Source of the DNA: an uncultured Acidobacteriota bacterium
GTDB lineage: Bacteria; Acidobacteriota; Vicinamibacteria; Vicinamibacterales; UBA2999
NCBI GenBank assembly: GCA_963734635.1
Contig: CAVTIA010000013.1
Span: forward strand, 14,649-78,648
Reading direction: 5' to 3'
Length of the DNA stretch: 64,000 nt
Both the position numbers and the translations under genes were made by a program. This document shows positions 1-64,000 of the stretch, one piece after another. How positions within the stretch are numbered: the first letter of the stretch is position 1; each line of letters opens with the position of its first letter. A model generated the notes under the pieces. The model worked only from the letters and a program-made list of their open reading frames with translations. It was not told the DNA's origin and did no database searches.

Positions 1-649
1 CCTGTGCGCCTGGGCTGGCGGGAACTGAAGCGGACGCGACAGCGTGCACGATGAATCGCTGCGGTGCCGAACCGATGTAGGTGAACGGGTAGCACGTCAC
101 GAGCGTGAGCGTCGGGGCGCGCGTGGGATTGAGCACCCACGTGTCCTTGGGCGAAACGACCGTTAGCGTGTTGACCTTGAACATGAACGTTCCGGTGGTA
201 GTGACCACACGGATGTCGTCGGCTGCACGAATGTCACGCAGGCGACGGAAGAACGTATCGCGATGGCCGGCCAGCCCGATGTTGCCCACCTCACCTGGAA
301 GCGCGGTGCCGGCAATATGGCCCACCGCAAGCCGGAGCGTCTTTGCATCGCTGCCAGCGCGAATGATGGCCGATACACCAAGTCTCGGGATCTCAATTCT
401 GCCTATGGCGGAACCCGGGAGTGGTTGAGGGGGTCGGACGCGACCGGGCGACTGAGGTACTGTCGGCGCCGTCGACAGAATCATGTCGAGCTCGCGATTC
501 TCGAGCTCCTGGTACAGCCGTGATTCGATCGCGACGTACGCGTAATAGCCGAGGCACGCGATCCCCGCGACGAACAGTACGCCCTCGAGCCATCCAATCA
601 GGCGCGACCTGAGCGAGCGCGGCGCGCGCGCCGGCAGCAGAGGCTGCAC
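1..649 (-). CDS. sortase-family transpeptidase (3' end runs off the window)
   Basis: My own minus-strand translation from GTG at 649; absent from the ORF track because there is no stop in the window. It has a TM helix LIGWLEGVLFVAGIACLGYYAYV, then sortase motifs LAGHRDTFF (His), TLTLVTCYPF (TLxTC Cys) and QRFIV (Arg). It starts 5 nt after the VWA gene stop. Confidence 0.75.
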   Translation of the reverse strand, partial: MQPLLPARAPRSLRSRLIGWLEGVLFVAGIACLGYYAYVAIESRLYQELENRELDMILSTAPTVPQSPGRVRPPQPLPGSAIGRIEIPRLGVSAIIRAGSDAKTLRLAVGHIAGTALPGEVGNIGLAGHRDTFFRRLRDIRAADDIRVVTTTGTFMFKVNTLTVVSPKDTWVLNPTRAPTLTLVTCYPFTYIGSAPQRFIVHAVASASVPASPGAQ

Positions 650-653
650 CTGT

Positions 654-1580
654 TTACCGGGTGTCCGCATGATGATGCGCCCGATATCCATCGCGACTTT
701 GCACCCGCAGGTCCCTCTTGCCGGGAGCGCGCACGAGCACCTTCACGCGGCGGTAGGTACCGTCGTGCGCAGCATTGGAAGGGACATACCCGATCAAGTA
801 GCCGCGGCGGATGTTTCCGGCAATCCGGTCGAGGTCTTCGACGACTTCCCGATCACTGTCCGGGAAATACGCCATTCCGCCGGTCACGCGCGCGAGCCTG
901 CGAAGAAGCCCCGCGTCGCCACCGGCAGGGTCGCCGTAGCGGTCCGCGTTGGAGACCGTGTAGACCATCGTGTTGCTGGCTCGCGCGCGTTCGAGCATCA
1001 CGTCCTCTGAATTTGCGCTCGCGTTGTCTTCGCCGTCAGAGAGTACGACGAGCACGCGCTTCTGATTGCTCGCGGATTCGAGACGATTGAGCCCCGCGAT
1101 CACGGCGTCGTACAACGCTGTTCTGCCACCGGGTCGATACCGTGAGAGCGCCGCCTGGAGCAGCGTTCCGCGATCGGTGAACAGTGTTCCGCCGGGCAGT
1201 CCGAATTGAATGTGTTCGTTGAAATGAATCGTGAACAGCTCATCGTTTTCGTGGCTCGACCGCACGAACGCTGCGCCGCCGGCGATGAGCATGCCCTGAC
1301 GGGCGATCATCGAGCTGCTGTTATCCAGAATGAGCCCGACGGCCACCGGAACGTCAGCTCCGCTGAAGAACGTGATCTCCTGCGGCTGTTCATCCTCGAA
1401 TACGCTGAAGGCGCTCTGCGGCAGCTCGGGAACCGCGTCTGACCGTCCGTTGAACACATTCACGTGCAGGACGACCAGGTCGGATTCCGACCTGAAGACG
1501 TCCTGCGTGTTCTGTCCTGCGACGAGGGGCGCACAGCACAGCGCCGCGAACACGACGACACGCATCATTTGCTGCACCAT
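654..1580 (-). CDS. secreted von Willebrand factor type A (VWA) domain protein, acidobacterial VWFA-related type
   Basis: ORF of 308 aa. Signal peptide MMRVVVFAALCCAPLVAGQ. MIDAS motif LILDNSSSM, plus later VLVVLSDGEDN. No C-terminal sorting signal. Confidence 0.85.
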   Translation of the reverse strand: MVQQMMRVVVFAALCCAPLVAGQNTQDVFRSESDLVVLHVNVFNGRSDAVPELPQSAFSVFEDEQPQEITFFSGADVPVAVGLILDNSSSMIARQGMLIAGGAAFVRSSHENDELFTIHFNEHIQFGLPGGTLFTDRGTLLQAALSRYRPGGRTALYDAVIAGLNRLESASNQKRVLVVLSDGEDNASANSEDVMLERARASNTMVYTVSNADRYGDPAGGDAGLLRRLARVTGGMAYFPDSDREVVEDLDRIAGNIRRGYLIGYVPSNAAHDGTYRRVKVLVRAPGKRDLRVQSRDGYRAHHHADTR

Positions 1581-1592
1581 GGAGCCCCTACA

Positions 1593-1627
1593 TAGCTCGT
1601 AGCTGGTAGCTCCCAGCTGGTAGCTGG
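1593..1627. repeat. five tandem heptamers (tagctcg tagctgg tagctcc cagctgg tagctgg)
   Basis: Read directly. Lies 13-47 nt upstream of the VWA start codon (minus strand). Contains the 8-bp palindrome ccagctgg. Confidence 0.8.
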
Positions 1628-1792
1628 AAGCATCTTGTGTACCTTTGCGAGCGCAGCCTTATTCGCGGCGCAACAATTCCCTGTGATTCGAGGCGAACGC
1701 TCGCGGCAGTGAGCTGAGCAGAATGCGGGTTTGGTTTGTGCGTCGACCTGAGGAATAAGCGGAAACGATGCGCGGAAAGGGAAAGGTCGTTG

Positions 1793-1963
1793 CTACTGTT
1801 TCGGCGTGCCCGGTTCGTCAACGGACCACCAGTACCCGCAGGCGGGACAGTGAAAGACCAGCGTATGCGGCAGCTTGTTCTCGATGAGGGCCACCGGGCG
1901 CTCGCACGCGGAGCAGATGAGGCCGGTGTGTCTCGGTGGTGTCAATGGTGCGGGGGGAACCAC
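1793..1963 (-). CDS. small zinc-ribbon protein (start uncertain)
   Basis: C-terminal part of ORF 1793..2248 reads ...GLICSACERPVALIENKLPHTLVFHCPACGYWWSVDEPGTPKQ (CxxC...CxxC). The upstream part of that ORF overlaps the + strand gene and looks like shadow. GTG at 1963 is one possible start. Confidence 0.3.
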   Translation of the reverse strand: MVPPAPLTPPRHTGLICSACERPVALIENKLPHTLVFHCPACGYWWSVDEPGTPKQ

Positions 1964-2086
1964 GCGGCCCTGAGAGGCAAGGCAGGTACCACGACAGAAG
2001 ATGCTCGTTCTCGCTGAAACCGAACAACGCCTGCCTTGGAAGACGCCCAGCGGGCAGACAAAGGTCGGGTATCCTAAGTACACACC

Positions 2087-2800
2087 ATGCTTCGACGTGC
2101 CGGCATCCTGGTGCTGGTCTTCTTGGTTTCTGAGGACCTTGCGACGGCAACGACGATCGTCATCATGCGTACGACGACGGGCTTCGTCGTTGGCGCGGAT
2201 AGTCTCGCACGGGTCGAGGAGATCAACGGGACGCTCCACGCTGCACACATCTGCAAAGTCGGATCACTCGGCCCGAATCAGTACGTCGCGGTCGCCGGCA
2301 TCCTCGAGTTTTTGCCCAGCGGCCTCGACACGTGGAGAATCATTGAAAAGATCGCTGCGAGAGGTGGGCTGCTCTCTGCCAAGGGAGCACAGATCGAGTC
2401 AGAGTTGCGTGGTCTTTTGGACGCGACCGCACCATGGTCCGCCGAGCCGGTAAAAATCGAGGTGGCACTCTTCGGCGTCGAGGCCGGCGAGCCGGTTCTT
2501 CTTCTGAATACTTACGAATCAAAGGTCGATGGCGCAGGGAAGATCGTGTCCAGAACCTCCACGCAACTTGTGTCGGACGAGGTACTGTTGTTCGGCGAGT
2601 CTACGGCTGCAGCGGTTTTTGCGAAATCACGCGGCCGCATCGACAAGGAGGACCCCGTTGCTGGTGTTCGCGAACTGATCCAGGCCCAAATCCAAGCGAC
2701 GCCCGATCGCGTGGGGCCACCGATCAATATCTTGAGAATCGACGCGGCTGGGTATACATGGGCAGAAGAAGGGCATGTATGTTCTACCCGATTGCCGTAG
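2087..2800 (+). CDS. proteasome/HslV-like Ntn-hydrolase homologue with hydrophobic N-terminal extension
   Basis: ORF of 237 aa. After MLRRAGILVLVFLVSEDLATA comes TTIVIMRTTTGFVVGADSLAR (compare HslV [21 protein letters not shown]). Then ICKVG...YVAVAG, ALFGVEAGEPVLLL, LLFGESTAAAVF and a C-terminal DRVGPPINILRID, in the same order as proteasome beta-fold motifs. Confidence 0.5.
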   Translation: MLRRAGILVLVFLVSEDLATATTIVIMRTTTGFVVGADSLARVEEINGTLHAAHICKVGSLGPNQYVAVAGILEFLPSGLDTWRIIEKIAARGGLLSAKGAQIESELRGLLDATAPWSAEPVKIEVALFGVEAGEPVLLLNTYESKVDGAGKIVSRTSTQLVSDEVLLFGESTAAAVFAKSRGRIDKEDPVAGVRELIQAQIQATPDRVGPPINILRIDAAGYTWAEEGHVCSTRLP

Positions 2801-2894
2801 GGACAAATCGCGGGGACAAACGCGGTCGAGCAAGCGGGACGCCGCGTCCGCAGTTGCCCGTAAGTCATTGATAGAATTAGATCGCTAACCTCGG

Positions 2895-2983
2895 GCCGGA
2901 GTGGTGAAACTGGCAGACGCGCCGGACTCAAAATCCGGTGGGGTTCACTCCCCGTGAGGGTTCAATTCCCTCCTCCGGCACCA
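2895..2983 (+). tRNA. tRNA-Leu (anticodon CAA), type II with long variable arm, CCA encoded
   Basis: Acceptor stem GCCGGAG/CTCCGGC. Anticodon loop CT-CAA-AA in GGACTCAAAATCC. Long variable arm GGTGGGGTTCACTCCCCGTG. T-arm AGGGTTCAATTCCCT. Discriminator A plus CCA. Confidence 0.9.
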
Positions 2984-3481
2984 ACCTTCGCTCACGCTCG
3001 CCTTGTCAAGTCGCGGAGGGCGCGCGCCATACGGCAGCGTGAACAACCCAGCCGCCGAGCAATCAATACGCGACCTCCAATTGTAGGGCACCGATTGTAG
3101 CTGCAGGGAAAGGGCGTCGAGGTCGTCACGCGACGATGGCCGAAATGCAATCGCGGCGAGCGACTCGCCGTGCCAGACGGTGACCTCGCGACGGACGGAA
3201 TGGGTGAAGTGATCAGGCAAGGGATCAATTCGTCGGCCATGTGATGGGCCCACCCGCGAGCTCCCGCCGCGTCGAACTCGTCCGACGTAAGAATCTCCGC
3301 GATTTGCGTGCAGTCAACGATGCCGTACTCGACGTGGGAAGAGCTCTAATCGTCGAAACGGTAGCACCCGCACTGGGGTGATGCCCGTCATGGGCCCCCA
3401 GCGACCACCAGGCAGCAGACAGGTGCGTCGGCTCGCGCGACTCACCGTCGTCGTTGGACGCTCACGCGGTAGAACTCTCCC

Positions 3482-4927
3482 TTACCGGGAGTGGTTGATT
3501 CCCGCAAGTCTCAGCCATTGTTCGGATTCGATGCGCCGGAGCACTCGGTCGGCGACCAGGCGGTGCCCTGCCGCGTTGTAGTGGTAGTGCAGACGAAATC
3601 GAAACAGCGACAGCGGATCATCGCGCATCGCGAACGCCGGATGGAGGTCGATGAGGGGAATGTTCCTATCTCTCACCATCTCCAATACGTGTGAGCGCTG
3701 CCGGCCCGCCACACCGAGATTCCCTCCGTCATAGCGCTCACGAGCCGGGAGGTAGACGAAGACCAGGGTGCCTCCCCATGAGCTCACCCGGTTGTTCACG
3801 TCATCGATGATGCGACGAAGCAACTCGATCAGCGAACGCTCGCGATCGGGTGGAGCGCCCCGTTCCTGACCGTCGGCACCATAGACCAGCCCCAAGGCTT
3901 CCCGCAACGAGGTCAGCTTCAGCGCTGTCAGCACCCTGCTTGGAGGTTCGTATGCCTCGCGTCTGGCACGGCTCTCGCGGTCGACCGCGAGCTGAAGGGC
4001 GAGGTACTGGTTCAGGACTTCCTCGACCTCGCCCTTCCGCTCGCGCAGATTCTGCGTAAAGCCCTCTTCCAGATAGCGCATCAGAACGGGGTGCTTCGTC
4101 TCGTACTCCAGCTCCCCGAGACTTCCCTCGGAATAGAACCACAGGACGACTCTCGGCTGCAGCCATGACAGGTATTCGGTTGTCACCGCCAGGATCCTGA
4201 GCGGTCCGTGGCCGGCCATGCCGAGGTTGAGCGTGGCCGGGTAGTGGCGGCGCACGAGCGCGACGTAGTTCTCGTTGGAGGGGACGCAGAACCCGTGAGT
4301 CCACGAGTTGCCGACCGCGGCGATGTCGACGCGTCCCCAGAGTCCGGGCGGATTGTGAAAGCCGTGCTCGTCGCTCTCGAACGTGCGCCACTCACCGGCG
4401 TCAATGCATGTGACCGTCGGTCGATATGGGAATCCACCCAGGGGCACTAACTGCGCACCCGCGGGTGCCGCGCTCGTCGACGCTCTGGCGGGGATTGGCG
4501 TTCCCACAAATTGAACCGCGTTGACGCCGGCCCTTCGAGCATCGGCCACCACCTGATCTGCGTCGCGCGTCTCGACGAACCCGCCGGGCGCGACACGGTC
4601 GAGTTTCTCAAGCCGGCTGGCGCGGTCGGATCCGCGTCCAGTGAGGACGACTTCGGTCCCGAACACGACGGTGATCAACGCCAGAGTGGTCACAGCGGCC
4701 GCAACCTTGTGAGTCGGTCGCAGCCGCAGCGCAGCAAAACACACACCCGCGAGAGCCGCAGGCACCCCGAAATACCAACCAATGCCCGCAGCACTCGTAA
4801 GGCGTCGTTGACCCGTCAATCCGTACTGATAGAAGAGATACAGGAGCGCGAGGACCGAGGCCATACCGCCGACGGCCAGGACTGCATTCGCCACGCGAGT
4901 ACAAAAGGTCAATCGTCGGGAGATCAT
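3482..4927 (-). CDS. membrane-anchored SGNH/GDSL-like hydrolase family protein
   Basis: ORF of 481 aa. N-terminal TM helices, DIAAVGNSWTHGF (block I-like), and C-terminal HYHYNAAGHRLVADRV (block V-like His). The assignment is motif-level only. Confidence 0.55.
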   Translation of the reverse strand: MISRRLTFCTRVANAVLAVGGMASVLALLYLFYQYGLTGQRRLTSAAGIGWYFGVPAALAGVCFAALRLRPTHKVAAAVTTLALITVVFGTEVVLTGRGSDRASRLEKLDRVAPGGFVETRDADQVVADARRAGVNAVQFVGTPIPARASTSAAPAGAQLVPLGGFPYRPTVTCIDAGEWRTFESDEHGFHNPPGLWGRVDIAAVGNSWTHGFCVPSNENYVALVRRHYPATLNLGMAGHGPLRILAVTTEYLSWLQPRVVLWFYSEGSLGELEYETKHPVLMRYLEEGFTQNLRERKGEVEEVLNQYLALQLAVDRESRARREAYEPPSRVLTALKLTSLREALGLVYGADGQERGAPPDRERSLIELLRRIIDDVNNRVSSWGGTLVFVYLPARERYDGGNLGVAGRQRSHVLEMVRDRNIPLIDLHPAFAMRDDPLSLFRFRLHYHYNAAGHRLVADRVLRRIESEQWLRLAGINHSR

Positions 4928-5261
4928 CCGCTGGCTCCGCGAGTAGCGATCAATCGTCGCGCGGGACTCGCATGTCGCGCGGACAGCACCGCATCATACA
5001 AGATCGAGCGCGGTCAACGACTCGCGCGGCTCGGTGCGCGTGATAGTACGGGCGCTTCCATTACTTTCCATGACCCATTGCACTGCCGTGATAGGGCGTC
5101 GAGGTCAGCCTGATGGGCGGGGAGCGCGAGATTCACGGTTGAACCACGTCGGGCATACCTGATCAGTTAGCCACCGCTCGACCGAAGGCGCATGTCCCCT
5201 ACATCCAGGTCGGACTAGGCGATCACCTTAACAAAGGCACATTGACTTTCGCATTGGCTGC

Positions 5262-6229
5262 CCTGGTCGCTGGCCCTAATCCAGGAATTGGAGGGCGGCG
5301 CCTCCATTCGGTCTGGTTCAGCTAGGGTACCGCGATTAAGGCTCGCGCTTCGGCTCGCGACTGAGTGGGTCGAGTCTGTGTCAGCGCACTGTCTCTGGAC
5401 GCGGATATCCGCGCCTACTTTGACAGCATCGATCAGACGAAGCTGCTCAAGCTGGTAAGTCTGCGAGTCTCGGATCGGCGGGTGCTGAAGCTGCTGCGGC
5501 AGTGGCTCGCCGCGGGTGTGATGGAGGAGGGCCGGTGGGCTGGCACGCCGACGGGCACCCCGCAAGGCGGGGTGATCTCGCCGCTGCTGTCCAACATCTA
5601 CCTGCATGTCCTCGACCGGCTGTGGGAGGACCGGTGTGCGCACCTGGGCACGCTGGTCCGCTACGCTGACGATTTTGTGGTGATGTGTGCCACGAAAGCG
5701 GCGGTCGAGGAAGCCCGGCAGCGGGTGAGCGCCGTGCTCACGCGTCTCGGGCTCGAGCTGCAACCGGAGAAGACGAGGCTGGTCGATCTCTCGCGCGGTC
5801 GCGAGGGCTTCGATTTCCTCGGGTGTCATCTGCGCAAGCGATTCAGCGGGCCGCTGTGGGCACGGACGCATCGCCGCGTCTATTACCTGCAGCGCTGGCC
5901 GTCCGCGCGCGCGACGGCACGGGTGCGTGCTCGCGTACGGGAGCTGACGCCTCGCCGGTGCCACGAGGAGCTCCGCAGCGTCATTGCGGACCTCAATCGG
6001 GTACTGCGGGGGTGGGGGCGTACTTTCGTACGGGCAATGCGGCGATCAAATTCGTCCAGATCGACCGCTTGTCGTGGAGCGCTTGCGCGCCTCGCTGATC
6101 AAACGGCATGGCGCGCGGCTGCGCCCCGGCCGTGTCGAGGCGTGGCATCGTCCCTTCTTCGAGGCCTTAGGACTCTGCCGGCTTAACGGAACGATTCAGT
6201 ATCCGGGGACAGCACAATGCCGCACTTAA
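5262..6229 (+). pseudogene. group II intron reverse transcriptase/maturase, N-terminally degraded and multiply frameshifted
   Basis: [31 protein letters not shown] and [10 protein letters not shown] (YADD) lie in ORF 5365..6186. The maturase tail is split: LRGWG (frame 1), [17 protein letters not shown] (ORF 5685..6098), [18 protein letters not shown]...LNGTIQYPG (ORF 5984..6229). Upstream remnants IRSGSAR...ATEWV are in yet another frame with stops. Confidence 0.8.
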
Positions 6230-6242
6230 CAGGGTCACCGGG

Positions 6243-6275
6243 AAGCCGTGTGCGGGAAATCCGCACGCACGGTTT
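6243..6275 (+). ncRNA. group II intron domain V-like hairpin
   Basis: AAGCCGTGTGCGGGAAATCCGCACGCACGGTTT has an AGC triad at the 5' base, an AC bulge on the 3' strand and a GAAA-type loop. It aligns position by position with the canonical GAGCCGTATGCGATGAAAGTCGCACGTACGGTTC, one nt short in the loop. Confidence 0.7.
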
Positions 6276-6414
6276 GATGGGGGGTGCTATGTCCGATGCG
6301 GCGTCGCCGGCGGAATCGGCTGGCATCTACCCGAACCAACCCAGCCATCGATGGCGCTGACCCCCGGCGGTCGCATCGATGGGAAGTCGGCGACCGTTGC
6401 GCAGATGAAGGCCC

Positions 6415-7194
6415 TCAGTACCAGCCTCGGATTCGATAGTAGGCGATGCCCAGATACTCGTGCGCCGCGTCGGAGAAATCGAGCAACGACCGCGGAGTGG
6501 GCAGCAGTCTCTCTAACGCTCGGTACCACGCCGCCGGTGGGTCATTGGTGACGCGGAAGTCCGTCGGAGCGGGGACGAAGCCGACGGCTGGGCACATCCT
6601 TCGAAAGCTCCCGATCGAGCGCGGCATGTGCAGTGCGCTGGTCACAAGCAGGACTGAGCGGATGCCACGGTTTTCGAAGATTGGGCACAAGTTCCTGGCG
6701 TGCTGCGCAGTGTTGGCGGAGCCGCCCTCCGTCACGATGGCCGTCGGCGGTACCATCAGCGAGACGAGCAGTTCGGCCATGTCCTCCGCAGCGGGGCGCC
6801 TCGCGATTGCGCCAGTAGCGACGCCGCCAGTGCAGATGATCGATCGCGCTTTCCCTTGACGGAACAACGTCGCCGCGTACAACACGCGATCGCCGGCGTC
6901 CGCGATCTCGACGGTTGGCCGCGGCGGCGCATGCTCCAGCACTCCTCCGCTGAGGACGACGATGGCGTCGGCGTTCGGAAGCGGCTGTGGCGCAGGATAC
7001 TGTTGTTCGAGACGCCGCAGTAACGCGTCGTTTACCCATGCGTTCCCGCAGATCAGAAGGACAGCGAGCGCTGCGGCTTCGCAGGTGCGCCGCAACGCGG
7101 GCCTCCGACCCGACACGACGGCTGCACCCATCAGAACGAGTGCCACCGACGTGGGGTAGAGAAGCTTCAGAAGGACGCTGTACAGGGAGGCCAC
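6415..7194 (-). CDS. YdcF/DUF218 (ElyC/SanA-like) family protein
   Basis: ORF of 259 aa. N-terminal TM segments, then IVVLSGG...RVLYAATLFRQGKA..IICTGG...VLLVTSALHMPRS, typical of DUF218. Confidence 0.8.
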   Translation of the reverse strand: MASLYSVLLKLLYPTSVALVLMGAAVVSGRRPALRRTCEAAALAVLLICGNAWVNDALLRRLEQQYPAPQPLPNADAIVVLSGGVLEHAPPRPTVEIADAGDRVLYAATLFRQGKARSIICTGGVATGAIARRPAAEDMAELLVSLMVPPTAIVTEGGSANTAQHARNLCPIFENRGIRSVLLVTSALHMPRSIGSFRRMCPAVGFVPAPTDFRVTNDPPAAWYRALERLLPTPRSLLDFSDAAHEYLGIAYYRIRGWY

Positions 7195-7409
7195 ATTGAT
7201 TACCCTTTCCCTTCTATGCCCGAAGACGGTGTGCTGGCAGAATGTTGAGAATGATGCACTGGGCCGCGGGCGTGCCGTCGAGGATAACGCTTCTGTTCGT
7301 CCTCGGAGGTACCGAGGTGGTCAAACCCAGCACTGATTTTCGACCCTGGTTCGAAGAGTTGAAGCAGCGCGTACCGACGAACTGAAGCCTGTGACTCTTT
7401 GGAGAATTG

Positions 7410-7610
7410 ATGAGACTCACCAAAACAGCTCTTGCCGTCGAGATCGTGGCTGTGTTGGGTCTCTTCGTTGGAGTGGAGTGGTTGGCGCACGTCCTGACCA
7501 ACACAAGAGAAAATTTCGTGTTTGCTTTGCTGTTCTGGGGAGTCTATTTGGCTATTCGCCTGGCCACTTCCGCGAGAAAGCGGACCGCCGGATCAGACCG
7601 CAATCCCTGA
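7410..7610 (+). CDS. small two-TM membrane protein
   Basis: ORF 7407..7610. GGAGA lies 6 nt upstream of ATG 7410. Two hydrophobic helices (ALAVEIVAVLGLFVGVEWLAHVL; FVFALLFWGVYLAIRLA). Sits in a locally lower-GC patch. Confidence 0.4.
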   Translation: MRLTKTALAVEIVAVLGLFVGVEWLAHVLTNTRENFVFALLFWGVYLAIRLATSARKRTAGSDRNP

Positions 7611-7647
7611 AAATCGTGTTGTGCATTTTGTGGGAACGTAAGAGATT

Positions 7648-8166
7648 CTACGCGGCAACGCCGACGATTCCGGTCGATGAGCCGCTGGCTCCGCGACGAG
7701 TGCTTGAACTCGTTGGAACGGGTGCGCCCTCAAAGTGCTTCACCTTGCCGGTATCCGCGTCGGCGAGGGCTTCCGCGGTGACATTGAAGCGCGCGAGTCG
7801 GCTAACGCCGCAGACGACGAAGTAGGTGAGGAGCAGCATGTCCCAACCGCCGCGGAGTCCCAGCGTGAACCCCAAGATGGCGGGTGCAACGTCGAACGAT
7901 ATGACGTCCGCAAGAGAATCGAGATCGGCGCCGAGACGCGACTGGCGCGCGTGATTCAGGCGGGCGACGTAACCATCCAGTACGTCGCAGACGAGAGCGG
8001 CAGGTATGAGCACGAATGCGCTCCAGAGAAATCGCCGCTCGCTCGTTGCCACATAGTCCAGACAGAGAAAAATAGAGATCGTCCCGCATACGGCGTTGCC
8101 GATCGTGAGCAGATCTGCCGCCGCGTACGAGCGCAGCATCGAAAGATGCCGCCCGGTTGAGACCAT
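7648..8166 (-). CDS. pssA: CDP-alcohol phosphatidyltransferase (phosphatidylserine synthase-like), short C-terminus
   Basis: Motif DVLDGYVARLNHARQSRLGADLDSLADVISF (DG..AR...G...D...D). ATG at 8166 lies 1 nt after the stop of the upstream small ORF. The ORF-track start at 8220 would overlap that ORF. Confidence 0.75.
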   Translation of the reverse strand: MVSTGRHLSMLRSYAAADLLTIGNAVCGTISIFLCLDYVATSERRFLWSAFVLIPAALVCDVLDGYVARLNHARQSRLGADLDSLADVISFDVAPAILGFTLGLRGGWDMLLLTYFVVCGVSRLARFNVTAEALADADTGKVKHFEGAPVPTSSSTRRGASGSSTGIVGVAA

Positions 8167-8167
8167 G

Positions 8168-8416
8168 TCAGCGGACGACGCGTTTGTCCTTGATGAAGTC
8201 GCGTCCGCGTATCGCTTCAAACGCGTTCTTCACCGCACCTACTCCGGGCATGACATCAAGTGCAGTGTCGAGCGCGCCGCCGATGAGGCCCTTCCGCCGA
8301 ATCGCGGTGCCAATGGCGGCGATGGCGACGAGCGCGCCGATCCACGGCATCGAGCGTGAGAGACGCCGCACCAGACGGCCCCGTGTGTATTGCGATACCT
8401 GCCTCATGATTGCCAT
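8168..8416 (-). CDS. small membrane protein (82 aa), function unknown
   Basis: Tail of ORF 8168..9079 from MAIMRQVSQYTRGRLVRRLSRSMPWIGALVAIAAIGTAI...DVMPGVGAVKNAFEAIRGRDFI. It lies in frame with, but beyond, the recognisable end of the MpaB-like domain, after a low-complexity linker. Confidence 0.35.
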   Translation of the reverse strand: MAIMRQVSQYTRGRLVRRLSRSMPWIGALVAIAAIGTAIRRKGLIGGALDTALDVMPGVGAVKNAFEAIRGRDFIKDKRVVR

Positions 8417-8639
8417 GCAGGTCGGGGCGAGCAAAGTGTGTTCCGCAGCCTGAGGACGTTGAGGCAGGTCGGCGCGTTGTGAAACACGTCGTCGCGAGGG
8501 TGGAAGCTCGACCGGTCGCGGCACTCTACTCGAACCCGGCTCAGCGATTCGAGCGTAATGAATTGCGACCCAATCTACTGTCCGCTCCCGAAACGCTGGC
8601 TCGCCGGTCTGGTGTCGCCGCTCCGCGTCGACCAGCCGC

Positions 8640-9438
8640 TGCGGACCGAGCTCGGCGATGCGATACCCGTCCGGATGTGTCCGGTTCGGGCTGTCGGTGA
8701 AAAAGTGCGGCTCGCGGCGTGGCGGCAGCCAACGCACCACGCCGCCGCGCAGCTTGAGCGCGCCCCTCAGCAGGGGTCTCGTCAACGGCAGTGGTCTGGG
8801 AAACCCAAATGCCGCGATGGTCTCGTCGTCGAACATGGCGTAGATGGCATATCGCACCAATGGTGTGAGCACGGCGGGAAACCACGACGCGAAGAGATCG
8901 CGCGTGGCCGATCCAACGCGCTGGTTCGACGCGGCGAAACGACAGTGCTCGCGCTCGTATGCGCGGCTCCACGCGTCGAAGGCCTCGTAAGATTCCGGAA
9001 TGTTGCGAATGCCCATCCGCGTGCCGACCGCGCGCCAGAAATAGTAGTAGCCGAGCCGCGCCCCCGCTCGTATCCCCACTTGCAGATCTCGGCGAGGAGC
9101 AGCGACGTGTCATGGTAGCGGCGCTGGGAATCATGATGAAACTCGCCGGTGCGGTCGAGCAGGGCGGAGATGCTGGGGACACAGAACGTGCGAAACAGCG
9201 CGATTTCCAGCGCCCGAACATGCCACCCGAGGCTGACGTCGGTCGCCAACCTCGGCTCCTTCCCGGCGTTCGCTCCACCGTCAACAGGGTTCAACAATTT
9301 CCCCTCGGAATAGCCCGCACTTTCGCCCCTGATTAGCGGCTGTTCTGGACCGCCGGTCCGGGGTTCATCAATCCAAAGGCCCTGATCCGGCCTATCGTCC
9401 CTAATTCGGCCTATCGTCCCGCGAAGCGATCCTCTCAC
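8640..9438 (-). pseudogene. MpaB/DUF2236-family oxygenase-like gene split by a frameshift at a C5/G5 run
   Basis: ORF 8782..9438 carries LEIALFRTFCVPSISALLDRTGEF...RYHDTSLLLAEI. ORF 8168..9079 continues with RLGYYYFWRAVGTRMGIRNIPESYEAFDAWSRAYE...THPDGYRIAELGP. The frames meet at ccccc 9057-9061. Confidence 0.55.
9388..9420. repeat. 14-bp perfect direct repeat cggcctatcgtccc x2 (5-nt spacer taatt)
   Basis: Read directly (9388-9401 and 9407-9420). Lies in the lower-GC spacer about 85 nt upstream of the 9503 ORF. Possible operator. Confidence 0.7.
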
Positions 9439-9502
9439 CAGGATTCATTCTCTGTGGCTCTGTGCGTCTGTAGCGCTGTTCTCTCTGATCTCAATTTCCT
9501 CA

Positions 9503-10615
9503 GTGTCTTCTTCTGCGGTATGGTGGTTCATGCCGCAACCTCCAGAGAAATCACGCACCGCAAGGGTTGGCTCGAACGTCAAAGCACACGACGCGCTGGT
9601 GGCGCACGACGCGCGAGCGGCTGAGGCGCGGATTAAGCCGCTGGTTCAACTGCACAAGGCGACCACACGCGCCCGCAAGGCATTTCTGACAAAGAGCGTT
9701 CGTCGCGTTGCCGACGACGTCGCGACATCCAGCCGCAACACGTTCAACCGGGCGCTGCTGAAAGCCAGGGGCGACGGCGCCGCAATTGTTCGAGCCCGTC
9801 GCAAGGCCCGCACCGCCAATAACCGGGCGCTGGCGGAGAAGATTCCAGGCGTTGCGGCGTTTCGCGCCGCACAGATCGCGAATGCGGATGTGTACCAGAA
9901 ATCGATCGCCCAGCAGCGTGCGGCCGCCTTTGATAGCCACGTTGATCTCGGCCCGGGCGCGGTGGTAAGCGATACCGTTGACTTTCAAGTCTTCGAAGCG
10001 CCCTATCCGCGCTTCGACGTTGCGACGCCAGGCGTCGGCGGCGTGGTGAAGGTCGATGGCACCTTTGCCGATCGCAGGCTTGGCATCGTTCTGAACCAGG
10101 TGCGAATCAACTGGGACAGCCACGAACCGCTCATCGCGGCGGGGTTCGACGTCCTCTTTCTCTCGTCGAGTACCGCGATCGGCGTGGACTACACGGTGCC
10201 GCAGTCGGGGCGGCTCTCGTGTTCGGCCGTTGTCCAGAACATCTACAACTACGTCACCTTCTCACTGAGCGACAACTGGGGCTTTTCCGATGGCGAGATC
10301 CGTTTCCGGATTCTGCTCTTCATCCGGATCATCCGCGGCAGCCAGGTGATCGCGTTCGACCGGTTGATTTTCGAGAACGGACTGATCGCGCTGCACGGGA
10401 CCAACATGCACGGCGAGTCATTCGACGACATTGAGATGTCTACGCCGTACACGCTCAGTGCGAAAACTGCGGAGACGTTCGCAGCAGGTGAGAGTGTTCA
10501 GCTGCTCATCGGCTCCCGCTTCGAGATCAGCGGCCAGCTGAACGACATGCAGGCGCGCGTGAACGGCACGATCGGCTGGCAGGTGACGAGCATCTCGGCG
10601 CGCACGAGGCCCTGA
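9503..10615 (+). CDS. hypothetical protein: Ala/Arg-rich helical N-terminus plus beta-rich C-terminal domain, no family recognised
   Basis: ORF of 370 aa with an alternative ATG at 9530. No motif I can assign and no TM or signal peptide. Confidence 0.6.
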   Translation: MSSSAVWWFMPQPPEKSRTARVGSNVKAHDALVAHDARAAEARIKPLVQLHKATTRARKAFLTKSVRRVADDVATSSRNTFNRALLKARGDGAAIVRARRKARTANNRALAEKIPGVAAFRAAQIANADVYQKSIAQQRAAAFDSHVDLGPGAVVSDTVDFQVFEAPYPRFDVATPGVGGVVKVDGTFADRRLGIVLNQVRINWDSHEPLIAAGFDVLFLSSSTAIGVDYTVPQSGRLSCSAVVQNIYNYVTFSLSDNWGFSDGEIRFRILLFIRIIRGSQVIAFDRLIFENGLIALHGTNMHGESFDDIEMSTPYTLSAKTAETFAAGESVQLLIGSRFEISGQLNDMQARVNGTIGWQVTSISARTRP

Positions 10616-10878
10616 AAGGTTTCTCGAATTACGTCCTACGAGCTTTGAGGACTTCCAGCGCCATCGGAATCAGTGAGACGGCGACGATGCCGATGGGGAC
10701 GAGCGAGAAGTTAGTACCGCTCCCGGTCAGGCCCGATGGTGCAAATCGATACTCGTCATCATCGGCGTGATGCTCCTCTTGAGATGAGGGATCCAGTCCC
10801 ACGAACAAGATCTTCGCTGCCTTGTAGCACCGCGAGTGGGCACAGTAAGATACCGGGCCGATTAACGGAGAGACTGAC

Positions 10879-12534
10879 ATGAAGCGATTCTGGCTGGCCG
10901 CATCGTTGCTCGTCGTGTGCGCCGCGTCAGCACTGGCCCAGACGACCGACGAGCTCGTCAATGACGGCAAGAGTGCGGACAACGTGACGACGCAAAGCAT
11001 GGGCTATGCGCGACAGAGCTACAGTCCGCTCAAGCAAATCAATGCGGCGAACGTGAAGCGCCTCGTGCCGATCTGGACCACGAGTGTGATGAACGACATG
11101 GGCGAGCTAGCCTCGCCGACGGTGTACAACGGCGTCATGTACGTCATCAACGGCAAGTGGACTTTCGCACTCGATGTTCAAACAGGAAGGCAGATCTGGC
11201 GCACGCCGGTCGTGCTCGAAGAAGGTACGGTCGGCGCACCGATCACCAGGGGTGCCGCGACGATCTACAACGGCAAGCTGTTCCGTGTGACCTACGACAA
11301 TCACCTGATCGCGCTCGACATGAAGACGGGCGTGGAAGTCTGGAATCAGAAATTCGCGGATAAGAAGGAAGGCTACTACGCCACCGGCGCGCCGATCGTC
11401 GCGAACGGTGTCCTGATCTCGGGAATGGCTGGTGGCGAGCGAACGACGCGCGGATTCCTCGACGGGTGGGATCCTGACACGGGGAAGAAGCTGTGGCGGC
11501 GCTACACGATTCCCGCGCCAGGCGAGGCGGGATCGGAGACGTGGCCGAAGAACAGCGATGCATGGATGTACGGCGGAGGTCCCACGTGGCGCTCGGGTTC
11601 CTACGATCCGCAGCTCGATCTTGTTTACTGGGGCACGGGCAATGCCGAGCCCTACGATCCACATCCGCGCGAGGGTCTCGACAGCCTGTTCACATCGACA
11701 GTGCTGGCGATTCGGCCGAAGACCGGTGAGATCGTCTGCTACTTCCAGTACACACCGAACGACGTGTACGACGTGGACGGGACCGACGAAAGCGTGCTCG
11801 CCGATATTCAGGTCGGCAGCCGTCTTCGCAAGGTGATGATTCAGGCGAACAAGAACGGATTCCTGTACGTGCTGGATCGGACCGATTGCTCGCTGATCGC
11901 GGCGAACCCGTACGTCAAAGTGAACTGGGCCACGCACGTCGACCTGAAGACGGGCCGGCCGGTATTGACCGATGTCTACAAGCGATTTTTCGCCGGCGAA
12001 GAAGTCGAGATCTGGCCATCGCGCGGCACCAACGCCGTACCGATCGCATTCGATCCGAACACCGGGCTCATCTACGCGAGCACGTGGGACGTGGCACGCA
12101 TCCAGAAGATCGCGCCGAAGAGGGAGCAGGTGCTGGGCGCCGACTCCACGGGTGTGACCTCCAGGATTCCCGACGTCCGTCCTGGCGATGTGCTCGGTCA
12201 CTTCGCCGCGATCAATCCGCTGACCGGTCAGAAGAAATGGGAGATTCCGCTGACAGACTTGCCTGGTTCCGCGGGGATGCTGGCCACAGGTGGCGGCCTC
12301 GTGTTCACGGGGAAGCTGACGGGGGAGTTCGTGGCACTCGACACCGCGACGGGCAAGACGCTGTGGCAGTTCCAGACGGGTTCGAGTATCAACTCGACGG
12401 CGATCACGTACACCCATAATGGCAGGCAGTACGTGACGATCGCGTCGGGCCGCGGCGGCGTGCTCGCGAACCGCTATGCCGGTGCGAAGGTGCCCTCCGG
12501 CGGTTCAGTCTGGACCTTTGCGTTGACGCCGTAG
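10879..12534 (+). CDS. PQQ-dependent dehydrogenase, methanol/ethanol family (8-bladed propeller)
   Basis: ORF of 551 aa. Signal peptide MKRFWLAASLLVVCAASALAQ. Typical family blocks (YSPLKQIN..NVKRL, GVMYV, LIALD..TG, WGTGNAEPYDP, NKNGFLYVLDR). GGAGAG sits upstream of the ATG. Confidence 0.9.
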   Translation: MKRFWLAASLLVVCAASALAQTTDELVNDGKSADNVTTQSMGYARQSYSPLKQINAANVKRLVPIWTTSVMNDMGELASPTVYNGVMYVINGKWTFALDVQTGRQIWRTPVVLEEGTVGAPITRGAATIYNGKLFRVTYDNHLIALDMKTGVEVWNQKFADKKEGYYATGAPIVANGVLISGMAGGERTTRGFLDGWDPDTGKKLWRRYTIPAPGEAGSETWPKNSDAWMYGGGPTWRSGSYDPQLDLVYWGTGNAEPYDPHPREGLDSLFTSTVLAIRPKTGEIVCYFQYTPNDVYDVDGTDESVLADIQVGSRLRKVMIQANKNGFLYVLDRTDCSLIAANPYVKVNWATHVDLKTGRPVLTDVYKRFFAGEEVEIWPSRGTNAVPIAFDPNTGLIYASTWDVARIQKIAPKREQVLGADSTGVTSRIPDVRPGDVLGHFAAINPLTGQKKWEIPLTDLPGSAGMLATGGGLVFTGKLTGEFVALDTATGKTLWQFQTGSSINSTAITYTHNGRQYVTIASGRGGVLANRYAGAKVPSGGSVWTFALTP

Positions 12535-12560
12535 CCTCGGGCGCTACGCCAAGAAAGAAT

Positions 12561-13133
12561 TCAGTACAAGCGCGTGGCGTTGCCCTCGGCGATGTCCCGC
12601 TCGTAATCCTGCACGGTCACGCCTTCCGGCCGGATCTGGTCGAACAGGACACACGCGTACGACGTCAGCGCGTCGTGTGCAGGCCATCCTTCGTATGCCC
12701 AGAGGCGCGAGCGCAGCAATGCCTTCCCGCAGTGAAAGAAACACTGATCGACCTCGACGCCGATCGCAAGCGATGGCATTTTGCCTCGTGCGAGCGAACG
12801 CCGGAGGATTTCCGGATCGCGCGTAATCCACGCCCGGCCGTTGACCCGTAGGCTTTCGTCGCGGCCTGGCACCAGGAAGACCAAACCGACGTGCGGATTC
12901 GTCAGCAGGTTCTGCATCCCGTCGAGCCGTTTGTTGCCGGGCCGATCCGGGATCGCAAGGCGGCGCTCGTCGAGTACCTGAACGAAGCCGGGGGCGTCGC
13001 CCTTCGGCGACACGTCACATCGGCCGTCTGCGTCTGCCGTGGCTATGAGCAAGAACGGAGAGTGCGCGATGAACGCGCTCATCCCGGCCTCTCCTTTGAC
13101 ACGCAACCTCGAGCGATCCTGGGGGCAGCTCAA
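12561..13133 (-). CDS. pyridoxamine 5'-phosphate oxidase (PPOX)-type FMN-binding family protein
   Basis: FIAHSPFLLIATADADGRCDVSPKGDAPGFVQVLDERRLAIPDRPGNKRLDGMQNLLTNPHVGLVFLVPGRDESLRVNGRA matches the MSMEG_1061-like PPOX family pattern. Confidence 0.8.
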   Translation of the reverse strand: MSCPQDRSRLRVKGEAGMSAFIAHSPFLLIATADADGRCDVSPKGDAPGFVQVLDERRLAIPDRPGNKRLDGMQNLLTNPHVGLVFLVPGRDESLRVNGRAWITRDPEILRRSLARGKMPSLAIGVEVDQCFFHCGKALLRSRLWAYEGWPAHDALTSYACVLFDQIRPEGVTVQDYERDIAEGNATRLY

Positions 13134-13144
13134 ACGCGTGCGTT

Positions 13145-13169
13145 GGACGCGCGCCTAAAGCGCGCGCCC
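13145..13169 (-). repeat. GC-rich hairpin (10-bp stem, TTTAG loop) downstream of the OMP gene; possible REP-family variant
   Basis: The minus strand reads GTAT-GGGCGCGCGC-TTTAG-GCGCGCGTCC, about 50 nt after the stop at 13220. No U-tract. Confidence 0.5.
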
Positions 13170-13219
13170 ATACTTCCACAAGGCCCTTTAATCAACAGTT
13201 GACGAACAATCCTTCCACT

Positions 13220-13936
13220 TCAGAACCGGTAGCTCACGCCGCCGCCGAGACGGGCGAGATTCCGGTCGCGATCGAGCCGGAAATAGCGGGCATCGACGTC
13301 GACGAACAGCCCCCTGAACAGGCGCAGGCTGGCGCCAGCGCCGGCGGAGCCCGCCACTCCCGTCCGCACGATTGACTCACCACCGATACTCTCGCCGCCC
13401 GCGCCCAGACGGAGGAGCGGGCGCACGACGGCGAACTCTTCGCTGGTCCTGGCGATGCCAAGACCGCCGCCGACGTACGGACGCAGACGGCCACCCTGCA
13501 CGGGCAATTCGTACCGAAAGCCTGCCGTAAAGAGCGCGATGTCGACATTGCTCCTGGCCAGCGGGACGGGCGGGAAGATAGCGATACGATCAAAGACCTG
13601 TCCGCGCATCGGGTCGGTCAATCCGCCCTGTGGACCGAGGCGCTCGCGCGTGACCAGGCCGCCGCGCACCGCTCCGTCACCAAAGCCGCCCACGGTCGCG
13701 AGCGGGCGCACGAAGTCGCCGCCAGCAGACTCGGTGGCGGTGAAATCCACCTCGAACGAGACGTGTTCCAGGAAGCGGTACCCGACCGACGCGGTCAGCG
13801 CGAGGTTGTCGTCGGCACCCGTGGCGGCGGCGGTACCGATCGAGAGTCGCACTCGCTCGTCCTGTGCCGAGGCCGGAAGTGCGAGCAACGTGAAAGTGAA
13901 AGCCCAGAACGCGGTTCGAAGATACAAGGTGCGCAT
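13220..13936 (-). CDS. outer-membrane beta-barrel protein
   Basis: AGGAG lies 8 nt upstream of ATG 13936. Signal peptide MRTLYLRTAFWAFTFTLLALPASAQ. Alternating beta-strand pattern and a C-terminal ...GGGVSYRF (terminal aromatic). Confidence 0.7.
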   Translation of the reverse strand: MRTLYLRTAFWAFTFTLLALPASAQDERVRLSIGTAAATGADDNLALTASVGYRFLEHVSFEVDFTATESAGGDFVRPLATVGGFGDGAVRGGLVTRERLGPQGGLTDPMRGQVFDRIAIFPPVPLARSNVDIALFTAGFRYELPVQGGRLRPYVGGGLGIARTSEEFAVVRPLLRLGAGGESIGGESIVRTGVAGSAGAGASLRLFRGLFVDVDARYFRLDRDRNLARLGGGVSYRF

Positions 13937-14170
13937 GCCAGATACTCCTGACGGTCGTCCCCGGCGCGCGCATGTCGCTTCCGGTGGACGAAAGGTCCGA
14001 AGGAACCACAAATGGTCCACTCGGGATGACAGAGCGAGTCACTCGGCCGGCCGCACAGGAAAAATGATGCCAACGCCGGGCTTCAGCCGCGACGGCGCGG
14101 GCGTCTCTCCCGTGGTGTCTGGCGCTGGCCGAAGAGCGACTGCTTTGAAGAGGCGATTTCCGATCGTCTA

Positions 14171-14464
14171 TCACCGAGGCTCGGACTTCGCTGCGTCCTG
14201 GTCCTTTTGCCCGGTCTCGTCCGTCGTCCGTTCAACTTCGATCGTGCATTCGGTCACAAGGGCGGCGATCGCCCCTACAGCCGCCAGCGGCGGCGCAAGC
14301 GCCGCGCCAACCACGCCGACGGTGAGCGGAAACTCCGCAATGGCGCGGCCATCTTGCTTGATGATCACGCGACGGACGTTTCCCTCATGGATCAGGTTCT
14401 TGAATGTGTCCAGCAAGAGCGTGCCACTCGCTCGGATCGATTCCCAGTATGTCTGCGTGCTCAC
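14171..14464 (-). CDS. DUF4342 domain protein
   Basis: The 97-aa ORF LIHEGNVRRVIIKQDGRAIAEFPLTVGVVGAALAPPLAAVGAIAALVTECTIEVER is the characteristic DUF4342 pattern. Confidence 0.75.
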   Translation of the reverse strand: MSTQTYWESIRASGTLLLDTFKNLIHEGNVRRVIIKQDGRAIAEFPLTVGVVGAALAPPLAAVGAIAALVTECTIEVERTTDETGQKDQDAAKSEPR

Positions 14465-14629
14465 AGTGCGACCTCCGACTCGGTGAGGATACCCTGTGTC
14501 GCTATAATCACGCCGACTCGTGCCCCCGGGCGCCCGGCGCCACTGAGCTGAATGGCGCTGCAGCCCGGCACTCTTTCATGTTCGCGTAGCAGCCTTGTGA
14601 CGCATCTGACCAGGATGAGGAGAACGCCG

Positions 14630-15586
14630 ATGCCGAATCGCTCGCTCGTTGCCTTGTCTTTCTTGTGCATTTCCGTTCTGACCGCCGCGACTGCGCATTC
14701 CCAGACGCTCCTGTCCGAGAAGAAGGACATCACCGGCTTTGCCGCGCGAAAGATGATCGAGGCGTGCATGGCAGAGGCAGCACGCGACCGGTACCCGATC
14801 GCACTGGCAGTCGTGGATTCCGCCGGCTACCTGCTTTCGTATCAATCCACGGATGGAGCGACAGGGAACACGGGTGTGACGGCGCAGCTGAAGGCGAAGA
14901 CCGCCGCGAAGTTTCGTCGCCCAACCGGCGAGCTGTACGAGCGCGTGAACAGGCAGATCAATCGCGCCCCTGAGTGGATGGGCTATTTCCCGATTCCGGG
15001 TGGCTTCCCCGTCGTTGTTCAGGGCGAAGTCGTCGGCGCTATCGGCGCCGGGGCAGCGGGCTTATCGGGCGGCAAGGACGAGGATTGCGCGCAGAACGCC
15101 ATCAAGTCCGTATTTGGCGACGGCAAAACATTGCCGGCCAGCCCGCAGCCGCTGCTCGCGACCCGCAAGGTGATCACGACGGGTGCAGCCCGCGCGCTCG
15201 TAGACGCGTGCGTTACCTATGCCGGCCAAAAGAGGTACACCGCCCTGGGCATTGCCGTGGTGGATCCCGATGGGACGCTCGTGTCGTTTCAGGGGACAGA
15301 AGGCGCAACCGCCACAGCGCTCGAGACGGCAGAACTGAAGGCAACGACGGCGGCGCATTGGCGACGCCCGACGATCGAGTTGTGGGAACGCGTAAACAAG
15401 CAGGTGAACCGCGCGCCGGAATGGATGGGCGATTTTGCCCAGCCGGGTGGGTTTCCGATCTTCCTGAATAACGAGATGGTGGGAGCGATCGGCGCCGGCG
15501 GAGGCGTTGGCAATCAGGATGACGAATGCGCGCAAGCCGCAATCAAGGCGGTATTTCCCAATGCCTCCACAACTCGGACGCCCTGA
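14630..15586 (+). CDS. secreted protein with two tandem GlcG/DUF336 (HbpS-like heme-binding) domains
   Basis: GAGGAG upstream of ATG 14630. Signal peptide MPNRSLVALSFLCISVLTAATAHSQ. There is an internal duplication: INRAPEWMGYFPIPGGFPVVVQGEVVGAIGAG.. and VNRAPEWMGDFAQPGGFPIFLNNEMVGAIGAG.. Confidence 0.8.
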   Translation: MPNRSLVALSFLCISVLTAATAHSQTLLSEKKDITGFAARKMIEACMAEAARDRYPIALAVVDSAGYLLSYQSTDGATGNTGVTAQLKAKTAAKFRRPTGELYERVNRQINRAPEWMGYFPIPGGFPVVVQGEVVGAIGAGAAGLSGGKDEDCAQNAIKSVFGDGKTLPASPQPLLATRKVITTGAARALVDACVTYAGQKRYTALGIAVVDPDGTLVSFQGTEGATATALETAELKATTAAHWRRPTIELWERVNKQVNRAPEWMGDFAQPGGFPIFLNNEMVGAIGAGGGVGNQDDECAQAAIKAVFPNASTTRTP

Positions 15587-15598
15587 CGGATTGAGTGC

Positions 15599-16414
15599 TC
15601 AGTGCGAGTGGACAACCGTCTCCAGGGTTCCGCTTCCTGTTTGCCCAATCGGTGCGAACCACAGATTCTCGCTGTCCGCGCGAAGATACTTGCCGACAAC
15701 GACGTAACCATGATTCGCAAAGTAGTCGAGGATCTGCTGCCGCACCGGAGCGTGGGACTCAACGCCCACCAGGCGCGGCCGGAACCGCTCGATCGAGAAC
15801 CCCTTCAGTGCCTGCGGCTCGTGCAATTCGATATCGATCGACAGGAAGTCGACTGCACGAATACCGTGGCGATCGAGGATGTCGTCGAGGGTCATCGTCT
15901 GTGCCGAAAGGGCATCGGTGGATGAATGGGATTCCGCCTCGGCAAAATGCTTGTCAAACGACGCGATGGCATCGTTCGAGGGCACGTAGAGTGTCGCTTG
16001 CCGATCGGATACATCAGACACGAATAGCGGAACGAAAGTGGTCAACGGCCGCCGTGCACGGTAGTCGGCGGCGAATTTGGTCTGCGGCTCAATAGCAAGG
16101 CCAGACCATCCGAGCTGGCTCTCCAGGTAGTACGAGTTGCTGTCGCGCTGGTAGTGGTTTGCACCCACGTCGACGAACACGCCGCCTCGTCCATCCTGGA
16201 AAAAGTCGCGCAGGATCCATTCTTCGCCGTACCTGGAATTACGGGTCGACCCATAACGTGTCGCCAGCGCCTGCAGCTCGCTGTTGCCGCGCCACAAGTA
16301 CGGCCTCAGCCGATACTCCGTGCGGTAGACGCCGACGACGTATCCCAGCACTGTGCCCATCACGACCAGCATCGCCAGTCCGACGACGTTCAGTGTCCGT
16401 TGCGCGACCTTCAT
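15599..16414 (-). CDS. FkbM-family methyltransferase with N-terminal TM anchor
   Basis: AAGGAG upstream of ATG 16414. VFVDVGANHYQRDSNSYYLE...GLAIEP...VDFLSIDIELHEPQALKG is typical of FkbM. Confidence 0.8.
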   Translation of the reverse strand: MKVAQRTLNVVGLAMLVVMGTVLGYVVGVYRTEYRLRPYLWRGNSELQALATRYGSTRNSRYGEEWILRDFFQDGRGGVFVDVGANHYQRDSNSYYLESQLGWSGLAIEPQTKFAADYRARRPLTTFVPLFVSDVSDRQATLYVPSNDAIASFDKHFAEAESHSSTDALSAQTMTLDDILDRHGIRAVDFLSIDIELHEPQALKGFSIERFRPRLVGVESHAPVRQQILDYFANHGYVVVGKYLRADSENLWFAPIGQTGSGTLETVVHSH

Positions 16415-16788
16415 CTGATGTTGCTCCTTGACGGCGGGTCCGACACGATCCGCCGTGCGTCTGCTGGCGGGTCCGAAAGGACCCGGCCTACGGAGGTGAA
16501 TCGCGGACATGCTCTACCGCTGCCGCACACCCGCGAATAGCAGGTTTGTGGCCAACATCCGACGACCGGATCGCTGCGGCGTCGCGACCGGATCGCGCCA
16601 GCCTCGAGGGAGTTACGACGGTTTTCTCAGGGGGCCGAACGAGTGACGTCCGACGGCAGGCGGCGACAATTGCCACGTGCGATACAAAAATGTCCGGCGG
16701 TAACGAATTTGTCGGTGCTGCGTGGACGTTGTGGTCAAACAGTGATTGCTTGACACTCGCCGGCAGCACGAATTAGACGTTCTTTGCA

Positions 16789-18021
16789 GTGGCCGGCGCA
16801 GACACCAAACAAGCCGAGAAAGCGTATCTGGCGCGAACCGGTTCTTCCGCGTGGGAGCGTACGAAGCCGTTCTCGCCACCGGGACTGGATACGCTGCAGG
16901 AAAGCGCCCGAATGCTGCAGGACTTTGCGGTGGCGATGCTGACCCTGCAGCCTTCCCCCGACGATCTCATCCTCGATCTCGGAGCGGGTGGTTGCTGGTG
17001 TTCCGACCTGCTCGGACGGTTGAACAGGTCGGCGGTCGCCGTTGACATTTCGCTCGATATGCTGCGCGCCGGACGATCGCGCGCCAGTGGGACTATCCGC
17101 GCCGTTGCCGGCGACATCGAATCGCTCCCCTTCAAGTCTGCGGTGTTCCAGAAAGTCGTCTGCCTCAGCGCCATCCACCACGTGCCTGACGCCGCACGCG
17201 CCGTCAGCGAGGTGGCAAGGGTGCTCACCGATGGAGGGATGGCGCTGTTTTCAGAGCCGGGGCGCGGCCACGCCGACGCACCTGTGGCTGCCGCAGCCGT
17301 TCGCGACTACGGAGTGCTCGAGCAGGATGTGATCGTTGGGACGTTCATGCGCCACTGCCAGGCGGCGGGTTTCGAGCACGTATCGATCAAGCCGCTCTCG
17401 CATTGTGTTCCCGCCGTCGATTTGACATTGGAGCAGTGGGACGCGTGGACTCGGCTCGCAGCATCGATCAGACCGCGCCGTGCGCTCGCGAAGATCGGCT
17501 TTGCGGTTGCGGAGCTGTTCGGTTTTGGCAAGCGCGGCCCCCTTTTCGAAGAGGCGCTCGCCATAACAATGGTCCGCACCCTGCGACAGGTCCTCGAGCA
17601 TCACCCGGTCATCGTGGCCGCGAAGACGCGGGCCGACGCACCCGACCGCGCGCGTTGGCGAGCGACAATCGCCGCCGAGGCGGCCGAGTCGACGCTTCAT
17701 GGCGGCACCATGGAAATCAAGGTAACGGCGGCAAACGTCGGTTCCGCCACCTGGCGGCCCTCCAGCGCCTCCGGCGTCGGCCATGTTCGATTGGGTCTGC
17801 AGCTGCTCGACGCCGAGGGGCGGGTCATTGTGAAGGACTTCCACCGCGTTGCGCTGCCTCGCGCGATCGCGCCGGGTCAGACCGTCGCGTTCGCGTTCTC
17901 CTGTCCCGCTCCTCCGGAGCCAGGAAACTACGGGCTCAAGTGTGATCTTGTCGCCGAAGGCGTCACGTGGTTCGAGACCGAGGGTTCAGTGCCGGCGAGC
18001 CGAAAGCTGCTGGTGGTTTGA
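16789..18021 (+). CDS. class I SAM-dependent methyltransferase with C-terminal Ig-like/beta-sandwich domain
   Basis: ILDLGAGGCWCS (motif I), VAVDIS, AGDIESLPF, LSAIHHV, LTDGGMALFSEPG. The C-terminus reads IKVTAANVGSATW...PGNYGLKCDLVAEGVTWF. Confidence 0.8.
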   Translation: MAGADTKQAEKAYLARTGSSAWERTKPFSPPGLDTLQESARMLQDFAVAMLTLQPSPDDLILDLGAGGCWCSDLLGRLNRSAVAVDISLDMLRAGRSRASGTIRAVAGDIESLPFKSAVFQKVVCLSAIHHVPDAARAVSEVARVLTDGGMALFSEPGRGHADAPVAAAAVRDYGVLEQDVIVGTFMRHCQAAGFEHVSIKPLSHCVPAVDLTLEQWDAWTRLAASIRPRRALAKIGFAVAELFGFGKRGPLFEEALAITMVRTLRQVLEHHPVIVAAKTRADAPDRARWRATIAAEAAESTLHGGTMEIKVTAANVGSATWRPSSASGVGHVRLGLQLLDAEGRVIVKDFHRVALPRAIAPGQTVAFAFSCPAPPEPGNYGLKCDLVAEGVTWFETEGSVPASRKLLVV

Positions 18022-18042
18022 ACCTGCTGTCACGAACTCGAT

Positions 18043-18086
18043 GGGGAAGAGGGGAAGAGGAAGAGGAAGAGGGGGAAGCCAGGGGG
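18043..18086 (+). repeat. purine-only GGGGAAGA/GGAAGA tandem tract with four G4-G5 runs
   Basis: ggggaaga ggggaaga ggaaga ggaaga gggggaag cc aggggg. Lies between convergent stops (18021 on +, 18089 on -). Confidence 0.85.
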
Positions 18087-18088
18087 AT

Positions 18089-19084
18089 TCAGGATAAGCG
18101 CCTCAGTACGAGAGCGGTGGAAGTTGATGTGCGACGCTGCCGGCGGGTCGAGGGACAGATGCGTGCCACCGTAGATTCAAGGCTCTCGAGCGCACGTGCA
18201 AGCTCCTGAAGCCGGTTGGCCGCCCGTAGAGTCACCTCCTCGAAATCGTCGTCCGCCATCGCGTTCTCGGCAAGGGTCGGTGTTGCTTCCAGCGGTATAG
18301 GAGCCGTCGACGGCAGCTCGAGCTCGCGTTGAAATTGCGCCGCCACCAGGTATCGAAGATGGTCGGTGACCTTCGATACTTCGCTCCGCACAATGCGCGC
18401 GGGAACGAAGAGATCCGTGTCCGGATGCCATAGCTCGTTCCCGTTCGCACACAATTCGAATGTGACAGAGCTGCCCGGCATCAGCGCCGAGTCGCACTCG
18501 ATCAGCAGTCCGCTGTTCGAGATGTTGACCACTTGCCTGACGTAGCCGGACGGCAGCCGCACACCTGTGAGCCAGGAAAGATCCTGTGCCGCCCAGCGGT
18601 GAGCACGAGGAACGCAGACGGCTTGATGGACCTGGCCCGGCGGGCCATTGAAACCACCAGCATCGCCTAGCGCCATCTCCAATGCGACGCGCATGCGCGT
18701 TCCAAGGGCGTCCCGCATCGGCACCGTTTCCGTTGCAGGAGAGCGCCGCAGTACACGATAGAGGCCCGACGATATCGACGCCTTCTCTGCTTGCCGCTCA
18801 ATAATCGGCGACACCATGAGCACCGGGACGTTTACCTGAGTCGTCTGCCGGAGGAACTCCATGAGTGCGCGCTCTTCGTGTGGCGGCGTGAATGCCGACA
18901 TCAGAATCAGTTCGGGCACTTGCCTGGCGATGACGGCCACGGCGACGCTTGCTGATGCAGACACGACTACCTTCGCGTCAATGTAGTCATGCACGAGTTG
19001 CGTGAGCGCATGTGCCCGAATGGGGTCCGGCTCGATGGCCAGGATGTTCGGAACCCGGGGTGTGTTTTGGCTCGAAGCGGTCAT
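18089..19084 (-). CDS. receiver-like (pseudo-REC) plus PilZ-like domain protein
   Basis: NILAIEPDP...PELILMSAF has Ser where the phospho-acceptor Asp is expected. The PilZ-like part has PRAHRW ... VVNISNSGLLIE (NxSxxG present, RxxxR degenerate). Confidence 0.65.
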   Translation of the reverse strand: MTASSQNTPRVPNILAIEPDPIRAHALTQLVHDYIDAKVVVSASASVAVAVIARQVPELILMSAFTPPHEERALMEFLRQTTQVNVPVLMVSPIIERQAEKASISSGLYRVLRRSPATETVPMRDALGTRMRVALEMALGDAGGFNGPPGQVHQAVCVPRAHRWAAQDLSWLTGVRLPSGYVRQVVNISNSGLLIECDSALMPGSSVTFELCANGNELWHPDTDLFVPARIVRSEVSKVTDHLRYLVAAQFQRELELPSTAPIPLEATPTLAENAMADDDFEEVTLRAANRLQELARALESLESTVARICPSTRRQRRTSTSTALVLRRLS

Positions 19085-19350
19085 GATTCCTGCCTTACCA
19101 GGGGCAACTGCCGCGCCATTGCGCCAGTTCGCCCGTCGTACACCGCGAAACCTCTGGGGCACCTGAATTTACGTGCTCGTCTCCCGAGTCGTGCGCTTGA
19201 CCACCGAACCGTGTGCGTGTCTCATGGTGGAGCACACGCGTCGATACTTGTCGTTCAAGTCTCGTTTCGTCACATGACGCCGCGCTGCCCGTCTGGTGGT
19301 TGAATCGAACCCTCACAGTTCCCTCTCGATCAAAATGACGGCGGGCCCGG

Positions 19351-20850
19351 TCACGCCGCTTGTTGATAATCCTCAACCAGGGTCGGCACGATCCTGGCGG
19401 CTGGGATGTCGATTGGATCAGCAGTTGAAGATTCGGTCAGAACGGTTCGCATCGCTGCGACGCATTCAGCGTCGAGCGCGGTACCAGCCTGGCGGTCCAT
19501 GATCTCGAGCACACGGTCAATCGGCAGACCCGGACGATACGGCCGTGAGCCGCGCAGGGCGTCGCAAATATCGGCGACCGACAGAATTCGTGCGCGCAGG
19601 TTTAATTCGTTCGCCTGGCGTCCCTGGTGATAGCCGCGGCCGTCGAGGCGTTCATGATGTGCCGAAGCATCCTCGGCCAGACGGCGAAAGCAGGACAGCC
19701 TGTTGAGGATCTCGAATGTGTGCTCCGGATGCCGCCGCATGACCGCGAATTCCGCGTCGGTCAGCTTGTCCGGCTTGTCCAGAATGAGATTCGACACGCT
19801 CAGTTTGCCGAGATCATGCAGGAGCGCGGCACGTTGGAGTGCTCGCAGCTCGACGGCTGACAATCCGAGAAAGCGACCTATGGCTACTGCCATCTCTGCG
19901 ACGCCGTGCGAGTGCCGATAGGTCCACGGCGATTTGGCATCGATCACGCGGGCAAACGCCTCGGCTATCTGATCGAGCTCTCCTTCATCGGCAAACATGA
20001 CGCGATCGGCCGGCTCGACGAGTTGCAGTTTCACCGCGTCGCCGGACCCGAGCTCGCGCCAGAAGGAGGCGTCGTCGCATATCGAGAGCAGCGCATCGAC
20101 CAATGTCGGCTCGAACCAGGTGCCGCGCCGTGCGACAGCCATGTCGTATGCGGTAAGCACGCCGTATTCCGTGAAGAAGACTTCGACGGTTTGCGCCAGG
20201 CCCAGAATGCGAGCGTGCAACGGAATGGCGTCGCCTTTCAGTCCGTACGGCTGGCCGTGTCCGTCCCAGTGTTCGTCGAGCGCGCGGATGGCACTGGCGG
20301 TGGCTTCACTGAGACCAAGCTGTCGTGCAATGTCTGCCCCGCGCTCGCAGCGCGTTCGCACCACGGAGCGGGCGCCTTCTGGTCCATGTGAGAGCACTGC
20401 AAGGACGCGCCAGACCCTTTGCAAAAGCGCCGCGCCCGGCGCCGCGTTACGAAGGACGTATCGGAACGATTGCAACGCTTGCGACCAGTCGATGTGCTTG
20501 AGGTTGGTCTTCAGATCGTGGTCGTTCGATCCGAAGAGCGCTGCAAATCGCGCCGCGTTGCTCGAGCAGCCCAGGTCTTTCATGAGGAGCGCATAGAACA
20601 GCGCCGACCGCTCCTCGCGCGGGAGGTTGATGACCTCGGCGATCCGCATTCCGATCAGGCAGCTTCGAATGGAATGACCTGGCCGCTGGCCTTCGGTCAG
20701 GTCGAGCGCGTACGAAAGGCCAGCGAGTACCTGGGACAGACGGATGCCGTCATCGCTGCCGTGCCCATCGGCGGCGCGATATCTCGTCGTCAACCAGTGG
20801 CGTGTCGCCGTGTCAGAGTTCGATGACGATGGCGTCGTCGTGCGTGACAT
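19351..20850 (-). CDS. tandem HD-GYP-type phosphohydrolase (N-terminal degenerate, C-terminal intact)
   Basis: The C-terminal domain has AALLHDLGKLSV and HHERLDGRGYHQG. The N-terminal copy has LLMKDLGC (HD lost). An alternative GTG start lies at 20889. Confidence 0.8.
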   Translation of the reverse strand: MSRTTTPSSSNSDTATRHWLTTRYRAADGHGSDDGIRLSQVLAGLSYALDLTEGQRPGHSIRSCLIGMRIAEVINLPREERSALFYALLMKDLGCSSNAARFAALFGSNDHDLKTNLKHIDWSQALQSFRYVLRNAAPGAALLQRVWRVLAVLSHGPEGARSVVRTRCERGADIARQLGLSEATASAIRALDEHWDGHGQPYGLKGDAIPLHARILGLAQTVEVFFTEYGVLTAYDMAVARRGTWFEPTLVDALLSICDDASFWRELGSGDAVKLQLVEPADRVMFADEGELDQIAEAFARVIDAKSPWTYRHSHGVAEMAVAIGRFLGLSAVELRALQRAALLHDLGKLSVSNLILDKPDKLTDAEFAVMRRHPEHTFEILNRLSCFRRLAEDASAHHERLDGRGYHQGRQANELNLRARILSVADICDALRGSRPYRPGLPIDRVLEIMDRQAGTALDAECVAAMRTVLTESSTADPIDIPAARIVPTLVEDYQQAA

Positions 20851-21263
20851 TGAGCTCACCAGAGCCTGGGGGCCCTTGTGGTTACGCACGGCCGTTGCCG
20901 GCCTGAGGGTAGAGGAGGTGGTCCGCCTGTAAGCTGCTATGCCCGCAGCGCTTTGGTCGAATTGGTCAGAACGGCGCGATGGTGCAATTCAACGAAGCGG
21001 GTGTCGCAAGACGGCACATTCGGTTTCCGCCCTGTAAGTGCCCGGAAAACCGAGGTTCCTGGCGCGCATGACCAGTCGCCGCTGACAACTATCACCGGAA
21101 GTGTTCCATCCTGGAACGTGCTGCATCGGTCGCGCGCACCTGGCAGCTGGGACTCCTCTACGTCTGTAACCGTAGAACGCATATGAACTTAGCGGGCAGC
21201 CGGTTGCCCGTCCCCGGCGCTTGGCGTCGTGATTGCCCTGGACCAGTCCAGGAGAGTGATCAC

Positions 21264-21419
21264 ATGCCGCGTTTCACTCGGATTGCATACAGCCTTGCCG
21301 GCCTGCTCTTGCTGCACGTGCTGAACCCGACCGTCGCGTGGCTGGTACTTGGCGGCGGGCTCGCTTACATGATTGGCGACTGGCGAAGGCGAGCGTTGCG
21401 TACTGCCGTGTCGTCCTGA
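21264..21419 (+). CDS. small membrane protein (51 aa)
   Basis: GGAGAG upstream of ATG 21264. MPRFTRIAYSLAGLLLLHVLNPTVAWLVLGGGLAYMIGDW (two hydrophobic segments). Confidence 0.35.
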   Translation: MPRFTRIAYSLAGLLLLHVLNPTVAWLVLGGGLAYMIGDWRRRALRTAVSS

Positions 21420-21473
21420 AAGGTGGAGCAGGAATGCCGCGATGGACAGAGTTCATCTTGCAGCTGACGCGCC

Positions 21474-21764
21474 ATGCGCATCTTTCATAGCACGGTGAGC
21501 GCCAAGGCAGCGGTCATCGTGCGCGAAGGATTCAAGGACGACGAAGAGAAGTACTTGAGCGATTTCGCGTGGCGCGGCGTGTGGGTATCCGACCGACCGG
21601 TGCATGCCGAAGGTGCGCCGGGCAACGTATTCGTGACGCTCGAGATCCCGGCGGAGCTGTTTGAAGAGTACGAATGGGCGCAGGACGACGCCGCATACCG
21701 GGGAAGCCTCATCCCGGCGACGGTCCTCAATCGATACGGACCGCCACAGTTCGTCGAGAATTAG
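21474..21764 (+). CDS. hypothetical protein (96 aa)
   Basis: The ORF has plausible codon bias. No family recognised. Confidence 0.45.
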   Translation: MRIFHSTVSAKAAVIVREGFKDDEEKYLSDFAWRGVWVSDRPVHAEGAPGNVFVTLEIPAELFEEYEWAQDDAAYRGSLIPATVLNRYGPPQFVEN

Positions 21765-21828
21765 GCCGGGCCCTTTGGGACCCGCCTCGCGATCCTCGCA
21801 ACTTGCTAACCGGTCGCGGTTCGGCATC

Positions 21829-22602
21829 TCAGACGAACCAGGAAACGGTCATTCCGAGTATGGCGCCCACCACCACATCCAGCGCGTAGTGATAGCGGCC
21901 TAGCACGGCTCCCGCAGCAATGGCGCTGGCGATGACCAGGAGTACTATCCCGGCTGGCTGCGATATCGACATCACCTCGAGCGCTGCGGCCAGCGAGACG
22001 GCGACATGTCCGCTCGGGAACGTGTTCAGGCCGTGGCTGATGCGTTTGAGCACGAACTCATTTACGCGATGTACCCCCGCATTCGCGACCAGTGCTGCGT
22101 TCAGCGTGCGCGGCGGGCGACTGACCAGCCAGGGCAGCGACGCGTAGCAGAAAAATCCCGAGAGCAACACCGCGGTCCAGAATCGATCGACGTCGGCCAT
22201 GGTGCCGCTGGTCCAGACGAGAACGAACGCTACTGGAACCAGCACGTAGCACAAGAGATACGACAGCTCGAGGATCGACGCCGCCCACGCCGGAAGGCTG
22301 ATCGCGAAAATCCGGCACCACTGGTCGCTGCGCACCAGCCACGATTCGAAGCGGCCTGGTGGATCTGACGGGGGGATGAGCAGGGCTGGAATCCAGTACC
22401 CGGCAACGAGGTACGCATGCCCGAGCCAACCGCGGATCGCGTCGCCTGCCTGACTGGCCGCGATCACTGCTATCGCAATCATCGCGGACAAAAGCGCCGC
22501 TTGCGCGCGGCGGTGTCTGGAAGCCTGCGTGGCCAACGCGGCTGCGGCGAATGCGATAAAGAATGCGCTGGCGAGGGATTCAAATGTCAGCGGAGGGCGC
22601 AC
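21829..22602 (-). CDS. PAP2-superfamily membrane phosphatase
   Basis: Multi-TM protein. PAP2 motifs FPSGHVAVSL and GRYHYALDVVVG. Confidence 0.8.
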   Translation of the reverse strand: MRPPLTFESLASAFFIAFAAAALATQASRHRRAQAALLSAMIAIAVIAASQAGDAIRGWLGHAYLVAGYWIPALLIPPSDPPGRFESWLVRSDQWCRIFAISLPAWAASILELSYLLCYVLVPVAFVLVWTSGTMADVDRFWTAVLLSGFFCYASLPWLVSRPPRTLNAALVANAGVHRVNEFVLKRISHGLNTFPSGHVAVSLAAALEVMSISQPAGIVLLVIASAIAAGAVLGRYHYALDVVVGAILGMTVSWFV

Positions 22603-23435
22603 GTGATCGTGGCAAGCGTACCGCCTTTGCCGCCACCTTCGCCCACGAGATAGATGACGCCGTCAGGGCCGAATGCCACGCCTTCGCCCTGGCGCTCCTT
22701 GAGCGGCTTGAGGGCGAATCGGCGCGGCTGAACGCTCTTTCCCGCGACCAGGTCGGCCGCTGGATAGAACAGTAATTCTGTGTTCGTTCTCAGGGCGACC
22801 CAATTGCCATCCGGCGATGCGGCTCCCCCCGTTACGCGGTCCAGCGGCAACGGCGCCACGAGCTGCAGCCGTCCACCCGACCCGCCCGGCGAAGGCACGC
22901 GGTAGAGCGCCGTTGTACGGGCATCTTCCTTCGATACCAGAAACAGTTGGCCGCCGGACGTCACAAAGATCGCCTCTGCGTCGTGGGCGCGGTCCGGATA
23001 CGTCATCGTCCAGGCTTGGGCGGGTGCAGTCGCCTTGTCATCGGCGCGAGGCTCTGGAACTTGGAAGATCGTGATTCCGCTGCGGGTTCGGTTGTTGTCT
23101 CCGATGTCGGCGATGTACAGGCACGACCCTTCCGGACATTGGCCAATGGCAAGATCCTCCCAGTCGTCGACGGTTACACCGGTCAATTCGACGCGCCCCC
23201 TCGCGTTGCCCGCATTGTCAAAGGCAAACAGGCTGGCACGACCTGAGTCGTTGTGCGACCAGAGGATGCCAGGTGTTCGGCGGCTCACGGCGACGCCGCT
23301 TGCTTCCCCGACGCCGGCGAGCGGGGTTACCCCGGCGGTGACCGTGCACAACGGCGGCTGCGCCCCGGCGAGGGATCCCTCGAACACCGCGGCCGTCAAA
23401 ATCCCGCAGAGCAGCAATCGTGACCGTGCGATCAT
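22587..23435 (-). CDS. secreted beta-propeller-like hypothetical protein
   Basis: ATG 23435 gives the signal peptide MIARSRLLLCGILTAAVFEGSLAGAQ. EASGVAVS...LWSHNDSG...DWEDLAIG...LYIADIGDN is a repeated-blade-like pattern. Function not assignable. Confidence 0.6.
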   Translation of the reverse strand: MIARSRLLLCGILTAAVFEGSLAGAQPPLCTVTAGVTPLAGVGEASGVAVSRRTPGILWSHNDSGRASLFAFDNAGNARGRVELTGVTVDDWEDLAIGQCPEGSCLYIADIGDNNRTRSGITIFQVPEPRADDKATAPAQAWTMTYPDRAHDAEAIFVTSGGQLFLVSKEDARTTALYRVPSPGGSGGRLQLVAPLPLDRVTGGAASPDGNWVALRTNTELLFYPAADLVAGKSVQPRRFALKPLKERQGEGVAFGPDGVIYLVGEGGGKGGTLATITCALR

Positions 23436-23443
23436 CGGCGCCA

Positions 23444-23896
23444 ATGGTCAACCTCTACATTCTGTGCATGGTGGGAGCCGGCGCTGCAGTTGCGACACAG
23501 ATAGCGATCAATGCGCATCTGGGTGCGGTGACCGGCAGCGCTCTGTGGGCAGCGAACATCTCTTTTGCGGTGTCCATCGTCGCCGGTCTGGTCGCTCTTG
23601 GTACGGCCATTCTGCTGGGCGAGATGCCGCTTCCGAACCCGGCAGTCTGGAACGCGCCCTCCTGGATTTGGCTCGGCGGTCTCGGAGGAGCCACCTATGT
23701 GCTCCTTGCAATTCTGCTGACGCATCGCCTTGGCGCGGCGGTCCTCTCAGCGGCCGGAATCCTCGGACAGCTCTCTACGTCGCTGCTCATCGACCATTAT
23801 GGATGGTTTGGCGTGCCGGTCCATCGGATGTCGGCGACGCGTCTCGTGGGGATCCTGCTGCTCACGCTCGGGGTAGTGCTACTGCGGTGGAAGTAA
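23444..23896 (+). CDS. DMT-superfamily transporter, YdcZ/DUF606 type
   Basis: About 150 aa with 5 TM helices. MVNLYILCMVGAGAAVATQIAINAHLG...LLIDHYGWFG is characteristic of DUF606. Confidence 0.8.
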   Translation: MVNLYILCMVGAGAAVATQIAINAHLGAVTGSALWAANISFAVSIVAGLVALGTAILLGEMPLPNPAVWNAPSWIWLGGLGGATYVLLAILLTHRLGAAVLSAAGILGQLSTSLLIDHYGWFGVPVHRMSATRLVGILLLTLGVVLLRWK

Positions 23897-23915
23897 AATC
23901 CCCTGTGGCTGCGCG

Positions 23916-23939
23916 GTCCGGCTAAAGCCGGACACTACG
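23916..23939 (-). repeat. REP-like element (GTAG plus palindrome), copy 1 of an inverted doublet
   Basis: The reverse complement is cgtagtgtccggctttagccggac, identical to the copy at 34831-34854. Confidence 0.85.
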
Positions 23940-23959
23940 TACTGTGATTGACTGTCGAT

Positions 23960-23983
23960 CGTAGTGTCCGCCTTCAGGCGGAC
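23960..23983 (+). repeat. REP-like element, copy 2 of the inverted doublet (stem variant GTCCGCC/GGCGGAC, loop TTCA)
   Basis: cgtagtgtccgccttcaggcggac. It overlaps the spurious GTG start of ORF 23964. Confidence 0.85.
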
Positions 23984-23993
23984 CCACAAACTC

Positions 23994-25790
23994 ATGGGAC
24001 ACATCGACAAACGAACACTTCACCTGGCCGTTCTCTTCGCGTTGACAGCGTTGCCTGCTGCCGCGCAGGGTTTTCGGCAGGACATCGTTGTAACCGCGGC
24101 CGCCACCCCCGTCGAGCTTGGCACGGTGACGCGAACGCTGACGGTGATTACCCGCGAACAAATCGAACGACTCCCGGTCAACAGCGTTGCCGACGTGCTG
24201 CGGCTCACGGGATCCGTGGACGTTCGCGCACGGGGTGAGCGCGGCATGCAGACGGACTTCGCGATCCGCGGCGCGAATTTCGGTCAAATGCTCGTCCTTG
24301 TCGACGGCACCCGGCTGAACGACGCACAAAGTGGGCATCACAACGGCGATATCCCCGTGCCCCTCGATGCAGTCGAGCGAATCGAGATCTTGTACGGGCC
24401 CGGTTCGTCATTGTTTGGCGCAGACGCATTCGGCGGCACCATCAACGTGATTACGAGGCGCGATGCGTCCCCAGCCTCGGGCGTGATTCAGGGAGGCAGT
24501 TTCGGCCTCGTTGCCGGGCGCGGTCAGGCCGGTTATACCCGCGGGCTCGTGCGCCAGACGTTCGCCGCGTCGATCGACCGGTCGTCGGGCTTCATGTTCG
24601 AGCGCGGGTTCGCCGCTGCGGGTGTCAGCTCGCGAACGTCGATCGGGAATCGCGGCGGCCTGCTGGTTTCGTATTTATGGAAAGACTTTGGCGCGAATGG
24701 ATTTTATGGGAACGCGCCTTCGCATGAATGGACCAACCAGACGCTGCTGGCGGCAGACCACGGCCTGGGCGCCTGGGCAGGCTGGCAGATGGGCGCCAAT
24801 CTCTCGTATCGAACGCATGGCGACCATTTTCTTTTCGACGTCCGCCGGCCCGGCGTTGCGGAAAACCGGCACAGGACGCATGCCGCGCTCGGCGCCGTCC
24901 GCGCGTCTCGCGGCGTCGGCAGTCGAGCCTCGGCTACGGTGGGCGTCGAGGCGGGTGCCGACTGGGTTCGATCCAACAATCTCGGCAATCATTCGACGAG
25001 CAGGGTGAGCGCGTTTGGTGAGTGGCGTCATGTGCTCAACACGAATACACAGCTCGACGCCAGCCTCCGCGTCGACCATTACACCGAGTTCGGCACCGCG
25101 TGGAACCCCGGGCTCGGCATTGGATGGTGGCCGGTTCCAACCGTCCGCCTGCGCGCATCGACGGGTCGCGCTTTTCGAGTGCCCACCTACACCGAGCGCT
25201 TTTATTCGGATCCGGCAAACTGGGCGCGCCCCGAAGTCGGACCGGAGGCTGCGTGGGCTGGCGAAGGCGGGGCTGACCTGTTCCTGTCGCAGAACTGGAC
25301 GGCCAGCGCCACGATCTTCGGCCGACTCGACCATGACGTGATCGACTGGCTCAGGCCGACCGTTGCCGACCGCTGGCGCACGTACAACATCCGGGATGTT
25401 GATACGGTGGGATTCGAGGTCTCCGTGAAGAGGACGATGAGCAGCGGTTCGTTCGTTCAGGCGGCGTACACGGGTCTCGATGTACAAGCAGACGCCGTTA
25501 CGCAGCTCTCGAAGTACGTCCTCGATTACGCACCGCACTCCGTAGCAGTGGCTGCGTCGATCGATACCCCTGGGGCCCTGCGAGTGGCGCCTCGTCTCGA
25601 ATACAAGCACCGCACGCGATCGACAGGGACAAGCGACTATGCGTTGTTCGACCTTCGCGTCAGCCGCTTGTTCGGCCTCTACGAAGTTCGCCTCGAAGGC
25701 ACCAATCTCGGCAACGCAAGCTACCAGGAGATTGTCGGCGTCGCTATGCCCGGCCGAGCGGTGACCGTCTCAGTCGCGGTCCGTCCGTAG
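23994..25790 (+). CDS. TonB-dependent outer-membrane receptor
   Basis: ATG 23994 gives the signal peptide MGHIDKRTLHLAVLFALTALPAAAQ. Plug region VITREQIERLPVNSVADVLR...IRG, followed by a long beta-barrel. Confidence 0.85.
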   Translation: MGHIDKRTLHLAVLFALTALPAAAQGFRQDIVVTAAATPVELGTVTRTLTVITREQIERLPVNSVADVLRLTGSVDVRARGERGMQTDFAIRGANFGQMLVLVDGTRLNDAQSGHHNGDIPVPLDAVERIEILYGPGSSLFGADAFGGTINVITRRDASPASGVIQGGSFGLVAGRGQAGYTRGLVRQTFAASIDRSSGFMFERGFAAAGVSSRTSIGNRGGLLVSYLWKDFGANGFYGNAPSHEWTNQTLLAADHGLGAWAGWQMGANLSYRTHGDHFLFDVRRPGVAENRHRTHAALGAVRASRGVGSRASATVGVEAGADWVRSNNLGNHSTSRVSAFGEWRHVLNTNTQLDASLRVDHYTEFGTAWNPGLGIGWWPVPTVRLRASTGRAFRVPTYTERFYSDPANWARPEVGPEAAWAGEGGADLFLSQNWTASATIFGRLDHDVIDWLRPTVADRWRTYNIRDVDTVGFEVSVKRTMSSGSFVQAAYTGLDVQADAVTQLSKYVLDYAPHSVAVAASIDTPGALRVAPRLEYKHRTRSTGTSDYALFDLRVSRLFGLYEVRLEGTNLGNASYQEIVGVAMPGRAVTVSVAVRP

Positions 25791-25832
25791 AACCGCCCCA
25801 GCCGCTGTGCGGTTTCGGCAGCAATCTCTCCG

Positions 25833-25906
25833 TCGCACCATCGCACCATCGCACCCTCGCACCGTCGGACGCACCCTCGCCCCCTCGCACCTCGCACCAT
25901 CGCACC
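25833..25906 (-). repeat. about 9-unit tandem array of TCGCACC(N) (GGTGCGA on the minus strand)
   Basis: Units at 25833, 25841, 25849, 25857, (degenerate 25865-25876), 25877, 25885, 25892 and 25900. Ends 1 nt before the aguA stop codon (25908-25910). Confidence 0.9.
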
Positions 25907-25907
25907 G

Positions 25908-26972
25908 TTAGACCGTCTGTACTCGTTGTCGTGCCGGTTCCTGCTGCGTCAGACAATGAATCGTGCCGAGCCCCCACGCGAGATCCACCGCATGGATTCC
26001 GACCACTTTGTGCGACGGCATGAGATCGGCGAGCGTGTTGAGCGCAACACGGTCGTGGGGATCGTTGAAAGTGGGCACCAGGACGACACCGTTCGCGATG
26101 TAGAAGTTGGCGTAGCTCGCTGGCAGACGCATCCCTTCCATGACGACGGGACGCGGAAATGGCAGTTTCACAATTTTCAGAGGGGCGGTTTCGGTGTTTG
26201 CCGATGCAGCGTCGAGTCGCCGCAGGTTGTCCATGGATCGGGCGTGGTTCTCGTCCGAAGGATCCTCTTCGACTGCCAGCACCACAGTGTCTCCACGCAC
26301 GAACCGCGCGACGTCGTCAACGTGCCCGTGCGTGTCGTCACCGACACAGCCTTCGCCGAGCCAGATCGTGCGCCGAATCCCGAGCCATTCCGCGAAGATG
26401 CGTTCGTAATCCTGCCGTCCAAGGCCGGGATTGCGAATTTGCACATCGCTCAGCAGCCATTCCTCAGTAACAAGGAGCAGTCCCTGGCCGTTGACCTCGA
26501 TACCGCCGCCTTCGAGGACGATGCGCTCTCCAGTGTCGGGGCGGACAGGCTCGTGGCGTCCGAGGCCGGTGAGGCGCGCCACGAAGCCGCCCACTTCGAC
26601 GTCGTGCCGCCAGTTCGAATACTTCGCCCAGCCGTTGAACGCCCAGTTCAGGAGGACGACGTCGCCCGCGGCGTCGATCACACCTGTGGGGGCGGAGTCA
26701 CGCAGCCACACGCGGTCCGTGGGCACCAGGTGAAGCGTGACCCTGTCATGCCGCACGTTGTGAGCGTCGAGCGCCACACGCACGCTTTCCATGACCTCGC
26801 GGCTGTGACAGAGAATCTCGAGCGGTTCATGCTCGGCCAGCACGCGGGCGATTTCCGCATACACCCAGGGAATCACGGGCAGCTTGCCGGGCCAATCGGG
26901 TTCGTGATGCGGCCAGGCAATCCACGTCGCACGATGTGGTTCCCACTCGGCAGGCATCCTGAGACGACGCAC
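25908..26972 (-). CDS. aguA: agmatine deiminase
   Basis: MPAEWEPHRATWIAWPH...; C-terminal GTIHCLTQQEP (catalytic Cys). Confidence 0.9.
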   Translation of the reverse strand: MRRLRMPAEWEPHRATWIAWPHHEPDWPGKLPVIPWVYAEIARVLAEHEPLEILCHSREVMESVRVALDAHNVRHDRVTLHLVPTDRVWLRDSAPTGVIDAAGDVVLLNWAFNGWAKYSNWRHDVEVGGFVARLTGLGRHEPVRPDTGERIVLEGGGIEVNGQGLLLVTEEWLLSDVQIRNPGLGRQDYERIFAEWLGIRRTIWLGEGCVGDDTHGHVDDVARFVRGDTVVLAVEEDPSDENHARSMDNLRRLDAASANTETAPLKIVKLPFPRPVVMEGMRLPASYANFYIANGVVLVPTFNDPHDRVALNTLADLMPSHKVVGIHAVDLAWGLGTIHCLTQQEPARQRVQTV

Positions 26973-26973
26973 G

Positions 26974-27891
26974 TTACCGCTCTGTCCCGATGTATCTCTT
27001 CAGGATCGGACCGTACGCATCGACACGCCGGTCGCGCAGGAACGGCCAGTTGCGGCGTGCGTTTTCGATGAGGGCAGGATCGCACCGGGCGATCAGGATT
27101 TCCTCGCCTTCGCCCGCTTCGGTGATATCGCGTCCGAACGGATCGGTGACGAACGAGTGGCCGAAAAAGGTGATGCCGTTCGTGCCGGGCTCATCCTCAT
27201 GGCCGACGCGGTTAGGCGCCGCCACGTATACGCCGTTCGCAATCGCGTGACTACGCTGGATCGTACGCCATGCGTTTACCTGAGCATGCCCCCATTCGTC
27301 CTTTTCCGCCGGATGCCAGCCGATGGCCGTGGGATAGAAGAGTACCTGCGCCCCCATCAACGCTGTAATGCGTGCGGCTTCGGGGAACCACTGGTCCCAG
27401 CAGATCAAGACGCCGATGGTCGCATACCGCGTTTGCCAGACTTTGAATCCACGGGCGTCGCCTGGCTGTTCGCCGTGATAGTCGAAGTGCCCGTCACCAG
27501 GAGTGAAGTAGTACTTCTCGTAATACAGCGGGTCGTCTGGTATGTGCATCTTGCGGTACACGCCGAGCAGGCTTCCGTCGGCGTCGATGATCGCGGCGGA
27601 ATTGCGATAAATACCGGCAGCTTCACGCTCGAAGATCGGGGCGATGACGACGACCCCCAGCTTTTGCGCGGTGGCCTGGATAAGGTCGGTCGTCGGTCCT
27701 GGAATGGTCTCGGCAAGCTCGAAGCGGTCGCACTGCTGTGACTTGCAGAAGTAAAGCGAGTTGAACAGCTCCTTCAGACAGACGATCTGAGCGCCGCGGT
27801 CCGCGGCTTCGCCTATGAGTCGCTGCGCGCGCTTGACGTTGCTCTGCACGTCGCCGTCCGCGTGGTCCTGGACGATTCCAATTGTGAACAT
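26974..27891 (-). CDS. aguB: N-carbamoylputrescine amidase (carbon-nitrogen hydrolase)
   Basis: Nitrilase-superfamily pattern (CLKELF, YRKMHIPDDP, VLICWDQWFPE). Lies directly downstream of aguA with a 1-nt gap. Confidence 0.9.
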   Translation of the reverse strand: MFTIGIVQDHADGDVQSNVKRAQRLIGEAADRGAQIVCLKELFNSLYFCKSQQCDRFELAETIPGPTTDLIQATAQKLGVVVIAPIFEREAAGIYRNSAAIIDADGSLLGVYRKMHIPDDPLYYEKYYFTPGDGHFDYHGEQPGDARGFKVWQTRYATIGVLICWDQWFPEAARITALMGAQVLFYPTAIGWHPAEKDEWGHAQVNAWRTIQRSHAIANGVYVAAPNRVGHEDEPGTNGITFFGHSFVTDPFGRDITEAGEGEEILIARCDPALIENARRNWPFLRDRRVDAYGPILKRYIGTER

Positions 27892-27922
27892 CTGACCCTA
27901 TGCTAGCCTTGCTCACACACGG

Positions 27923-29191
27923 ATGAAAACAAAACCACTGCGCGTTGCGCTCCTCGGTTTCGGTACGGTCGGCGGATCGGTAGCAAGAATTCTGATGGAG
28001 AGACCCGAGCTGGCCGATCGGATTCAGCTCACGCATATTTTCAACCGAGGTGTTGAGAGGAAGCGCGCCGATTGGATCCCGGCGAATGTCGCATGGACCG
28101 AGAACATCGACGAGCTGCTTGCGGCCAAACCGGACGCGGTGGTCGAAGTGGTAGGTGGCGTCGAGCCGGCCGGCACCTGGGTGCGCCGTGCATTGGAGCA
28201 GAGCAGCGCCGTCGTGACCGCAAACAAGATGCTGCTCGCCGCACACGCGCCTGAGCTGCTGCACCTGGCCGCCACGCGCGGCACGCAGCTTCGGTTCGAG
28301 GCAGCTGTTGCCGGCGGCGTGCCGCTGATTCACGGCGTTCGCGAAGGGCTCGCAGGTGATCGTCTCACGCGTGTCGCCGGCATTCTCAACGGCACCTCGA
28401 ATTACGTGTTGAGCAAGATGGCGGAGGAGCACCAGCCGATGAGCGCGGTGCTCGACGATGCGCGCCGGCTTGGCTATGCGGAGGCAGACCCGAGCGCCGA
28501 CATCGACGGCGACGATGCGGCTGCGAAGCTCGTCGTACTGGCGGGAATCGCATTCAGGCGTCACCTTCGCCTCGCGGACATTCCGCGTCAGTCGATCCGT
28601 CCCATTTCGGCTGCCGATTTCCATTACGCGAGGAGCCTCGGGTGCACCATCCGTCAGGTCGCAATGGTGGAGACGAAGGGCGACCGTTTTCACGCCTTCG
28701 TCGGCCCGGCACTCGTGCTGCGCGGTTCGAACTTCGGGCTGAACATGGGTGCGAACAACGTAGTGACTATCTCTGGTCATTACGGGGGCGAGAACAGCTT
28801 CAGCGGTCCCGGTGCCGGTGGTCGCGCCACGGCCGTCGCTGTGGTGTCGGACCTGCTTTCGCTCACGCAACGTACCCAGGACCGAAGCGAGGAGTGGCCG
28901 GCTGGTCAGGTGGCGGCCGCGGCGCCTCGTCCCTACTATCTGCGCTTTGTGGTGTACGACCGACCGGGCATCCTGGCGTCGATCGCCGCGGCGCTCGCCG
29001 GGCAGGGCATCAACCTCGATGCTGTGCTGCAGCAGCCCGGATATCCGAAAGATGCTCTTCCTTTCGTGATCACCGTCGAAGCGTGCGACGAGGCGTCCCT
29101 GACTGCCGCCCTCGATGAGATAGCCCGTTTTGAATTCCACGCCGAGCCTCCGTTGTCACTGCCGATGCTGTTGGGCGACGAGCGGCCGTGA
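27923..29191 (+). CDS. hom: homoserine dehydrogenase
   Basis: LRVALLGFGTVGGSV, NGTSNYVLSKM and a C-terminal ACT domain. Confidence 0.9.
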   Translation: MKTKPLRVALLGFGTVGGSVARILMERPELADRIQLTHIFNRGVERKRADWIPANVAWTENIDELLAAKPDAVVEVVGGVEPAGTWVRRALEQSSAVVTANKMLLAAHAPELLHLAATRGTQLRFEAAVAGGVPLIHGVREGLAGDRLTRVAGILNGTSNYVLSKMAEEHQPMSAVLDDARRLGYAEADPSADIDGDDAAAKLVVLAGIAFRRHLRLADIPRQSIRPISAADFHYARSLGCTIRQVAMVETKGDRFHAFVGPALVLRGSNFGLNMGANNVVTISGHYGGENSFSGPGAGGRATAVAVVSDLLSLTQRTQDRSEEWPAGQVAAAAPRPYYLRFVVYDRPGILASIAAALAGQGINLDAVLQQPGYPKDALPFVITVEACDEASLTAALDEIARFEFHAEPPLSLPMLLGDERP

Positions 29192-29248
29192 TATCTTTTT
29201 TGATTCGTGTCACTTAACAGGGCCAACCGTCCTTCGGGCGACGACCTT

Positions 29249-30157
29249 ATGGTGCCGGCGTCCGTGGGAAACCTCGGCAGCGGCTTCGACACCCTTGCCG
29301 TCGCCCTCCGCCTGTACCTTCGCCTGCGCGTCGTCGACATACGCGACGACGGGGCGGCGACGCTCAACGTTGTGAAGAGTACGCCGCCGGTGGCTGGCAA
29401 AAACGCAGTGGAGCGCGCGTACCAGGCCATTGCGCGCTGGACCGGCCTCAAGGCACCTTCGGTCTTCGTCGAGGCCGAGAGCGACATACCGATGACGGCC
29501 GGCCTTGGGAGCAGTGCGGCTGCCGCGGTTGCAGGATTGCGAATGTTCGAGCGCGTCACCCAGCCGCTGCCGGAGGGCGTCCTTCTTGCGGTCGCGACTT
29601 CCCTTGAAGGTCATGCCGACAATGCGGCTGCGGCACTGCACGGCGGGCTCACGTCGGTCATCGAGCGCGAGAGTGACGAGCCCGTTGCGTTGCGATGGCA
29701 GTGGCCGGAGGACCTTCGCTTCGTTGTCGCCACTCCGTCGGTTGGTCTTTCGACGTCGAAAGCTCGGGCGGCGCTACCGGATTCGCTGTCGCGAAGAGAT
29801 GCCGTGTTCAACTTGCAGCGGGTGCTGTCGCTGGTGCATGCGCTGCAGAGCGGCGAGTACGACCTGCTCCGCGAATCGGTGCGTGACAGATGGCATCAGC
29901 GGGCACGCGCGGCGCTGGTCCCTCAGCTTGGCGAGGTGCTTGCGCTCGAGGATCCCGCGATTCTCGCGTCGTTCCTTTCGGGCGCGGGGCCGTCGGTTGC
30001 CCTCGTTGCGCGCGGCGATTTCGAGCGCCTCGAGCAACTGCTGGCGTCGACGTACGAACGCGCGGCGTGTCCAGTCAGGATCCGAACGCTTGCGGTTCAT
30101 CAATCGTCCGACGTCGCGCGCGAAACGGTCGCTTCGGCACAGGGGAGAAATCGATGA
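29249..30157 (+). CDS. thrB: homoserine kinase
   Basis: MVPASVGNLGSGFDTLAVAL and GLGSSAAAAVAG. The ORF-track start at 29207 is probably upstream of the true ATG 29249. Confidence 0.9.
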   Translation: MVPASVGNLGSGFDTLAVALRLYLRLRVVDIRDDGAATLNVVKSTPPVAGKNAVERAYQAIARWTGLKAPSVFVEAESDIPMTAGLGSSAAAAVAGLRMFERVTQPLPEGVLLAVATSLEGHADNAAAALHGGLTSVIERESDEPVALRWQWPEDLRFVVATPSVGLSTSKARAALPDSLSRRDAVFNLQRVLSLVHALQSGEYDLLRESVRDRWHQRARAALVPQLGEVLALEDPAILASFLSGAGPSVALVARGDFERLEQLLASTYERAACPVRIRTLAVHQSSDVARETVASAQGRNR

Positions 30158-31404
30158 AATTCGTTGCCGGATTGACTTGCCACCTCTGCGGCGCGACGTA
30201 TCCGGCCGAGGCGTTCTGGGTTTGCTCCGGATGCCTCGGGCCGTTGGAAGTGTCGTACGACTACGCCGCAATCCGGAAGACGATCAGCCGGAGCGCGATT
30301 GAATCACGACCTCGTTCGCTCTGGCGCTACCTGGAACTGCTACCCGCCCGCGAGCCGCTCACAGGTTTCAATTCGGGATATACACCTCTCGTTCGTGCGA
30401 CGCGGCTGGCCCGGGAGTTGGGAGTCGCCGATCTGTATCTCAAGGACGACTCGGTAAACCACCCCACGTTTTCCTACAAGGACCGGGTCGTATCGATTGC
30501 GGCGACGCGCGCCGTGGAGCTCGGGTTTCAGGTATTCGGGTGCGCTTCCACCGGCAACCTCGCGGGAAGCGTGGCGGCCCACGCCGCTCGACTTGGCCTG
30601 CCGTGCTACGTCTTCATTCCTTACGATCTCGAGCCCGGCAAGATTCTGGGTGCAGCAATCTACGGACCGCACGTCATTGCGATCGAAGGCAACTATGACG
30701 ACGTGAACCGGCTGTGCACACAGATTGCGGATAGGTACGGGTGGGGCTTCGCCAACATCAACCTTCGCGCGTACTACGCGGAAGGCGCGAAGACGATGGG
30801 CTTTGAAATCGCGGAGCAGCTTGGATGGCGTTTCCCGGATCATGTGGTGTCGCCAGTGGCGGGCGGCACACTCCTGCCGCGCATCTTCAAGGGATTTCGG
30901 GAGCTGCGGGAAGTAGGGCTCGTCGAAGGTGATTTGCCGAAGATTCATGCTGCGCAGCCTGCCGGTTCGGCGCCGGTCATCAATGCACTGAAGGCGGGGC
31001 TCGAGTTTCCGGAGCCGGTGAAACCGAACACGGTTGCAAAGTCGCTGGCCATCGGCAATCCGGCAGACGGATTCCAGGTGGTTCGCGTCGTCAAGGAGAC
31101 CGGAGGCCACGGCGCGGCTGCCAGCGATGCGGAGATTCTCGACGCCGTCCAGCTCCTCGCCAGGACCGAGGGGATCTTCACCGAGCCCGCCGGCGGCACG
31201 ACACTCGCGGTGACGAGAACGTTGATAAACAGCGGGGTGATCAAGCCGAACGAGTCGGTGGTCGTTTGCATTACCGGCAACGGATACAAGACCGTTGAAG
31301 TGATGTCCGATCGTGTAGCCGCGCCTATCCGAATCGGCCGCAGCCTGGCCGAATTCGAGCGTGTTGTGGGGGGTCGGCTGGGGCTTCAGGCCGCCGCCGG
31401 CTGA
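30154..31404 (+). CDS. thrC: threonine synthase
   Basis: ATG 30154 overlaps the thrB stop (ATGA). N-terminal zinc ribbon CHLCG...CSGC. PLP-lysine block HPTFSYKDR. Confidence 0.9.
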   Translation: MKFVAGLTCHLCGATYPAEAFWVCSGCLGPLEVSYDYAAIRKTISRSAIESRPRSLWRYLELLPAREPLTGFNSGYTPLVRATRLARELGVADLYLKDDSVNHPTFSYKDRVVSIAATRAVELGFQVFGCASTGNLAGSVAAHAARLGLPCYVFIPYDLEPGKILGAAIYGPHVIAIEGNYDDVNRLCTQIADRYGWGFANINLRAYYAEGAKTMGFEIAEQLGWRFPDHVVSPVAGGTLLPRIFKGFRELREVGLVEGDLPKIHAAQPAGSAPVINALKAGLEFPEPVKPNTVAKSLAIGNPADGFQVVRVVKETGGHGAAASDAEILDAVQLLARTEGIFTEPAGGTTLAVTRTLINSGVIKPNESVVVCITGNGYKTVEVMSDRVAAPIRIGRSLAEFERVVGGRLGLQAAAG

Positions 31405-31599
31405 CAGCCAGGACCTGGAACCAGGAATCCGGACACAGCACCTTGCCCGATTGGCCGTTTACCCGATACAATTCCCCCATCGTGCGGAAAACGTGTGGTT
31501 GTGAGTGCGCGTGTTGTTGTATGGGAACCAGGGTCCCTGCGCTCTCGGTCCACCGTGTCGGTCGTCTGTAAAACAACCGCAACACGAAAAAGATCGGCG

Positions 31600-31631
31600 G
31601 CCTGGGATGCAATCCCGGGCTTTTTGTTTTT
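31600..31631 (+). terminator. intrinsic terminator/attenuator hairpin plus T-tract, ending 8 nt before the cysG ATG
   Basis: GCCTGGGAT-gca-ATCCCGGGC (9 bp, one G-U pair) followed by TTTTTGTTTTT. Confidence 0.7.
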
Positions 31632-31638
31632 GGGGGGT

Positions 31639-32985
31639 ATGTTTCCAGCATTTCTGAACCTGCGGTCGCGACGCGCCGTTGTGGTCGGCGGTGGTCCCGT
31701 GGCGGCGGGCAAGCTCGAGGCGCTGCTGGCCGCGGGCGCTGCCGTCACCGTGGTGGCCCCGGACGTCCTTCCCGAGATCGATCGTCCGGGAGTGACGGTG
31801 GTCCGCCGACCATTTGAGGACGCGGATCTCGACGGCGCCTGGTGGGTTGTCGCGGCAGCACCCCCTCACGTCAACAGACGCGTGCGCGCCGCAGCTGACG
31901 CTCGGCGCATTTTCGTCAACGCCGTTGACGATCCACTGCACGCGACCGCGTATCTGGGCGGGGTAGTGAAACGGGACGGCGTCACGATCGCGATTTCCAC
32001 CGATGGCCGCGCGCCCGCGCTGTCCGGCCTGCTGCGCGAGGGTATCGACGCGGTGCTCCCTCGCGATCTCGGTACCTGGCTGTCGGCTGCTGACGCCATC
32101 CGGCGAGAGTGGAAAGAGCAGAACGTCCTGATGGAGCGCCGGCGTCCCCAACTGCTCGACGCTTTGAACAAGCTGTACGACGGAAGGGGGAAAGGGGAAG
32201 CCGGAATCCGTTCCCCGAAGCGCGGATTCGTGTCACTGGTTGGCGCGGGTCCCGGTGATCCGGGACTCTGGACTGTTCGCGCATTGCGACGACTCGAGGA
32301 GGCCGACCTGGTCTTGTACGACGCGCTCGTCGACGCAAACGCGCTTCGCCGCACGACCCGGGCCCAGTGCTTCTGTGTGGGTAAGCGCGCGCGCCGGGAC
32401 AGCGTGCCGCAGGAGACGATTCATCGGCTGATGATCCGCGCCGCGAGTCGGGGAAAACGAGTGGTACGGCTCAAAGGCGGCGACCCGTTTGTGTTTGGTC
32501 GTGGCGGTGAGGAAGCACTGGCTCTCGCCATGGCCGGTATTCCATTCGACGTGGTGCCGGGCGTTACTACGGCCGTAGCAGCCCCCGAGTTGGCGGGCAT
32601 CCCGGTGACGCACCGCGGATTGGCATCCGGGTTCCTGGTGATCGCTGGACACACCGCTGCCCAGGTTGATGCTGCCCTCGAAGCGATTCGACCAAATGGC
32701 GTGTCAGTGGTCATTCTCATGGGCGTGAGCATACGGGGGCAGCTTGCTTCGCAGCTGATCGCGCACGGATGGCCGGCCGCAACACCTGCCGCGATCGTCT
32801 GCGATGTCTCGACGCCGAATGAGTGGACATGGACCGGGCGCCTCGACCGAATGGGCGACGCCGAGGCTCCGGCGGGAGCGGCCGGCGTGCTCGTCGTTGG
32901 CGAGGTGGTAAGGATCCGCGAAGCACTGGCCGGCACCGCAGCGGTGAACGACGTCAAGACGGGGTCGGACCCCATTACGAGGTGA
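31639..32985 (+). CDS. cysG: siroheme synthase (precorrin-2 dehydrogenase/ferrochelatase plus uroporphyrinogen-III C-methyltransferase)
   Basis: N-terminus MFPAFLNLRSRRAVVVGGGPVAAGKLEALL. C-terminal SUMT block VSLVGAGPGDPGLWTVRA..ADLVLYDALV. Confidence 0.85.
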   Translation: MFPAFLNLRSRRAVVVGGGPVAAGKLEALLAAGAAVTVVAPDVLPEIDRPGVTVVRRPFEDADLDGAWWVVAAAPPHVNRRVRAAADARRIFVNAVDDPLHATAYLGGVVKRDGVTIAISTDGRAPALSGLLREGIDAVLPRDLGTWLSAADAIRREWKEQNVLMERRRPQLLDALNKLYDGRGKGEAGIRSPKRGFVSLVGAGPGDPGLWTVRALRRLEEADLVLYDALVDANALRRTTRAQCFCVGKRARRDSVPQETIHRLMIRAASRGKRVVRLKGGDPFVFGRGGEEALALAMAGIPFDVVPGVTTAVAAPELAGIPVTHRGLASGFLVIAGHTAAQVDAALEAIRPNGVSVVILMGVSIRGQLASQLIAHGWPAATPAAIVCDVSTPNEWTWTGRLDRMGDAEAPAGAAGVLVVGEVVRIREALAGTAAVNDVKTGSDPITR

Positions 32986-32988
32986 AAC

Positions 32989-34818
32989 ATGGGCGCCATT
33001 GATCATTCGACGGAGGTCGGCCGCGGTCGTCTCTCTTTTGCCGACGAACGGGACATCGACGAATTCGTCGACACCCTCGGCAAGTATGAGCGGGGCGAGA
33101 TTTCAGCCGAGGACTGGCGCAAGTTCCGTCTTCTGCGGGGCACCTACGGGCAGCGTCAGCCTGAAGCTGTCCACATGATGCGCGTGAAGATTCCACAGGG
33201 GGTCCTTACGTCAGCGCAGCTGCGTTCACTCGCGGGCGTCGCGACCAGCTACTCTCGCGGGTTCGCTCACATCACTACGCGGCAGAACGTGCAGCTGCAT
33301 TTCGTGCCGCTCGCGCAGGTCGAAGACGCGATGCGTGCTCTTGCCGACACGGGACTGACGACGCGCGAGGCCTGCGGCAACTCCGTTCGGAACATCACCG
33401 CCTGCCCGTACGCCGGCGTTGCCGAAGGCGAGATTTTCGACGTCACGCCATATGCCGAGGCGATGACCAGGTATTTCCTGCGCCATCCGCTCTCGTCGTC
33501 TCTGCCCCGAAAATTCAAGATCGCGTTCGAAGGCTGCCCTGAAGACCACGCGGTTGCCGCGATCCACGACATCGGGTGGCGCGCGCGAGTGGTGAACGGC
33601 CGTCGCGGTTTTCGCGTCACGGTCGGCGGAGGAACCGCGATTCTCGTGAACACGGGAACGCTTCTTTACGATTTCCTCCCGGTTGAGGAAATGCTCGACG
33701 TCGCCGAGGCGGTCATCCGCGTCTTCCATCGCTACGGCGACAGGAAGCACATGCAGCGGAATCGCATGAAATTCCTCATAAAGTCGCTGGGCTGGGACGA
33801 GTGGCGTGCGCGGTTCGACAAAGCGCTCGAGGAATTTCGCGCTGAAGGGGGAGCGTCGTTGCCGTTTTCGGCCGCCGCGGTGCCGGTGGAGGAGGCGCCC
33901 AGCTGGCCGAAGCCGATTCCGCCGACGCCCAAGATGGCCGCCGCTCTGGCCGAGACGAGCGTCAAGGGTCCGGGGATCGTGCCGGGCAGCGTACGGCTTC
34001 AGACGCTCCCTGATGCGTATGTCAGATGGACCAGGAGCAACGTACAACGTCAGAGGCAGGCGGGCTACGTCTGCGTCACGGCGCGTCTGCCGCTCGGCGA
34101 CTTCACAGCAGGGCAGGCGCAGGTGCTGGCCGATCTCGCCGAAGCCTACGGCGACGGCACCGTGCGATTGAGTATCGATCAGAACGTCATCTTCCGGTGG
34201 GTGCCCGCATCAGCCGTCCAGGGGTTCTACGACCGGCTCGATGCCGCAGGGCTCGCAACGCCGGATGCAGGCACGATTGCGGACGTTACGAGCTGTCCCG
34301 GCGCCGAGACCTGTCGCCTCGCCGTGACGCAGTCTCGAGGATTGGGCCGGTTGCTCATCGAGCACCTGAACGCACATCCCGAACTGGTTGATGCCGTTCC
34401 TTCGGGCGACATCAAGATCAGCGGCTGTCCGAACGGATGCGGCCAGCACCATATTTCCGGAATAGGTTTTCAGGGGAGTGTGCGCAAGCTTGGCGGCCGG
34501 GCAGTGCCGCAATACTTCGTGCTGGTAGGTGGAGGCGTCACAGATGACCGAGCGCATTTCGGCAAGGTCGTGTCAAAAGTGCCGGTGCAGCGGCTCACCG
34601 ACGCCCTCGATCGGCTCGTCAACTTGTATCGGGAACGTCGCGAAGATGGCGAATCGCTTGGAGCCTTCTTCCGGCGGTTGCCGCCAACCGTTGCGACCGA
34701 CGCGCTGAAGGATCTCGCAGAGCTGCGAGCGGAAGACACGGTTCCTGATGACTTCATCGACCTCGGGGAAAGCCAGGCTTTCACGCCCGAGGTAATGGAC
34801 GGAGAGTGCGCCTCGTAG
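32989..34818 (+). CDS. sir: ferredoxin-type sulfite (nitrite/sulfite) reductase hemoprotein
   Basis: 609 aa. Siroheme/4Fe-4S cysteine blocks TSCPGAETCRLA and KISGCPNGCGQH. Confidence 0.9.
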   Translation: MGAIDHSTEVGRGRLSFADERDIDEFVDTLGKYERGEISAEDWRKFRLLRGTYGQRQPEAVHMMRVKIPQGVLTSAQLRSLAGVATSYSRGFAHITTRQNVQLHFVPLAQVEDAMRALADTGLTTREACGNSVRNITACPYAGVAEGEIFDVTPYAEAMTRYFLRHPLSSSLPRKFKIAFEGCPEDHAVAAIHDIGWRARVVNGRRGFRVTVGGGTAILVNTGTLLYDFLPVEEMLDVAEAVIRVFHRYGDRKHMQRNRMKFLIKSLGWDEWRARFDKALEEFRAEGGASLPFSAAAVPVEEAPSWPKPIPPTPKMAAALAETSVKGPGIVPGSVRLQTLPDAYVRWTRSNVQRQRQAGYVCVTARLPLGDFTAGQAQVLADLAEAYGDGTVRLSIDQNVIFRWVPASAVQGFYDRLDAAGLATPDAGTIADVTSCPGAETCRLAVTQSRGLGRLLIEHLNAHPELVDAVPSGDIKISGCPNGCGQHHISGIGFQGSVRKLGGRAVPQYFVLVGGGVTDDRAHFGKVVSKVPVQRLTDALDRLVNLYRERREDGESLGAFFRRLPPTVATDALKDLAELRAEDTVPDDFIDLGESQAFTPEVMDGECAS

Positions 34819-34830
34819 CGGCCTCGTAAA

Positions 34831-34854
34831 CGTAGTGTCCGGCTTTAGCCGGAC
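34831..34854 (+). repeat. REP-like element (singleton) between convergent genes
   Basis: cgtagtgtccggctttagccggac lies 13 nt after the sir stop. Confidence 0.85.
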
Positions 34855-34863
34855 TGAGTCGCG

Positions 34864-35088
34864 CTAGCGCTCCCGGAACCGCTCGATACGCTTCTCTCGT
34901 TCCCGCTGCTGGGCTGCATCCGCGTCGGCGCCTTTGGACGGCGCAGGTCGCGGTTCTTCGGGTGCCGACCGTTTACCACGCGGTTCGCGTTCAACGGTTT
35001 TTCGATTCGGAGGTGTGTTCGTCGGCATGTTGCCCCCGGTGGCGACTGCAGTAACCGCGCCATCGATGACGCGTTGCGGCGTTTCCAT
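34864..35088 (-). CDS. small charged hypothetical protein (74 aa)
   Basis: ORF METPQRVIDGAV...REREKRIERFRER has moderately high GC3. A competing frame (34845..35135) also exists. Confidence 0.3.
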   Translation of the reverse strand: METPQRVIDGAVTAVATGGNMPTNTPPNRKTVEREPRGKRSAPEEPRPAPSKGADADAAQQREREKRIERFRER

Positions 35089-35265
35089 ATCCGTCGCGCG
35101 CTACGTCCCGTGGGGGGCTCGCGTCGCGACACCAACAGAATCAGGGTGCCGCGGCCGATATTGTGACTAGCACAAGTCGGGCTCAGACGCGCAGGCTCCG
35201 CTCGTCAACGATCGCATCGTATCGAGTATCGTAGAAATAGGAGCGCCAGATCCGACTGGCCACAC

Positions 35266-36285
35266 ATGAGCAAGCTGAAAATCATCGTGCTCTACGATCG
35301 CGTCCTCGTTGAGGACGACGACGACCAGGGCTCGAGCGACAAGTCACCGGTGGTACGTACGCTCGACAAGAAAGAGGTCGAAGAAGAAGTCGCAGAGACG
35401 CTGGTAAAGCTTGGACACGAGCCGGTGATGCATGAGCTCGACGGGACCCAGAAGAGCCTGCTCGGCCTCGGTCGCATCGACTGCGATCTCGTGTTCAACC
35501 TGGCCGAGTCGTTCGCAGACGACGACACGTCGGACTTCAAGATCGCCGCGCTGCTGGAGCTCCTCGGCAAGAAGTACACCGGCTCGGGCAGCCATGGGTT
35601 GATGCTCGCGCAGGACAAAGCCGTCGCCAAAAAGATCTTCGCCTTCCACGGTATCCACACGCCCACGTTCGCCAGGTGCTATCGCGGGCGACTTGATTTT
35701 TCCCACGACCTGCAGTTTCCCGTCATCGTCAAACCCGCGCGGGAGGACGGCTCGATTGGCATCGAGTTCAGTGCCGTCGTCAACTCCATCCGGGAGCTGA
35801 TGGAGCGAATGGATTGGCTGCATGCCAACTTCGACTCACCGGTCCTCATCGAGGAGTACATCGAAGGCCGCGAGATGTACGTCGGCATCATTGGAAACGA
35901 CAAGCCCGAAGCGTTGCCGATCATCGAGCTGGATCTTTCCAAACTGCCGGAAGGAACGCCGAGGATTGCTGCGGCGGAAGTGAAGTGGGGGAAGGGAACG
36001 CGGGCGTACCGCGACACGAAATCGGCAATCGCCACGGACCTCGCTGACGAGACCGCGCAGGTGCTCCAGCAGACCGCTGTCGCCGCGTACCAGGCGCTGG
36101 AGCTGCGCGATTATGGACGCGTGGACATGAGGCTTCAGCCGGACGGCACGGTGCAGGTTATCGAGGTGAACCCGAATCCGTGGCTTGCATCACGCGCAGA
36201 GTTCGCCATGGCCGCGCGGAAGTCGGGACGTACCTACACGCAACTGGTAAGCGAAATCGTCGAGCTCGCGCTGGCCAGGGCCTGA
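35266..36285 (+). CDS. D-alanine--D-alanine ligase-like ATP-grasp enzyme
   Basis: ATP-grasp blocks FPVIVKPAREDGSIGI, IEEYIEGREMYV and GRVDMRL...VIEVNPNP. Confidence 0.8.
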   Translation: MSKLKIIVLYDRVLVEDDDDQGSSDKSPVVRTLDKKEVEEEVAETLVKLGHEPVMHELDGTQKSLLGLGRIDCDLVFNLAESFADDDTSDFKIAALLELLGKKYTGSGSHGLMLAQDKAVAKKIFAFHGIHTPTFARCYRGRLDFSHDLQFPVIVKPAREDGSIGIEFSAVVNSIRELMERMDWLHANFDSPVLIEEYIEGREMYVGIIGNDKPEALPIIELDLSKLPEGTPRIAAAEVKWGKGTRAYRDTKSAIATDLADETAQVLQQTAVAAYQALELRDYGRVDMRLQPDGTVQVIEVNPNPWLASRAEFAMAARKSGRTYTQLVSEIVELALARA

Positions 36286-36292
36286 CGTCGGT

Positions 36293-36814
36293 CTATCGGA
36301 TATTCCACCGATACAACGTTCTCGACAATCCATCGGCGCTGGTGAAGACGTCCACCGCGTCGGGCTCCCAATCGCCTATCGCGAAATTGTGCGACACGAT
36401 TCGAGCGCCCGGCCGCAGCATCGCGGTGAGCCGCGGCCGCAGCTTCACGTTGAGGGCGGACACCAGATACAGAGTCACCACGGTTGCATCCGACACGTCC
36501 GTCTCGAGAGCGTCCTGAACTCTGAACGTCACGAGATGTTCCACCCCCGCACGTTTCGCGTTGGCCTGCGCTTCCTCCACACGTAACGGATCGATGTCCA
36601 CTCCGACACCGCGCGTGCCGAATGTCTGCGCCGCAGCGATGACGATCCGACCGTCGCCGCACCCCAGGTCGTACAAAACGTCCTGAGGACCGACGTTTGC
36701 GAGCATCAGCATCCGGCTCACGACGTCCGGGGGTGTGGCGACGAACGGGGGGCGGGGCGGCGCCTGGGCCCACAGAGGCATGGAGAGTAGAAGGAGCGCG
36801 GCGCCCATCGGTCG
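36293..36814 (-). CDS. class I SAM-dependent methyltransferase with signal peptide
   Basis: MRPMGAALLLLSMPLWAQ, then VLYDLGCGDGRIVIAAA...GVGVDIDP. Confidence 0.75.
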   Translation of the reverse strand, partial: RPMGAALLLLSMPLWAQAPPRPPFVATPPDVVSRMLMLANVGPQDVLYDLGCGDGRIVIAAAQTFGTRGVGVDIDPLRVEEAQANAKRAGVEHLVTFRVQDALETDVSDATVVTLYLVSALNVKLRPRLTAMLRPGARIVSHNFAIGDWEPDAVDVFTSADGLSRTLYRWNIR

Positions 36815-37058
36815 CATTTTAGACGCGCCTCCATAGACGGCCGGCATGGGCGAAGCGGCTACGTCCCTATAACGGATCGACTCAAGGTGCTTAGCTCGAC
36901 CGTATCACCGACCATCGCGTCGCCTGCCATCGGACCGCCACAAATGTCGGAAATTGCGAGGTTTACCGGCATCGCGCGATATGTACGGATCGCAGTCGGC
37001 CAATGGTCGAATGACAGGGTTGAAATGCCAAAAACGCCGGTTTTTCGGGCATTTTCGA

Positions 37059-37087
37059 TTGATCGACCTGTATAGGTGCGTTATACT
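37059..37087 (+). promoter_or_regulatory. sigma-70-type promoter for carD
   Basis: TTGATC (37059-37064), 17-nt spacer, TATACT (37082-37087), about 60 nt upstream of the carD start. Confidence 0.6.
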
Positions 37088-37146
37088 CGTGGGTGCGGTT
37101 TCCCGGCACGAACCGGTCCTACCAACCTTCCTTCAACGGGGGAAAC

Positions 37147-37737
37147 GTGACATTCCAGGTCGGCGACAAGGTCATCTACCCGAACCACGGACTCGGCATC
37201 GTCGAACGGATCGAAGAAAAAACTATTTTGGGCACCACGTGCGGTTTCTTTCACCTCCGAATTGTTTCCAATGACACAACGGTTCTGGTTCCTGTGGCGA
37301 ACGTGGACAACGTCGGTCTGCGAAAAGCCATCAGCGACGGTGAAGTCGAGCGGCTGTTCACGCTTTTGAGTGACGGCAGGATCGACAACCACCAGAACTG
37401 GAAGGGCCGCTTCAAGGACAACTCCGATAAGATGCGGACCGGCTCCATCTACGACATGGCGGACGTGCTCAAGAGCCTGACGTTCCTGAGCAAGTCCAAG
37501 AGCCTCTCGTTCCGCGAAAAGCGAATGCTCGATCGGGCGCGCGCTCTCATCGTTTCCGAGGTGTCGGAAGTGATGCGGGAAAAGGCGCTGGAGATCGAAC
37601 AGCGCGTCGATCGCGCGCTCGAAAAATGCTTCATCGTGAAGGTCCGCAACATGACCCGGCAGGCGGCGCGCGCAAAAATCGCCAAGCCGGTCAAGGCCAC
37701 AGTCATCGTCACGCGTCGCGCTGCTCGCGCATCGTAA
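37147..37737 (+). CDS. carD: CarD/CdnL-family RNA-polymerase-binding transcription regulator
   Basis: GGGGGAA upstream of GTG 37147. FQVGDKVIYPNHGLGIVERIEEK... is the CarD_TRCF domain. Basic C-terminal tail. Confidence 0.85.
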   Translation: MTFQVGDKVIYPNHGLGIVERIEEKTILGTTCGFFHLRIVSNDTTVLVPVANVDNVGLRKAISDGEVERLFTLLSDGRIDNHQNWKGRFKDNSDKMRTGSIYDMADVLKSLTFLSKSKSLSFREKRMLDRARALIVSEVSEVMREKALEIEQRVDRALEKCFIVKVRNMTRQAARAKIAKPVKATVIVTRRAARAS

Positions 37738-37766
37738 CGTCGCTCCTCTTGCCTTGCCTTCTTCGC

Positions 37767-37799
37767 CGCCCGGGGGCATGTCCCCCGGGCGATTTTTTT
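37767..37799 (+). terminator. canonical rho-independent terminator after carD
   Basis: CGCCCGGGGG-catgt-CCCCCGGGCG followed by ATTTTTTT. Confidence 0.85.
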
Positions 37800-37886
37800 G
37801 TACCGTATGACCCAGACGTCTTGAATGGCCACATTCCTTACACTCGCCTCGTATGCTCGGCGGTTTGAGGCGCAGCCTCGCTGGTT

Positions 37887-38618
37887 ATGCCCGAGATGGT
37901 CGTAGCTCTTCGCTCGGTCGTCACCTATGCGGTCATCATCGCCTACATCGCGGTCGCCGGACCTCTTGGGCTTTTCATCGGCGTCGTGTTCCGGTGGAAG
38001 CGTGGTCTCTATGCGTTGGGGCACGCCGGAGTGAGTTTGGCGCTGGCCCTCGCGGGAATTCGTTATCGCGTGGTTGGACGCGAGCATGTGCCAGCGTCGG
38101 CGGTGGTCTTCTGCTCGAATCACGAGAGCAATGTTGATCCACCCGTGCTCTTCACGACCCTCCATCCCTATCTGCACATTCTCTATAAAGCGGAGCTGCG
38201 CCAGTTTCCGATCATGAGGACCGTGCTGGACGTCGGGGGATTCGTGCCAATCGAACGGGCCGACCGCGAGAAAGCCGCCGAATCGATTGCGAGAGGCGCG
38301 GAATCTCTACAGGCGGGCAACTCCTTTCTCATCTTTCCCGAAGGCACTCGCAGCCGTACCGGACAGTTGTTACCGTTCAAAAAGGGTGGTTTCATCATGG
38401 CCATCCGGGCACAGGTACCGGTGGTTCCGGTGTCGGTGCAGGGCGGAAGGGCTGCGATGCGAAGAGGAAGCGCCCTTGTACGCCCCGTTCGCGTCAGCGT
38501 GCGAATCGGAAGACCGATTCCAACGACAGGTCTCACCACGGAAAACCGTGATGAACTCATTGCGAAGGTACGAGAGGAGATCGAAACGCTGATGAGACAG
38601 GGATCGCTTTGGAGCTAA
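37887..38618 (+). CDS. plsC: 1-acyl-sn-glycerol-3-phosphate acyltransferase
   Basis: NHESNVDP (HxxxxD) and IFPEGTRS blocks. Confidence 0.85.
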   Translation: MPEMVVALRSVVTYAVIIAYIAVAGPLGLFIGVVFRWKRGLYALGHAGVSLALALAGIRYRVVGREHVPASAVVFCSNHESNVDPPVLFTTLHPYLHILYKAELRQFPIMRTVLDVGGFVPIERADREKAAESIARGAESLQAGNSFLIFPEGTRSRTGQLLPFKKGGFIMAIRAQVPVVPVSVQGGRAAMRRGSALVRPVRVSVRIGRPIPTTGLTTENRDELIAKVREEIETLMRQGSLWS

Positions 38619-39730
38619 CCGCCGACTGAGAACGTCAGCATCCACGGACGAACGGGCGCACCGTCGAACGTGCGGATGCCTTCCAGCAGGTCGACTCTGA
38701 TCGTCCGGTACGGCTCCGACGGACGAGTGAAGCGAATTTCGACGGCACGATTCGCCGCGTCATACGAATACGTGAATTGCAGTGGCGGCTGCTCCGGCGT
38801 CCCCGGCTGCTGGACGTTGGCGCCTACATAGCCCACGCGAATCCGGTCGGCGAGGGACGCAGGATCCAGGCCCCGCGAAAACTGTACGCGGACGTTCCCG
38901 GACTGTGGCACGCCGGTTTCACCTTCCGTGGGGGAGCTGAACACAACTTCCCCAGGCTCGAGCGGTGGAGGTGGCGCAGGAGCGTCATCGTCCGCAGCTG
39001 GTTCCTGGGGCTGTGTGGCTGTGGCGATGGTGGTCCCTGAGATTGCCACCAGCCCACGATCCAACGACACCGTCCCGCTCACCTGCAGCCATCGGCCGGT
39101 ATCTACCCGCGCCTCGACCGACAGATCGAATCCCCGCCCGCGCGGACGGAGGTCCGTCACCCACACGGCTGCGTCTGCCGAGCGCAACACGAAGTCATAG
39201 CGGCTCTTACCAGGCGCACTCGGCTGATCGCCGAACAGGTTGCGCCCGCGGAATTCACCGACGATGGTGACGTTCTGCCCCTCGAACCGCCACGGCTGGA
39301 GCGCCAGCGCGCGGACAGAGGCCGTCGTCGCCAGCTGCGCTTCGGTGACACTCGAGACGTTGAGGACCAGCTCCTCACCCGGACGAGGCCAGCGCTCCGG
39401 ATCGGGCTGGCCCGTGTATGCACGCACACGCGGATCGCCGGGTTCGAGCCGTCCAATATCGATTATCTGACCGCGCACTTCGACGAAGCCGCCACTTCCC
39501 TTGGCGTCAGTCAGGATGAGAGGAATTTCACGCTCGCCGCCGCGAAGCACCAGGCGCGCGTTGCTGCTCTCCACGAGCTCGCCGTGGAGCAGGACGTTCT
39601 GCAGATGAAAGTAGCTCGGAAACTGGTATACGGCTGCGACCGTTGTGGAGCGGCGCACCGCCGTCTGAGTATCCGCGCTGCTGGCGGCAACCAGCAGGGC
39701 GGCCAGGGTCGCGACAAGGCGACGCTTCAC
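38615..39730 (-). CDS. secreted hypothetical protein with C-terminal SbsA-Ig/Big_5-like domain
   Basis: Signal peptide MKRRLVATLAALLVAASSA. C-terminus VVFSSPTEGETGVPQSGNVRVQFSRGLDPASL. Confidence 0.6.
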   Translation of the reverse strand: MKRRLVATLAALLVAASSADTQTAVRRSTTVAAVYQFPSYFHLQNVLLHGELVESSNARLVLRGGEREIPLILTDAKGSGGFVEVRGQIIDIGRLEPGDPRVRAYTGQPDPERWPRPGEELVLNVSSVTEAQLATTASVRALALQPWRFEGQNVTIVGEFRGRNLFGDQPSAPGKSRYDFVLRSADAAVWVTDLRPRGRGFDLSVEARVDTGRWLQVSGTVSLDRGLVAISGTTIATATQPQEPAADDDAPAPPPPLEPGEVVFSSPTEGETGVPQSGNVRVQFSRGLDPASLADRIRVGYVGANVQQPGTPEQPPLQFTYSYDAANRAVEIRFTRPSEPYRTIRVDLLEGIRTFDGAPVRPWMLTFSVGG

Positions 39731-39734
39731 ATGG

Positions 39735-41732
39735 TCATTGTACTTTGCGCATTCCCACGCGGGCTACGATCAGCGCCAGCCCCAGAAACAATATTGTGCT
39801 GGCCACCTCGGCAAGCGCCGTTTCCTCGCGAAAATACGGGAAGGCCGTGCCAACCGCAGCGAACGGATCGATCGCCCCGGTCCCCACGAGAATGGCGAAA
39901 AGGATTCCGGCAATCGAGCCACCTGCAATCAGCCCTGAGCTAAACAGCGTGCCCGCCCCCAGGTCGGACTCCTGGACCCGTGTCTTGCGGTCGACCCATC
40001 CCCGGACAAGGCCGCCGACGAAGATTGGGGCCGTCGTGGCGATTGGCAGGTACAGTCCGACCGCGAACGACAGCGAATGAACGCCGCAAAGCTCGACCGT
40101 GATGGCGACGAAGATGCCGACCAGCACGAGCCCCCAGGGGAGGTTCTGGTTCAGGAGTCCGGTAATGATGGTCGCCATCAGGGTCGCCTGCGGCGCCGGC
40201 ACGGCGGCCGATCCGATGCCGAAGACGTCGTGCATGTACAACGTCGTCACTCCGATGATGAGGCCTGACGCCAGTACCCCGATGATGAGTCCAATCTGCT
40301 GGTAGACAGGGGTCGCCCCGACGATGTAGCCGGTCTTGAGGTCCTGCGAAGTGGTCCCCGCGTTTGCGGCAGCGATGCACACGATCGCTCCTACGCACAG
40401 TGCGATCGGAGAATACATGTCACCTGTCCAGCCGAGTGCGACGAACAGCAGGCAGGTCAGGATCAACGTTGCGATCGTCATTCCCGAAATAGGGTTCGAC
40501 GAGGATCCGATCAGGCCTGTAATCCGTGAGGACACGGTCGCGAAGAAGAAGCCGAAGATCAGGATGAGAATGGCCGCCACGATATTTCCCTGGGTGGGCA
40601 GCCCGGGGGTGACCACCAGAAAGATTGCGAGCAGCACGGACCCGCCGAGGACGATCGCCATGGGTATGTCACGTTCGGTCCTGGTGCCGGTGCCGACAGC
40701 CGCTGCGGCCGAGAAATCGCGAAGGCTGTCTCTGGCCGACGCGACGATCGACGGAATCGTGCGCCCGAGCGTAATCAATCCCGCCGCGAGCACGCCGCCG
40801 GCTCCGATGTACCGGATGTACGCGCTCCACAGCTGATTAGGATCCATCTCCGACAGCAGGAATGGCTGCCCTGTAGCCGGATTGTTGGCGAAGTTCGGGT
40901 GGATCGGGGGAAACGGTTCGGTGATGTACTGTCCGAGAATCGACAGCAAGGGCAACAGCCCGAGCCACGCCAGCACCCCGCCGGCAACCATCGTTCCCGC
41001 GATGCGCGGTCCGATTACGTAGCCGACGCCCAGATATTCTGGAGAAATGTCGACGGCGAGTGTGGCATTCGGAAATTGGCTCGTGCGCGGCATCACGTAC
41101 CCGATTTCGGTACGAAACAGGTTGAAGATCCACGACAGCGCCTTCCAGAGGACACCAACGCCAAGACCGGCGAACACCAGCGCCGCCAGTCGGCCACCGC
41201 GCTCACCTGCGACGAGCACTTCGGCGCATGCCGTGCCTTCCGGATAGGGGAGGACACCGTGCTCCTTCACGATCAGCGCGCGCCGGAGCGGCACCATCAT
41301 CAGGACGCCGAGTATTCCGCCGGCCAGCGTCAGCAGGGTGATCTGGACGTAGTTGAAGTACGACGGCCCGAACGGCATCAGGAATATCAGCGCCGGAATG
41401 GTGAACACGACACCGCCGGCGACCGATTCCCCTGCGGACCCGATGGTCTGGACGATGTTGTTTTCGAGGATCGTCGAACCGCCAAGCCGCTTCAACACGG
41501 AGATTGCCAGCACGGCGATCGGAATAGACGCGCTGACCGTCAGCCCTGCACGGAGACCGAGATACACGGTCGAAGCCCCGAAGAGCAGACCGAACAGGAT
41601 GCCGAGAACGATTGCCTTGAACGTGAACTCTGGAGGCGACTTTGTCGCGGGGACATACGGCTTGAACTCGGGTGGTGACTGCGTCGACGACGCGTACGGC
41701 GCGAAATCGGCCATCGCGCGAGATGGTAGCAT
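39735..41732 (-). CDS. OPT-family oligopeptide transporter
   Basis: 665 aa with about 16 TM helices. The length and sequence pattern are typical of the bacterial OPT superfamily. Confidence 0.8.
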   Translation of the reverse strand: MLPSRAMADFAPYASSTQSPPEFKPYVPATKSPPEFTFKAIVLGILFGLLFGASTVYLGLRAGLTVSASIPIAVLAISVLKRLGGSTILENNIVQTIGSAGESVAGGVVFTIPALIFLMPFGPSYFNYVQITLLTLAGGILGVLMMVPLRRALIVKEHGVLPYPEGTACAEVLVAGERGGRLAALVFAGLGVGVLWKALSWIFNLFRTEIGYVMPRTSQFPNATLAVDISPEYLGVGYVIGPRIAGTMVAGGVLAWLGLLPLLSILGQYITEPFPPIHPNFANNPATGQPFLLSEMDPNQLWSAYIRYIGAGGVLAAGLITLGRTIPSIVASARDSLRDFSAAAAVGTGTRTERDIPMAIVLGGSVLLAIFLVVTPGLPTQGNIVAAILILIFGFFFATVSSRITGLIGSSSNPISGMTIATLILTCLLFVALGWTGDMYSPIALCVGAIVCIAAANAGTTSQDLKTGYIVGATPVYQQIGLIIGVLASGLIIGVTTLYMHDVFGIGSAAVPAPQATLMATIITGLLNQNLPWGLVLVGIFVAITVELCGVHSLSFAVGLYLPIATTAPIFVGGLVRGWVDRKTRVQESDLGAGTLFSSGLIAGGSIAGILFAILVGTGAIDPFAAVGTAFPYFREETALAEVASTILFLGLALIVARVGMRKVQ

Positions 41733-42412
41733 TGAACCTTGTGAATCGGCCGAACAAGCGAAGGCAAACGCCCGAACAGGTGTCCGAGCTCACGACGAAT
41801 CGACTTTCGGTTTACTTGCGTTGCCTCAACGAGCTCGACGCGGCCGGTGTTCAGACGATTTCATCGCAGGCCCTAGCCGAACAGTTCAACTTGAACGCTG
41901 CGCAGATTCGGAAGGACCTGGCGTATTTCGGCGAGTTCGGGGTTCGCGGCGTCGGCTACTACGTCAAGGAGCTCCGGCGTCATCTCCGTCAGATTCTGGG
42001 ACTCGACCGACGCCTGCGAGTGGGCATCATGGGCGCTGGAAATCTCGGGCTGGCGCTCGCCGACTACCCCGGCTTCCGTCAGGAAGGCTTCGAGATCGCT
42101 GCGCTGTTCGATATCGCGAACGAGAAAATCGGGCATGAATCGCGCGGCGGTGTACCCATTCACGACATCCGGGAGCTGAAACGGCTCGCGCGGCGCGAAC
42201 GGTTCGACATTGCGGTCATCGCCGTCCCTGCGCACCATGCGCAGCCCGTCGTCGACCAGGTCGTTGATGCAGGGATCAAGGCCATTCTGAACTTCTCGCC
42301 TGGTGCCCTGAAGGTCCCGGTTGAAGTGAAGCTGAAGAGCGTGGATCTCACCGTCTCACTGGAGAGTCTGTCGTTCTATCTCGCGCAGGGGGACCAACAG
42401 AGCGCACCGTAA
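41723..42412 (+). CDS. rex: redox-sensing transcriptional repressor Rex
   Basis: RLSVYLRCL...ISSQALAEQFNLNAAQIRKDLAYFGEFGVRGVGY... then the Rossmann motif VGIMGAGNLG. Confidence 0.85.
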   Translation: MVALNLVNRPNKRRQTPEQVSELTTNRLSVYLRCLNELDAAGVQTISSQALAEQFNLNAAQIRKDLAYFGEFGVRGVGYYVKELRRHLRQILGLDRRLRVGIMGAGNLGLALADYPGFRQEGFEIAALFDIANEKIGHESRGGVPIHDIRELKRLARRERFDIAVIAVPAHHAQPVVDQVVDAGIKAILNFSPGALKVPVEVKLKSVDLTVSLESLSFYLAQGDQQSAP

Positions 42413-42415
42413 AAC

Positions 42416-42506
42416 GGTGCGATAGTGCGATAGTGCGAGGTGCGACGGTGCGGGGTGCGAGGGTGCGAGGTGCGACGGTGCGAAGTGCGAAGGTGCGACG
42501 TGCGGG
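42416..42506 (+). repeat. about 12-unit tandem array GGTGCGA(N)
   Basis: ggtgcgat agtgcgat agtgcgag gtgcgac ggtgcgg ggtgcgag ggtgcgag gtgcgac ggtgcgaa gtgcgaa ggtgcgac gtgcggg. The first unit is the 3' arm of a hairpin (42403-42421) whose loop holds the rex stop. Confidence 0.9.
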
Positions 42507-43002
42507 ACTGTCGCATGTCGATCGCCGCGGGCGTGTGACGATGGTGGACGTCGGTGACAAGCCGATTACCCACCGCGAAGCGATCGCGCGCGGGCTGATC
42601 ACGATGAGCCGACGCGCGCTGACCGCAATTCGCCGCCGCGCGGTCGCAAAGGGCGACCCGCTCCAGGCCGCACGGCTTGCCGGCATCATGGCCGCCAAGC
42701 AGACATCGACGCTCATTCCGCTGTGTCATCCCCTTCCACTGACGCACGTCAGTGTCGAGCTGGCAGCGGCGCCCAAGGGGTACAGGATTGAGGCTCGAGT
42801 TCGAACGAGCGCGCAAACCGGCGTCGAGATGGAGGCGCTTGTTGCGGTGGCCGCTGCCGCCCTGACCATTTACGACATGGTGAAGGCAATCGACAAGGCT
42901 ATGGTTATCGGGGACGTGTGCCTTGTTGAGAAACGAGGCGGGCGGTCTGGAATTTACCGACGTTCGGATCGTTCTGGTCGGTCAGAACGTCCAGAGCCGT
43001 AA
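42493..43002 (+). CDS. moaC: cyclic pyranopterin monophosphate synthase
   Basis: LSHVD..GRVTMVDVGDKP...LIPLCHPLPL...GVEMEALVAVAAAALTIYDM. The start is uncertain: GTG 42493 lies inside the repeat array, and the ORF-track start at 42433 translates the repeats. Confidence 0.85.
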   Translation: MRRAGLSHVDRRGRVTMVDVGDKPITHREAIARGLITMSRRALTAIRRRAVAKGDPLQAARLAGIMAAKQTSTLIPLCHPLPLTHVSVELAAAPKGYRIEARVRTSAQTGVEMEALVAVAAAALTIYDMVKAIDKAMVIGDVCLVEKRGGRSGIYRRSDRSGRSERPEP

Positions 43003-43029
43003 CGGCCCGTGTGGCCCATAGGCGCGTCA

Positions 43030-43245
43030 TCAAGCTCGACGATACTTCCGCCAAGCCATCAGCGCACCTGCAAACATCAGGGTGCTGCCAACGATCTGCT
43101 CGAACGCCCGTTCGCGCACGAACCGCTGCGCAAAGCGGCGAGGCGTCATTTCACGTGCGCGCGCTTCCAGCCGCATCAGCTTGCTGTCGAGATTTGAGCG
43201 CGTCTGGTCTATCTCCGACCGTATGAGATCCGCTTCGCGAACCAT
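43030..43245 (-). CDS. DUF3618-like small membrane-anchored protein
   Basis: MVREADLIRSEIDQTRSNLDSKLMRLE... plus a C-terminal TM segment. It overlaps the upstream gene's end. Confidence 0.55.
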   Translation of the reverse strand: MVREADLIRSEIDQTRSNLDSKLMRLEARAREMTPRRFAQRFVRERAFEQIVGSTLMFAGALMAWRKYRRA

Positions 43246-43625
43246 GCAGCATTCTCCTTGAGCGTTGAGACCGTTTCCCGCGGCACCGCGCGCACGTGGT
43301 GAAGGTGCTTGCGTCCGGCGGCCATCGCCACGAACCCCACGACGCATAGCAGAAGCGCGAAACTGAGAAAGCCGGCCCACGTCGGCCAATCGAACAGGTC
43401 GGCGATTCCCATTGCGCATGCGATCAACAGGAAAAGGGCGCCGATTCCAAGCGCGCCTGCCATGATTCCGTAGCTGACCGCTGCCGCTCGCGCCCGGCCC
43501 GCGTGCTCGCGAAGCTCGACCCGTGCAAGCGCGATCTCCTCCCGAATCAAGGTGCGGACGTCGTTCAGGATGCCACGCACCAGCGTTCCAATCGATTCAT
43601 CGCGGACGAAGTCAGACTTCTCCAT
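43209..43625 (-). CDS. holin-X/DUF1469 ('phage holin family') membrane protein
   Basis: LVRGILNDVRTLIREEIALARVELRE, then two TM helices. Confidence 0.65.
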   Translation of the reverse strand: MEKSDFVRDESIGTLVRGILNDVRTLIREEIALARVELREHAGRARAAAVSYGIMAGALGIGALFLLIACAMGIADLFDWPTWAGFLSFALLLCVVGFVAMAAGRKHLHHVRAVPRETVSTLKENAAWFAKRISYGRR

Positions 43626-43742
43626 AATTTCTGTACCAGAGCAAGCCCGGTACCGGGGTACGGCAAGCCGCGAGGCCCGCCCGGCGCCTGCCGTCCGTGT
43701 TCACGCGAAGCGCCGATTGGCCCAACTCCCGCAGAAAACGGT

Positions 43743-44636
43743 TCAGTTCGATCCCGGGTGGTACGGGCGGATCGCAGGGGGAGGCGGCTCGATATGGATG
43801 ACCACGTCCTGGAGCGATGGGAATCGAGACATCAACCGGTCCTTCACGACATGGGACGTGCGGTGGGCCGACTCGAGCGTCGTGCCCCCATCCAGCCACA
43901 GGTGCAGGTCCATGAAGACGTGATCGGCAGAGCCCCGCGTCCTGATCTGATGGCATCCAAGGACAGCGGGCACCGAACTGACGACCGCCCTCACGTCGTC
44001 TTCGGCGATCACGATCTCATCCGCAAGGATGCGCGACGATTGCTGCGCGATTTCCCAGCCCGCGCGGCCGATGAATACGGCGACCAGGATGGCGGCAAGC
44101 GGATCGAGCAGCGAATATCCCCACCAGACACCGATGAGCGCTCCGAGCACCGCCACCGATGTCAGGACGTCGCTGCGGGTATGCTCCGCGTCCGCGTGCA
44201 GCACTTCACTGTTCAATCGGCGCGCTTCTCTCTGCTCGTAGGACACGACGAATAGATTCACCACGAGCGTCACAGTCATTACCGCGATGCCTTCGGGGAA
44301 GACACGCGGTGTTCCGCCGTTGACCAGCCTGTCGTATGCCGCAGAGAGCACCTGCACGAGCACGACGATCAGAAATAGCAGGATGCCCAGCGAGGCCATC
44401 GTCTCGTACTTACGATGACCATACGGGTGGTTCTCGTCCGGCGGCCGTCTCGCGATGGAGACGCCGACGAGAGCTACCACATTCGACGCCGAGTCCGTGA
44501 GTGAGTGAAAGCCGTCCGAGAGAATCGAAACGGCGCCCGTCGCGTATCCGAGGCTGATCTTGACCAGCGCGACCGCGAGGTTGAGAGCGAGGACGCGGTA
44601 AAGGACCCGGACGACCTGTGAATAGCGATCAGTCAC
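43743..44636 (-). CDS. cation diffusion facilitator (CDF) transporter
   Basis: LSDGFHSLTDSASN, HADAEHTRSD and a C-terminal cytoplasmic domain. Confidence 0.9.
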   Translation of the reverse strand: MTDRYSQVVRVLYRVLALNLAVALVKISLGYATGAVSILSDGFHSLTDSASNVVALVGVSIARRPPDENHPYGHRKYETMASLGILLFLIVVLVQVLSAAYDRLVNGGTPRVFPEGIAVMTVTLVVNLFVVSYEQREARRLNSEVLHADAEHTRSDVLTSVAVLGALIGVWWGYSLLDPLAAILVAVFIGRAGWEIAQQSSRILADEIVIAEDDVRAVVSSVPAVLGCHQIRTRGSADHVFMDLHLWLDGGTTLESAHRTSHVVKDRLMSRFPSLQDVVIHIEPPPPAIRPYHPGSN

Positions 44637-44663
44637 CGGGCGGATTGCGTTACGCCGGTCAGG

Positions 44664-45440
44664 TCAGAAGATGTGTGCGGTCGGTATCGGCCACCAGCGC
44701 AGCTGTACTTTCCCGATGATGTATTTCTTCGGAACAAAGCCCCAATGCCGGCTGTCTGAGCTGTTGTTCCGGTGATCGCCCATCACGAAGTAGTACCCCT
44801 CGGGAACGACCGACGGCCCGAAATCGTCATGGCTGCGGTATTCGGGAGGCACGAAGTCATCCTGCATCGGAACGTCATTGACGAATACGCGGCCGTCCAC
44901 GATGCGTACCTGGTCACCTTCTTCGCCGATGACGCGCTTGACGAACGACTTGTCGGGATTGAGCGGGTAATAGAGCATGACGATATCGCCGCGGCGCGGA
45001 ACCCCCCACCGATACGTCAACTTGTTCACGATCAGCCGGTCCTGGTCTGCAAGCGTCGGCGCCATGCTCTGGCCCTCGACCCGGGCAACCTGAAAGCCGA
45101 ACGTGACGATCAACGTGGCGTACACAGCGGCTGACGCGAGCGTCTTGACCCAGGCGACGGCCTCGTCCTTCCAGACGTTGAGCCGGTGGAGGATGGCTGC
45201 AGAACGGTCCTCGACCACCAGATGGACGTCCGGCTCAGCGGACGCCTCCGTTGCAATCACGTGCAGCGGTTCTGGGAGGGTGAAGGGCGCCTGATCGGTC
45301 GCCGCGGGGATTCCCTCGAATAGGGGTGGCTGCGTCAGAGCTTCAGGTACTCCCGAAGCCGCTTGGTCTGGGTGCGGCTGACCGGGATCTCCGTGCCCTT
45401 CGCGTCCTTCATCCGAAGGATGTAGTTCCTGCTGAACCAA
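44664..45440 (-). CDS. lepB: signal peptidase I
   Basis: GQSMAPTL, RGDIVML, and GDHRNNSSDSRHWGFV. The ORF-track start overlaps the upstream gene by 106 nt; GTG at 45260 is a likelier start. Confidence 0.85.
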   Translation of the reverse strand: MVQQELHPSDEGREGHGDPGQPHPDQAASGVPEALTQPPLFEGIPAATDQAPFTLPEPLHVIATEASAEPDVHLVVEDRSAAILHRLNVWKDEAVAWVKTLASAAVYATLIVTFGFQVARVEGQSMAPTLADQDRLIVNKLTYRWGVPRRGDIVMLYYPLNPDKSFVKRVIGEEGDQVRIVDGRVFVNDVPMQDDFVPPEYRSHDDFGPSVVPEGYYFVMGDHRNNSSDSRHWGFVPKKYIIGKVQLRWWPIPTAHIF

Positions 45441-46123
45441 GGGACTATCTCCTTGATCTTGTTGATGTTGACGAGGTGCGACCGATGGACGCGCCAGAAC
45501 ACCTCTGGGTCCAGACGCGCCTGCAGCTCGTCCAACGTTCGATAGTTGGACGTCCCCGTCACTTGCCCCGTAACTATGTTAATCGACTCATCGGCCAGCG
45601 ACGCATAGATGATCTCTTCGGCCTGCACCAGCAAGAATCGTTCGCCGACCTTGACAGCCACCTGATCTCGTCGTCGGCTCGCCATCATCTTTACGAGCCG
45701 CTCGAGCTGATCGTTGACCGGGTCCGGGCGTTCCTGGCTCAGCCGTCGGCGGGCACGACTCACTGCCTGCTCCAGACGGGCACGGTCGACCGGCTTCAGG
45801 AGGTAATCGACCGCGTTCACCTCGAACGCCTCCACGGCGTGGTGATCGAAGGCTGTGACGAAGACAAGCGCAGGTGTGTCATCCTCGCGTTCGAGAAGCT
45901 GCCGGGCGACCTCGAACCCGTTCAGTCCTGGCATCTGGATATCGAGAAAGAGCAAATCGGGTCCAAAGCGATCAACCGCAGCCAACGCCTCGACGCCGTT
46001 GGCGGCCTGCGCGACGACCTCTACATCACCGAGCTGCTCGAGCTGGTAGCACAACTCGTCGCGCGCCGGCTGCTCGTCGTCAACCACCAATACTTTTATT
46101 GGCGTGTTTGTCTCGGCGCTCAT
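45335..46123 (-). CDS. LytTR-family response regulator
   Basis: ATG 46123. IKVLVVDDEQPARDEL...LLFLDIQMPG (REC). The C-terminal LytTR domain contains FWRVHRSHLVN. Confidence 0.85.
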   Translation of the reverse strand: MSAETNTPIKVLVVDDEQPARDELCYQLEQLGDVEVVAQAANGVEALAAVDRFGPDLLFLDIQMPGLNGFEVARQLLEREDDTPALVFVTAFDHHAVEAFEVNAVDYLLKPVDRARLEQAVSRARRRLSQERPDPVNDQLERLVKMMASRRRDQVAVKVGERFLLVQAEEIIYASLADESINIVTGQVTGTSNYRTLDELQARLDPEVFWRVHRSHLVNINKIKEIVPWFSRNYILRMKDAKGTEIPVSRTQTKRLREYLKL

Positions 46124-46148
46124 GCGCGGCTCCGCCAGACCCGCCCCC

Positions 46149-46193
46149 AATCCGTAAATCCGTAAATTCGTAAATCCGCAAATTCGTAATCGT
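46149..46193 (-). repeat. 5.6 tandem octamers AATCCGTA/AATTCGTA/AATCCGCA between HK stop and RR start
   Basis: Read directly. In the sense (minus) orientation the units are TACGAATT TGCGGATT TACGAATT TACGGATT TACGGATT. Confidence 0.9.
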
Positions 46194-46196
46194 TGG

Positions 46197-47528
46197 TCAT
46201 GCCGTGATCTGGTCAACCGCCGCGAGCTCTGGAATCTCGATGCGAACGCGCGTGCCGCGGCCAGGCTGACTCGTCAGCGTGAATTGGGACGTCGCTCCGT
46301 AGATGACGCGAAGGCGCTCACGCACATTCGCGAGTCCGATGCCGCTCGACATCGGCTGATCCAGCCTGTCGGGCAGAAAGCCCATTCCGTCGTCTTCGAC
46401 TTCGAGAACGGCACGTCCGCCCTCACGCCAGCTGCGGATCACAATCGACCCTGGACCGATCTTGCGCGCCAGACCGTGCTTGATGGAGTTTTCGACGAGC
46501 GGCTGCAGAATCATGCTCGGAACGACGAGCTCTACCGTGTCCGCGCTGATCTCCTTGCGAACACCAAGCTTCGACCCGAACCGTACGACTTCGATGTCGA
46601 GGTATTCGTCGATCGCTTCCAGTTCTTCCCGCAGCGTGACGAAGTGCTGGTGGCTGCGAATGAGCCGACGCAGGAGTCCGGACAGCTTGATGATCAGCAT
46701 CCGCGCGGTTTCAGGCTCCGACCGGATGAAGGACGAAATCGATGCCAGCGTGTTGAACAGAAAGTGTGGATTGATCTGACTCTTCAGCGCTTCGATCTTT
46801 GCCGCCATCAGCAGCTTTTCCTGCTCTTGGAGTCGATGTTCGATGCGCGCACTGTTCCAGATCTTGATGGGTGTGGCGACGGCAAGCACCGTCGCAAGCA
46901 CGACCAGCGCTGTCATCCACATCGATGGCGAGCTGAGGAAGAACAAACGCTGAGCGCCGAACCGGAGACCGAATGCCTGCCGAAGCAACTCGAGCGCGAC
47001 AGGGGCGGTGAGTAGAACGAGCTGCCAGTTCGGCTCGAGCCGACGCACGATCTGCCACAGGTGTTTGCGTAGATCGACGAAGATGAACGGCGTGAATTGC
47101 CAGATCGCTTCCTTGGGACACACTTCGCGAATGCCGCCGCCCGCGAATGCAGAGCCGACCGCAAACGGCAGTGCGATGAGTTCCCCGGCGAACAGTGCCG
47201 GAATCGCGACGAGCACACCAACCGTCGCGCCTGCATATGGCCCCGCGATCAGCCCTGCGAGAAAGGCACCCTCCAGAGTCAGGTCGGTTGCCTTGTAATT
47301 CAGCAGTAATCGGGCCGTCACCCCCGCCATCAACGGCAAGCCAAGCGCCAGTGCGAAGACCAGACGATCGGTCCAGACGCGCCGTTCGAAGATCAGAATG
47401 TGCCTGAATCGGCGGAACCTGGCGAGCATGGTCGCGAGGACTGCCATGACCGCCAGCTTGACGATCAGCGTCGTCAGCAGCGACTGATCGGCGGAGAGGA
47501 AGATCGGGGCTTCGAGCACCGAAGCCAT
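46197..47528 (-). CDS. LytS-type sensor histidine kinase (multi-TM sensor)
   Basis: QINPHFLFNTLASISSFI (His_kinase) and an HATPase_c C-terminus (DDGMGF, GIGLANVRERL). Confidence 0.85.
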   Translation of the reverse strand: MASVLEAPIFLSADQSLLTTLIVKLAVMAVLATMLARFRRFRHILIFERRVWTDRLVFALALGLPLMAGVTARLLLNYKATDLTLEGAFLAGLIAGPYAGATVGVLVAIPALFAGELIALPFAVGSAFAGGGIREVCPKEAIWQFTPFIFVDLRKHLWQIVRRLEPNWQLVLLTAPVALELLRQAFGLRFGAQRLFFLSSPSMWMTALVVLATVLAVATPIKIWNSARIEHRLQEQEKLLMAAKIEALKSQINPHFLFNTLASISSFIRSEPETARMLIIKLSGLLRRLIRSHQHFVTLREELEAIDEYLDIEVVRFGSKLGVRKEISADTVELVVPSMILQPLVENSIKHGLARKIGPGSIVIRSWREGGRAVLEVEDDGMGFLPDRLDQPMSSGIGLANVRERLRVIYGATSQFTLTSQPGRGTRVRIEIPELAAVDQITA

Positions 47529-47561
47529 TGTAAAGTAGGCACTTCGTTTTATGATGACCAT

Positions 47562-48005
47562 ATGATTCGACCGTTGCTCGTCGGGCTTGCCACCACCTTC
47601 AAGCACATGTTCAAGAAGAAGGTTGCGGTGAACTATCCGGATGAAAAGATTCCGATGTTCCCGAAGTACCGCGGCAAGCAGGTGTTGACGCGCGACGAAA
47701 ACGGGCTAGAAAAGTGTGTCGCGTGCGGACTCTGCGCCGTCGCGTGCCCGGCGGATGCCATTTACCTCGAGGCGGCCGAAAACGACGGCAGTGTCATGGC
47801 TGGTCCCCGGTACGCGAGCGTGTATCAGATCCACAAAACTCGCTGCATCTTCTGCGGCTATTGCGAAGAAGCGTGTCCGGTGTCGGCGATTTTCATGGGC
47901 AAGGATTACGAGCTCGCCGTCTACAGCAAGGACGACTTCATCTGGGACAAAGAGGACCTGCTCGTCCCGCTCACGGCTCGGCCGGAGTCGTCTACGAGTC
48001 TCTAG
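47562..48005 (+). CDS. nuoI: NuoI-like 2x[4Fe-4S] ferredoxin subunit (NADH-quinone oxidoreductase subunit I), not next to other nuo genes
   Basis: ATG 47562. YPDEKIPMFPKYRGK, CVACGLCAVACP and CIFCGYCEEACP. Confidence 0.8.
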   Translation: MIRPLLVGLATTFKHMFKKKVAVNYPDEKIPMFPKYRGKQVLTRDENGLEKCVACGLCAVACPADAIYLEAAENDGSVMAGPRYASVYQIHKTRCIFCGYCEEACPVSAIFMGKDYELAVYSKDDFIWDKEDLLVPLTARPESSTSL

Positions 48006-48071
48006 TCTTTCGTCTTTAGTCTTTGGTCGGTCCTCGGACTAGAGACCAAAGACCAAAGACCAAAGACCAAA
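48001..48071 (+). repeat. heptamer-built long hairpin: (N)GTCTTT x3 facing GACCAAA x4
   Basis: Left arm 48001-48028 pairs with right arm 48044-48071. Mismatches fall mainly at the variable 7th heptamer position, plus one at the stem base. The 15-nt centre contains a GGTCC/GGACT mini-hairpin. Covers the nuoI stop TAG (48003-48005). Confidence 0.85.
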
Positions 48072-48088
48072 GGACCATACCCTCCGCA

Positions 48089-48763
48089 ATGCTGATCGGC
48101 GCCATCGCCGACATTCATGGCAATTTCGACGCAATGCGACGCGCCATGACGAGGCATGCGGATGTGCCGTGGTGGGTGTGCGTTGGCGATGTCGCCAGCA
48201 GCACCGGCGCCTACCCCGAGCCGCCGGCTCCGTTGTACTGGATCAAAGGCAACAACGAAGAGTTCGATCGGATTGCCGACTGGGACGCGGGCCGCGACGC
48301 GCCGCTGAATCTTTTCTACATCAGGAACGGCACTGCCGTGCGCGTCGGTCCACTTCTTGTCGCAGGTGTGGGCGGCACGTACGCTCCGAAGTGGTACGAC
48401 ACTCCGGCGGCACAACTGCCGCACACGCCGAAGGATGACAAACGCCGCCACTTTGTGCGCGAGGAGATCGAGGCCTGCAAACGGCTGCACGGCGTCGACA
48501 TTCTCATGACGCATGAAGCGCCGCGTCCATTCATCGTCAGCGCGGATGGCGATTCCGGTCCGGCGAAGCGGTGGGACGCGGGCAAGCGGCCGATCAACGA
48601 GCTGCTCGCGACCGTGAGGCCGCGACTGCACTTGTGCGGACACCATCACCGATTCGCGGAGACCGATCGCGAGGGAGTGCGGTCGGTCTGCATCGACCGG
48701 ATCAACCGGTCCTATCTGCTCATCGACGCCTCCACGGTCACATACCAGAAGATTGAGCAATGA
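48089..48763 (+). CDS. metallophosphoesterase family protein
   Basis: ATG 48089. IADIHGN, VCVGDV, KGNNE and LCGHHH. Confidence 0.75.
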   Translation: MLIGAIADIHGNFDAMRRAMTRHADVPWWVCVGDVASSTGAYPEPPAPLYWIKGNNEEFDRIADWDAGRDAPLNLFYIRNGTAVRVGPLLVAGVGGTYAPKWYDTPAAQLPHTPKDDKRRHFVREEIEACKRLHGVDILMTHEAPRPFIVSADGDSGPAKRWDAGKRPINELLATVRPRLHLCGHHHRFAETDREGVRSVCIDRINRSYLLIDASTVTYQKIEQ

Positions 48764-48790
48764 GATAATGACTTCGTCGTTTCTTTCCGT

Positions 48791-50653
48791 ATGAAGCCAT
48801 TTCTCGAGGCGATCGACGAACGTGTGCTCGTCTGCGACGGCGCAATGGGCACGATGCTGTACGCCAAGGGTGTCTTCATCAATCGGTGTTTCGACGCACT
48901 GAATCTCACCGAGCCTGCCCGCGTCGTGGAAGTGCATCAGGAATACGTACGCGCCGGCGCGGATGTGGTCGAGACGAACACATTCGGGGCCAACCGGATC
49001 AAGCTGCGAGGGTTCGGCCTCGCCGATCGGCTGCGCGACATCAACGTCGAAGGCGCTCGCCTTGCCCGGGAGGTGGCGAGCGGGCGCGGGTATGTCGCGG
49101 GCGCGATTGGGCCGCTGGGGATCCGAATCGAGCCGTGGGGAAAGACCGGCAAAGACGAAGCGGAAGCATTTTTTCGCGAGCAGGCCGAAGCCCTGCTGGC
49201 CGGCGGGGTTGATCTCTTCGTTCTCGAGACATTCCGCGATCTCGACGAGATTCGAGCGGCAATCGCGGCCATCCGGAGCATTTGTACTCTGCCGGTCGTC
49301 GCACAGATGACGATCGAGGAAGACGGCAATACTCTCGATGGCACCCCGCCCGAACGGTTCGCGCCGGCGCTCGAGCCGCACGCCGACATCGTGGGCGTGA
49401 ACTGCAGCATCGGGCCCGCACCGATGCTCGAAACCATCGAGCGGATGGCAGGAGTCACGCGCGCCAGACTCTCGGCGCAGCCGAACGCCGGCCGTCCACG
49501 AGATGTCGAAGGCCGCAATCTCTATTTGTCCTCGCCCGAATACGTCGCGTCATACGCCAGGCGATTCGTCAGTCAGGGTGTCCGGCTGGTAGGAGGCTGC
49601 TGCGGTACGACCCCGGAACACATCCGGCAGATTGCGATTGCCGTCAAGAAGCTGGCTCCGGATGTCGCGCGCGTTGCTGCGCGCGCTCGGGCGATCAGCG
49701 ATGAGCGTCCGGCGCCTGTCGAGGTGATCGCAGAGGGCGTCCCCGCAGTACCGAAAGCCGAGCGGTCATCCTTTGCCCAGGCCCTCTCACAGCGACGCTT
49801 CGTCACGATCGTACAGCTCACGCCTCCGAAGGGCGTCGTCGGCGACGTGATGATCGAATCGGCACGTGTGCTGAAAGCCCACGGCGTGGATGTGGTGCAC
49901 ATTCCAGACGGACACCGGGGCGCGCGCATGAGCGCGCTGTCGCTCGCCGTCTTGATGCAGCAGAAAGCGTCCGTGGAGGTCGTCCTTCAGTATTCATGCC
50001 GCGACAGGAATCTGCTCGGCATGCAGTCGGATTTGCTTGGCGCGCACGCGATGGGTGTACGCAATCTGATGATCGTCACCGGCGATGCCCGGATGGTCGG
50101 TGATTACCCTGACGCGACGGCGGTGTTCGACGTCGACTCGATTGGCCTCACCAACGTTGTCTCCAGGCTCAACCACGGCCTCGACATTGGTGGTCAGGCG
50201 ATCGGAAGTCCGACCGCGTTTCACGTTGGTGTGCAGGTCAACCCGGGTGCGGAAGATCTCGAGAGCGAGCTCCGGCGGTTCGCCTACAAGGTCGAGGCGG
50301 GGGCCGAGTTCGCGGTGACCAAGCCGGTGTTCGACATAGGCACGTTCGAGCGGTTCTTTCGGCGGATTGAATCCGCCCGGCTTCCGATCATCCTCGGCCT
50401 ATGGCCGTTTGAAAGTGTGCTGAACGCGGAATTCATGGCTAATGAGGTGCCAGGCGTTCGTGTCCCGGATGCGGTGCTCGACCGCATGCGTCGTGTGGCG
50501 TCGCCGGAAGCAGCCGCCGACGAAGGCGTTGCGATTGCTCGTGAAGTGGGCTGCGGGTTGAAGGGGATGGTGCAGGGAACGCATGTCGCGGCACCGTCGG
50601 GCCGCATCGACGCCGCCCTGGCGGTGCTCGCGGCTGTGCAGACGGCCGTCTGA
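48791..50653 (+). CDS. bifunctional homocysteine S-methyltransferase / 5,10-methylenetetrahydrofolate reductase
   Basis: N-terminal S-methyltransferase domain (VLVCDGAMGTMLY, GGCCGTTPEHI) fused to an MTHFR domain (620 aa). Confidence 0.85.
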   Translation: MKPFLEAIDERVLVCDGAMGTMLYAKGVFINRCFDALNLTEPARVVEVHQEYVRAGADVVETNTFGANRIKLRGFGLADRLRDINVEGARLAREVASGRGYVAGAIGPLGIRIEPWGKTGKDEAEAFFREQAEALLAGGVDLFVLETFRDLDEIRAAIAAIRSICTLPVVAQMTIEEDGNTLDGTPPERFAPALEPHADIVGVNCSIGPAPMLETIERMAGVTRARLSAQPNAGRPRDVEGRNLYLSSPEYVASYARRFVSQGVRLVGGCCGTTPEHIRQIAIAVKKLAPDVARVAARARAISDERPAPVEVIAEGVPAVPKAERSSFAQALSQRRFVTIVQLTPPKGVVGDVMIESARVLKAHGVDVVHIPDGHRGARMSALSLAVLMQQKASVEVVLQYSCRDRNLLGMQSDLLGAHAMGVRNLMIVTGDARMVGDYPDATAVFDVDSIGLTNVVSRLNHGLDIGGQAIGSPTAFHVGVQVNPGAEDLESELRRFAYKVEAGAEFAVTKPVFDIGTFERFFRRIESARLPIILGLWPFESVLNAEFMANEVPGVRVPDAVLDRMRRVASPEAAADEGVAIAREVGCGLKGMVQGTHVAAPSGRIDAALAVLAAVQTAV

Positions 50654-50769
50654 TTTTGAGACCGGATACCACGCAGTTGTTGTATAGTGCCGAGGCGGTC
50701 CCGACGACGCCCAGGGTCCCTTAGGTCGAAGTTCCCGATTTTCAACAGGTTACGGCTGGAGACGACCGA

Positions 50770-51456
50770 ATGCCGCTGTTCGAGCGTGAAAACGAAGAGT
50801 TCCGTTCCGACGTCCGCGGCCAGGCGCTGTCGGTCATCGCCATCGAGAACGACTTCGTCGAGGGCGTTTACGACAAGCTGGCGTCATGGTACGACCTGGT
50901 CTTCGGCCCGATTCTGCATCCGGGCCGGCTCGTCGCGCTCGAGCGAATCGGCATTGCGCCGGGTGATCGCGTGCTCGAAGTTGGAGTCGGCACCGGCATC
51001 AACGCCTCGCTCTACCCACGCCATTGCCGCGTCACCGGCATCGATTTTTCCGCGTCGATGCTCGAGAAGGCGCGCGCCCGCATGCGGCGGAAAGGCCTCT
51101 CGCACATCCGTCTGATACAGATGGACGCCGCTGCGCTGAAATTCGCTGACGACTCCTTCGACGTCGTGTATGCGCCCTACGTCGTGAACTGCGTTCCGGA
51201 TCCGGTGAAAGTCGTGCGCGAAATGCGCCGAGTGTGCAAACCGGGTGGCACGATCGCGATTCTCAACCATTTCAGGAGCCCCAATCCATTTTTGTCGCGG
51301 CTCGACCGGGCGCTGTCTCCTCTTACAGTCCATATCGGGTTCAAGTCCGACCTCGACCTTCCCGGCTTCATTGCCCAAGCCGAACTGCGACCGACGTCGA
51401 TCGAAAAGGTCAGCATGCCGCCGTTGTGGTCGCTGGTGATGTGCGGTAAGGACTGA
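50770..51456 (+). CDS. class I SAM methyltransferase, PmtA-like (phosphatidylethanolamine N-methyltransferase type), paralogue 1
   Basis: YDKLASWYDLVFG...VLEVGVGTGIN...ITGIDFSASML...PGGTIAILNHF resembles Rhodobacter-type PmtA. Confidence 0.65.
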   Translation: MPLFERENEEFRSDVRGQALSVIAIENDFVEGVYDKLASWYDLVFGPILHPGRLVALERIGIAPGDRVLEVGVGTGINASLYPRHCRVTGIDFSASMLEKARARMRRKGLSHIRLIQMDAAALKFADDSFDVVYAPYVVNCVPDPVKVVREMRRVCKPGGTIAILNHFRSPNPFLSRLDRALSPLTVHIGFKSDLDLPGFIAQAELRPTSIEKVSMPPLWSLVMCGKD

Positions 51457-51496
51457 CGCGCTTCGCACATCGCTCTCGTACGCAGTCCAACGCCTC

Positions 51497-51520
51497 CGTA
51501 GTGTCCGGCTTGAGCCGGAC
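51497..51520 (+). repeat. REP-like element (loop variant TTGA)
   Basis: cgtagtgtccggcttgagccggac lies 41 nt after the stop at 51456. Confidence 0.85.
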
Positions 51521-51577
51521 CGAGGTTACGAACCGAACTTAGCCGGGCAGGCACAGACGTTGCGCATGTGTCGTGCA

Positions 51578-52264
51578 ATGACGCTGTCTCACTTCCAGCG
51601 CGAGCACTTCGCTGCTCATCCGGGCGTCGCGAGCCGGCCGGCTATAGCCGGTGGCAATGCCTTCATCGACGCGGTCTACGCACACCTTTCGCCCGTTTAC
51701 GACGTGATTTTCGGGGCGCCGCTGCAACCCGGTCGAATTGCTGCGGTGCGACAGATGGCGATCTGTCCCGGCGACCGCGTTCTGGAAGTCGGCGCAGGCA
51801 CCGGTATCAATGTTCCACTCTATCCACAGGATTGCCACGTCACCGCGATTGACCTCTCGGCTCCGATGCTCAACCGTGCGCGGCGGCGCGTAGCCCGCCA
51901 GGGCCTTGCGCACGTCGACCTGCTCGAACAGGACGCGGCGCGGATGTCATTCCGAAATGATTCCTTCGACAGCGTGTACGCGCCGTATGTAATGAGCGTA
52001 GTGGTCGATCCGATCCGCGTGGCGCGCGAGATGCGGCGCGTGTGCCGGCCGGGCGGCCGAATCGTGATTCTCAATCACTTCCGCAGCACGAACCCGCTGC
52101 TGTCGAGGCTGGAGCGCGTGACTTCGCCGCTGACCGTCCATGTCGGCTTCAGACTGGACCTCTCGTTGACTGAAGTTCTCCGGCAGGCGGACCTGTGGCC
52201 CGCGTCGGTCGAGAGGGTGAACTTCCCGCCGATGTGGTCGCTGGTGACGTGTATCAAGCACTGA
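51578..52264 (+). CDS. class I SAM methyltransferase, PmtA-like, paralogue 2
   Basis: ATG 51578 aligns MTLSHFQREHF with MPLFERENEEF of paralogue 1. The two are collinear throughout (VLEVGAGTGIN, VTAIDLSAPML, PGGRIVILNHF). Confidence 0.65.
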   Translation: MTLSHFQREHFAAHPGVASRPAIAGGNAFIDAVYAHLSPVYDVIFGAPLQPGRIAAVRQMAICPGDRVLEVGAGTGINVPLYPQDCHVTAIDLSAPMLNRARRRVARQGLAHVDLLEQDAARMSFRNDSFDSVYAPYVMSVVVDPIRVAREMRRVCRPGGRIVILNHFRSTNPLLSRLERVTSPLTVHVGFRLDLSLTEVLRQADLWPASVERVNFPPMWSLVTCIKH

Positions 52265-52336
52265 ACGTTCAGGGCCGGAAGCCACGAGAAACATAGACAA
52301 GCGGAAATCTCATAGCGCGCGTCCGCCCGTCGAACT

Positions 52337-52363
52337 CGTAGCGCGCAGGCTTTAGCCTGCGCG
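52337..52363 (+). repeat. REP-like element, different stem (CGCGCAGGC/GCCTGCGCG, loop TTTA), doublet copy 1
   Basis: cgtag-cgcgcaggc-ttta-gcctgcgcg. Confidence 0.75.
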
Positions 52364-52389
52364 GCGAACGACAGACGATCGCGGGGCGT

Positions 52390-52415
52390 CGCGCACGCTG
52401 AAGCGTGCGCGCTAC
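52390..52415 (-). repeat. REP-like element, stem CGCGCACGC/GCGTGCGCG, loop TTCA, doublet copy 2 (inverted)
   Basis: The minus strand reads gtag-cgcgcacgc-ttca-gcgtgcgcg. Confidence 0.75.
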
Positions 52416-52476
52416 AAGTACAAACGCGAAGCGACCGGCCAAGAGGTCCCGGACACTGCGTACGGTGGCTGGAAAG

Positions 52477-53646
52477 CTAAACCTTCGTCCGCGGCCGTCC
52501 TCTTGGCTTGCGGGGCGGCTTGTCGAGCGCAGCCAGCAGCATGTCGGCGGCGACGTCAGCGCCGCTCGTGTCGGCCTTTTTCTTCGGCTTGGGCTGTGCG
52601 AGCAGCTTATCCAGGTGCGAGTCCCACTTGCCAGCAAACAAATCTTCCTGGCTGATGAACGCGGAGCGCACGTACTTGGGCATTTCCTCCACGAGCACCT
52701 CGTACTCGGGGAAGTGGCCGCGGGACGTGTAGAGCACGGCAGTGTCGTTCGCGATCGATTCGGAGATGATGCCGTAGCCCGCCTTGGTCACTACGGCAGT
52801 CGCCGCGCCTACGAGGTCCTCGTACCGGACGCCTGCGTTGTACATCGCCTCTTCGTTCACTGAGACGAGCGACCCTCGGCGTTCCGACGGCGGCGCTTCC
52901 TTCTTCGTTCGCCCGACCGGCTGGCTTTCTACGGTGATGGCGACGTACCGCTTCAGCTTCGCGAGCGCGTCGGTATCGAGGCCGGGCACTCCGTAGGTAC
53001 CGAACGACGCCAGCACAAGCGGCTTGTCCGACGGCAGCTTGAGAAGCTTGGTGACCTCCTCCCGCGACCGTGTGGCGTGTCGGGCAATGAAGGGAATGTC
53101 CCGCACGTTCGCAAAGCTGTCGAAGCCCCCCGACATGGGCAGACGCAGCGCCATCGACGCCTTCGCATATGCACCGCGTATCGTTGGCAGCAGCGACGGC
53201 GCCAGCCGCACACGCGGATAGTCGGCGTAAATCCAGTCCCAGGTGAAGTTCCCCAGCGCAATCGACGGGATGCCCGCGGCCGCGCCGACGGCGAAGGCCA
53301 GCGGCGGGATGTCGCCCACGATCAGGCCCGCGCCGAGTTCGCGGAGCACGCGTGTTTCACTGGCGGCGCGGGTGACGAGGTCGCTATGAAATGACGACGC
53401 GCGTCGAATCGTATCGGCTTCGTCGAGCGTCAATGCGTCGATCTGGACGGCACCGGTGTCGCACTCGAGCGTACTGAACGCAACCTTGCCCTTGACCGAG
53501 AGGTCGAAGAGCCATCGAGGCGCCGCCGTGCGCACGCCGATGCGTGTTTCGGGCCTCTTTGCGAGAACCGCATTGATGACCTCGATAGTGCGTGAGGCGT
53601 GGCCGAAGCCATGGCCGGATACGTAGAAAACAATCGCGGCTGCCAC
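52477..53646 (-). CDS. GT-B-type glycosyltransferase (UDP-glycosyltransferase-like) with basic AT-hook-like C-terminal tail
   Basis: N-terminus FYVSGHGFGHASRTIEV. C-terminus ...KPKKKADTSG...DKPPRKPRGRPRTKV. Confidence 0.7.
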   Translation of the reverse strand: MAAAIVFYVSGHGFGHASRTIEVINAVLAKRPETRIGVRTAAPRWLFDLSVKGKVAFSTLECDTGAVQIDALTLDEADTIRRASSFHSDLVTRAASETRVLRELGAGLIVGDIPPLAFAVGAAAGIPSIALGNFTWDWIYADYPRVRLAPSLLPTIRGAYAKASMALRLPMSGGFDSFANVRDIPFIARHATRSREEVTKLLKLPSDKPLVLASFGTYGVPGLDTDALAKLKRYVAITVESQPVGRTKKEAPPSERRGSLVSVNEEAMYNAGVRYEDLVGAATAVVTKAGYGIISESIANDTAVLYTSRGHFPEYEVLVEEMPKYVRSAFISQEDLFAGKWDSHLDKLLAQPKPKKKADTSGADVAADMLLAALDKPPRKPRGRPRTKV

Positions 53647-56039
53647 TAACGGTCCGACTCGGCGTGCGTAGTTACGGTTTCAGCGTCTGTTGTTTGCGCC
53701 ATGGCACCTTCCGGGATGGCCACCCTAATCACCTCTTCCAACGTCTCGGCCGGGACGAAGGTCATCTCCCGTCGGATTTCGTCGGGGAGCTCCACGAGGT
53801 CTGGCTCGTTCAGCGCGGGAAGAACCACTGTCCTGATGCCGAACCGGTGCGCCGCAAGTGCCTTCTCTCGAATACCGCCGACGGGCAACACCAGCCCACT
53901 CAATGTAATCTCGCCGGTCATGGCCACGTCCTGACGGACCGGCCGGTCCAGGGCCGCCGAGAGGATTGCCGTCGCGATCGTTACGCCCGCCGACGGGCCG
54001 TCCTTCGGAATCGCCCCTGCTGGCACATGGACGTGCAGGTCGTGCCTGGCAAGGAAGTCCGGCGGAATCCCCAGCTCCACGGCCCGCGCGCGCAGATGGC
54101 TCACGGCCGCCCGCGCCGATTCCTGCATCACATTGCCGAGCTGGCCCGTGAGAATAATGTTCTGGTTTCCGCCTGGAAGCAAGGTCGCTTCGATGAACAG
54201 GACGTCGCCGCCGGCCTCGGTCCAGGCGAGGCCCGTCGCTACACCCGCGCGGGACGTACGAAATGCAACCTCTTTCTTGAAACGCGCCGGGCCGAGATAG
54301 TCGTCCACGTCAGAGCGGTCGACGACCGTTCCAGTCGCCGGCCCGCTCTCGGGCATGCGTGTCGCCAGACGGGCCGCGATTTTCCGGCAAATCGTGCCGA
54401 GCTGGCGCTCCAGACTGCGGACGCCGGCCTCGCGCGTGTATTCCGCAATGATGAGACGCAGGGCGGGATCCGTGATTTGCAGCGAGTCGTCCGGCAGCCC
54501 GTGTTCGCTCATCTGTCTGGGCAACAGGTACTTCCGCGCAATATGAACCTTCTCTTCCTCCGTGTATCCGGCAAGCCTGATGATTTCCATTCGATCGTGT
54601 AGCGCCGGATGAATCGTGTCGAGCTGGTTGGCGGTGGCGATGAACAGCACCCGCGAGAGGTCGATGGGCACCTCGACATAGTGGTCGCGAAAGGTATGGT
54701 TCTGTGCTGGATCGAGTACTTCCAGAAGCGCCGCCGCAGGGTCGCCCTGATAGCCCACTGAGACCTTGTCGATCTCATCGAGCATGAAAACGGGATTCAT
54801 CGATCCTGCCTGTTTGAGCGCCTGGACGATTCGGCCCGGCATGGCTCCGATGTAGGTACGGCGGTGCCCGCGAATCTCCGCTTCGTCGCGAATGCCGCCG
54901 AGCGAGATCCGGACGAATTTGCGCGCCATGGCACGCGCAATCGACTGTCCGAGCGACGTCTTGCCGACGCCGGGCGGGCCGACGAAACAGAGGATCGGCC
55001 CCTTCATGTCGCCTTTCAGCTTTCGCACGGCCAGGTACTCGACGATGCGTTCCTTGACTTTGTCGAGGTCGTAGTGATCCTCGTCGAGCACTTTTCGCGC
55101 TTCGACCGGGTCGATGCGGTCGGGAGTCGTCACGGCCCACGGCACATCGAGCAACCAGTCGATATACGTCCGCAGCATCTGGTATTCGGGCGAGGCAGGG
55201 CCCATCCGTGCCAGGCGATCGACTTCTCGCATGGCGGCCGCGTGCACGGACTCCGGGAGCTTCGCGTCCTCGACGCGCTGCCGCACCTCTGCGATCTCGT
55301 TGCCCTCGCCTTCACCGAGCTCCTGCTGGATAGCTTTGAGCTGCTGTCGCAGGTAGTACTGACGCTGGGCGTCGGTCATTTCCTGCTGCGCCTGCGACTC
55401 GATCCTCCCTTTGAGCTCGAGCAGAGAGATTTCACGTGTCAGCGCGTTGACGATGGTCTGGAGTTTCTTCGTGAGATCGATTTCCTCGAGCACGCCCTGT
55501 TTTTCTGGCGGTTTGATGTCGAGGAGCGATGCCAGCACGTACAGGAGTCGCAGCGGGTCATCGATGTTCATGACCACGCTGCGCAGCTCCTCCGACAGCC
55601 CCGTCGACAACGACAACGCCTTTTCAATGAGCTCCTGGATCCGGCGGACGTGCGCCTCGACTTCGATCGTGCGCTCGAACGTTTCGGGGAGTGGCGTAAT
55701 CCGGGCACGCATCGAGGTTCCGGTTCGCGTCACGACATCGGCGCGCGCCCTGGCGAGCCCCTCGACGATGATGTTGACGCCGCCGCCTCCCTTTGCCATC
55801 TGCCGAATAACAGCCACCGTCCCGACGCGGTGCACGTCGTCGGGCTCCGGATCGTCGTTGTCGTTTTGCTGGAGCACCAGGAATATCAGGCGGTCGGCGG
55901 CGAGCGCGCGATTTACGGACTCGATCGATACCGGCCGATTGACTGCAAGCGGCTGCAACGTGAGCGGGAACGCCACCGTGCGGCGAAGCGGCAGGATGGG
56001 AAGCTCCGACGGCAGTGTCGGTGGGGTGGGCTCAGCCAT
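53646..56039 (-). CDS. lon: ATP-dependent protease Lon (endopeptidase La)
   Basis: 797 aa. N-terminal LON domain, Walker A GPPGVGKTS, and catalytic PKDGPSAG. Confidence 0.95.
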   Translation of the reverse strand: MAEPTPPTLPSELPILPLRRTVAFPLTLQPLAVNRPVSIESVNRALAADRLIFLVLQQNDNDDPEPDDVHRVGTVAVIRQMAKGGGGVNIIVEGLARARADVVTRTGTSMRARITPLPETFERTIEVEAHVRRIQELIEKALSLSTGLSEELRSVVMNIDDPLRLLYVLASLLDIKPPEKQGVLEEIDLTKKLQTIVNALTREISLLELKGRIESQAQQEMTDAQRQYYLRQQLKAIQQELGEGEGNEIAEVRQRVEDAKLPESVHAAAMREVDRLARMGPASPEYQMLRTYIDWLLDVPWAVTTPDRIDPVEARKVLDEDHYDLDKVKERIVEYLAVRKLKGDMKGPILCFVGPPGVGKTSLGQSIARAMARKFVRISLGGIRDEAEIRGHRRTYIGAMPGRIVQALKQAGSMNPVFMLDEIDKVSVGYQGDPAAALLEVLDPAQNHTFRDHYVEVPIDLSRVLFIATANQLDTIHPALHDRMEIIRLAGYTEEEKVHIARKYLLPRQMSEHGLPDDSLQITDPALRLIIAEYTREAGVRSLERQLGTICRKIAARLATRMPESGPATGTVVDRSDVDDYLGPARFKKEVAFRTSRAGVATGLAWTEAGGDVLFIEATLLPGGNQNIILTGQLGNVMQESARAAVSHLRARAVELGIPPDFLARHDLHVHVPAGAIPKDGPSAGVTIATAILSAALDRPVRQDVAMTGEITLSGLVLPVGGIREKALAAHRFGIRTVVLPALNEPDLVELPDEIRREMTFVPAETLEEVIRVAIPEGAMAQTTDAETVTTHAESDR

Positions 56040-56093
56040 GCGGCTTTGGCCAGTTTAGCAGCAGGCAGCACTACCGACACCAACTACCGACGG

Positions 56094-56417
56094 GTGCTGT
56101 ACGCTTACATCGTGGACGAACGACACTTTTTCGATGAAAAGCCGGAGCAGCGACCTGCACGGCTGCAGTGTCCTCGATGCCGGCGCACTGGCGACTATTC
56201 GGTACGGTGGGTGCGGCGTACACGAAAAGCGCGGATTCCGTCCGGGGCGAATGAACGCGACCGCGCGTTGTTCGAAAAGGTCAAAGACCATCTCATCCGT
56301 GTGGACGATGAGGTCACGTGCAAGACATGCGGTAAGCGGTTCGAGATTCCTTCGCACCAGGCGTTGATCTTTCTGGAGCAGCTGGAAGGCCTACCAAAGG
56401 ACGATTACGACGAATGA
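56094..56417 (+). CDS. small zinc-ribbon protein (about 107 aa), divergent from lon
   Basis: This is the only part of ORF 54864..56417 lying outside the lon shadow. Contains LQCPRCRRTG...VTCKTCGKRF. The GTG 56094 start is tentative. Confidence 0.5.
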   Translation: MLYAYIVDERHFFDEKPEQRPARLQCPRCRRTGDYSVRWVRRTRKARIPSGANERDRALFEKVKDHLIRVDDEVTCKTCGKRFEIPSHQALIFLEQLEGLPKDDYDE

Positions 56418-56425
56418 GCCTCGCG

Positions 56426-57187
56426 TCAGTACACGCCTGGAAGAATCCGCCACCTTACACATGCCATGTAGCGTCCGTATGCATCGCCTGCCTGCGACCG
56501 CATCGTTCGTTCTTCGATCGGAATCGCGATGAGCAGATAGAGGCAGCTGACGATTGCGAACGTCAGCCGTGTCATCGTCATCGTCGGTGCTCCCCAGACG
56601 AACAGAAACCATCCCGCATAGATTGGGTGACGCACCCATCCGTACGGTCCTGCAGTCTTGAATTCCGTTTCGGAGGCCTGAAGGCCTCCGGCTACGACGG
56701 ATTCCCCTGGATCTGGTAGCCGGAGACCTTCAGGTGTCCGGACTCCTGCGAGCTCGAGGAAGTCCAGGGCGATGGCACTGCGGAGTGTCAGCCAGACGCC
56801 CGCGGCTTGAATCGCCGATGACACCCATGAGGCGGATCCGGTGGTCTGCCATGCGAGCCCGGCAACTGGCCTCCACCATGCACAGACGGCGATGAACAGG
56901 AGACTGGCTATCCAGACGTACACGGAGCGTTCGAGTTCCGCAGGAACCGTCTGCGCGACCCACCGGCGGATTCCGAGGCGCGCAAAGACACTGTGATGCA
57001 CAGCAAACAGCGTAAAGATCGTTACGTTCCACGTAACCGCACTTGCCGCGTCCCCGTCGCTTGTCACGACGCCGAAGCTCGTCAGATACGCAATGAAGAA
57101 ATACGCGAGCGAGACGACGAAGAGCAGTGCACCTGCGGCGCGGAAGAGTCGCGCGAAATGCGCAGATCGAGCCGCGTGAGCGCGCAC
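56426..57187 (-). CDS. membrane methyltransferase of the ICMT/PEMT/NnrU-like family
   Basis: Multi-TM protein. GPYGWVRHPIYAGWFLFVWG...IPIEERTM. Confidence 0.7.
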   Translation of the reverse strand: MRAHAARSAHFARLFRAAGALLFVVSLAYFFIAYLTSFGVVTSDGDAASAVTWNVTIFTLFAVHHSVFARLGIRRWVAQTVPAELERSVYVWIASLLFIAVCAWWRPVAGLAWQTTGSASWVSSAIQAAGVWLTLRSAIALDFLELAGVRTPEGLRLPDPGESVVAGGLQASETEFKTAGPYGWVRHPIYAGWFLFVWGAPTMTMTRLTFAIVSCLYLLIAIPIEERTMRSQAGDAYGRYMACVRWRILPGVY

Positions 57188-57209
57188 GGCCGAATATTAT
57201 AGTGACGTT

Positions 57210-58481
57210 ATGTCTGCCAACGGGCAGGCGCCTGGCGTGGTGATAACCGGCATCGGCGCGGTGTCGCCGTTCGGCGTTGGACGCGAGTCGTATTGGCATC
57301 ATCTGAGCCACGGCATCAGCGGGTGTCGAGCGATCACTCAGTTCGACGCGTCGTGTTATCCCTGCCGCGTTGCTGCTTCGGTTCCGCCTGTCACCATCGA
57401 TCAGGCGTTGCCACTCGAGGGTGAGAACGGCGACGGCCGTGCCGACCCCAAACGATACTCGCGGGCGGCGCTGTTCGGCGTCATCGCGGCGCGCGAAGCC
57501 TGGTGCGATGCCGGACTGCGAGCCGGCGAGCCACATGCCGGTGTTCTCATCGGCAGCGGCGGCGGCGGCATCGATGTCGGCGAGAAGCAATACCAGGATT
57601 TCTTCACGACGGGCGGACGCCATGTCACGCCGTACGCGATTGCGGTCGGTATCTGTGGCATGGTGTCGAGCGAAATCTCGATCGCGCTGCGGCTTCGAGG
57701 CCTCAGTCACGTCTTGTCGTGCGGCTGCACGAGTTCCACGGATGCGATCGGATACGCCGTGTCGCTCATTCGATCAGGCGAGTACGACGTGCTGCTGTCG
57801 GGAGGAACCGATGGCTGCGTGCTGCCGGGAATGATCTTCGGCTTCTCACGAATGCGCGCGGTATCGACGCGATACAACGATCGTCCGTCCGAGGCATCGC
57901 GCCCCTTTGACCGCGGGCGCGATGGGTTCGTCCTCGGCGAAGGCGCGTGGATGCTCGTGCTCGAGCGCGAAGATCGCGCGATTGCGCGCGGAGCGAAACC
58001 ATACGCGCGCGTCGAGGGATACGCGTCGACGTGCGACGCGTATCACCGTGTGCAGATGGACCCCGACGGCGACGAGATCATTCGTTGTATCGAAACCGCT
58101 CTGGCGAGGGCCCATCGACCGCCGACGGAAATCGGCTACGTGAACTATCACGGCACGTCGACACAGCTGAACGACGCGATTGAATCGCGCTGCGTACGTC
58201 GGGTTTTCGGCAAGCACGCCGACTCGGTCGCGGGATCGTCGACAAAATCGATGATCGGGCATCCTCAGGGTGCCAGCGGCGCCGCCGGTGTAGCGGCGAC
58301 CGCGTTGGCGCTCGCGCGCGGCGTGTTGCCTCCGACCATCAACCTCGCGGATCAGGATCCGGCGTGCGACATGGACTTCATTCCCAACGTGGCGCGCAAA
58401 GCCGACGTCGAAGCGGCGCTGTGCAACTGTCTCGGGTTCGGGTCGAAGAACAGCGCACTCGTGCTGGGACGCGTGCAGTGA
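57210..58481 (+). CDS. beta-ketoacyl-ACP synthase I/II-type (FabF-like) condensing enzyme
   Basis: Cys block LSCGCTSSTDAIG; His blocks YHGTSTQLND and GHPQGASGAAG (CHH triad). Confidence 0.85.
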   Translation: MSANGQAPGVVITGIGAVSPFGVGRESYWHHLSHGISGCRAITQFDASCYPCRVAASVPPVTIDQALPLEGENGDGRADPKRYSRAALFGVIAAREAWCDAGLRAGEPHAGVLIGSGGGGIDVGEKQYQDFFTTGGRHVTPYAIAVGICGMVSSEISIALRLRGLSHVLSCGCTSSTDAIGYAVSLIRSGEYDVLLSGGTDGCVLPGMIFGFSRMRAVSTRYNDRPSEASRPFDRGRDGFVLGEGAWMLVLEREDRAIARGAKPYARVEGYASTCDAYHRVQMDPDGDEIIRCIETALARAHRPPTEIGYVNYHGTSTQLNDAIESRCVRRVFGKHADSVAGSSTKSMIGHPQGASGAAGVAATALALARGVLPPTINLADQDPACDMDFIPNVARKADVEAALCNCLGFGSKNSALVLGRVQ

Positions 58482-59692
58482 CTCTTGCCTCGAGCCTTGT
58501 GGAGCATCTACCGCGAGTGGCGACGCGCCGGTTTCGTCCGACGACGGCCTCTGGCGTGCTCGTCGTCGGGGCAGGTCCGGCGGGCAGCGTGGCGGCGCTG
58601 ATTCTCGCGCGCGCCGGCGTCAGCGTCAGGCTCGTCGACAGAGCCAGCTTTCCACGTCCCAAGCTTTGCGGAGATACGGTGAACCCCGGCGCATTGTCCA
58701 TTCTCGACCGGCTTGGCATCGGTGCGGCCGTCCGCGCACATGCGCGCGCGTTCACCGGCATCGTCGTCACAGGACCCGGAGGCGCGACGGTCACCGCCGA
58801 CTACCCGCGCGGGATCGCTGGAGCCGCCGTCGAGCGGAGCCGGCTCGATCTGCTGCTGCTCAACGCGGCGATCGCGGCCGGCGCCGACTTCACGCCCGCG
58901 GTGAACGTCGTCGCGCCCACGATCGCTTCCGACGATGCCCGCGTCGACGGCGTGCGGATTCAGCAAGGCTGTCGAAGTGGAGAAATAAAGACGCGGCTCG
59001 TGATCGCAGCAGACGGGCGGCACTCGAAGCTTGCGGCCGTGCTGGGATTGACGCGATTTGCGCCGCGCCCGAAACGTTGGGCTTTCGGCGCCTATTTTGC
59101 GGACGTCGAAGGTTTGTCCGCGCGCGGAGAAATGCACGTCGGTATCGACGGATACACAGGCGTCGCTCCTCTGGTCGGCGGCCTTGCGAATGTCTGCGTC
59201 GTGCGCGAGTTGAAGGGGCCGTGGTCTCATGGGTCTCGGGGCGACGAAATCATCCGCGACGCAGTGGCCGGCAACGCAGGGCTGCGGCAACGCTTCGCGC
59301 GGGCGCGGCAGGTTTCGGCCGTCACCACGCTCGGACCGCTGGCCGTCGATACGATCGCGGCAGGACGCCCCGGCCTCCTGCTGGCTGGAGATGCGGCGGG
59401 CTTCGTCGACCCGATCACGGGCGATGGACTACGGTTCGCCTTCCGGGGTGGAGAGCTCGCAGCAGCCGCTGCGCTGGCGGAGCTCGAAGGCGGCCCGCTC
59501 CAGGCCCACGAGCGGCTGCGGTCGGCACGGGCCCGCGAGTTCTCAGGCAAATGGCGATTCAATCGCGCGCTCCGCTCGCTGATCGCGTCGCCGCGCGGCA
59601 TTGCCCTGACCGAAGCGCTTGCGACGTGGTGGCCGGCCGCGGTCGGCATGCTCGTCGGCATCGCGGGTGACGTTCATCTGGCCCGGGGCTGA
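58478..59692 (+). CDS. FAD-dependent oxidoreductase, geranylgeranyl-reductase-like
   Basis: GTG 58478 overlaps the KAS stop (GTGA). VLVVGAGPAGSVAALILARAGVSVRLVDR, LCGDTV and AGDAAGFVDPITGDG. Confidence 0.8.
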   Translation: MTLASSLVEHLPRVATRRFRPTTASGVLVVGAGPAGSVAALILARAGVSVRLVDRASFPRPKLCGDTVNPGALSILDRLGIGAAVRAHARAFTGIVVTGPGGATVTADYPRGIAGAAVERSRLDLLLLNAAIAAGADFTPAVNVVAPTIASDDARVDGVRIQQGCRSGEIKTRLVIAADGRHSKLAAVLGLTRFAPRPKRWAFGAYFADVEGLSARGEMHVGIDGYTGVAPLVGGLANVCVVRELKGPWSHGSRGDEIIRDAVAGNAGLRQRFARARQVSAVTTLGPLAVDTIAAGRPGLLLAGDAAGFVDPITGDGLRFAFRGGELAAAAALAELEGGPLQAHERLRSARAREFSGKWRFNRALRSLIASPRGIALTEALATWWPAAVGMLVGIAGDVHLARG

Positions 59693-59694
59693 CT

Positions 59695-60216
59695 ATGTCC
59701 CCGGTTCTCATTGCATCGCTCGCATCGCTGGCTGTTTTCGGCATGATGCTCGTCGAGTGGTGGATTTCAATGCGAAACGAGCGTCGGCTGCGGGATGCCG
59801 GCGCGATAGAGCCGGCTCAGGACGTGTATTCGACAATGCAGTGGGCATATCCGGTCGCATTTGCCGTGATGGCGGTCGAGGGTGCGATTTTCGGCTCGGG
59901 TTCCGTAGTTACGACATTCGCGGGCGCATTGCTGATGACGGCGTCCAAGGGGTTGAAGTTCTGGGCCATCGCCTCGCTCGGCTGGCGATGGACCTTCCGT
60001 GTTCTGGCGGTTCCCGGAGCGCCGCTTGTGGGCCATGGCCCCTACGCGATGCTGCGGCATCCGAACTACGTCGCTGTCATTGGCGAGCTGATGAGCGTGG
60101 CGGTGCTCGTCAATGCGTGGGTAACGGGGCCGTTGGTGACGGTCCTTTTCGGCCTTTTGCTTCGCAGTCGTATCTCGGTCGAAAACAGGGCGCTGCGGCA
60201 CCCCGCTTGCTCCTGA
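59695..60216 (+). CDS. isoprenylcysteine carboxyl methyltransferase (ICMT)-family membrane methyltransferase
   Basis: Starts 2 nt after the upstream stop. GPYAMLRHPNYVAVIGELM. Confidence 0.75.
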   Translation: MSPVLIASLASLAVFGMMLVEWWISMRNERRLRDAGAIEPAQDVYSTMQWAYPVAFAVMAVEGAIFGSGSVVTTFAGALLMTASKGLKFWAIASLGWRWTFRVLAVPGAPLVGHGPYAMLRHPNYVAVIGELMSVAVLVNAWVTGPLVTVLFGLLLRSRISVENRALRHPACS

Positions 60217-60258
60217 GCAGGTTGGCCACGTGACATATACTCTACGGACGGACCACCG

Positions 60259-62808
60259 ATGGCAGTCGATCGCGAGACACCGCAGGCCCCGGTGTTGACG
60301 GGGCGGCAGTTCTGCGCTGTCTGCGCGGCGCTCCTGATTGCCATCACCACCTCGTCATCCGGCCAAACCCCGGCCGTTGACACCTCTCCTGTGGCCGCGG
60401 CCGGCCGTGCCTTCAACGCCGGCCAGTACGACCAGGTCGAGGATCTTTTGCGGTCGGTGAATGGCGAGGCGTCAGCTGTCCTGCGCGCCCGCGCGCACGT
60501 CGCCCGCGGAAGGTACGGAGAGGCAGAGAAGCTGCTGGCAGGGTTCGCTGGCACTTCGCCCGCCGGAGACGCCGCGCTCGAGCTCGGGTTGCTGCAGCTT
60601 CATCTTGGACGCCGTCCGGAGGGCGTGCGAACGCTCGAGGTAGTCCTCACCCGCAGTCCCGACGACACCCCAGCCGATTTGCTGCGGCTTGGCACTGCAG
60701 CGCGCGTACTGGGCCGCTTTCAGGATGCGAACGGCTTCTTCCGCAACGCGAACGCACTTGCGCCGAACGATCCCGTGATTAACACGGCATGGGGCGTGCT
60801 GTTTCTCGAGAAGTACAACCGCTCGGAGGCCGTGAAATCGTTCCAGACCGCGTTGAAGGCGCGGGCCGACTATGTTCCCGCACAGGTTGGTCTCGCCGAA
60901 GCAATGCTTGAAGAGGATCCACCCGCGGCGAAGTCAGCCATCGAGGCGGCGCTGAAGATCAATCCGAGCTACGTCCCTGCGCATCTGCTGATCGCCGAGA
61001 TGGCGCTCGACAATCGCGAACGCGCCGAAGCGCAAGCGTCGATTCAAAAAGCACTCGCCGTCAATCCCAACAGCCTCGAGGCGCGCTCGCTCGAAGCAGC
61101 CATCGCGTTTCTCGAGGGCCGGACGTCCGACTTTCAGTCAGCGGTCGCAGGCGTGCTCAAGCTGAATCCCGCATACGGGGACGCCTACCGCGTGGCCGGC
61201 GACCACACGGCGCGCAACTACCGATTCGACGAGGCAGTCGATTTGACCCGCCGTGCGCTGGAAGTCGAGTCGACGAGCACTCGCGCGTACGCCGATTTGG
61301 GCACCCATCTGCTCCGAATCGGCGACGAGACCGGCGCGAGACGGGCGCTCGAGACGGCGTTTAAGGCAGATCCCTACAACGTGGTGACGTTCAACCAGCT
61401 CGCGATGCTCGACACCGTCGACAAGTTCGAAACGATCCGCGACGGGGATCTCGTGATCCGCCTGCATCCCGACGAAGTGGGGGTCATGCGCGAGCACGTG
61501 GTGCAGCTGGCGCGGCAATCGCTCAACACACTGTCGAAGCTCCACCAGTTCAAGCCGACTGGGCCCATTCTCGTCGAGATGTTTCCCAAGCACGACGACT
61601 TTGCCGTGCGCACCATTGGCCTGCCCGGCTTCATCGGCGCGCTCGGTGCCTGCTTCGGGCGCGTGGTCACGCTCGATTCGCCGCGCGCGAGGCCGCCAGG
61701 GCAGTTCAGCTGGGAAGCGACGTTGTGGCACGAGATGGCGCACGTGATCAGCCTGCAGATGTCGAACAATCGCATTCCGCGCTGGCTGTCGGAAGGGATG
61801 TCGCAGTTCGAGGAGCGGCGCGCGCGTCCCGAGTGGGGCAGGGACATGGAAGTGCCATTCGCGCAGGCGCTGGATGCGGGAAAGCTGCTCAAGCTCCGCG
61901 ACATTCAGGAGGGGTTCAGCGACCCGCGCATGATTTCGCTCGTGTACCACCAGTCGTCGCTTGTCGTCGAGCATCTGATCGACACGTACGGCGACCAGGC
62001 CTGGTGGAGGCTCCTGCGCGCGTACGGAAAGGGGCTCGAAACGGATGCCGCATTCAAGGAGGCATTCAATGTCACGCTCGACGATATCCAGGCCAGCTTC
62101 GATGCAAAGCTTGAAAAGGACTACGCGGATCTCCGTCGCGCGCTGAAGACCCCGACGATTCCCGAGAAGGCCACGGTCGATCAGCTCAAAGCGCTTGCAG
62201 CCGACAACCCCGGGAGCTTCGGGGTGCAGATGACGCTCGCGCAGTCTCTCTACGAGGCCGGCGACATGCCCGCCGCGATCGCGACACTCGAGCGCGCCTC
62301 GAAGCTTGTTCCACCGGCGAACGGCCAGCAGAATCCGAACGCACTCATTGCCGTGATTGCGACCAAGCAGGGCGACAACGCGCGTGCGATTCGTGCTCTC
62401 GAAGCGGTCGTGAAGGTCGATTCTTCAGACGTCGAGGCGGCGCGTCGCCTCGCTGGTCTGATTGCGCCGCTCGGCGACGAGGCACGCACCGCAGCGGCAT
62501 TTGAGCGCGTCGCCGGGCTCGATCCGTTCGACGCGCAGGCGCAGTCGGCCGTCGGTCGTTATGCGTTGAAGCAGAAGGACGGCTCTCGCGCCGCGCGTGC
62601 TCTGCGAGCCGCGCTTGCGGCAGGACCTGCGGACAAGGCGACGGCGCATGTTGATTTGGCGGAAGCGTTTCTCATGGTGGGGCAGTATGGCGACGCGAAA
62701 CGCGAGACGCTCGCCGCGCTCGAAATCGCCCCGTCGTTTGAGCGCGCGCAGGATCTACTGCTCAGAATCGTAACTGCCCAGCCCGGTGGAGGAGCCGGGA
62801 CGCCGTGA
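60259..62808 (+). CDS. TPR-repeat protein with embedded HExxH (gluzincin-like) peptidase domain
   Basis: 849 aa. N- and C-terminal TPR arrays. ATLWHEMAHV...WLSEGMSQFEE. Confidence 0.75.
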   Translation: MAVDRETPQAPVLTGRQFCAVCAALLIAITTSSSGQTPAVDTSPVAAAGRAFNAGQYDQVEDLLRSVNGEASAVLRARAHVARGRYGEAEKLLAGFAGTSPAGDAALELGLLQLHLGRRPEGVRTLEVVLTRSPDDTPADLLRLGTAARVLGRFQDANGFFRNANALAPNDPVINTAWGVLFLEKYNRSEAVKSFQTALKARADYVPAQVGLAEAMLEEDPPAAKSAIEAALKINPSYVPAHLLIAEMALDNRERAEAQASIQKALAVNPNSLEARSLEAAIAFLEGRTSDFQSAVAGVLKLNPAYGDAYRVAGDHTARNYRFDEAVDLTRRALEVESTSTRAYADLGTHLLRIGDETGARRALETAFKADPYNVVTFNQLAMLDTVDKFETIRDGDLVIRLHPDEVGVMREHVVQLARQSLNTLSKLHQFKPTGPILVEMFPKHDDFAVRTIGLPGFIGALGACFGRVVTLDSPRARPPGQFSWEATLWHEMAHVISLQMSNNRIPRWLSEGMSQFEERRARPEWGRDMEVPFAQALDAGKLLKLRDIQEGFSDPRMISLVYHQSSLVVEHLIDTYGDQAWWRLLRAYGKGLETDAAFKEAFNVTLDDIQASFDAKLEKDYADLRRALKTPTIPEKATVDQLKALAADNPGSFGVQMTLAQSLYEAGDMPAAIATLERASKLVPPANGQQNPNALIAVIATKQGDNARAIRALEAVVKVDSSDVEAARRLAGLIAPLGDEARTAAAFERVAGLDPFDAQAQSAVGRYALKQKDGSRAARALRAALAAGPADKATAHVDLAEAFLMVGQYGDAKRETLAALEIAPSFERAQDLLLRIVTAQPGGGAGTP

Positions 62809-63606
62809 GCGCGTACCGCGCCGGTCTGGTCGTCAGCGGGTTGCTGGCCGGCCTGCTCGTCGTGCAGCCGATGCAGCTCTCACAGGCGATGGCGCAGATG
62901 TCAGTACTGCAGGATGAGCGCTTCGCCGGCCTCCAGTGGACGTTCGGTGCGGATCCGTTACTCCGCGTTCACGGTCGACAACCGCTATCGCCTGGACTAC
63001 TGGGGTGAGCCGTGGGCGATCGATGCGCCTGCAGCCGAACAGAACCTGTCGCGCCGGCTCCGGACCGCAACAGCGATCGAAGTCAACGATCCGATTGTGC
63101 TGACGCTCGACGACCCGAAGCTCTGGGACGAAGGGTGGATCTACATCGTCGAGCCGGGCAACCTGCGTCTGCGCGACGACGAGGTGTCGATCCTTCGAGA
63201 GTTCCTGCTACGGGGCGGCACCGCCACATTCGACGACTTTCACGGGCCGTACGAGTGGGACAACTTCGCCAGTGAAATGAGACGCGTGTTTCCCGATCGG
63301 CAGATCGTTGACCTGGAACCGCCGCATCCGATCTACACGTCGTTCTACAACATCACTGCCTATCCGCAGACCCCCGGACTCGGGTCGTTTTTCGCCGGTC
63401 GCACGTGGGAGAAGGGCGGCTTCGTCCCGCGCTTGCGCGCCATTCTCGACGATCGCGGCCGTCCGATGGTGCTTGCGAACTGGAACACCGACATGGGAGA
63501 CGGCGTCGAGTGGTCGAATGCGGAAGAGTATCCGGGCTACCTGAAGTACACCGCCGACGCCTACCGGATGTTCATCAACGAGATCATCTATAGCTTGACC
63601 CACTAG
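62805..63606 (+). pseudogene. DUF4159-family protein with an apparent +1 frameshift near 62946 (or sequencing error)
   Basis: GTG 62805 overlaps the upstream stop and encodes the signal/TM segment MSAYRAGLVVSGLLAGLLVV...ERFAGLQWTF. The DUF4159 body (VRIRYSAF...LREFLLRGGTATFDDFHG...IIYSLTH) continues in the next frame from 62947. Confidence 0.6.
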
Positions 63607-63613
63607 GAGTCAT

Positions 63614-64000
63614 GTGTCCATTTCCGCCGCCGTTCCAAATTTCGCCGAGCGCGTGCAGCAGGGCCGCGAGCGGATCCTCTCCGAGCTGCGGAAGGCGATC
63701 GTCGGCCAGAACGAAGTGGTCGACGAAGTTCTCATCGCACTGTTCACCGGTGGCCACTGCCTCATCACCGGGGTTCCCGGGCTCGCAAAAACGCTGCTGA
63801 TCAAGACGCTGGCGGAGATTCTCGACCTCCGCTTCAAGCGCATCCAGTTCACACCCGACTTGATGCCGGCCGACATCACCGGCACCGAAATTCTCGACGA
63901 GGAGCACGGAACGCGCACGCTTCGGTTTGTGCACGGGCCGATATTCGCGCAGATCATCCTGGCGGACGAGATCAATCGGACACCGCCGAAGACCCAGGCG
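63614..64000 (+). CDS. MoxR-family AAA+ ATPase (5' part; continues beyond the window)
   Basis: My own translation from GTG 63614, with AGGAG at 63605. [39 protein letters not shown]...[13 protein letters not shown]. Confidence 0.9.

Follow-up and report, generated by a model that had tools for sequence, protein, structure and literature searches.

The stretch of DNA analysed here, referred to as the window, comprises 64,000 nucleotides from an uncultured Acidobacteriota bacterium and raises the question of whether a proteasome-type hydrolase can be exported and have its catalytic threonine exposed by the removal of a signal peptide. In the literature accounts that we found, proteasome-type proteolysis is always cytoplasmic or nuclear, autolysis or Met removal frees the nucleophile, and ATP-dependent unfoldases usually take part. 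The first-pass annotation of the window, made from its sequence alone, had described an ORF for a proteasome/HslV-like Ntn hydrolase with a predicted signal peptide, and our own reading of that ORF agreed fully with this description:

2087..2800, + strand: gene for the precursor of a proteasome-like Ntn (Thr) hydrolase, export predicted; ATG start, 237 aa; supported by homologues, AF2 and Foldseek

The translation reads MLRRAGILVLVFLVSEDLATA, then the predicted cleavage point, then TTIVIM and onwards. There is no in-frame start in the DNA upstream of the ATG at 2087, and no ATG, GTG or TTG lies beside Thr22 that would allow a signal-less M/TT form (here and below, a slash within a motif marks the junction at which the chain would be cut). 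The window gene accordingly has no alternative start codon for a cytoplasmic M/TT product.

Single-sequence searches of Pfam, NCBIfam and the PDB sequences gave no significant match, so the homology of the window protein could be resolved only through family profiles and structure prediction. The Pfam Proteasome family (PF00227) matched it weakly, in register (E 0.17; aa 20-72 aligned to positions 3-53 of the profile), with a score of 11.9 bits, below the gathering threshold of 22.4; 35 of 74 relatives were also weakly matched by PF00227, with a best E-value of 1.8e-5. Family-profile searches matched BPH at E 0.0097 and later at 3e-5; for HslV the E-value was about 6e-4. The PDB chains among the profile matches listed, 60 in number, all belong to the proteasome family, and the Thr22 position fell on the first residue of BPH and HslV in their mature form. 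When the protein was aligned to E. coli HslV with hhalign (E 3.8e-4), Thr22 fell on Thr1 and Lys57 on Lys33. The precursor was modelled by AF2 with a pLDDT of 90.4 and a pTM of 0.86, and Foldseek searches of the PDB with two AF2 models gave best E-values of 4.3e-9 and 5.8e-10 at TM scores of about 0.5-0.66; 20S beta subunits made up all of the best 50 Foldseek matches listed, and the other AF2 model gave the same outcome. The proteasome/HslV-like identity proposed in the first-pass annotation is thereby borne out, with profiles, hhalign and Foldseek all matching in register with Thr1, Asp17 and Lys33, and with clear proteasome matches from profile and structure searches alike. As predicted by the models, the window protein is a true proteasome-fold Ntn hydrolase with four-layer alpha-beta-beta-alpha architecture and beta-subunit topology. 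By fold and active site it is a member of the superfamily (MEROPS T1, the clan around PF00227), yet it lies outside the curated Pfam family.

The active-site and family-specific positions, with conservation counts from an alignment of 189 family members, are as follows:

2150..2152, + strand: codon of Thr22, predicted to be the Thr1 nucleophile; Thr in 171/189, Ser in 8/189; aligned with the first mature residue of BPH and HslV

2198..2200, + strand: codon of Asp38 (mature position 17, the Asp17 equivalent), in the GADS motif; Asp in 187/189

2252..2257, + strand: codons of Cys56 and Lys57; Lys57 is the Lys33 equivalent (Lys in 187/189; on Lys33 of BPH and HslV) and Cys56 is near-invariant (185/189)

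2297..2299, + strand: codon of Gly71 in VAVAG, the probable equivalent of the oxyanion-hole Gly47; Gly in 172/189; on the Gly of A-I-T-G / G-L-A-G of BPH

2711..2725, + strand: VGPPI, a family-specific motif at aa 209-213, ahead of the last beta-hairpin; V in 174, G in 171, P in 135, P in 184 and I in 150 of 189 members, the motif having also served as a search pattern for family members

2780..2782, + strand: codon of Cys232, which like Cys56 is near-invariant; Cys in 168/189, gaps in 19

Thr1 (counted as Thr or Ser), Asp17, Ser18, the Lys33 equivalent and Gly170 are each kept in at least 179 of the 189 members, and the Asp38 position is invariant in a broader alignment, A2, which was too diverse for locus scans. 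The first beta-strand begins at aa 23 in both AF2 models. The blocks picked out in the first-pass annotation also hold up: ICK ends on Lys57, VAVAG on Gly71, and G170 falls within a conserved Gly (182/189), after which the positions vary between S, H, T and N. The equivalents of Ser129, Asp166 and Ser169 of 20S beta subunits are without clear conservation, and at the sequence level VGPPI stands in place of D-x-x-S-G-G. Other features that are invariant family-wide are Ser18, Cys56, VGPPI, Trp225 and Cys232. The cysteine count of the mature chain is even in 145 of 178 members, a bias that is no more than suggestive. The idea that Cys56 and Cys232 form an export-specific disulfide was dropped, since signal-less members retain both cysteines and the pair cannot be counted as such.

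Ahead of Thr22 lies the N-terminal segment:

2087..2149, + strand: predicted Sec-type signal peptide, aa 1-21 (MLRR, AGILVLVFLV, SEDLATA), with a predicted signal peptidase I site at Ala-Thr-Ala21/Thr22; n-h-c pattern, -3/-1 rule

Its n-region carries RR, its h-region (AGILVLVFLV) spans about 10 residues, and its c-region (SEDLATA) has Ala at both -3 and -1. The segment is without secondary structure in AF2, with a pLDDT below 50 in one model and of about 58-60 in the other, and residues 1-20 are unstructured. Across the family the N-terminal segment is hypervariable in sequence and constant in its n-h-c character. Tat export was rejected: the strict motif [ST]-R-R-x-F-L-K occurs in 0 of 124 family members (in a loose form, in 10 of 124), and the window protein has L-R-R-A-G-I-L within a strongly hydrophobic signal of 21 aa. 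A lipoprotein signal was rejected by inspection, as the junction has no lipobox Cys. The n-h-c pattern, the -3/-1 rule, the lack of predicted structure and the recurrence of the pattern across the family together support reading this N-terminus as a signal peptide and not as a cytoplasmic propeptide or an anchor. The interpretation of the protein as an exported hydrolase is supported, with export and the cleavage site as predictions.

Homologue searches returned 42 close or moderate relatives and, at E<=1e-3, 3,121 cluster representatives, the clusters being defined at 50% identity. The family occurs mostly in soil metagenomes and in MAGs of Acidobacteriota, Nitrospirota and Desulfobacterota, its named carriers belong to diderm lineages throughout, and it is without annotation as a family. 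One relative has been auto-named 'HslVU peptidase subunit' by JGI. A second, word-indexed protein search added few further named members. Viral contigs yielded no relatives. Neither PADLOC nor PHROGs linked the family to a defence system, and the sole related PHROGs match was a weak one to 'peptidase HslV family' for one relative (E 0.012).

We then sorted 145 non-redundant representatives by maturation layout, with signal classes assigned by a home-made heuristic classifier and not by a dedicated predictor. In 72 of the 145, the signal abuts Thr1 via an A-x-A site, with the hydrophobic core at most 9 residues from Thr1; here -1 is Ala in 62 and Gly in 8, -3 is small or aliphatic and -2 is free. 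Another 17 of the 145 have one extra residue at the junction (A-Q/T), and with its N and E variants this layout (AxA followed by Q, N or E, then Thr) accounts for at least 17 relatives, in which signal peptidase alone would be insufficient for maturation. The Q-type junction was at first likened to the Bacteroidetes Q-rule (PMC5837995); N and E are found in the same place. About 23 of the 145 form a spacer class, in which a signal with its own AxA/Q-type site is followed by a propeptide of 6-11 aa ending in (H)G/T, so that the hydrophobic part makes sense only as a removable signal. A further layout is signal-less (18/145; P0082 was verified as such), which suggests that the fold functions without export in some lineages.

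The residue before Thr1 differs between these layouts. Among spacer and signal-less relatives, 35 carry Gly at -1 and 13 carry His-Gly. Gly(-1) positions the scissile bond for autolysis, such a junction has been described in 20S beta subunits, and His-Gly before Thr1 is the end of the eukaryotic beta5 propeptide (PMC4792962). The contrast between Ala in the class with an abutting signal and Gly in the other layouts (Fisher p=8.8e-16) is what one would expect from cutting by signal peptidase I in the former and by autolysis in the latter. In principle, autolysis could also occur at an Ala(-1) junction.

The neighbours of the gene within the window are VWA, Zn-ribbon, tRNA-Leu and SGNH, and a gene adjoining the ORF is TIGR03436, which points to Acidobacteriota. 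No ATPase or Anbu-type gene is among these neighbours, as the first-pass annotation had stated, and the 64-kb window has no second proteasome-like ORF. The same holds across lineages: no conserved neighbour or ATPase partner turned up in an initial set of 22 loci or in a later one of 98 loci from 23 lineages. The most recurrent neighbour family in the 98 loci reached 3 of the 23 lineages. A Ser/Thr-kinase/beta-propeller neighbour, seen in 3 lineages, was judged coincidental. A CP_ATPgrasp_2/GCS2 operon lies convergent to the family gene in one other subfamily only. Next to the hydrolase gene in the window lies a small ORF:

1793..1963, - strand: small zinc-ribbon ORF of about 50-56 aa, CxxC...CxxC; identified by translation and weak Zn_ribbon matches (E 7e-4)

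This ORF had been described as convergent to the hydrolase gene and overlapping its 5' end, a description that we correct here: it is divergent, lying upstream on the opposite strand, and the overlapping 151-aa ORF reflects only the maximal frame free of stops. Conservation within the small ORF stops at 1793, and its probable start is GTG at 1963 or TTG at 1945, so an overlap with the hydrolase gene is unnecessary. In L005 and L006, 43 of 45 aa are kept, with 5 synonymous versus 3 non-synonymous codon changes, and the ORF is absent from the loci of other lineages. We regard it as a neighbour, not demonstrably a part of the hydrolase system.

Set against known systems, the window protein is not an HslV, a BPH, an Anbu or a 20S subunit. 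The best profile match is BPH (5ovs, 5ovt, 5ovu), which is in register over the first ~50 residues, with Thr1, the GxD Asp17 and Lys33, and which likewise stands alone as a single gene, lacking an ATPase partner and a long propeptide (PMC5777263). However, the match is confined to those residues, and BPH, for which neither propeptide nor signal has been described (PMC5777263), lacks an N-terminal extension where the window protein has 21 aa; the family, for its part, has the Sec-type signal, Cys56/Cys232, VGPPI and Trp225, and its mature chain, ~215 aa long, includes C-terminal strands. HslV (ClpQ) shares the mature N-terminus, which in the family reads TTIV(x)(x)R...G(A)D, with Thr1 and Lys33 in register. 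It differs in that its profile match covers only ~80 residues, NCBIfam HslV gives no match, no HslU lies near family genes in the 98 loci, and the Thr1 of HslV is exposed in the cytoplasm. The 20S beta subunits (PF00227, MEROPS T1) share the Ntn fold and Thr1, Asp17, Lys33 and Gly47, and some relatives of the window protein have a short His-Gly/Thr propeptide. In contrast to these subunits, the family is sub-threshold in Pfam and has no alpha subunit and no Ser129/Asp166/Ser169 signature, and a predicted signal peptide takes the place of the propeptide, with Ala, not Gly, at -1. The paired alpha gene of the bacterial 20S (PrcB) is absent from the window, and the loci show no conserved Pup/Mpa-type context. 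The Anbu operon comprises transglutaminase, ATP-grasp and Alpha-E genes (PMC5666114); such an operon is absent at the window locus, and no Anbu structure is among the sequence matches listed.

The 22 proteasome-homologue groups of Fuchs, Alva and Lupas 2021 (PMC8665760) resemble the family in being divergent, uncharacterised and stand-alone, without AAA+ partners or informative context; their table has no group under Acidobacteria or Nitrospirae, and the family was compared with these groups by description only. That study restricts propeptides to proteasome beta subunits and HslV and leaves signal peptides and export unmentioned (PMC8665760). The characterised bacterial homologues (HslV, BPH, Anbu and 20S) are treated as cytoplasmic (PMC5777263, PMC5666114, PMC8665760), and our literature search found no report of an exported proteasome homologue, in agreement with the first-pass expectation that one would be new. 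Exported periplasmic Ntn enzymes with signal peptides do exist in penicillin G acylase, PvdQ and other AHL acylases (PMC5474475). These belong to another Ntn family with no detectable sequence relationship, and their nucleophile is freed by autoproteolysis of an internal linker, not by signal peptidase. If Cys1 of Gram-negative penicillin V acylases is exposed by signal-peptide removal, these enzymes would be the nearest mechanistic precedent.

How Thr1 comes to be freed is where the readings diverge. The protein could be exported and yet release Thr1 by autolysis, with signal peptidase cutting upstream (e.g., after Ser15) or with the anchor persisting until self-cleavage of Ala21-Thr22. The residues needed for autolysis are all present, (H)G/T junctions are retained in ~23 spacer-class and 12 signal-less members, and the members with an extra Q, N or E require a second step. 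Nevertheless, we consider this course improbable: the Ala-x-Ala before Thr1 is a canonical signal peptidase I site and dominates exactly where there is no spacer, Gly(-1) gives way to Ala in the abutting class, a cut at the upstream L-V-S/E site would leave a c-region of one residue, and a hydrophobic core of ~10 residues is short for a stable anchor. It is very unlikely, in our judgement, that the protein is a cytoplasmic homologue with a hydrophobic propeptide that looks like a signal by coincidence. Such a protein would sit well with the cytoplasmic treatment of the characterised homologues, with the truly signal-less members and with a conserved Cys pair that is not export-specific, but the n-h-c and -3/-1 pattern recurs in most of the 145 divergent representatives despite their unrelated N-termini, the AF2 models place the N-terminal segment outside the fold, spacer-class members have a separate AxA/Q site ahead of their (H)G/T propeptide, and the mature cysteine count is mostly even.

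The nature of the substrate is a separate matter. The exported protein may be a specific amidase, transferase or ligase (cf. connectase), or a catalytically silent binder, and not a general protease. This we hold to be possible, if on the doubtful side; the superfamily counts a monomeric ligase among its members, many of which are of unknown activity (PMC8665760), residues of the Ser129/Asp166 type are not conserved, and the family has invariants of its own (Ser18, Cys56, VGPPI, Trp225, Cys232). Against it, Thr1, Asp17, Lys33 and Gly47 show the conservation seen in active proteases. This alternative touches the substrate alone and fits the export and maturation model as it stands.

The reading that we favour, and consider likely, is that the gene product is the precursor of an ATP-independent, exported Ntn hydrolase with a proteasome fold, in which the signal peptidase I cut creates Thr1. 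The N-terminal 21 residues would act as a Sec signal peptide and direct translocation over the inner membrane of a diderm, Acidobacteriota-type host, after which signal peptidase I would cut at A-T-A/T. This single cut would both release the protein and leave a free alpha-amino group on Thr1 (Thr22), which may form a catalytic centre with Asp17 (Asp38), Lys33 (Lys57) and the Gly47-like Gly71, that of a threonine amidase or peptidase. Until then, the signal peptide would keep the nucleophile blocked in the cytoplasm, and the secretion machinery would serve as activator in place of autolysis or Met removal. Since its removal would unmask Thr1, the signal peptide would double as a proteasome propeptide. 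Judging from its predicted signal, the enzyme probably acts in an extracytoplasmic location. The analysis itself establishes the fold, the conservation of the catalytic residues and an N-terminus of signal-like character whose -3/-1 site falls on Thr1; export, the precise point of cleavage and hydrolase activity are inferred, as is ATP independence, from the lack of ATP outside the cytoplasm together with the finding of no ATPase partner. We regard as evenly balanced the broader proposal that this overlooked large family acts extracytoplasmically, independently of ATP and unfoldases, in diderm bacteria of soil and sediment, and that half of it has swapped propeptide and autolysis for a Sec signal and signal peptidase I.

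If this reading is true, the exported branch would be a new compartment for the proteasome family, and the making of Thr1 by signal peptidase I would be a new activation route. The intermediates, with a signal plus HG/T propeptide or with no signal, would then record the rewiring of an autocatalytic zymogen to activation by host machinery. Should the mature chains also assemble into rings, this would be the first proteasome-like protease to be self-compartmentalising outside the cytoplasm. The mixed maturation layouts within one family offer a comparative system for the real need of the propeptide and of Gly(-1), and proteasome inhibitors and activity-based probes would be directly usable for substrate discovery. 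For the organisms themselves, the finding points to an uncharacterised, predicted extracytoplasmic hydrolase in Acidobacteriota, Nitrospirota and relatives, which are abundant in soil and poorly understood.

The window protein is the product of an ATG-initiated ORF of 237 aa (2087..2800, plus strand), whose ATG is the earliest start codon downstream of the preceding stop and whose translation, MLRRAGILVLVFLVSEDLATA-TTIVIMRTTTGFVVGADSLAR..., agrees with the N-terminus described in the first-pass annotation. On its own, this protein matched the Pfam Proteasome model in register (aa 20-72 on profile positions 3-53) at an E-value of 0.17, and searches of NCBIfam and PDB sequences with the single sequence returned no matches. 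A profile of 42 relatives retrieved by word-indexed search matched the BPH (beta-proteobacteria proteasome homologue) structures 5ovs and 5ovu at an E-value of about 0.01, placing the family's Thr opposite BPH Thr1 and K57 opposite Lys33; invariant in this alignment are A21, T22, I24, V25, R28, G36-A37-D38-S39, C56-K57, G62, G71, G170, V209-G-P-P-I213, W225, and C232. With a profile of 74 family sequences, 96 PDB sequences matched at E<=1, and 60 of the 60 matches listed are proteasome-family chains (best E-values 3e-5 for BPH, about 6e-4 for HslV, and 3e-3 for beta6), the Thr position falling on the first residue of mature BPH and of mature HslV. Alignment to E. coli HslV with hhalign (E 3.8e-4) gave a register identical to that of the profile-PDB alignments. 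PF00227 was weakly matched by 35 of the 74 sequences, and no second Pfam family recurred.

AlphaFold2 modelling of the window protein reached a pLDDT of 75.9 from a small alignment and of 90.4 (pTM 0.86) from the broad one; both models leave residues 1-20 without structure and begin their first strand at residue 23. For both models, Foldseek against the PDB gave solely 20S beta subunits among the matches listed (best E 4.3e-9 and 5.8e-10, TM about 0.5-0.66). In the predicted mature chain Thr22 becomes residue 1 and Asp38 residue 17, and Lys57 falls on Lys33 and Gly71 on Gly47; the proteasome catalytic set includes Thr1, Asp17, Lys33, and Gly47 (PMC4792962). The Ser129/Asp166/Ser169 signature of 20S beta subunits was not clearly recognisable in the family. 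As the profile and fold matches are in register and the catalytic set aligns, the initial assignment as a proteasome/HslV-like Ntn hydrolase is confirmed for fold and active site alike: the window protein almost certainly has the proteasome-type Ntn hydrolase fold and a complete Thr1/Asp17/Lys33 centre, and it presumably acts as a hydrolase.

Of 1.84 billion cluster representatives searched exhaustively with HMMER, 3,121 were relatives at E<=1e-3, 1,819 at <=1e-10, and 177 at <=1e-30; the window protein thus belongs to a large separate family. Its members, 218-370 aa long in nearly all of the 150 matches listed, have no Pfam annotation; their database label is "hypothetical protein". Where a carrier is named, it is a MAG of Acidobacteriota (Pyrinomonadaceae, Blastocatellia), Nitrospiraceae, Thermodesulfovibrionales, or Desulfobacteraceae, and the metagenome contigs with family members appear mostly soil-derived. 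In an alignment of all 188 collected relatives to the family HMM, the Thr22-equivalent residue is Thr 171 times and Ser 8 times; Asp17 (187), Ser18 (185), Cys56 (185), Lys57 (187), Trp225 (183), and Cys232 (168) are conserved. About 110 of 189 members have an extra CxxxC/CxxxxC pair that is absent from the window protein. This pair sits in a beta-hairpin loop at window-equivalent residues 156/157 and 161 (e.g., DDCLADC, SCPGNCP); the window protein has two cysteines in total and most members four. A close relative, P0224 (121 aa, ENA contig of 282,654 bp), has a frameshifted copy of this gene that corresponds to window 2087-~2450: past residue 93 or so it switches to the frame that the window's alternative ORF 2001..2453 uses, which points to a pseudogene or to misassembly.

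The residues preceding Thr1 were classed in 145 non-redundant representatives by a simple heuristic of hydrophobic core plus c-region. In 72 the core lies within 9 residues of Thr1, residue -1 is small (Ala 62, Gly 8), -3 is occupied by small or aliphatic residues (Ala in 36, followed by S/L/V/T/G), and -2 is unconstrained, a pattern that reads as a classical signal peptidase I site immediately at Thr1. Another 17 are offset by one residue with the junction [A/G/S]-Q|T, and a further offset subgroup has A-x-A-N|T or A-x-A-E|T. Members of the offset class, including P0046, P0051, P0085, P0188, and P0212-P0219, show a canonical A-x-A, a single Gln, Asn, or Glu, and then Thr1, reminiscent of the Bacteroidetes Q-rule (PMC5837995). 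The spacer class (33/145) contains about 23 sequences with a canonical A-x-A|Q-type site followed by 6-11 residues; spacers end in Gly (23), often His-Gly (9), as in ...APA|QDSWHG|T and ...TVA|QGILHG|T. Eighteen representatives have no hydrophobic segment and begin M|T or with short leaders ending (H)G|T (Gly in 12/18), and in five non-canonical ones the segment abuts Thr1 with atypical -1/-3 residues. One signal-less member, P0082, was traced on its contig, where the reading frame is closed by a stop 25 codons upstream and conceals no signal.

How Thr1 is exposed can be weighed at this junction. The first-pass annotation had proposed that signal peptidase I, rather than autolysis or Met removal, could generate it. 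A signal-less "M-TT" form is impossible from the window gene, since no ATG, GTG, or TTG adjoins the Thr22 codon. Autolysis has its own signature: His(-2)-Gly(-1)|Thr1 is the eukaryotic beta5 junction, in which Gly(-1) positions the scissile bond (PMC4792962). Across the layout classes, the identity of residue -1 accordingly tracks the layout, with Ala at an abutting signal and Gly where the enzyme would have to remove its own propeptide; the Ala:Gly ratio is 62:8 where the signal abuts Thr1 versus 5:35 in members with a spacer or no signal (Fisher p=8.8e-16). Such a switch would be expected if two different enzymes made the cut, and it is the strongest evidence here for signal peptidase I. The window protein itself has the signal-like N-terminus originally described, with the predicted site coinciding with Thr1. 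Tat export is unlikely, with 0/124 strict and 10/124 loose motif matches in the family. Of 178 members, 145 have an even number of cysteines in the mature chain; a Cys56/Cys232 disulfide was considered as a mark of export and dropped, because signal-less members keep both cysteines.

Under the signal-peptidase model, the 21-residue signal would target the precursor to Sec and signal peptidase I would cleave A-T-A|T, leaving Thr1 as the new N-terminus, whose hydroxyl and alpha-amine would join Lys57 and Asp38 in the Ntn catalytic centre. The signal peptide would thereby double as a pro-sequence that holds the enzyme inert in the cytoplasm. ATP is absent outside the cytoplasm, which fits the lack of an unfoldase partner. 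We consider export via a cleavable Sec signal very likely, and the full model, with signal peptidase I cutting exactly at 21|22, probable; the original interpretation is supported by each computational test run.

The neighbouring features in the window are:

654..1580, minus strand: secreted-type VWA protein with a signal peptide (TIGR03436, an Acidobacteria-specific VWA model, E 9.5e-49), adjoining the hydrolase gene
1793..1963, minus strand: small zinc-ribbon ORF, CxxC...CxxC, about 50-56 aa (weak Pfam Zn_ribbon match, E 7e-4)
2895..2983: tRNA-Leu(CAA), downstream of the hydrolase gene
3482..4927, minus strand: SGNH/GDSL hydrolase
5365..6186, plus strand: truncated group II intron reverse transcriptase/maturase (RVT_1 E 3e-23, GIIM 6e-5), matching just the second half of RVT_1 (profile positions 71-205)

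Other neighbours are DUF218, CDP-alcohol phosphatidyltransferase, and PQQ dehydrogenase genes. The TIGR03436 match of the VWA gene is the clearest pointer to the phylum of the window. As first reported, no partner ATPase or Anbu-type gene is among the window neighbours, and the 64-kb window holds no paralog. The zinc-ribbon ORF, described initially as convergent and partly overlapping the hydrolase 5' end, is instead divergent, and with its end at 1793 and probable start at 1963 or 1945 no overlap is required. It is conserved solely in the closest relatives (L005/L006, 43/45 aa), with 5 synonymous and 3 non-synonymous codon changes, and gene callers left it uncalled on L005.

Among relatives, no neighbour family was conserved in more than three lineages, either in 22 loci or in 98 loci from 23 lineages (<60% identity); the hydrolase gene is stand-alone, as was also reported for the other newly described homologues of the proteasome (PMC8665760). 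A search of viral contigs turned up no relatives, and there were no defence-system matches. In a single, Pyrinomonadaceae-type subfamily (L002 8843-12309, L007 4148-7660, L008/L010), a convergent operon of CP_ATPgrasp_2, PilZ, a 177-aa protein, and GCS2 (carboxylate-amine ligase) ends beside the hydrolase gene; Anbu too is accompanied by amidoligase genes. In L007 (2577-3116, plus strand; also L003 1-528 and L009 2-541), a gene with the same orientation lies 36 bp upstream of the hydrolase gene and encodes 179 aa; its product lacks a Pfam match, bears a signal peptide of its own (…SAIPAAA|QTPYP), and may be a secreted partner or substrate particular to that lineage.

The family differs from each known bacterial type: unlike HslV, it has no HslU and no HslV model match; just the N-terminal ~50 residues of BPH match, and the family has an N-terminal extension; the Anbu operon and the alpha subunit of bacterial 20S are absent at the family gene. 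Fuchs, Alva and Lupas surveyed 22 new groups of proteasome homologues (PMC8665760), with which the family was compared by description. According to their survey, propeptides are confined to proteasome beta subunits and HslV, and it makes no reference to signal peptides or export. Exposure of Thr/Ser occurs without a propeptide in BPH (PMC5777263) and in Anbu, there through Met removal (PMC5666114). A 2026 review of proteasome plasticity makes no mention of export, and we found no report of periplasmic, secreted, or exported proteasome homologues in the full-text literature (journal coverage partial), in keeping with the suggestion that an exported one would be new. In Gram-negative penicillin V acylases, Cys1 is exposed by signal removal. 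Export of Ntn hydrolases as such is not novel, since penicillin G acylase and PvdQ are periplasmic Ntn hydrolases that combine a signal peptide with internal autoproteolysis (PMC5474475). The novelty would lie in the compartment and the activation route of a proteasome-type enzyme, its fold and chemistry not being new.

Follow-up and report, generated by a model that had tools for sequence, protein, structure and literature searches.

Results

A GGTGCGA array abuts the aguA stop codon

The window, i.e. the whole stretch of DNA that was analysed, comprises 64,000 nucleotides (G000:C13:14649-78648) of the genome of a soil acidobacterium, G000 (6.5 Mb, 63% G+C, 14 contigs). Two convergent genes frame the locus of interest: on the plus strand, a TonB-dependent receptor gene with Plug and β-barrel domains (23964-25790; stop codon TAG, 25788-25790) and, on the minus strand, aguA, an agmatine deiminase-type gene encoding a 354-aa ORF (25908-26972; PAD_porph, E 9e-106). 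A tandem array occupies 25833-25906 between them. Read on the plus strand, it consists of nine TCGCACC(N) units, TCGCACCA TCGCACCA TCGCACCC TCGCACCG TCGGACGCACCC TCGCCCCC TCGCACC TCGCACCA TCGCACC, which Tandem Repeats Finder describes as 9.9 copies of period 8 (score 71). Base 25907 alone separates the array from the TTA at 25908-25910, which is the TAA stop codon of aguA on the minus strand. Read on the G-rich minus strand, the array is a GGTGCGA(N) module with its head at 25906, 1 nt from the aguA stop, and its tail at 25833: exactly four units are followed by an internal landmark, GGTGCGTCCGA (25865-25875; TCGGACGCACC on the plus strand), and then by four more units.

The nine units ending 1 nt before the aguA stop had been reported in a first-pass annotation of this DNA and are recovered here both in the sequence itself and by Tandem Repeats Finder; the convergent arrangement of aguA and the receptor gene, also noted there, agrees with the ORFs and with the domain matches. 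A second GGTGCGA array, likewise announced, was found on the plus strand at 42414-42504, between the stop of a rex-like gene and the next gene; this sibling does not carry the landmark. At 25833-25906 itself, we found neither an ORF inside the array nor a partner arm, and the copy is therefore a solo one. An Rfam scan of 25000-43500 (E <= 1) gave no relevant match. Arrays of other words also occur in the window, at 46149-46189 (AATCCGTA x 5), 47997-48077 (AGTCTTT beside AGACCAA) and 1593-1631 (TAGCTGG x 5).

Composition and folding of the two strands

On the receptor strand, the 74-nt tract contains 41 C and 12 G (55% C, 16% G), and its predicted fold of -6.7 kcal/mol is less structured than that of shuffled sequences (z = +1.2). 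The tract had been described earlier as C-rich, G-poor and rut-like on this strand, and its composition and lack of structure bear this out. On the G strand, a fold-back centred on the landmark exists, with z = -0.4 relative to shuffles. No structure beyond that of shuffles was predicted for either strand or for the intergenic gap as a whole, and a promoter and terminator scan of the gap returned neither an intrinsic terminator nor a promoter consensus.

We considered whether the module might be a G-quadruplex element like the Xanthomonas and Nostoc repeats, acting as a four-stranded fold, either at the DNA level or within the aguA 3’ UTR. The G-rich strand, the four units ahead of the landmark, and a polarity and pairing habit as in Rehm et al. 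2015 (PMC4692102) would all fit such an element. However, the G runs of the module are mostly GG, separated by loops of 5-6 nt, and ViennaRNA with quadruplex terms returned the same hairpin fold (-24.2 kcal/mol), the optimum under this energy model containing no quadruplex. We regard this explanation as highly improbable.

On the tail side of the array, between it and the receptor stop, lies a hairpin (25791-25830) with predicted energies of -12.8 kcal/mol on the plus strand and -16.7 kcal/mol on the minus strand, not better than shuffles. Its core, GAAACCGCACAGCGGC (25801-25816, minus strand), has only three copies in G000, each 12-14 nt behind a GGTGCGA array. The three loci with array and tail hairpin align as one block of about 115 nt, indicating that the block has been copied within this genome. 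We had entertained the hairpin as part of the repeat family at large, an idea that was discarded because its only three copies are all in G000 and none turned up in about 1 Mb of loci from relatives.

A dispersed family with a fixed internal architecture

About 30 arrays of the GGTGCGA word are spread over 12 contigs of G000. Three consecutive units occur 20 times in this genome and a reversed control pattern 0 times, so that the arrays are far beyond chance. They have an architecture in common: a module is 60-75 bases long and is made of about four GGTGCGAN units, a 12-nt landmark, GGTGCGTCCGAN (consensus on the G strand GGTGCGT(C/G/A)CGAN), and then two to four more units. The landmark follows exactly four units in 7 of the 10 landmark-bearing arrays of G000 and in 59 of 94 modules in relatives (63-70%); the latter were fetched by means of the landmark, so its presence in them is by design while its position is not. 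Among units within one mismatch of the word, the only ones scored, each position of the core GTGCGA is 98-99% conserved, and the eighth, spacer base is unconserved at every unit index. Thus, the proposal that the two arrays of the window belong to a dispersed repeat family, beyond local slippage alone, stands. Among the internal units that had been taken as degenerate, TCGGACGCACC turns out to be the conserved landmark of the family.

By the titles of the contigs that were fetched, the family was placed in Vicinamibacterales (Acidobacteria subdivision 6), more than 100 arrays having been read in other genomes of this order. Its distribution is patchy and in bursts, the array pattern being present in 24 of 121 genomes of the same family. 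Match counts reach 107 in G018, 87 in G095, 71 in G045 and 44 in G106, with 20 each in G000 and G062 and 0-2 in the four congeners of G000. Canonical GGTGCGA modules were also seen on contigs labelled ‘uncultured Bifidobacteriaceae ERP125453_co2_124’ and ‘Candidatus Dormibacteria S2_bin.43’ (L031, L075 and others; L024); these copies reflect either mis-binning or a wider spread of the family. A full-text search of the literature for GGTGCGA returned primers only.

All but three of the G000 arrays are intergenic. The exceptions lie in frame within ORFs (G000:C3:395933-395968, C4:81951-82001 and C11:4472-4510), all on the antisense strand and with lengths that are multiples of three, so that they appear to be translated as low-complexity peptide. 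Counting all words of period 7-8, G000 holds 529 arrays that do not overlap and have 3.5 copies or more, in more than 15 word families, the largest being GGGGATC (45), CCGGGAT (28) and AGCTGGT (27). Period 7 outnumbers both period 6 and period 9 about fivefold (455 arrays of period 7 against 92 of period 6).

Arrays come and go at orthologous gene junctions

The receptor/aguA junction is syntenic in G001-G004, G006 and G007, and the GGTGCGA array is absent from it in all six. In G004, the receptor and aguA ORFs overlap; in G003, they are separated by a 7-nt gap, and two unit-like words lie mostly within its own aguA tail; in G001, G002 and G006, unrelated hairpin repeats occupy the junction. 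Comparison of the filled with the empty receptor/aguA site showed neither a target-site duplication nor sharp ends, and the trinucleotide AAC that precedes heads in G000 is not common to relatives and was therefore not taken as a target site. The C-terminal tail of aguA (25911-25935 of the window), downstream of ...QQEPAR, differs in each relative, which suggests that the last aguA codons may be replaced at each remodelling of the junction.

At three more array sites of G000, the gap between the genes measures 0-27 nt in two or more relatives. A different word fills two of these three sites in one sister species each, as a CTCCGTG array in G002 and a CGGATCGTT array in G004. These two arrays lie at the C8 and C12 junctions, where the G000 arrays (G000:C8:95322-95385 and C12:177619-177695) occupy the space between genes of the same direction and the presumed operon mRNA would contain the C-rich strand. 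The gain and loss of arrays at the sites checked identify gene junctions as places where word arrays come and go; site-specific conservation was seen at none of the junctions compared. The copy behind aguA is a species-specific insertion, and we saw nothing to suggest that it has its own function.

Could the arrays be plain microsatellites, arising by replication slippage of a 7-8-nt unit in place, with copies related to one another by mutational bias only? Unit numbers vary, 7- and 8-nt periods are mixed, higher-order periods of 15 nt occur, the presence of arrays differs among congeners, and heptamer arrays as such are very common in G000. At the G000:C13:92145 junction, moreover, short GGTGCGA arrays are also present in G006 and G003, beside a native GGTGCGA word in the downstream gene, and local nucleation may have occurred there. 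Against slippage in place stand the landmark GGTGCGTCCGA, preceded by exactly four units in most of the modules that bear it, in different genera, the copying of array and hairpin as a block to three loci, and two observations described below, namely the strict polarity of inverted pairs and the flanking of one protein clade by the GGTGCGA word in five to seven genera. We therefore consider it unlikely that slippage alone made this family.

Modules have a polarity relative to genes and to each other

We defined the head of a module as the 5’ end of its G strand and examined the gene context of 107 modules from relatives, using our own codon-usage gene caller, in which start codons are approximate. 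The head adjoins an ORF boundary in 88 of the 107 modules and the tail in 34 (Fisher p = 6e-14, related genomes not being independent). Fifty heads lie within 60 nt after a same-strand stop, at a median distance of about 7 nt, and 38 lie beside the start of an opposite-strand gene. Where modules form inverted pairs, the pairs are without exception arranged heads-out: 65 cases (59 paired modules in relatives and 6 in G000) as against 0 heads-in.

The first-pass annotation had proposed that GGTGCGA arrays follow a rule of sense orientation after a stop codon. Taking all modules together, 50 have a stop at the head, against 11 with one at the tail; this bias stems mostly from the heads-out inverted pairs. 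Solo arrays alone give 25 against 16 (p = 0.21). Thus, the rule is the known habit of the repeat class described by Rehm et al., strong for pairs and weak for solo copies.

These orientations bear on a second alternative, that of a directional Rho loading site, in which the C-rich strand would act as a rut to halt receptor read-through or antisense transcription and the G-rich sense strand would spare aguA. The tract has the composition and the open structure for it (55% C, 16% G; -6.7 kcal/mol, z = +1.2), the gap is devoid of an intrinsic terminator, and where both neighbours are close and point the same way, the coding strand is the G strand in 17 cases and the C strand in 5 (p = 0.017). Yet the array is not conserved at the orthologous junction, and the stop orientation of solo arrays is 25 against 16. 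The arrays at G000:C8:95322 and G000:C12:177619 are C-rich inside co-directional pairs, and where heads adjoin gene starts (38 of 107) it is the C-rich strand that lies on the coding side ahead of the gene. Rho loading as the reason for the array is, in our judgement, improbable.

In relatives, the arrays flank a small PF05635 gene

All eight PF05635 genes of G000 were examined, together with ten in G018, G007 and G006. Complementary 7-8-nt arrays flank 14 of these 18 genes, with a word that differs from gene to gene. In two cases, the flanks are GGTGCGA and TCGCACC: an intact gene at G018:C13:19045-19341 and a frameshifted one at G007:C11:18945-19115. A family-wide search with the G018 protein as query retrieved proteins of at least 70% identity in G070, G045, G088 and G067, and a copy with an internal stop in G041. 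GGTGCGA and TCGCACC arrays lie on opposite sides of the gene in G018, G070, G045, G088 and G067, and in degenerate form also in G041. An intact clade gene thus sits between a G-array and a C-array in five genera, with broken copies in two more; paralogues at about 50% identity have other octamer words. Flanking genes are clearly homologous only for G067 and G007 (G045 and G007 have one in common, at 30% identity), so that the cassettes recur in different neighbourhoods. The first-pass annotation had stated that its interpretation would fall if the motif turned out to be part of a longer mobile element with its own ends; this is in part what we find, since those of relatives form the arms of a longer, gene-carrying cassette.

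We found the clade in 6 of the 24 genomes with arrays and in 1 of the 97 without them (p = 2e-4, related genomes again not being independent). The family-wide protein search found no cognate clade gene in G000 or in three other array-rich genomes, G095, G106 and G062. The cassette proteins match TIGR02436, ‘four helix bundle protein’, and PF05635 is regarded as Avd-like (PMC10053308). Their only solved sequence relative is PDB 2GSC, XCC0516 of Xanthomonas campestris, itself a PF05635 protein. Table S2 of Rehm et al. 2015 (PMC4692102) places GGGAATC repeat #15 across the start codon of XCC0516, a position on which the authors do not comment. In our literature search on S23p/PF05635 and heptamers, only the Coxiella intervening-sequence paper and one paper on diversity-generating retroelements came up, neither of which states a link between array and protein. 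Beside the PF05635 gene of G018, and inside its GGTGCGA arms, there is also a MazF/PemK-like ORF, recognised by motif by eye (L156, G018:C13:17545-20841, flipped 1860-2250).

A third alternative is that the arrays are functional as words: GTGCGA would be a putative site for an Avd-like four-helix-bundle protein or another reader, and the array an RNA or ssDNA cis element under selection. The free spacer base and the fixed count of four units argue for word-level constraint of this kind. A spacer left free at every unit index beside a core that is 98-99% conserved is not predicted by plain master copying followed by neutral decay, and thereby hints at selection on the word and at a function; the conserved four-unit count with its landmark, and the co-occurrence of protein clade and word across genera, point in the same direction. 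The turnover of arrays at orthologous sites, and the failure to find the cognate gene in G000 and the three other array-rich genomes, speak against it. We hold that such a role for the arrays is doubtful, about as much so as slippage in place.

Discussion

A probable solo arm of a cassette family

The interpretation that we favour is that the tract at 25833-25906 is a solo, non-autonomous arm of a cassette family, recently gained at an insertion-tolerant junction and probably without a function of its own. It builds on what was directly observed: a family with an architecture and a polarity, an orthologous site that lacks the array, and the cassette as seen in relatives. The module would be a dispersed element specific to Vicinamibacterales, of which the window holds a single-arm, gene-less copy. 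The complete form of the family would be a hairpin cassette made of a G-array, a small PF05635/TIGR02436 (Avd-like) gene and a complementary C-array, with the heads pointing outwards, and gene-less pairs and solo arms would be its non-autonomous derivatives, as MITEs are to insertion sequences. The copy behind aguA would have arrived within the lineage leading to this species, between convergent genes that in relatives overlap or lie just a few bases apart, and the entire present 3’ flank of aguA would consist of the array and the small hairpin copied along with it. Dispersal would have been by copy-and-paste and dependent, now or once, on the cassette. Any effect at the aguA locus would then be a by-product: the aguA mRNA would have a G-rich 3’ UTR, and read-through from the receptor gene would meet C-rich sequence without structure. 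The locus does have a rut-like strand and a G-rich 3’ UTR, but their importance may be incidental.

Dispersal by the cassette is unproven, given that the cognate gene was not found in G000, G095, G106 and G062. It also counts against the favoured interpretation that a four-helix-bundle protein is not a known transposase. The lack of a target-site duplication and of sharp ends at the aguA junction, the free spacer beside a nearly invariant core, and the GGTGCGA units of G006 and G003 at the G000:C13:92145 junction likewise tell against it.

More tentatively, we propose that word arrays and PF05635/TIGR02436 (S23p, Avd-like) proteins may form one system. Each protein clade would read, and perhaps spread or maintain, its own 6-7-nt word; the gene would travel between two inverted arrays, and solo arrays would be satellites. 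We would put this below an even chance, as a possibility that the free spacer and the fixed four-unit count keep alive. If true, a single account would cover the long-standing puzzle of the heptamer repeats in cyanobacteria and Xanthomonas, the intervening sequences of 23S rRNA that carry an ORF, and the unassigned role that Avd-like proteins have where they are not part of diversity-generating retroelements.

Taken alone, the window tract is an ordinary, recent and dispensable insertion. The family is more informative than a microsatellite would be, with its fixed inner architecture, its strict polarity and a cognate cassette found in five to seven genera in different neighbourhoods. The puzzle of why some bacteria are full of 7-nt repeats just behind their stop codons thereby becomes a pairing that can be tested at the bench, one small protein with one word. 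The family also matters for annotation, in that its modules provide or displace start and stop codons and take up space between genes that would otherwise adjoin.

Comparison with known systems

The cyanobacterial STRR heptamers are a case related to the Xanthomonas and Nostoc repeats. With rut sites, the window tract has in common a length in the 70-80 nt class and a C-rich, G-poor and unstructured sequence on one strand, a likeness of composition only; it differs from them in that the site is not conserved and its sequence is that of a dispersed repeat. Like MITEs and REP/BIME elements, the family has short gene-less copies that outnumber the gene-bearing ones and that occur as inverted pairs; it is intergenic, often located behind stops, and distributed among relatives in patchy bursts. 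Paired GGTGCGA copies have inverted arms. As far as was seen, no transposase or RAYT accompanies them, comparison of filled and empty sites revealed no target duplication, and the cognate gene encodes a four-helix bundle and not a known transposase. Unlike in REP/BIME elements, the arm is a tandem word array and not a palindrome, its two strands folding at z = -0.4 and +1.2 relative to shuffles.

ORF-bearing intervening sequences of 23S rRNA are known in Coxiella and Leptospira, their ORF being S23p (PMC4990558). In that of Coxiella, the 5’ arm contains the heptamer GACAGAT three times in tandem (PMC4990558). As in the GGTGCGA cassettes, a gene of the PF05635 family lies within terminal inverted repeats that form a long stem. 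The GGTGCGA cassettes, however, are located between protein-coding genes and not in helix 25 or 45 of 23S rRNA, and their arms are whole word arrays; the window copy, for its part, carries neither gene nor partner arm.

The closest known kind is that of the dispersed G-rich heptamer repeats GGGAATC of Xanthomonas and GGGGAYT of Nostoc (Rehm et al. 2015; PMC4692102). The GGTGCGA unit differs from these in being 8 nt long with a free eighth base and in having G runs of 2, not 3-4, with no predicted quadruplex. Its arrays contain a conserved 12-nt landmark, and a cognate gene cassette has been identified for it, whereas none is discussed by Rehm et al. In both, tandem words of the 7-nt class occur genome-wide and are mostly intergenic (here, about 30 arrays on 12 contigs), array length varies between relatives, and four units are preferred. 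The 5’ end of the G strand lies near a neighbouring ORF, whichever the direction of that ORF, as does the head of the window copy, 1 nt from the aguA stop. Both also often form convergent inverted pairs, the GGTGCGA family having 65 heads-out and 0 heads-in, with the window copy as a solo member.

Follow-up and report, generated by a model that had tools for sequence, protein, structure and literature searches.

The tandem repeat at the rex-moaC junction of the window (the whole stretch of DNA analysed here, 64,000 nt) is probably a heptanucleotide microsatellite, namely an STRR-like heptameric SSR, which was born by slippage and is tolerated without conserved local function; we put the probability of this reading at about 0.6. 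Homologs of Rex place the window in Vicinamibacterales, Acidobacteriota, and since heptameric SSRs are a kind of element already described, what we report is another instance of it, in Acidobacteriota. For the rex-moaC locus itself the array matters little, and the moaC start that gene callers assign at this junction will be unpredictable. The features of the junction, together with a second array of the same unit elsewhere in the window, are listed below.

41723 to 42412, + strand: rex (redox-sensing repressor), 229 aa; NCBIfam Rex match with E 1.6e-77, start taken from the MVALNL homologs
42403 to 42421, + strand: 8-bp hairpin with loop AAA and the rex TAA at its tip; MFE fold, -13.4 kcal/mol
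42414 to 42504, + strand: tandem array of about 12 GGTGCGA(N) units; TRF, sequence and composition
42433 to 42495, + strand: ladder of five GTG codons in the moaC frame; in-frame codon scan, with two GAGGTG
42508 to 43002, + strand: conserved MoaC domain, from the LSHVD codons CTG TCG CAT GTC GAT; NCBIfam and 1ekr alignment
25833 to 25906, - strand: second GGTGCGA array of about 10 units, in a convergent spacer; TRF

TRF and a direct reading of the sequence both bear out the array of about 12 GGTGCGA(N) units which the initial annotation had reported at the junction. The units run head to tail with a length of 7 nt (±1) and far exceed three copies, as in heptameric SSRs, and the composition of the array is G46 C16 A15 T14. 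TRF describes 42416-42504 with period 7/8, 11.9 copies and the consensus GGTGCGA, while over 42414-42504 the periods of 15 (6.0 copies, score 117) and 30 (score 131) outscore period 7/8. From 42432 on, the unit spacing strictly alternates between 7 and 8 nt, which gives a 15-nt period equal to five codons. The hairpin said to hold the rex stop in its loop exists as well, with 8 bp rather than the claimed 7: positions 42403-42410 pair with 42414-42421 around the loop AAA, and the stop UAA (42410-42412) reaches from the last pair into the loop. This hairpin is present in the MFE fold of 42380-42530 and has the listed energy when folded alone. Its left arm is one inverted unit, CGCACCGU, made by the last three sense codons of rex, AGC GCA CCG (S-A-P), and its right arm is the first array unit, ACGGUGCG. 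The same layout of an inverted unit plus an array after a TAA stop is also found in L128. In 120 homologs the C-terminal tail of Rex past LSFYLAQG is variable in both length and sequence, and the homologs also move the rex start from the annotated 41672 to 41723 (MVALNL...).

On the moaC side, five GTG codons lie in frame (42433, 42448, 42463, 42478 and 42493), all of them inside the array, and no start codon is found in the moaC frame upstream of 42433, so the array element provides the moaC start. In the window, the rex stop and the only in-frame starts of moaC are thus both supplied by the junction array and its hairpin. The Shine-Dalgarno-like GAGGTG occurs at 42437-42442 and 42467-42472, in each case 5 nt 5' of a GTG (42448 and 42478), and GTGs fall in two frames within every 15 nt of the array. 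The MoaC domain begins at ORF residue 24, with the NCBIfam match starting from residue 24-26 and residue 2 of E. coli MoaC (1ekr) aligning there; the first codons of the domain include TGTCGCA, a single copy of the array unit in reverse complement. The peptides that ORF callers translate from the array had been regarded as artefacts on both strands. Both are in the mechanical ORF list, and the one on the - strand, antisense to moaC, is indeed an artefact; the one on the + strand is probably real in part, considering that arrays of relatives are in frame with the coupled moaC start.

We then turn to the relatives, which keep the gene order rex-moaC but not a spacer between the genes. The moaC start overlaps or abuts the rex stop (-30 to +5 nt) in about 68 of 77 loci, and the overlapping start is typically ATGGCTAA or GTGGCTAA, in frame with the conserved LSHVD codons. 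The view that the array fills a rex-moaC spacer is therefore not tenable, as ancestrally there is none: the array has replaced the start/stop overlap seen in these relatives, so that in the window the ancestral overlapping start of moaC is lost and the frame relation of moaC to the rex stop differs from theirs. No array is present at the junction of L004, L005 and L002 (Rex identity 96-94%), the first two of which group with the window in the moaC tree. On the whole, arrays occur at about 13 of 76 junctions, with at least nine different units. Arrays in frame with the overlapping moaC start are those of L007, L010, L012, L020, L022, L036, L058, L059, L070 and L188, and there the array encodes part of a variable, basic N-terminal MoaC tail of 3-55 residues. 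L188 and L020 read the GGTGCGA units in the frame of the window (V-R-G-A-x), and L188 is the only syntenic locus when the window is compared by blastn with the metagenome hits.

In the census described below, arrays of the GGTGCGA family are almost confined to the rex-moaC junction. Their orientation there is G-rich in the window, L020 and L188 and C-rich in L012 and L022, whose units are contiguous with moaC's CTGTCGCAC, and the moaC tree places L188 and L022 as sisters despite the opposite orientation of their arrays. This tree, which is of low resolution, lends no support to a common descent of the junction arrays of the window, L020 and L188. Some further observations were made at these loci. 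The genes rex and moaC are adjacent across Vicinamibacterales (L004-L076), usually with a stop-to-start overlap of the ATGGCTAA type, and such an overlap implies a putative translational coupling of the regulator with the cofactor-synthesis enzyme. In L058, a GGGAYTC array and its inverted array (10671-10775) both lie inside an in-frame 5' extension of moaC, and in L003 the rex reading frame stays open as far as an array of the GGGCGGGTAG type (10663-10858), giving a 285-aa Rex (P0013).

The second GGTGCGA array, on the opposite strand, is confirmed by TRF and lies near a stop codon, as had been claimed. It begins 1 nt past the TAA (25908-25910) of the agmatine deiminase (AgD) gene at 25908-26972, contains the irregular 12-mer GGTGCGTCCGAC (25864-25875 in + strand coordinates), and when folded alone is less stable than shuffled sequence (z +2.36). 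The rex-centred loci hold no AgD gene, and the AgD orthologs were gathered by a separate protein search. The spacer between AgD and the TonB receptor gene is found in the following states.

L204, AgD identity 96%: no spacer, the gene ends overlap
L205, AgD identity 93%: 7 degenerate units fill the spacer from stop to stop
L206, AgD identity 90%: 3 units within another inverted repeat
L207-L212 (six identical samples), AgD identity 87%: no spacer, 18-nt gene overlap

In addition, P0123, with an AgD identity of 94%, has an 87-nt spacer. The orientation is kept wherever the array exists at this site, whereas its presence and copy number (none, 3, 7 and about 10 units) are not. The initial annotation had named absence or hypervariability at orthologous sites as evidence against its functional proposals, and this is what we find. 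The lability of the arrays at both sites counts for a microsatellite without conserved function. The 12-mer adds another aspect. It occupies the same internal position in the second array, in the ortholog L205 (3060-3120), in L128 (5036-5110) and in L089 (- strand, close to the end of the contig), and all four share the architecture of 3-4 units, GGTGCGTCCGAC and again 3-4 units. The arrays carrying it follow at least three unrelated genes, each 1-22 nt after a TAA stop, with those of L128 and L089 sitting after genes unrelated to those of the window. The shared 12-mer suggests that some arrays may have spread as pre-formed blocks, and not purely by local slippage.

The simplest course of events for the junction starts from the match between the array unit and the reverse complement of moaC's conserved LSH codons (TGTCGCAC). 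These codons may have seeded the repeat in the lineage of the window, where replication slippage of the 7/8-nt unit would have produced direct copies and template switching inverted ones; one inverted copy, probably of the latter origin, would now form the hairpin. The array seems to have been inserted recently where the rex stop and the moaC start ancestrally overlap. Part of it would be translated into an N-terminal MoaC tail that is basic and not conserved, and ribosomes ending rex may re-initiate on the ladder of GAGGTG and GTG codons rather than on an overlapping start. The array would persist because the position tolerates insertion, the MoaC tail being variable and the 15-nt period keeping the frame, with no conserved task apparent. 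A promoter and terminator scan finds no promoter-like or terminator-like site between rex and moaC, and Rfam gives no match at the arrays, either at gathering thresholds over the whole window or with E<=1 in 42300-42620. The same position could also suit a phase-variable switch, in which gain or loss of 7/8-nt units shifts moaC in and out of frame with its start, as the repeat covers precisely the region of the start, its unit length is not divisible by three, and the copy number varies among relatives. We consider such a switch highly improbable, considering that the GTGs in two frames per 15 nt would leave an in-frame start after most slips, that moaC is a housekeeping cofactor gene, and that the junction array is kept 15-periodic.

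We now present an overall view of such arrays in a census made with TRF over the window and 83 related loci (1.42 Mb in total; period 5-12, at least 3 copies, score at least 40). The gene models in the census are crude (GC3-scored ORFs), so distances to start codons are unreliable, and the copy-number comparison is one between relatives, as an exact look-up of a window protein gave no same-species sequence. Among the 235 arrays, 158 have period 7, compared with 22 of period 8, 32 of period 9 and 5 of period 6. Intergenic sequence contains 117 of the 158 heptamer arrays, and gene edges another 32, although by the crude gene model 89% of the sequence is coding and only 11% intergenic; the excess of period 7 in Vicinamibacterales is thus concentrated outside coding sequence. 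The density is about 1.7 arrays per 10 kb, with many units per genome. Separate array sites have an identical unit in 14% of cases within a 20-kb locus and in 0.85% between loci, so the recurrence of GGTGCGA at two loci of the window, which had been noticed from the window alone, holds and reflects a general feature. Presence and copy number differ among close relatives both at the rex-moaC junction and in the AgD/TonB spacer. Certain units also recur at non-orthologous sites, for example GGCAGTA (L005, L006, L023 and L078), AATGCTG (L029, L031, L039, L042 and L074) and GGGATTT/GGGATCC (L009, L010 and others), and the recurring heptamers span many genomes, Pyrinomonadaceae included.

The census also shows that the arrays are not placed at random. 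Inverted partners, that is at least three reverse-complement units within 150 nt, accompany 105 of the 180 arrays of period 7/8 (58%), while the permuted-unit control gives 3. For the inverted pairs detected by TRF (n=34) the median span is 106 nt and the folding energy about -63 kcal/mol. Of 106 arrays that adjoin the 3' end of a gene, 64 are no more than 15 nt away from the stop codon, where uniform placement in the same spacer would give 39.4, and in many stop-proximal cases the stop codon is inside the array. On the sense strand, stop-proximal arrays have G>C in 44 against 21 cases (p=0.006) and a purine excess in 46 against 21 (p=0.003), whereas stop-distal arrays show no sense-strand bias (19 vs 23). 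In divergent spacers the array density is about half that of other spacers. In co-directional spacers the position bias is not significant (38 vs 27), predicted starts being unreliable there. A metagenome scan for three consecutive GGTGCGA units yields at least 120 loci with GC from 0.32 to 0.74, and in convergent spacers the array is nearer to the stop of the gene in whose sense it reads GGTGCGA in 15 of 17 of the matches listed (about 11 of 13 independent loci); among the same matches the arrays often begin at or overlap the stop itself. The strand and position bias proposed from two loci is therefore found at class level. In the convergent spacers of L161 and L167 we observe the order stop, (GGTGCGA)n, GC-rich palindrome, (TCGCACC)n, stop, in which the arrays on either side lengthen the stem of a hairpin that resembles a terminator.

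Stop adjacency and the sense-strand excess of G are significant at class level, and pure neutrality does not explain them; nor does generic slippage account for the prevalence of period 7. The polarity of the class, with the G-rich strand in sense to the abutted stop and with frequent inverted pairs, suggests an origin that is directional, or else weak selection at the RNA level. Some specific roles were also considered for the arrays. A general role in Shine-Dalgarno tethering is rejected, as most units are without a Shine-Dalgarno-like sequence. As for frame-independent back-up stops, sense stop triplets are mildly enriched (25 vs 12, p=0.047), and GGTGCGA has none. The idea that TAA is part of the element is suggestive for the GGTGCGA family, with too few independent cases, while arrays overall show ordinary stop usage.

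The class-level pattern counts for a 3'-end element acting at the RNA level, in which the sense array would form or nucleate a structure that ends, protects or insulates the upstream transcript: the arrays adjoin stops, their G-rich strand is in sense there and in the convergent GGTGCGA matches listed, the 34 inverted pairs fold strongly, and divergent spacers are poor in arrays. The sense RNA is also the more stable one in 12 of 15 co-directional cases, although a Wilcoxon comparison of sense with antisense energies is not significant (p=0.135). At the two window loci, however, this explanation meets difficulties. The junction array has only one inverted unit, and its hairpin is without a U-tract, running into the array instead. 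An intrinsic terminator, with a GC-rich stem-loop and a T/U run, is found at neither array, which speaks against the 3'-end formation first proposed, and the second array alone is, as seen above, poorly structured. Moreover, the coupling of rex with moaC persists throughout the order, so that a transcript ending at this point would leave moaC silent, and both arrays are absent from the closest relatives. We thus regard this explanation as unlikely. The initial annotation had also offered a two-tetrad G4 (G-quadruplex), and in its favour the G-rich strand has 50-55% G and 16-18% C, the maximum G4Hunter score in a 25-nt window reaches 1.4-1.56, and the G-rich heptamers of Xanthomonas and Nostoc form G4 in vitro (PMC4692102). 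The canonical criterion asks for four runs of at least three Gs separated by short loops, or for an element-wide G4Hunter score above about 1.2-1.5; the two arrays lack such runs and have mean scores of 0.66 and 0.89, so their G4 potential is weak. Besides, most units of Vicinamibacterales (GGCAGTA, AATGCTG, AGCTCTC and others) cannot form G4, and we give this reading very little credence.

The arrays could instead be a small dispersed, perhaps mobile, element, with pre-formed heptamer blocks of about 60-75 nt copied at or just after stops in one orientation. This would account for the common architecture around GGTGCGTCCGAC and for identical units being about 17 times more frequent within than between loci, and it would also fit a precise insertion, the gene ends overlapping in L204 and L207-212 where an array separates the two stops in the window and in L205. 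On the other hand, neither terminal inverted repeats nor target duplications nor an associated transposase are seen, the rex-moaC array is without the 12-mer, its unit could be seeded locally from moaC codons, and the three contexts of the 12-mer may belong to one genome family with gene conversion between arrays. A dispersed element is accordingly improbable in our estimation. A wider proposal joins both ideas: heptamer arrays of Vicinamibacterales would be actively generated, genome-specific, tiny dispersed elements placed in a single orientation at stops or directly after them, often as hairpins of array and inverted array, which act on transcript 3' ends (termination, protection, or insulation from Rho or exonuclease), the two GGTGCGA arrays of the window being copies. 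We find it doubtful, and the tolerated microsatellite remains our preferred reading for the junction.

As for the other features in the window, TRF finds eight arrays of 6-8-nt units (at 1593, 9450, 18043, 25833, 42416, 46149, 47997 and 48043), whereas ten block-shuffled windows give 0-1 comparable rows, so it was right to regard them as more than noise. At least six arrays, each with its own unit, had been claimed; the count is surpassed, and those at 47997 and 48043 are one inverted pair rather than unrelated units. This pair (47997-48077) consists of (AGTCTTT)x4.6 and (AGACCAA)x4.9, 14 nt apart, folds at -38 kcal/mol on the + strand and -47 kcal/mol on the - strand, and lies in a divergent spacer, with a likely ATG about 10 nt further downstream, near 48090. 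Between two - strand genes, (AATCCGTA)x5 at 46149-46189 begins about 7 nt past the stop of the gene at 46197-47606 and has G>C in sense. The array GGGGAAGA/GGAAGA at 18043-18072 is 22 nt past the stop of a + strand gene in a convergent spacer, TAGCTGG x5.6 at 1593-1631 is about 12 nt upstream of the start of the - strand gene 654-1580, and 9380-9479 holds a 19-mer x2 and CTCTGTGG x3.8 in a divergent spacer. In addition, the catalytic domain of a group II intron (Rfam RF00029, 51 bits) matches 6241-6336 on the + strand, just 3' of a 274-aa ORF at 5365-6186 (+), and the two possibly represent a truncated or degenerate group II intron.

It remains to compare the arrays with known repeat systems. 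REP/BIME elements are imperfect palindromes of 20-40 nt mobilised by RAYT transposases, whose hairpins can stabilise upstream mRNA; they resemble the arrays in lying in 3' regions and between co-transcribed genes, but are not tandem heptamers. The cyanobacterial STRR (short tandemly repeated repetitive) sequences are tandem heptamers of several families per genome in non-coding DNA. We know of no documented relationship between them and stop codons. The arrays of the window are alike in being tandem heptamers of several unit families in non-coding DNA and differ from the STRR of Calothrix and Nostoc in units and lineage; these STRR heptanucleotides are cited by Rehm et al. 2015 (PMC4692102), a paper that also cites a 2007 survey for the over-representation of heptamer SSRs in bacteria. 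In Geobacter metallireducens, GGGACCG x4 is present at 49 sites and GTTGCTYN and MTYCTGA form mostly opposite-strand pairs, with a proposed regulatory role (PMC2700814). Its genome-specific families, tandem 7-8-nt units and frequent inverted pairs are like ours, while the fixed 4-5 copies, the proposed regulator-binding site and the intragenic location of some are not (PMC2700814). The TAACTGA direct repeats of Beggiatoaceae, Cyanobacteria and Bacteroidetes, for which a post-transcriptional role has been suggested, are likewise intergenic heptamer arrays with a single unit at many loci, but they lie mostly a few nt upstream of starts, with 2-6 copies of an AT-rich unit containing stop triplets (PMC4679880).

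The nearest parallel is given by the heptameric G-rich SSRs of Xanthomonas (GGGAATC) and Nostoc (GGGGAYT), for which Rehm et al. 2015 found no function (PMC4692102). These are found 0-50 bp past the stop and in some cases overlap it, their G-rich strand being the coding one, and they agree with the arrays of Vicinamibacterales in the 7-nt unit, the intergenic bias, the stop-proximal G-rich sense strand, the inverted pairs, the scarcity in divergent spacers and the variability between close relatives (PMC4692102). Some units are also similar, namely GGGATCC, GGGATTT and GGGATCA. The differences are that Vicinamibacterales belong to another phylum and have many units per genome instead of one dominant unit, that GGTGCGA is not G4-competent, and that the junction array is placed at a stop/start overlap, with both codons coming from it. 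In Nostoc, moreover, only a few pairs are present (PMC4692102), compared with 58% of arrays paired here. The statement that such arrays have no described function is right in that none has been demonstrated for the closest described elements, those of Xanthomonas and Nostoc, Calothrix, Geobacter and Beggiatoaceae, while the arrays themselves have been described (PMC4692102, PMC4679880, PMC2700814); for heptamer arrays in Acidobacteriota we found no literature report. The class is thus an already known yet unexplained feature of several bacterial phyla, posing the questions of the period of 7, of the adjacency to stops with a G-rich sense strand and of the inverted pairs, and Vicinamibacterales, an uncultured soil order, is a good comparative system in which mutational and functional explanations can be separated.

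Follow-up and report, generated by a model that had tools for sequence, protein, structure and literature searches.

Introduction

Heptamer repeats of the STRR type in cyanobacteria were reportedly described by Mazel et al. in 1990, and to our knowledge neither strict polarity nor a large number of unit families is on record for them. REP/BIME elements are stable extragenic palindromes mobilised by RAYT transposases, and 23S rRNA intervening sequences (IVS) that contain an S23p/PF05635 open reading frame occur in Leptospira and Coxiella.

The heptamers GGGAATC of Xanthomonas and GGGGAYT of Nostoc form tandem intergenic arrays that usually lie less than 50 bp from a stop codon or overlap it (Rehm et al. 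2015, PMC4692102). The Xanthomonas heptamers are over-represented and transcribed, form 70–75 convergent pairs, are rare between divergent genes, and vary strongly in length and sequence among close relatives; no regulatory role was found for them (PMC4692102). Cyanobacterial STRR are 7-bp repeats, capable of forming hairpins, that occupy the hupS-hupL spacer of two co-transcribed genes, and effects on stability, coupling and termination are among those proposed there (PMC2670836). By comparison, the TAACTGA repeats of Beggiatoaceae, cyanobacteria and Bacteroidetes are nearly always direct and sit just upstream of start codons, with 169 direct sets against a single indirect one (MacGregor 2015, PMC4679880).

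Here we describe a hairpin of facing heptamer arrays at the 3′ end of nuoI in the 6.5-Mb genome (63% GC) of a soil acidobacterium (G000), which we compared with four congeners (G001–G004) and with more distant relatives. The host probably belongs to the Vicinamibacterales: among retrieved loci, the nearest match is to a MAG of that order, with 83.5% similarity over 3.7 kb. Positions without a contig name refer to the window, the stretch of 64,000 nt that was analysed. With a probability of roughly 0.72, the hairpin is a heptamer inverted repeat like those of STRR or Xanthomonas that this lineage acquired recently; on this reading its arms evolve by slippage, and its RNA is a generic intercistronic stem-loop without locus-specific selection.

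Results

A stable stem-loop of facing heptamer arrays ends nuoI

The nuoI product is assigned to NuoI by NCBIfam (NF004537, 164.8 bits with a cut-off of 163; TIGR01971, 146.8 bits with a cut-off of 113). The gene is solitary, apart from the other nuo genes; on its 5′ side lies a divergent LytS/LytTR two-component pair, and 3′ of it come a phosphoesterase gene and methionine-pathway genes, a neighbourhood that recurs in relatives; the gene 3′ of the phosphoesterase encodes a bifunctional homocysteine S-methyltransferase/MTHFR (yitJ-like). The features of the junction are:

47562–48005, + strand: nuoI, 147 aa, two 4Fe-4S motifs, Fer4 domains; its stop lies inside the left repeat arm
47997–48028, + strand: left arm, a degenerate AGTCTCT followed by AGTCTTT, CGTCTTT, AGTCTTT and GGTC; the opposite strand reads as GACNARA units
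48029–48043, + strand: centre, 15 nt, a mini-stem with the loop CUCG
48044–48071, + strand: right arm, four perfect GACCAAA units
47998–48075, no strand assigned: whole stem-loop, about 30 pairs, including an outer 4-pair helix GUCU/GGAC
48089–48763, + strand: calcineurin-like metallophosphoesterase gene (PF12850, 41.8 bits; PF00149, 39 bits)

A sequence-only reading of this DNA had proposed that (N)GTCTTT units facing GACCAAA units form a stem-loop straddling the nuoI stop codon. Its description holds base for base: TAG occupies 48003–48005, the units AGTCTTT, CGTCTTT and AGTCTTT occupy 48004–48024, and GGTC follows at 48025–48028. Each arm contains one further, degenerate unit, AGTCTCT on the left (47997–48003) and GACTAGA on the right (48037–48043), and TRF delimits arrays of period 7 at 47997–48028 (4.6 copies, 84% matches) and 48043–48077 (4.9 copies, 96% matches). 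Because the left array reaches into the coding region, the final codons of nuoI and its stop are provided by the repeat. The next gene begins with the ATG at 48089, which lies 18 nt past the right arm, as the earlier reading had it, and 13 nt separate that gene from the end of the stem-loop (48075). A chance origin of the repeat is excluded; shuffles of the window give an expectation of 0.00 for the 18-mer GACCAAAGACCAAAGACC with up to two mismatches.

The stability that had been anticipated for the stem was borne out by RNAfold, which gives −37.9 kcal/mol for 47991–48081 compared to a mean of −20.1 ± 3.1 in 200 dinucleotide shuffles (z −5.83), none of which reaches the native energy. The main stem consists of 10+6+6 pairs and is interrupted by the single mismatches C48011/C48061 and A48018/C48054, at the variable seventh position of the heptamer where mismatches had been foreseen. 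The outer helix pairs 47998–48001 with 48072–48075, and in the predicted fold it ties up the GGA within a putative AAGGA ribosome-binding site of the next gene. A central mini-stem is present, but with four pairs (GGUC at 48029–48032 with GACU at 48037–48040, loop CUCG) rather than the five suggested. Alternative pairing registers likewise exist, but they are minor: the +7 and −7 registers reach −34.3 and −33.8 kcal/mol, a penalty of 3.6–4.1 kcal/mol, and each accounts for about 0.1% of the ensemble, while the optimal register holds 99.8%. We therefore reject a "breathing", multi-register stem as a special property of this hairpin.

No U-tract is present, as had been noted: the stem runs into GGACCATACCCTCC, and the + strand has no terminator-like site. 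Since the tail GGACCAUACCCUCC lacks a U-run, we rejected an intrinsic (Rho-independent) terminator. Rfam returned no family at its gathering threshold, and the sub-threshold matches were to generic hairpins only (mir-609, 28 bits against 98; P26, 19.9 against 36).

Facing heptamer arrays are standard content of intergenic spacers

A genome-wide search for GACCAAAGACCAAAGACC at up to two mismatches gave 99 matches, compared to 0 for the reversed control, so the further GACCAAA-type copies that the sequence-only reading had suggested looking for are abundant. They fall into about 34 GACNARA loci, comprising 19 clear hairpins, 14 single arms and 1 direct pair. The excess extends well beyond this family. 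Among TRF arrays with at least 3 copies and a score of at least 40, 348 have a period of 7, compared to 1 with period 5, 17 with period 6, 80 with period 8 and 45 with period 9. The genome contains more than 130 canonical heptamer units, and at least 35 different unit families share the facing-array build. When adjacent heptamer arrays within 200 nt of each other were counted, 104 pairs were inverted and 2 direct, with a median gap of 23 nt. An architecture that had been called unusual from the single locus thus recurs more than 100 times in this genome, and it is documented in Xanthomonas and cyanobacteria; facing heptamer arrays are standard content of the intergenic spacers of this organism.

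Arrays of other families with 7–8-nt units occur in the window at 1593–1631 (TAGCTGG, with a palindromic 14-mer), 25833–25906 (TCGCACCA, 10 copies) and 42414–42504 (GGTGCGA, 12 copies). An 8-nt array (AATCCGTA / AATTCGTA, 5 copies) lies at 46149–46189, in the spacer that separates the LytTR response-regulator gene from the LytS-like histidine-kinase gene on the minus strand.

Every unit family has a single polarity. For GACCAAA hairpins this is [TTTNGTC]n-loop-[GACNAAA]n, in 19 cases to 0 in G000 and in 15 to 0 among unrelated public loci from Acidobacteriota and other phyla (jointly 34 to 0). Across families, no universal purine or G-rich rule for arm polarity was seen. Simple slippage accounts for neither this strict polarity, which extends to other phyla, nor the preference for a period of seven.

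The position of hairpins relative to genes was evaluated on a gene map from our own crude, self-trained codon-usage predictor (5,827 genes), which underlies all statistics of this kind given here. The 104 inverted pairs divide into 61 in co-directional, 18 in convergent and 8 in divergent contexts, with 17 called "inside" genes; the 19 GACCAAA hairpins divide into 14, 3, 1 and 1 in the same order. Only 9% of intergenic hairpin sites fall in divergent spacers, which account for 25% of intergenic length. The median distance from the hairpin edge is 7 nt to the upstream stop and 15 nt to the downstream start, so the repeat nearly fills its spacer. This placement agrees with the Xanthomonas pattern of Rehm et al. 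(PMC4692102).

The nuoI copy is confined to the studied genome

Among the orthologous nuoI-downstream spacers of 19 relatives, none (0/19) contains the hairpin, which was seen in the studied genome only. The sequence-only reading had counted other copies and conservation in relatives among the signs of a real element; the copies are abundant, but the conservation is lacking. What stands in its place differs from relative to relative. In G002, (GTAGGCR)x4.5, a different heptamer array, likewise provides the nuoI stop codon. Other heptamers are found in G007 and G024, another short repeat in G018, a plain GC hairpin in G001, 19 unrelated bases in G003, and 0–15 nt in G011, G021 and G025; none of these spacers is an alignable empty counterpart of the nuoI site. 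The C-terminal tail of NuoI differs in every relative compared. No searched contig encodes an identical NuoI or phosphoesterase, and two metagenome scans, one with the hairpin centre and one with the downstream junction, gave no match.

The phosphoesterase start overlaps the nuoI stop in G021 (TAATG) and follows it by 5 nt in G011 and by 15 nt in G025, and this overlap or close spacing indicates that the ancestral junction was a tightly coupled operon. On this comparison, the hairpin would have pushed the nuoI-phosphoesterase junction apart to its present 83 nt in the studied genome. Many other relatives have no phosphoesterase gene and carry the methyltransferase gene directly 3′ of nuoI, as seen in G002, where the homocysteine methyltransferase/MTHFR gene directly follows nuoI.

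The GACCAAA family as a whole has 85–169 matches in each of G002–G004 and is nearly absent in G001 (4 matches), and variant units (GACCGAA, GACCAAC and GACCAAG) occur in more distant genera. At five further GACCAAA-family sites of G000, the congeners have a same-family hairpin, another heptamer array, a GTAG-type REP dimer or a short repeat-free spacer. The same family, with changed unit counts and a related centre, is found at C7:86089 (G002, G003), C6:448027 (G001, G002, G004) and C3:550600 (G004). At C3:948052, where G000 has a heptamer hairpin, the orthologous spacers of G001, G002 and G004 contain a REP dimer, whose GTAG-headed sequence reads GTACGTAGTGTCCGGCTTnAGCCGGAC... Repeat-free spacers are those of C6:448027 in G003 (TAG-CCG-ATG) and C3:134247 in G002 (10 nt). 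Since every occupant state is found among the congeners, these spacers have been colonised repeatedly.

Between species, the number of units, their variants and the loops all turn over fast. At C6:448027, nonetheless, four of the genus's five species have a family member in the same place. The class thus includes more than short-lived copies and may bring a slight benefit. Individual hairpins can persist for a genus yet change quickly. In the C6:448027 orthologue of G002 (on contig C389), the loop has gained about 150 nt, in the form of three more nested palindromes, and loops therefore accept insertions. C6:448027 also provides the one clean filled/empty pair, with G003 empty, on which the marks of a MITE (terminal inverted repeats with a target-site duplication) could be looked for; neither a convincing target-site duplication, beyond a possible ATG, nor conserved termini were seen.

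Individual pairs between the arms are not kept up

We shuffled the order of units within each arm of 99 hairpins, which preserves length and composition. The shuffled hairpins had a mean energy of −50.0 kcal/mol compared to −51.0 kcal/mol for the native ones (median z −0.4, Wilcoxon p 0.03), and the nuoI copy pairs no better than its own shuffles (−37.9 compared to −38.6 ± 3.6 kcal/mol). Unit-by-unit compensation between the arms was thus not found in these 99 hairpins. Under selection on an RNA stem, transitions would be tolerated in just the one arm in which they lead to G-U pairs, and an asymmetry between the arms would therefore be expected; none of this type was found, the unit-variant spectra of the two arms being equal (chi-square p 0.24). 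It is the facing of complementary arrays that creates the stem, not the upkeep of individual pairs. A selected RNA or protein-site function is not favoured, given that the arms are uncompensated and their variant spectra the same.

Compared with random intergenic DNA, the hairpin loops show somewhat more structure, with z below −2 in 21% of loops compared to 10% of controls (p 0.013), at most a slight hint that arrays may nucleate around pre-existing hairpins. The loop of one GACCAAA-type hairpin (G000:C14:783709–783816) holds a canonical terminator (GGGGCCCGGC AAAG CGCCGGGCCCC, then TTGTTTTTT), and that of another (G000:C11:176915–177031) a REP stem (GTCCGGCTTCAGCCGGAC); arrays can therefore bracket pre-existing hairpins.

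PF05635 genes lie between facing arrays

Genes of the PF05635 family (23S-rRNA-IVS protein, a four-helix bundle) are associated with facing arrays. All eight such genes of G000 lie between facing arrays of 7- or 8-nt units:

L183–L190, e.g. G000:C4:86745–87338 and G000:C14:409720–410306: the eight PF05635 genes, with arms such as (CGGGATC)x7.6 ... (TCCCCGA)x8.1

Most of the 22 above-threshold copies in G001–G004 are placed likewise, as is one gene in a Bacteroidetes MAG. Under a strict automated bracketing criterion, 4 of the 8 PF05635 genes of G000 qualified, compared to 15 of 5,827 genes overall. Where the arms around PF05635 genes have units that match "empty" families (ATCCCCG, AAAAGTC), their polarity is identical. 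One PF05635 gene of G002 is bracketed by arrays of ATTTACGG / CAATCCGT, a unit related to that of the array at 46149–46189 of the window. A PF05635 gene with GACCAAA arms, that is, a cargo-bearing master copy, was found neither in G000–G004 nor among 120 public loci, and our literature search found no paper linking PF05635 proteins to heptamer arrays.

It is tempting to speculate that heptamer-array hairpins, including the nuoI copy, represent the empty state of a widespread cassette that, when complete, holds a PF05635 gene between the same facing arrays, and that the protein or a partner enzyme writes, spreads or maintains the arrays. We regard this as unlikely for now; if true, it would explain why the period is seven and why the outward polarity never varies.

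Discussion

The nuoI hairpin has the traits of heptameric SSR or STRR-type repeats: at least three head-to-tail 7-nt units per array, dispersed and mostly intergenic arrays, an excess of period 7, and convergent stem-loop pairs. Repeats of this kind are already described in Xanthomonas and cyanobacteria, and the nuoI hairpin adds a copy of a known kind. Like the Xanthomonas and Nostoc repeats, it belongs to tandem 7-nt units near stop codons that form facing pairs, are rare in divergent spacers and change rapidly. It differs in its A/C-rich unit, in its acidobacterial host, and in a genome that has dozens of unit families rather than one; the GACCAAA unit has no G-tracts, so that a quadruplex is impossible. 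With STRR hairpins it shares heptamer arrays able to fold between genes, but the units and the phylum are different, and strict polarity and many families are documented in G000. The TAACTGA repeats, too, are abundant intergenic heptamer arrays across distant phyla, whereas in G000 the facing arrangement is the rule.

The resemblance to REP/BIME elements lies in a stable palindrome right after stop codons; REPs fill the same spacers in congeners, and both could plausibly act as generic 3′ stem-loops. A REP stem, however, is a unique GC-rich palindrome with a GTAG head, while the arms of the nuoI hairpin are microsatellites without one. Both Y1-transposase (RAYT-like) genes of G000 (C11:449770–450000 and C12:230000–231000) are flanked by GTAG REPs and not by heptamer arrays, and the REP system is therefore separate. 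For these reasons (no GTAG head, array arms, Y1_Tnp genes not flanked by heptamers), we rejected membership of the nuoI hairpin in the REP/RAYT system. The 23S IVS share a long inverted-repeat stem with the arrays, and the PF05635 genes of G000 sit in the loop of heptamer-array stems. The nuoI hairpin, by contrast, lies in an mRNA spacer rather than in rRNA and has a 15-nt centre without an open reading frame; with no PF05635 gene found between GACCAAA arms in G000–G004 or the 120 public loci, we did not class it as an IVS-like PF05635 cassette.

The most probable history begins with a spacer that was originally 0–15 nt long, in which the hairpin would have arrived or expanded recently, its arms then changing by slipped-strand mispairing. 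In the process, sequence of the left array probably took the place of the variable C-terminal tail of NuoI, and the array now provides the stop codon. Transcription of the nuoI-phosphoesterase-yitJ-like unit would yield an RNA stem-loop of −38 kcal/mol directly behind the stop codon. By analogy with REP and STRR hairpins, such a stem-loop could be expected to hinder 3′-to-5′ exonucleases or offer a site for a double-stranded RNase, and to leave translation of the next gene less tightly coupled. These effects at the RNA level would be generic by-products of the structure rather than a function selected at the nuoI locus. The sequence-only reading had suggested an RNA stability or processing element, or a protein site; a generic role of that kind is possible.

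Could the stem-loop nevertheless be a selected post-transcriptional element, one that, by stabilising the nuoI message or through cleavage by RNase III, determines the ratio of nuoI to phosphoesterase/yitJ-like expression? It folds strongly immediately after the stop codon and between co-directional genes, it has an outer helix that includes the GGA of a putative ribosome-binding site, and the class prefers 3′ ends and avoids divergent spacers; the same proposals appear among those made for STRR hairpins (PMC2670836). Yet the hairpin is absent from 19/19 orthologous sites, several of which have genes that overlap or lie 5–15 nt apart, variants in one arm are not compensated unit by unit in the other, the two arms have symmetric variant spectra without wobble-tolerant asymmetry, and Rehm et al. 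saw no regulatory role for the Xanthomonas repeats. On balance we consider such an element decidedly improbable. A phase-variable switch, in which gain or loss of a 7-nt unit shifts the reading frame or the spacing of the start signals and so toggles a gene, could be suspected because a unit of seven is not divisible by three, the array extends into the end of nuoI and the number of units varies among species. The TAG at 48003–48005, however, spans the AGTCTCT/AGTCTTT junction, in the second unit of the array, so that unit changes further in leave NuoI untouched, and the downstream ATG is 18 nt outside the array; we give this reading almost no credence.

The lack of upkeep of pairing fits another alternative, namely that a protein, for which a PF05635 (Avd-like) member would be the candidate, binds tandem GACNARA units on DNA or RNA, the hairpin being a side effect; the arrays might even be the work of the PF05635 protein or an associated enzyme, which would make them or keep them up. 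The units hold to their consensus while the pairing is not preserved; of the 34 family loci, 14 have one arm only and another is a direct pair; polarity never varies (34 to 0, other phyla included); and PF05635 genes are bracketed by facing 7–8-nt arrays in G000 (8/8; 4/8 under the strict automated test compared to 15/5,827 genes), in most of the 22 cases in congeners and in one Bacteroidetes MAG. On the other hand, no PF05635 gene with GACCAAA arms appeared in the five genomes or the 120 public loci, no paper linking the family to heptamer arrays was found, and more than 130 unit types set against 8 paralogues make one-to-one recognition unlikely. We rate a recognition array of this kind as distinctly unlikely at nuoI, and favour instead the recent copy of a known kind of heptamer inverted repeat.

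At the nuoI locus, the hairpin is then a recent passenger between nuoI and the phosphoesterase gene, and should be annotated as a repeat and not as a regulator. In several bacterial phyla, few repeats are as over-represented as heptamer microsatellites. With dozens of unit families, strict polarity, competition with REPs for spacers and a reproducible link to PF05635, this genome offers a rich test case that makes the question of their origin, period and function experimentally approachable.
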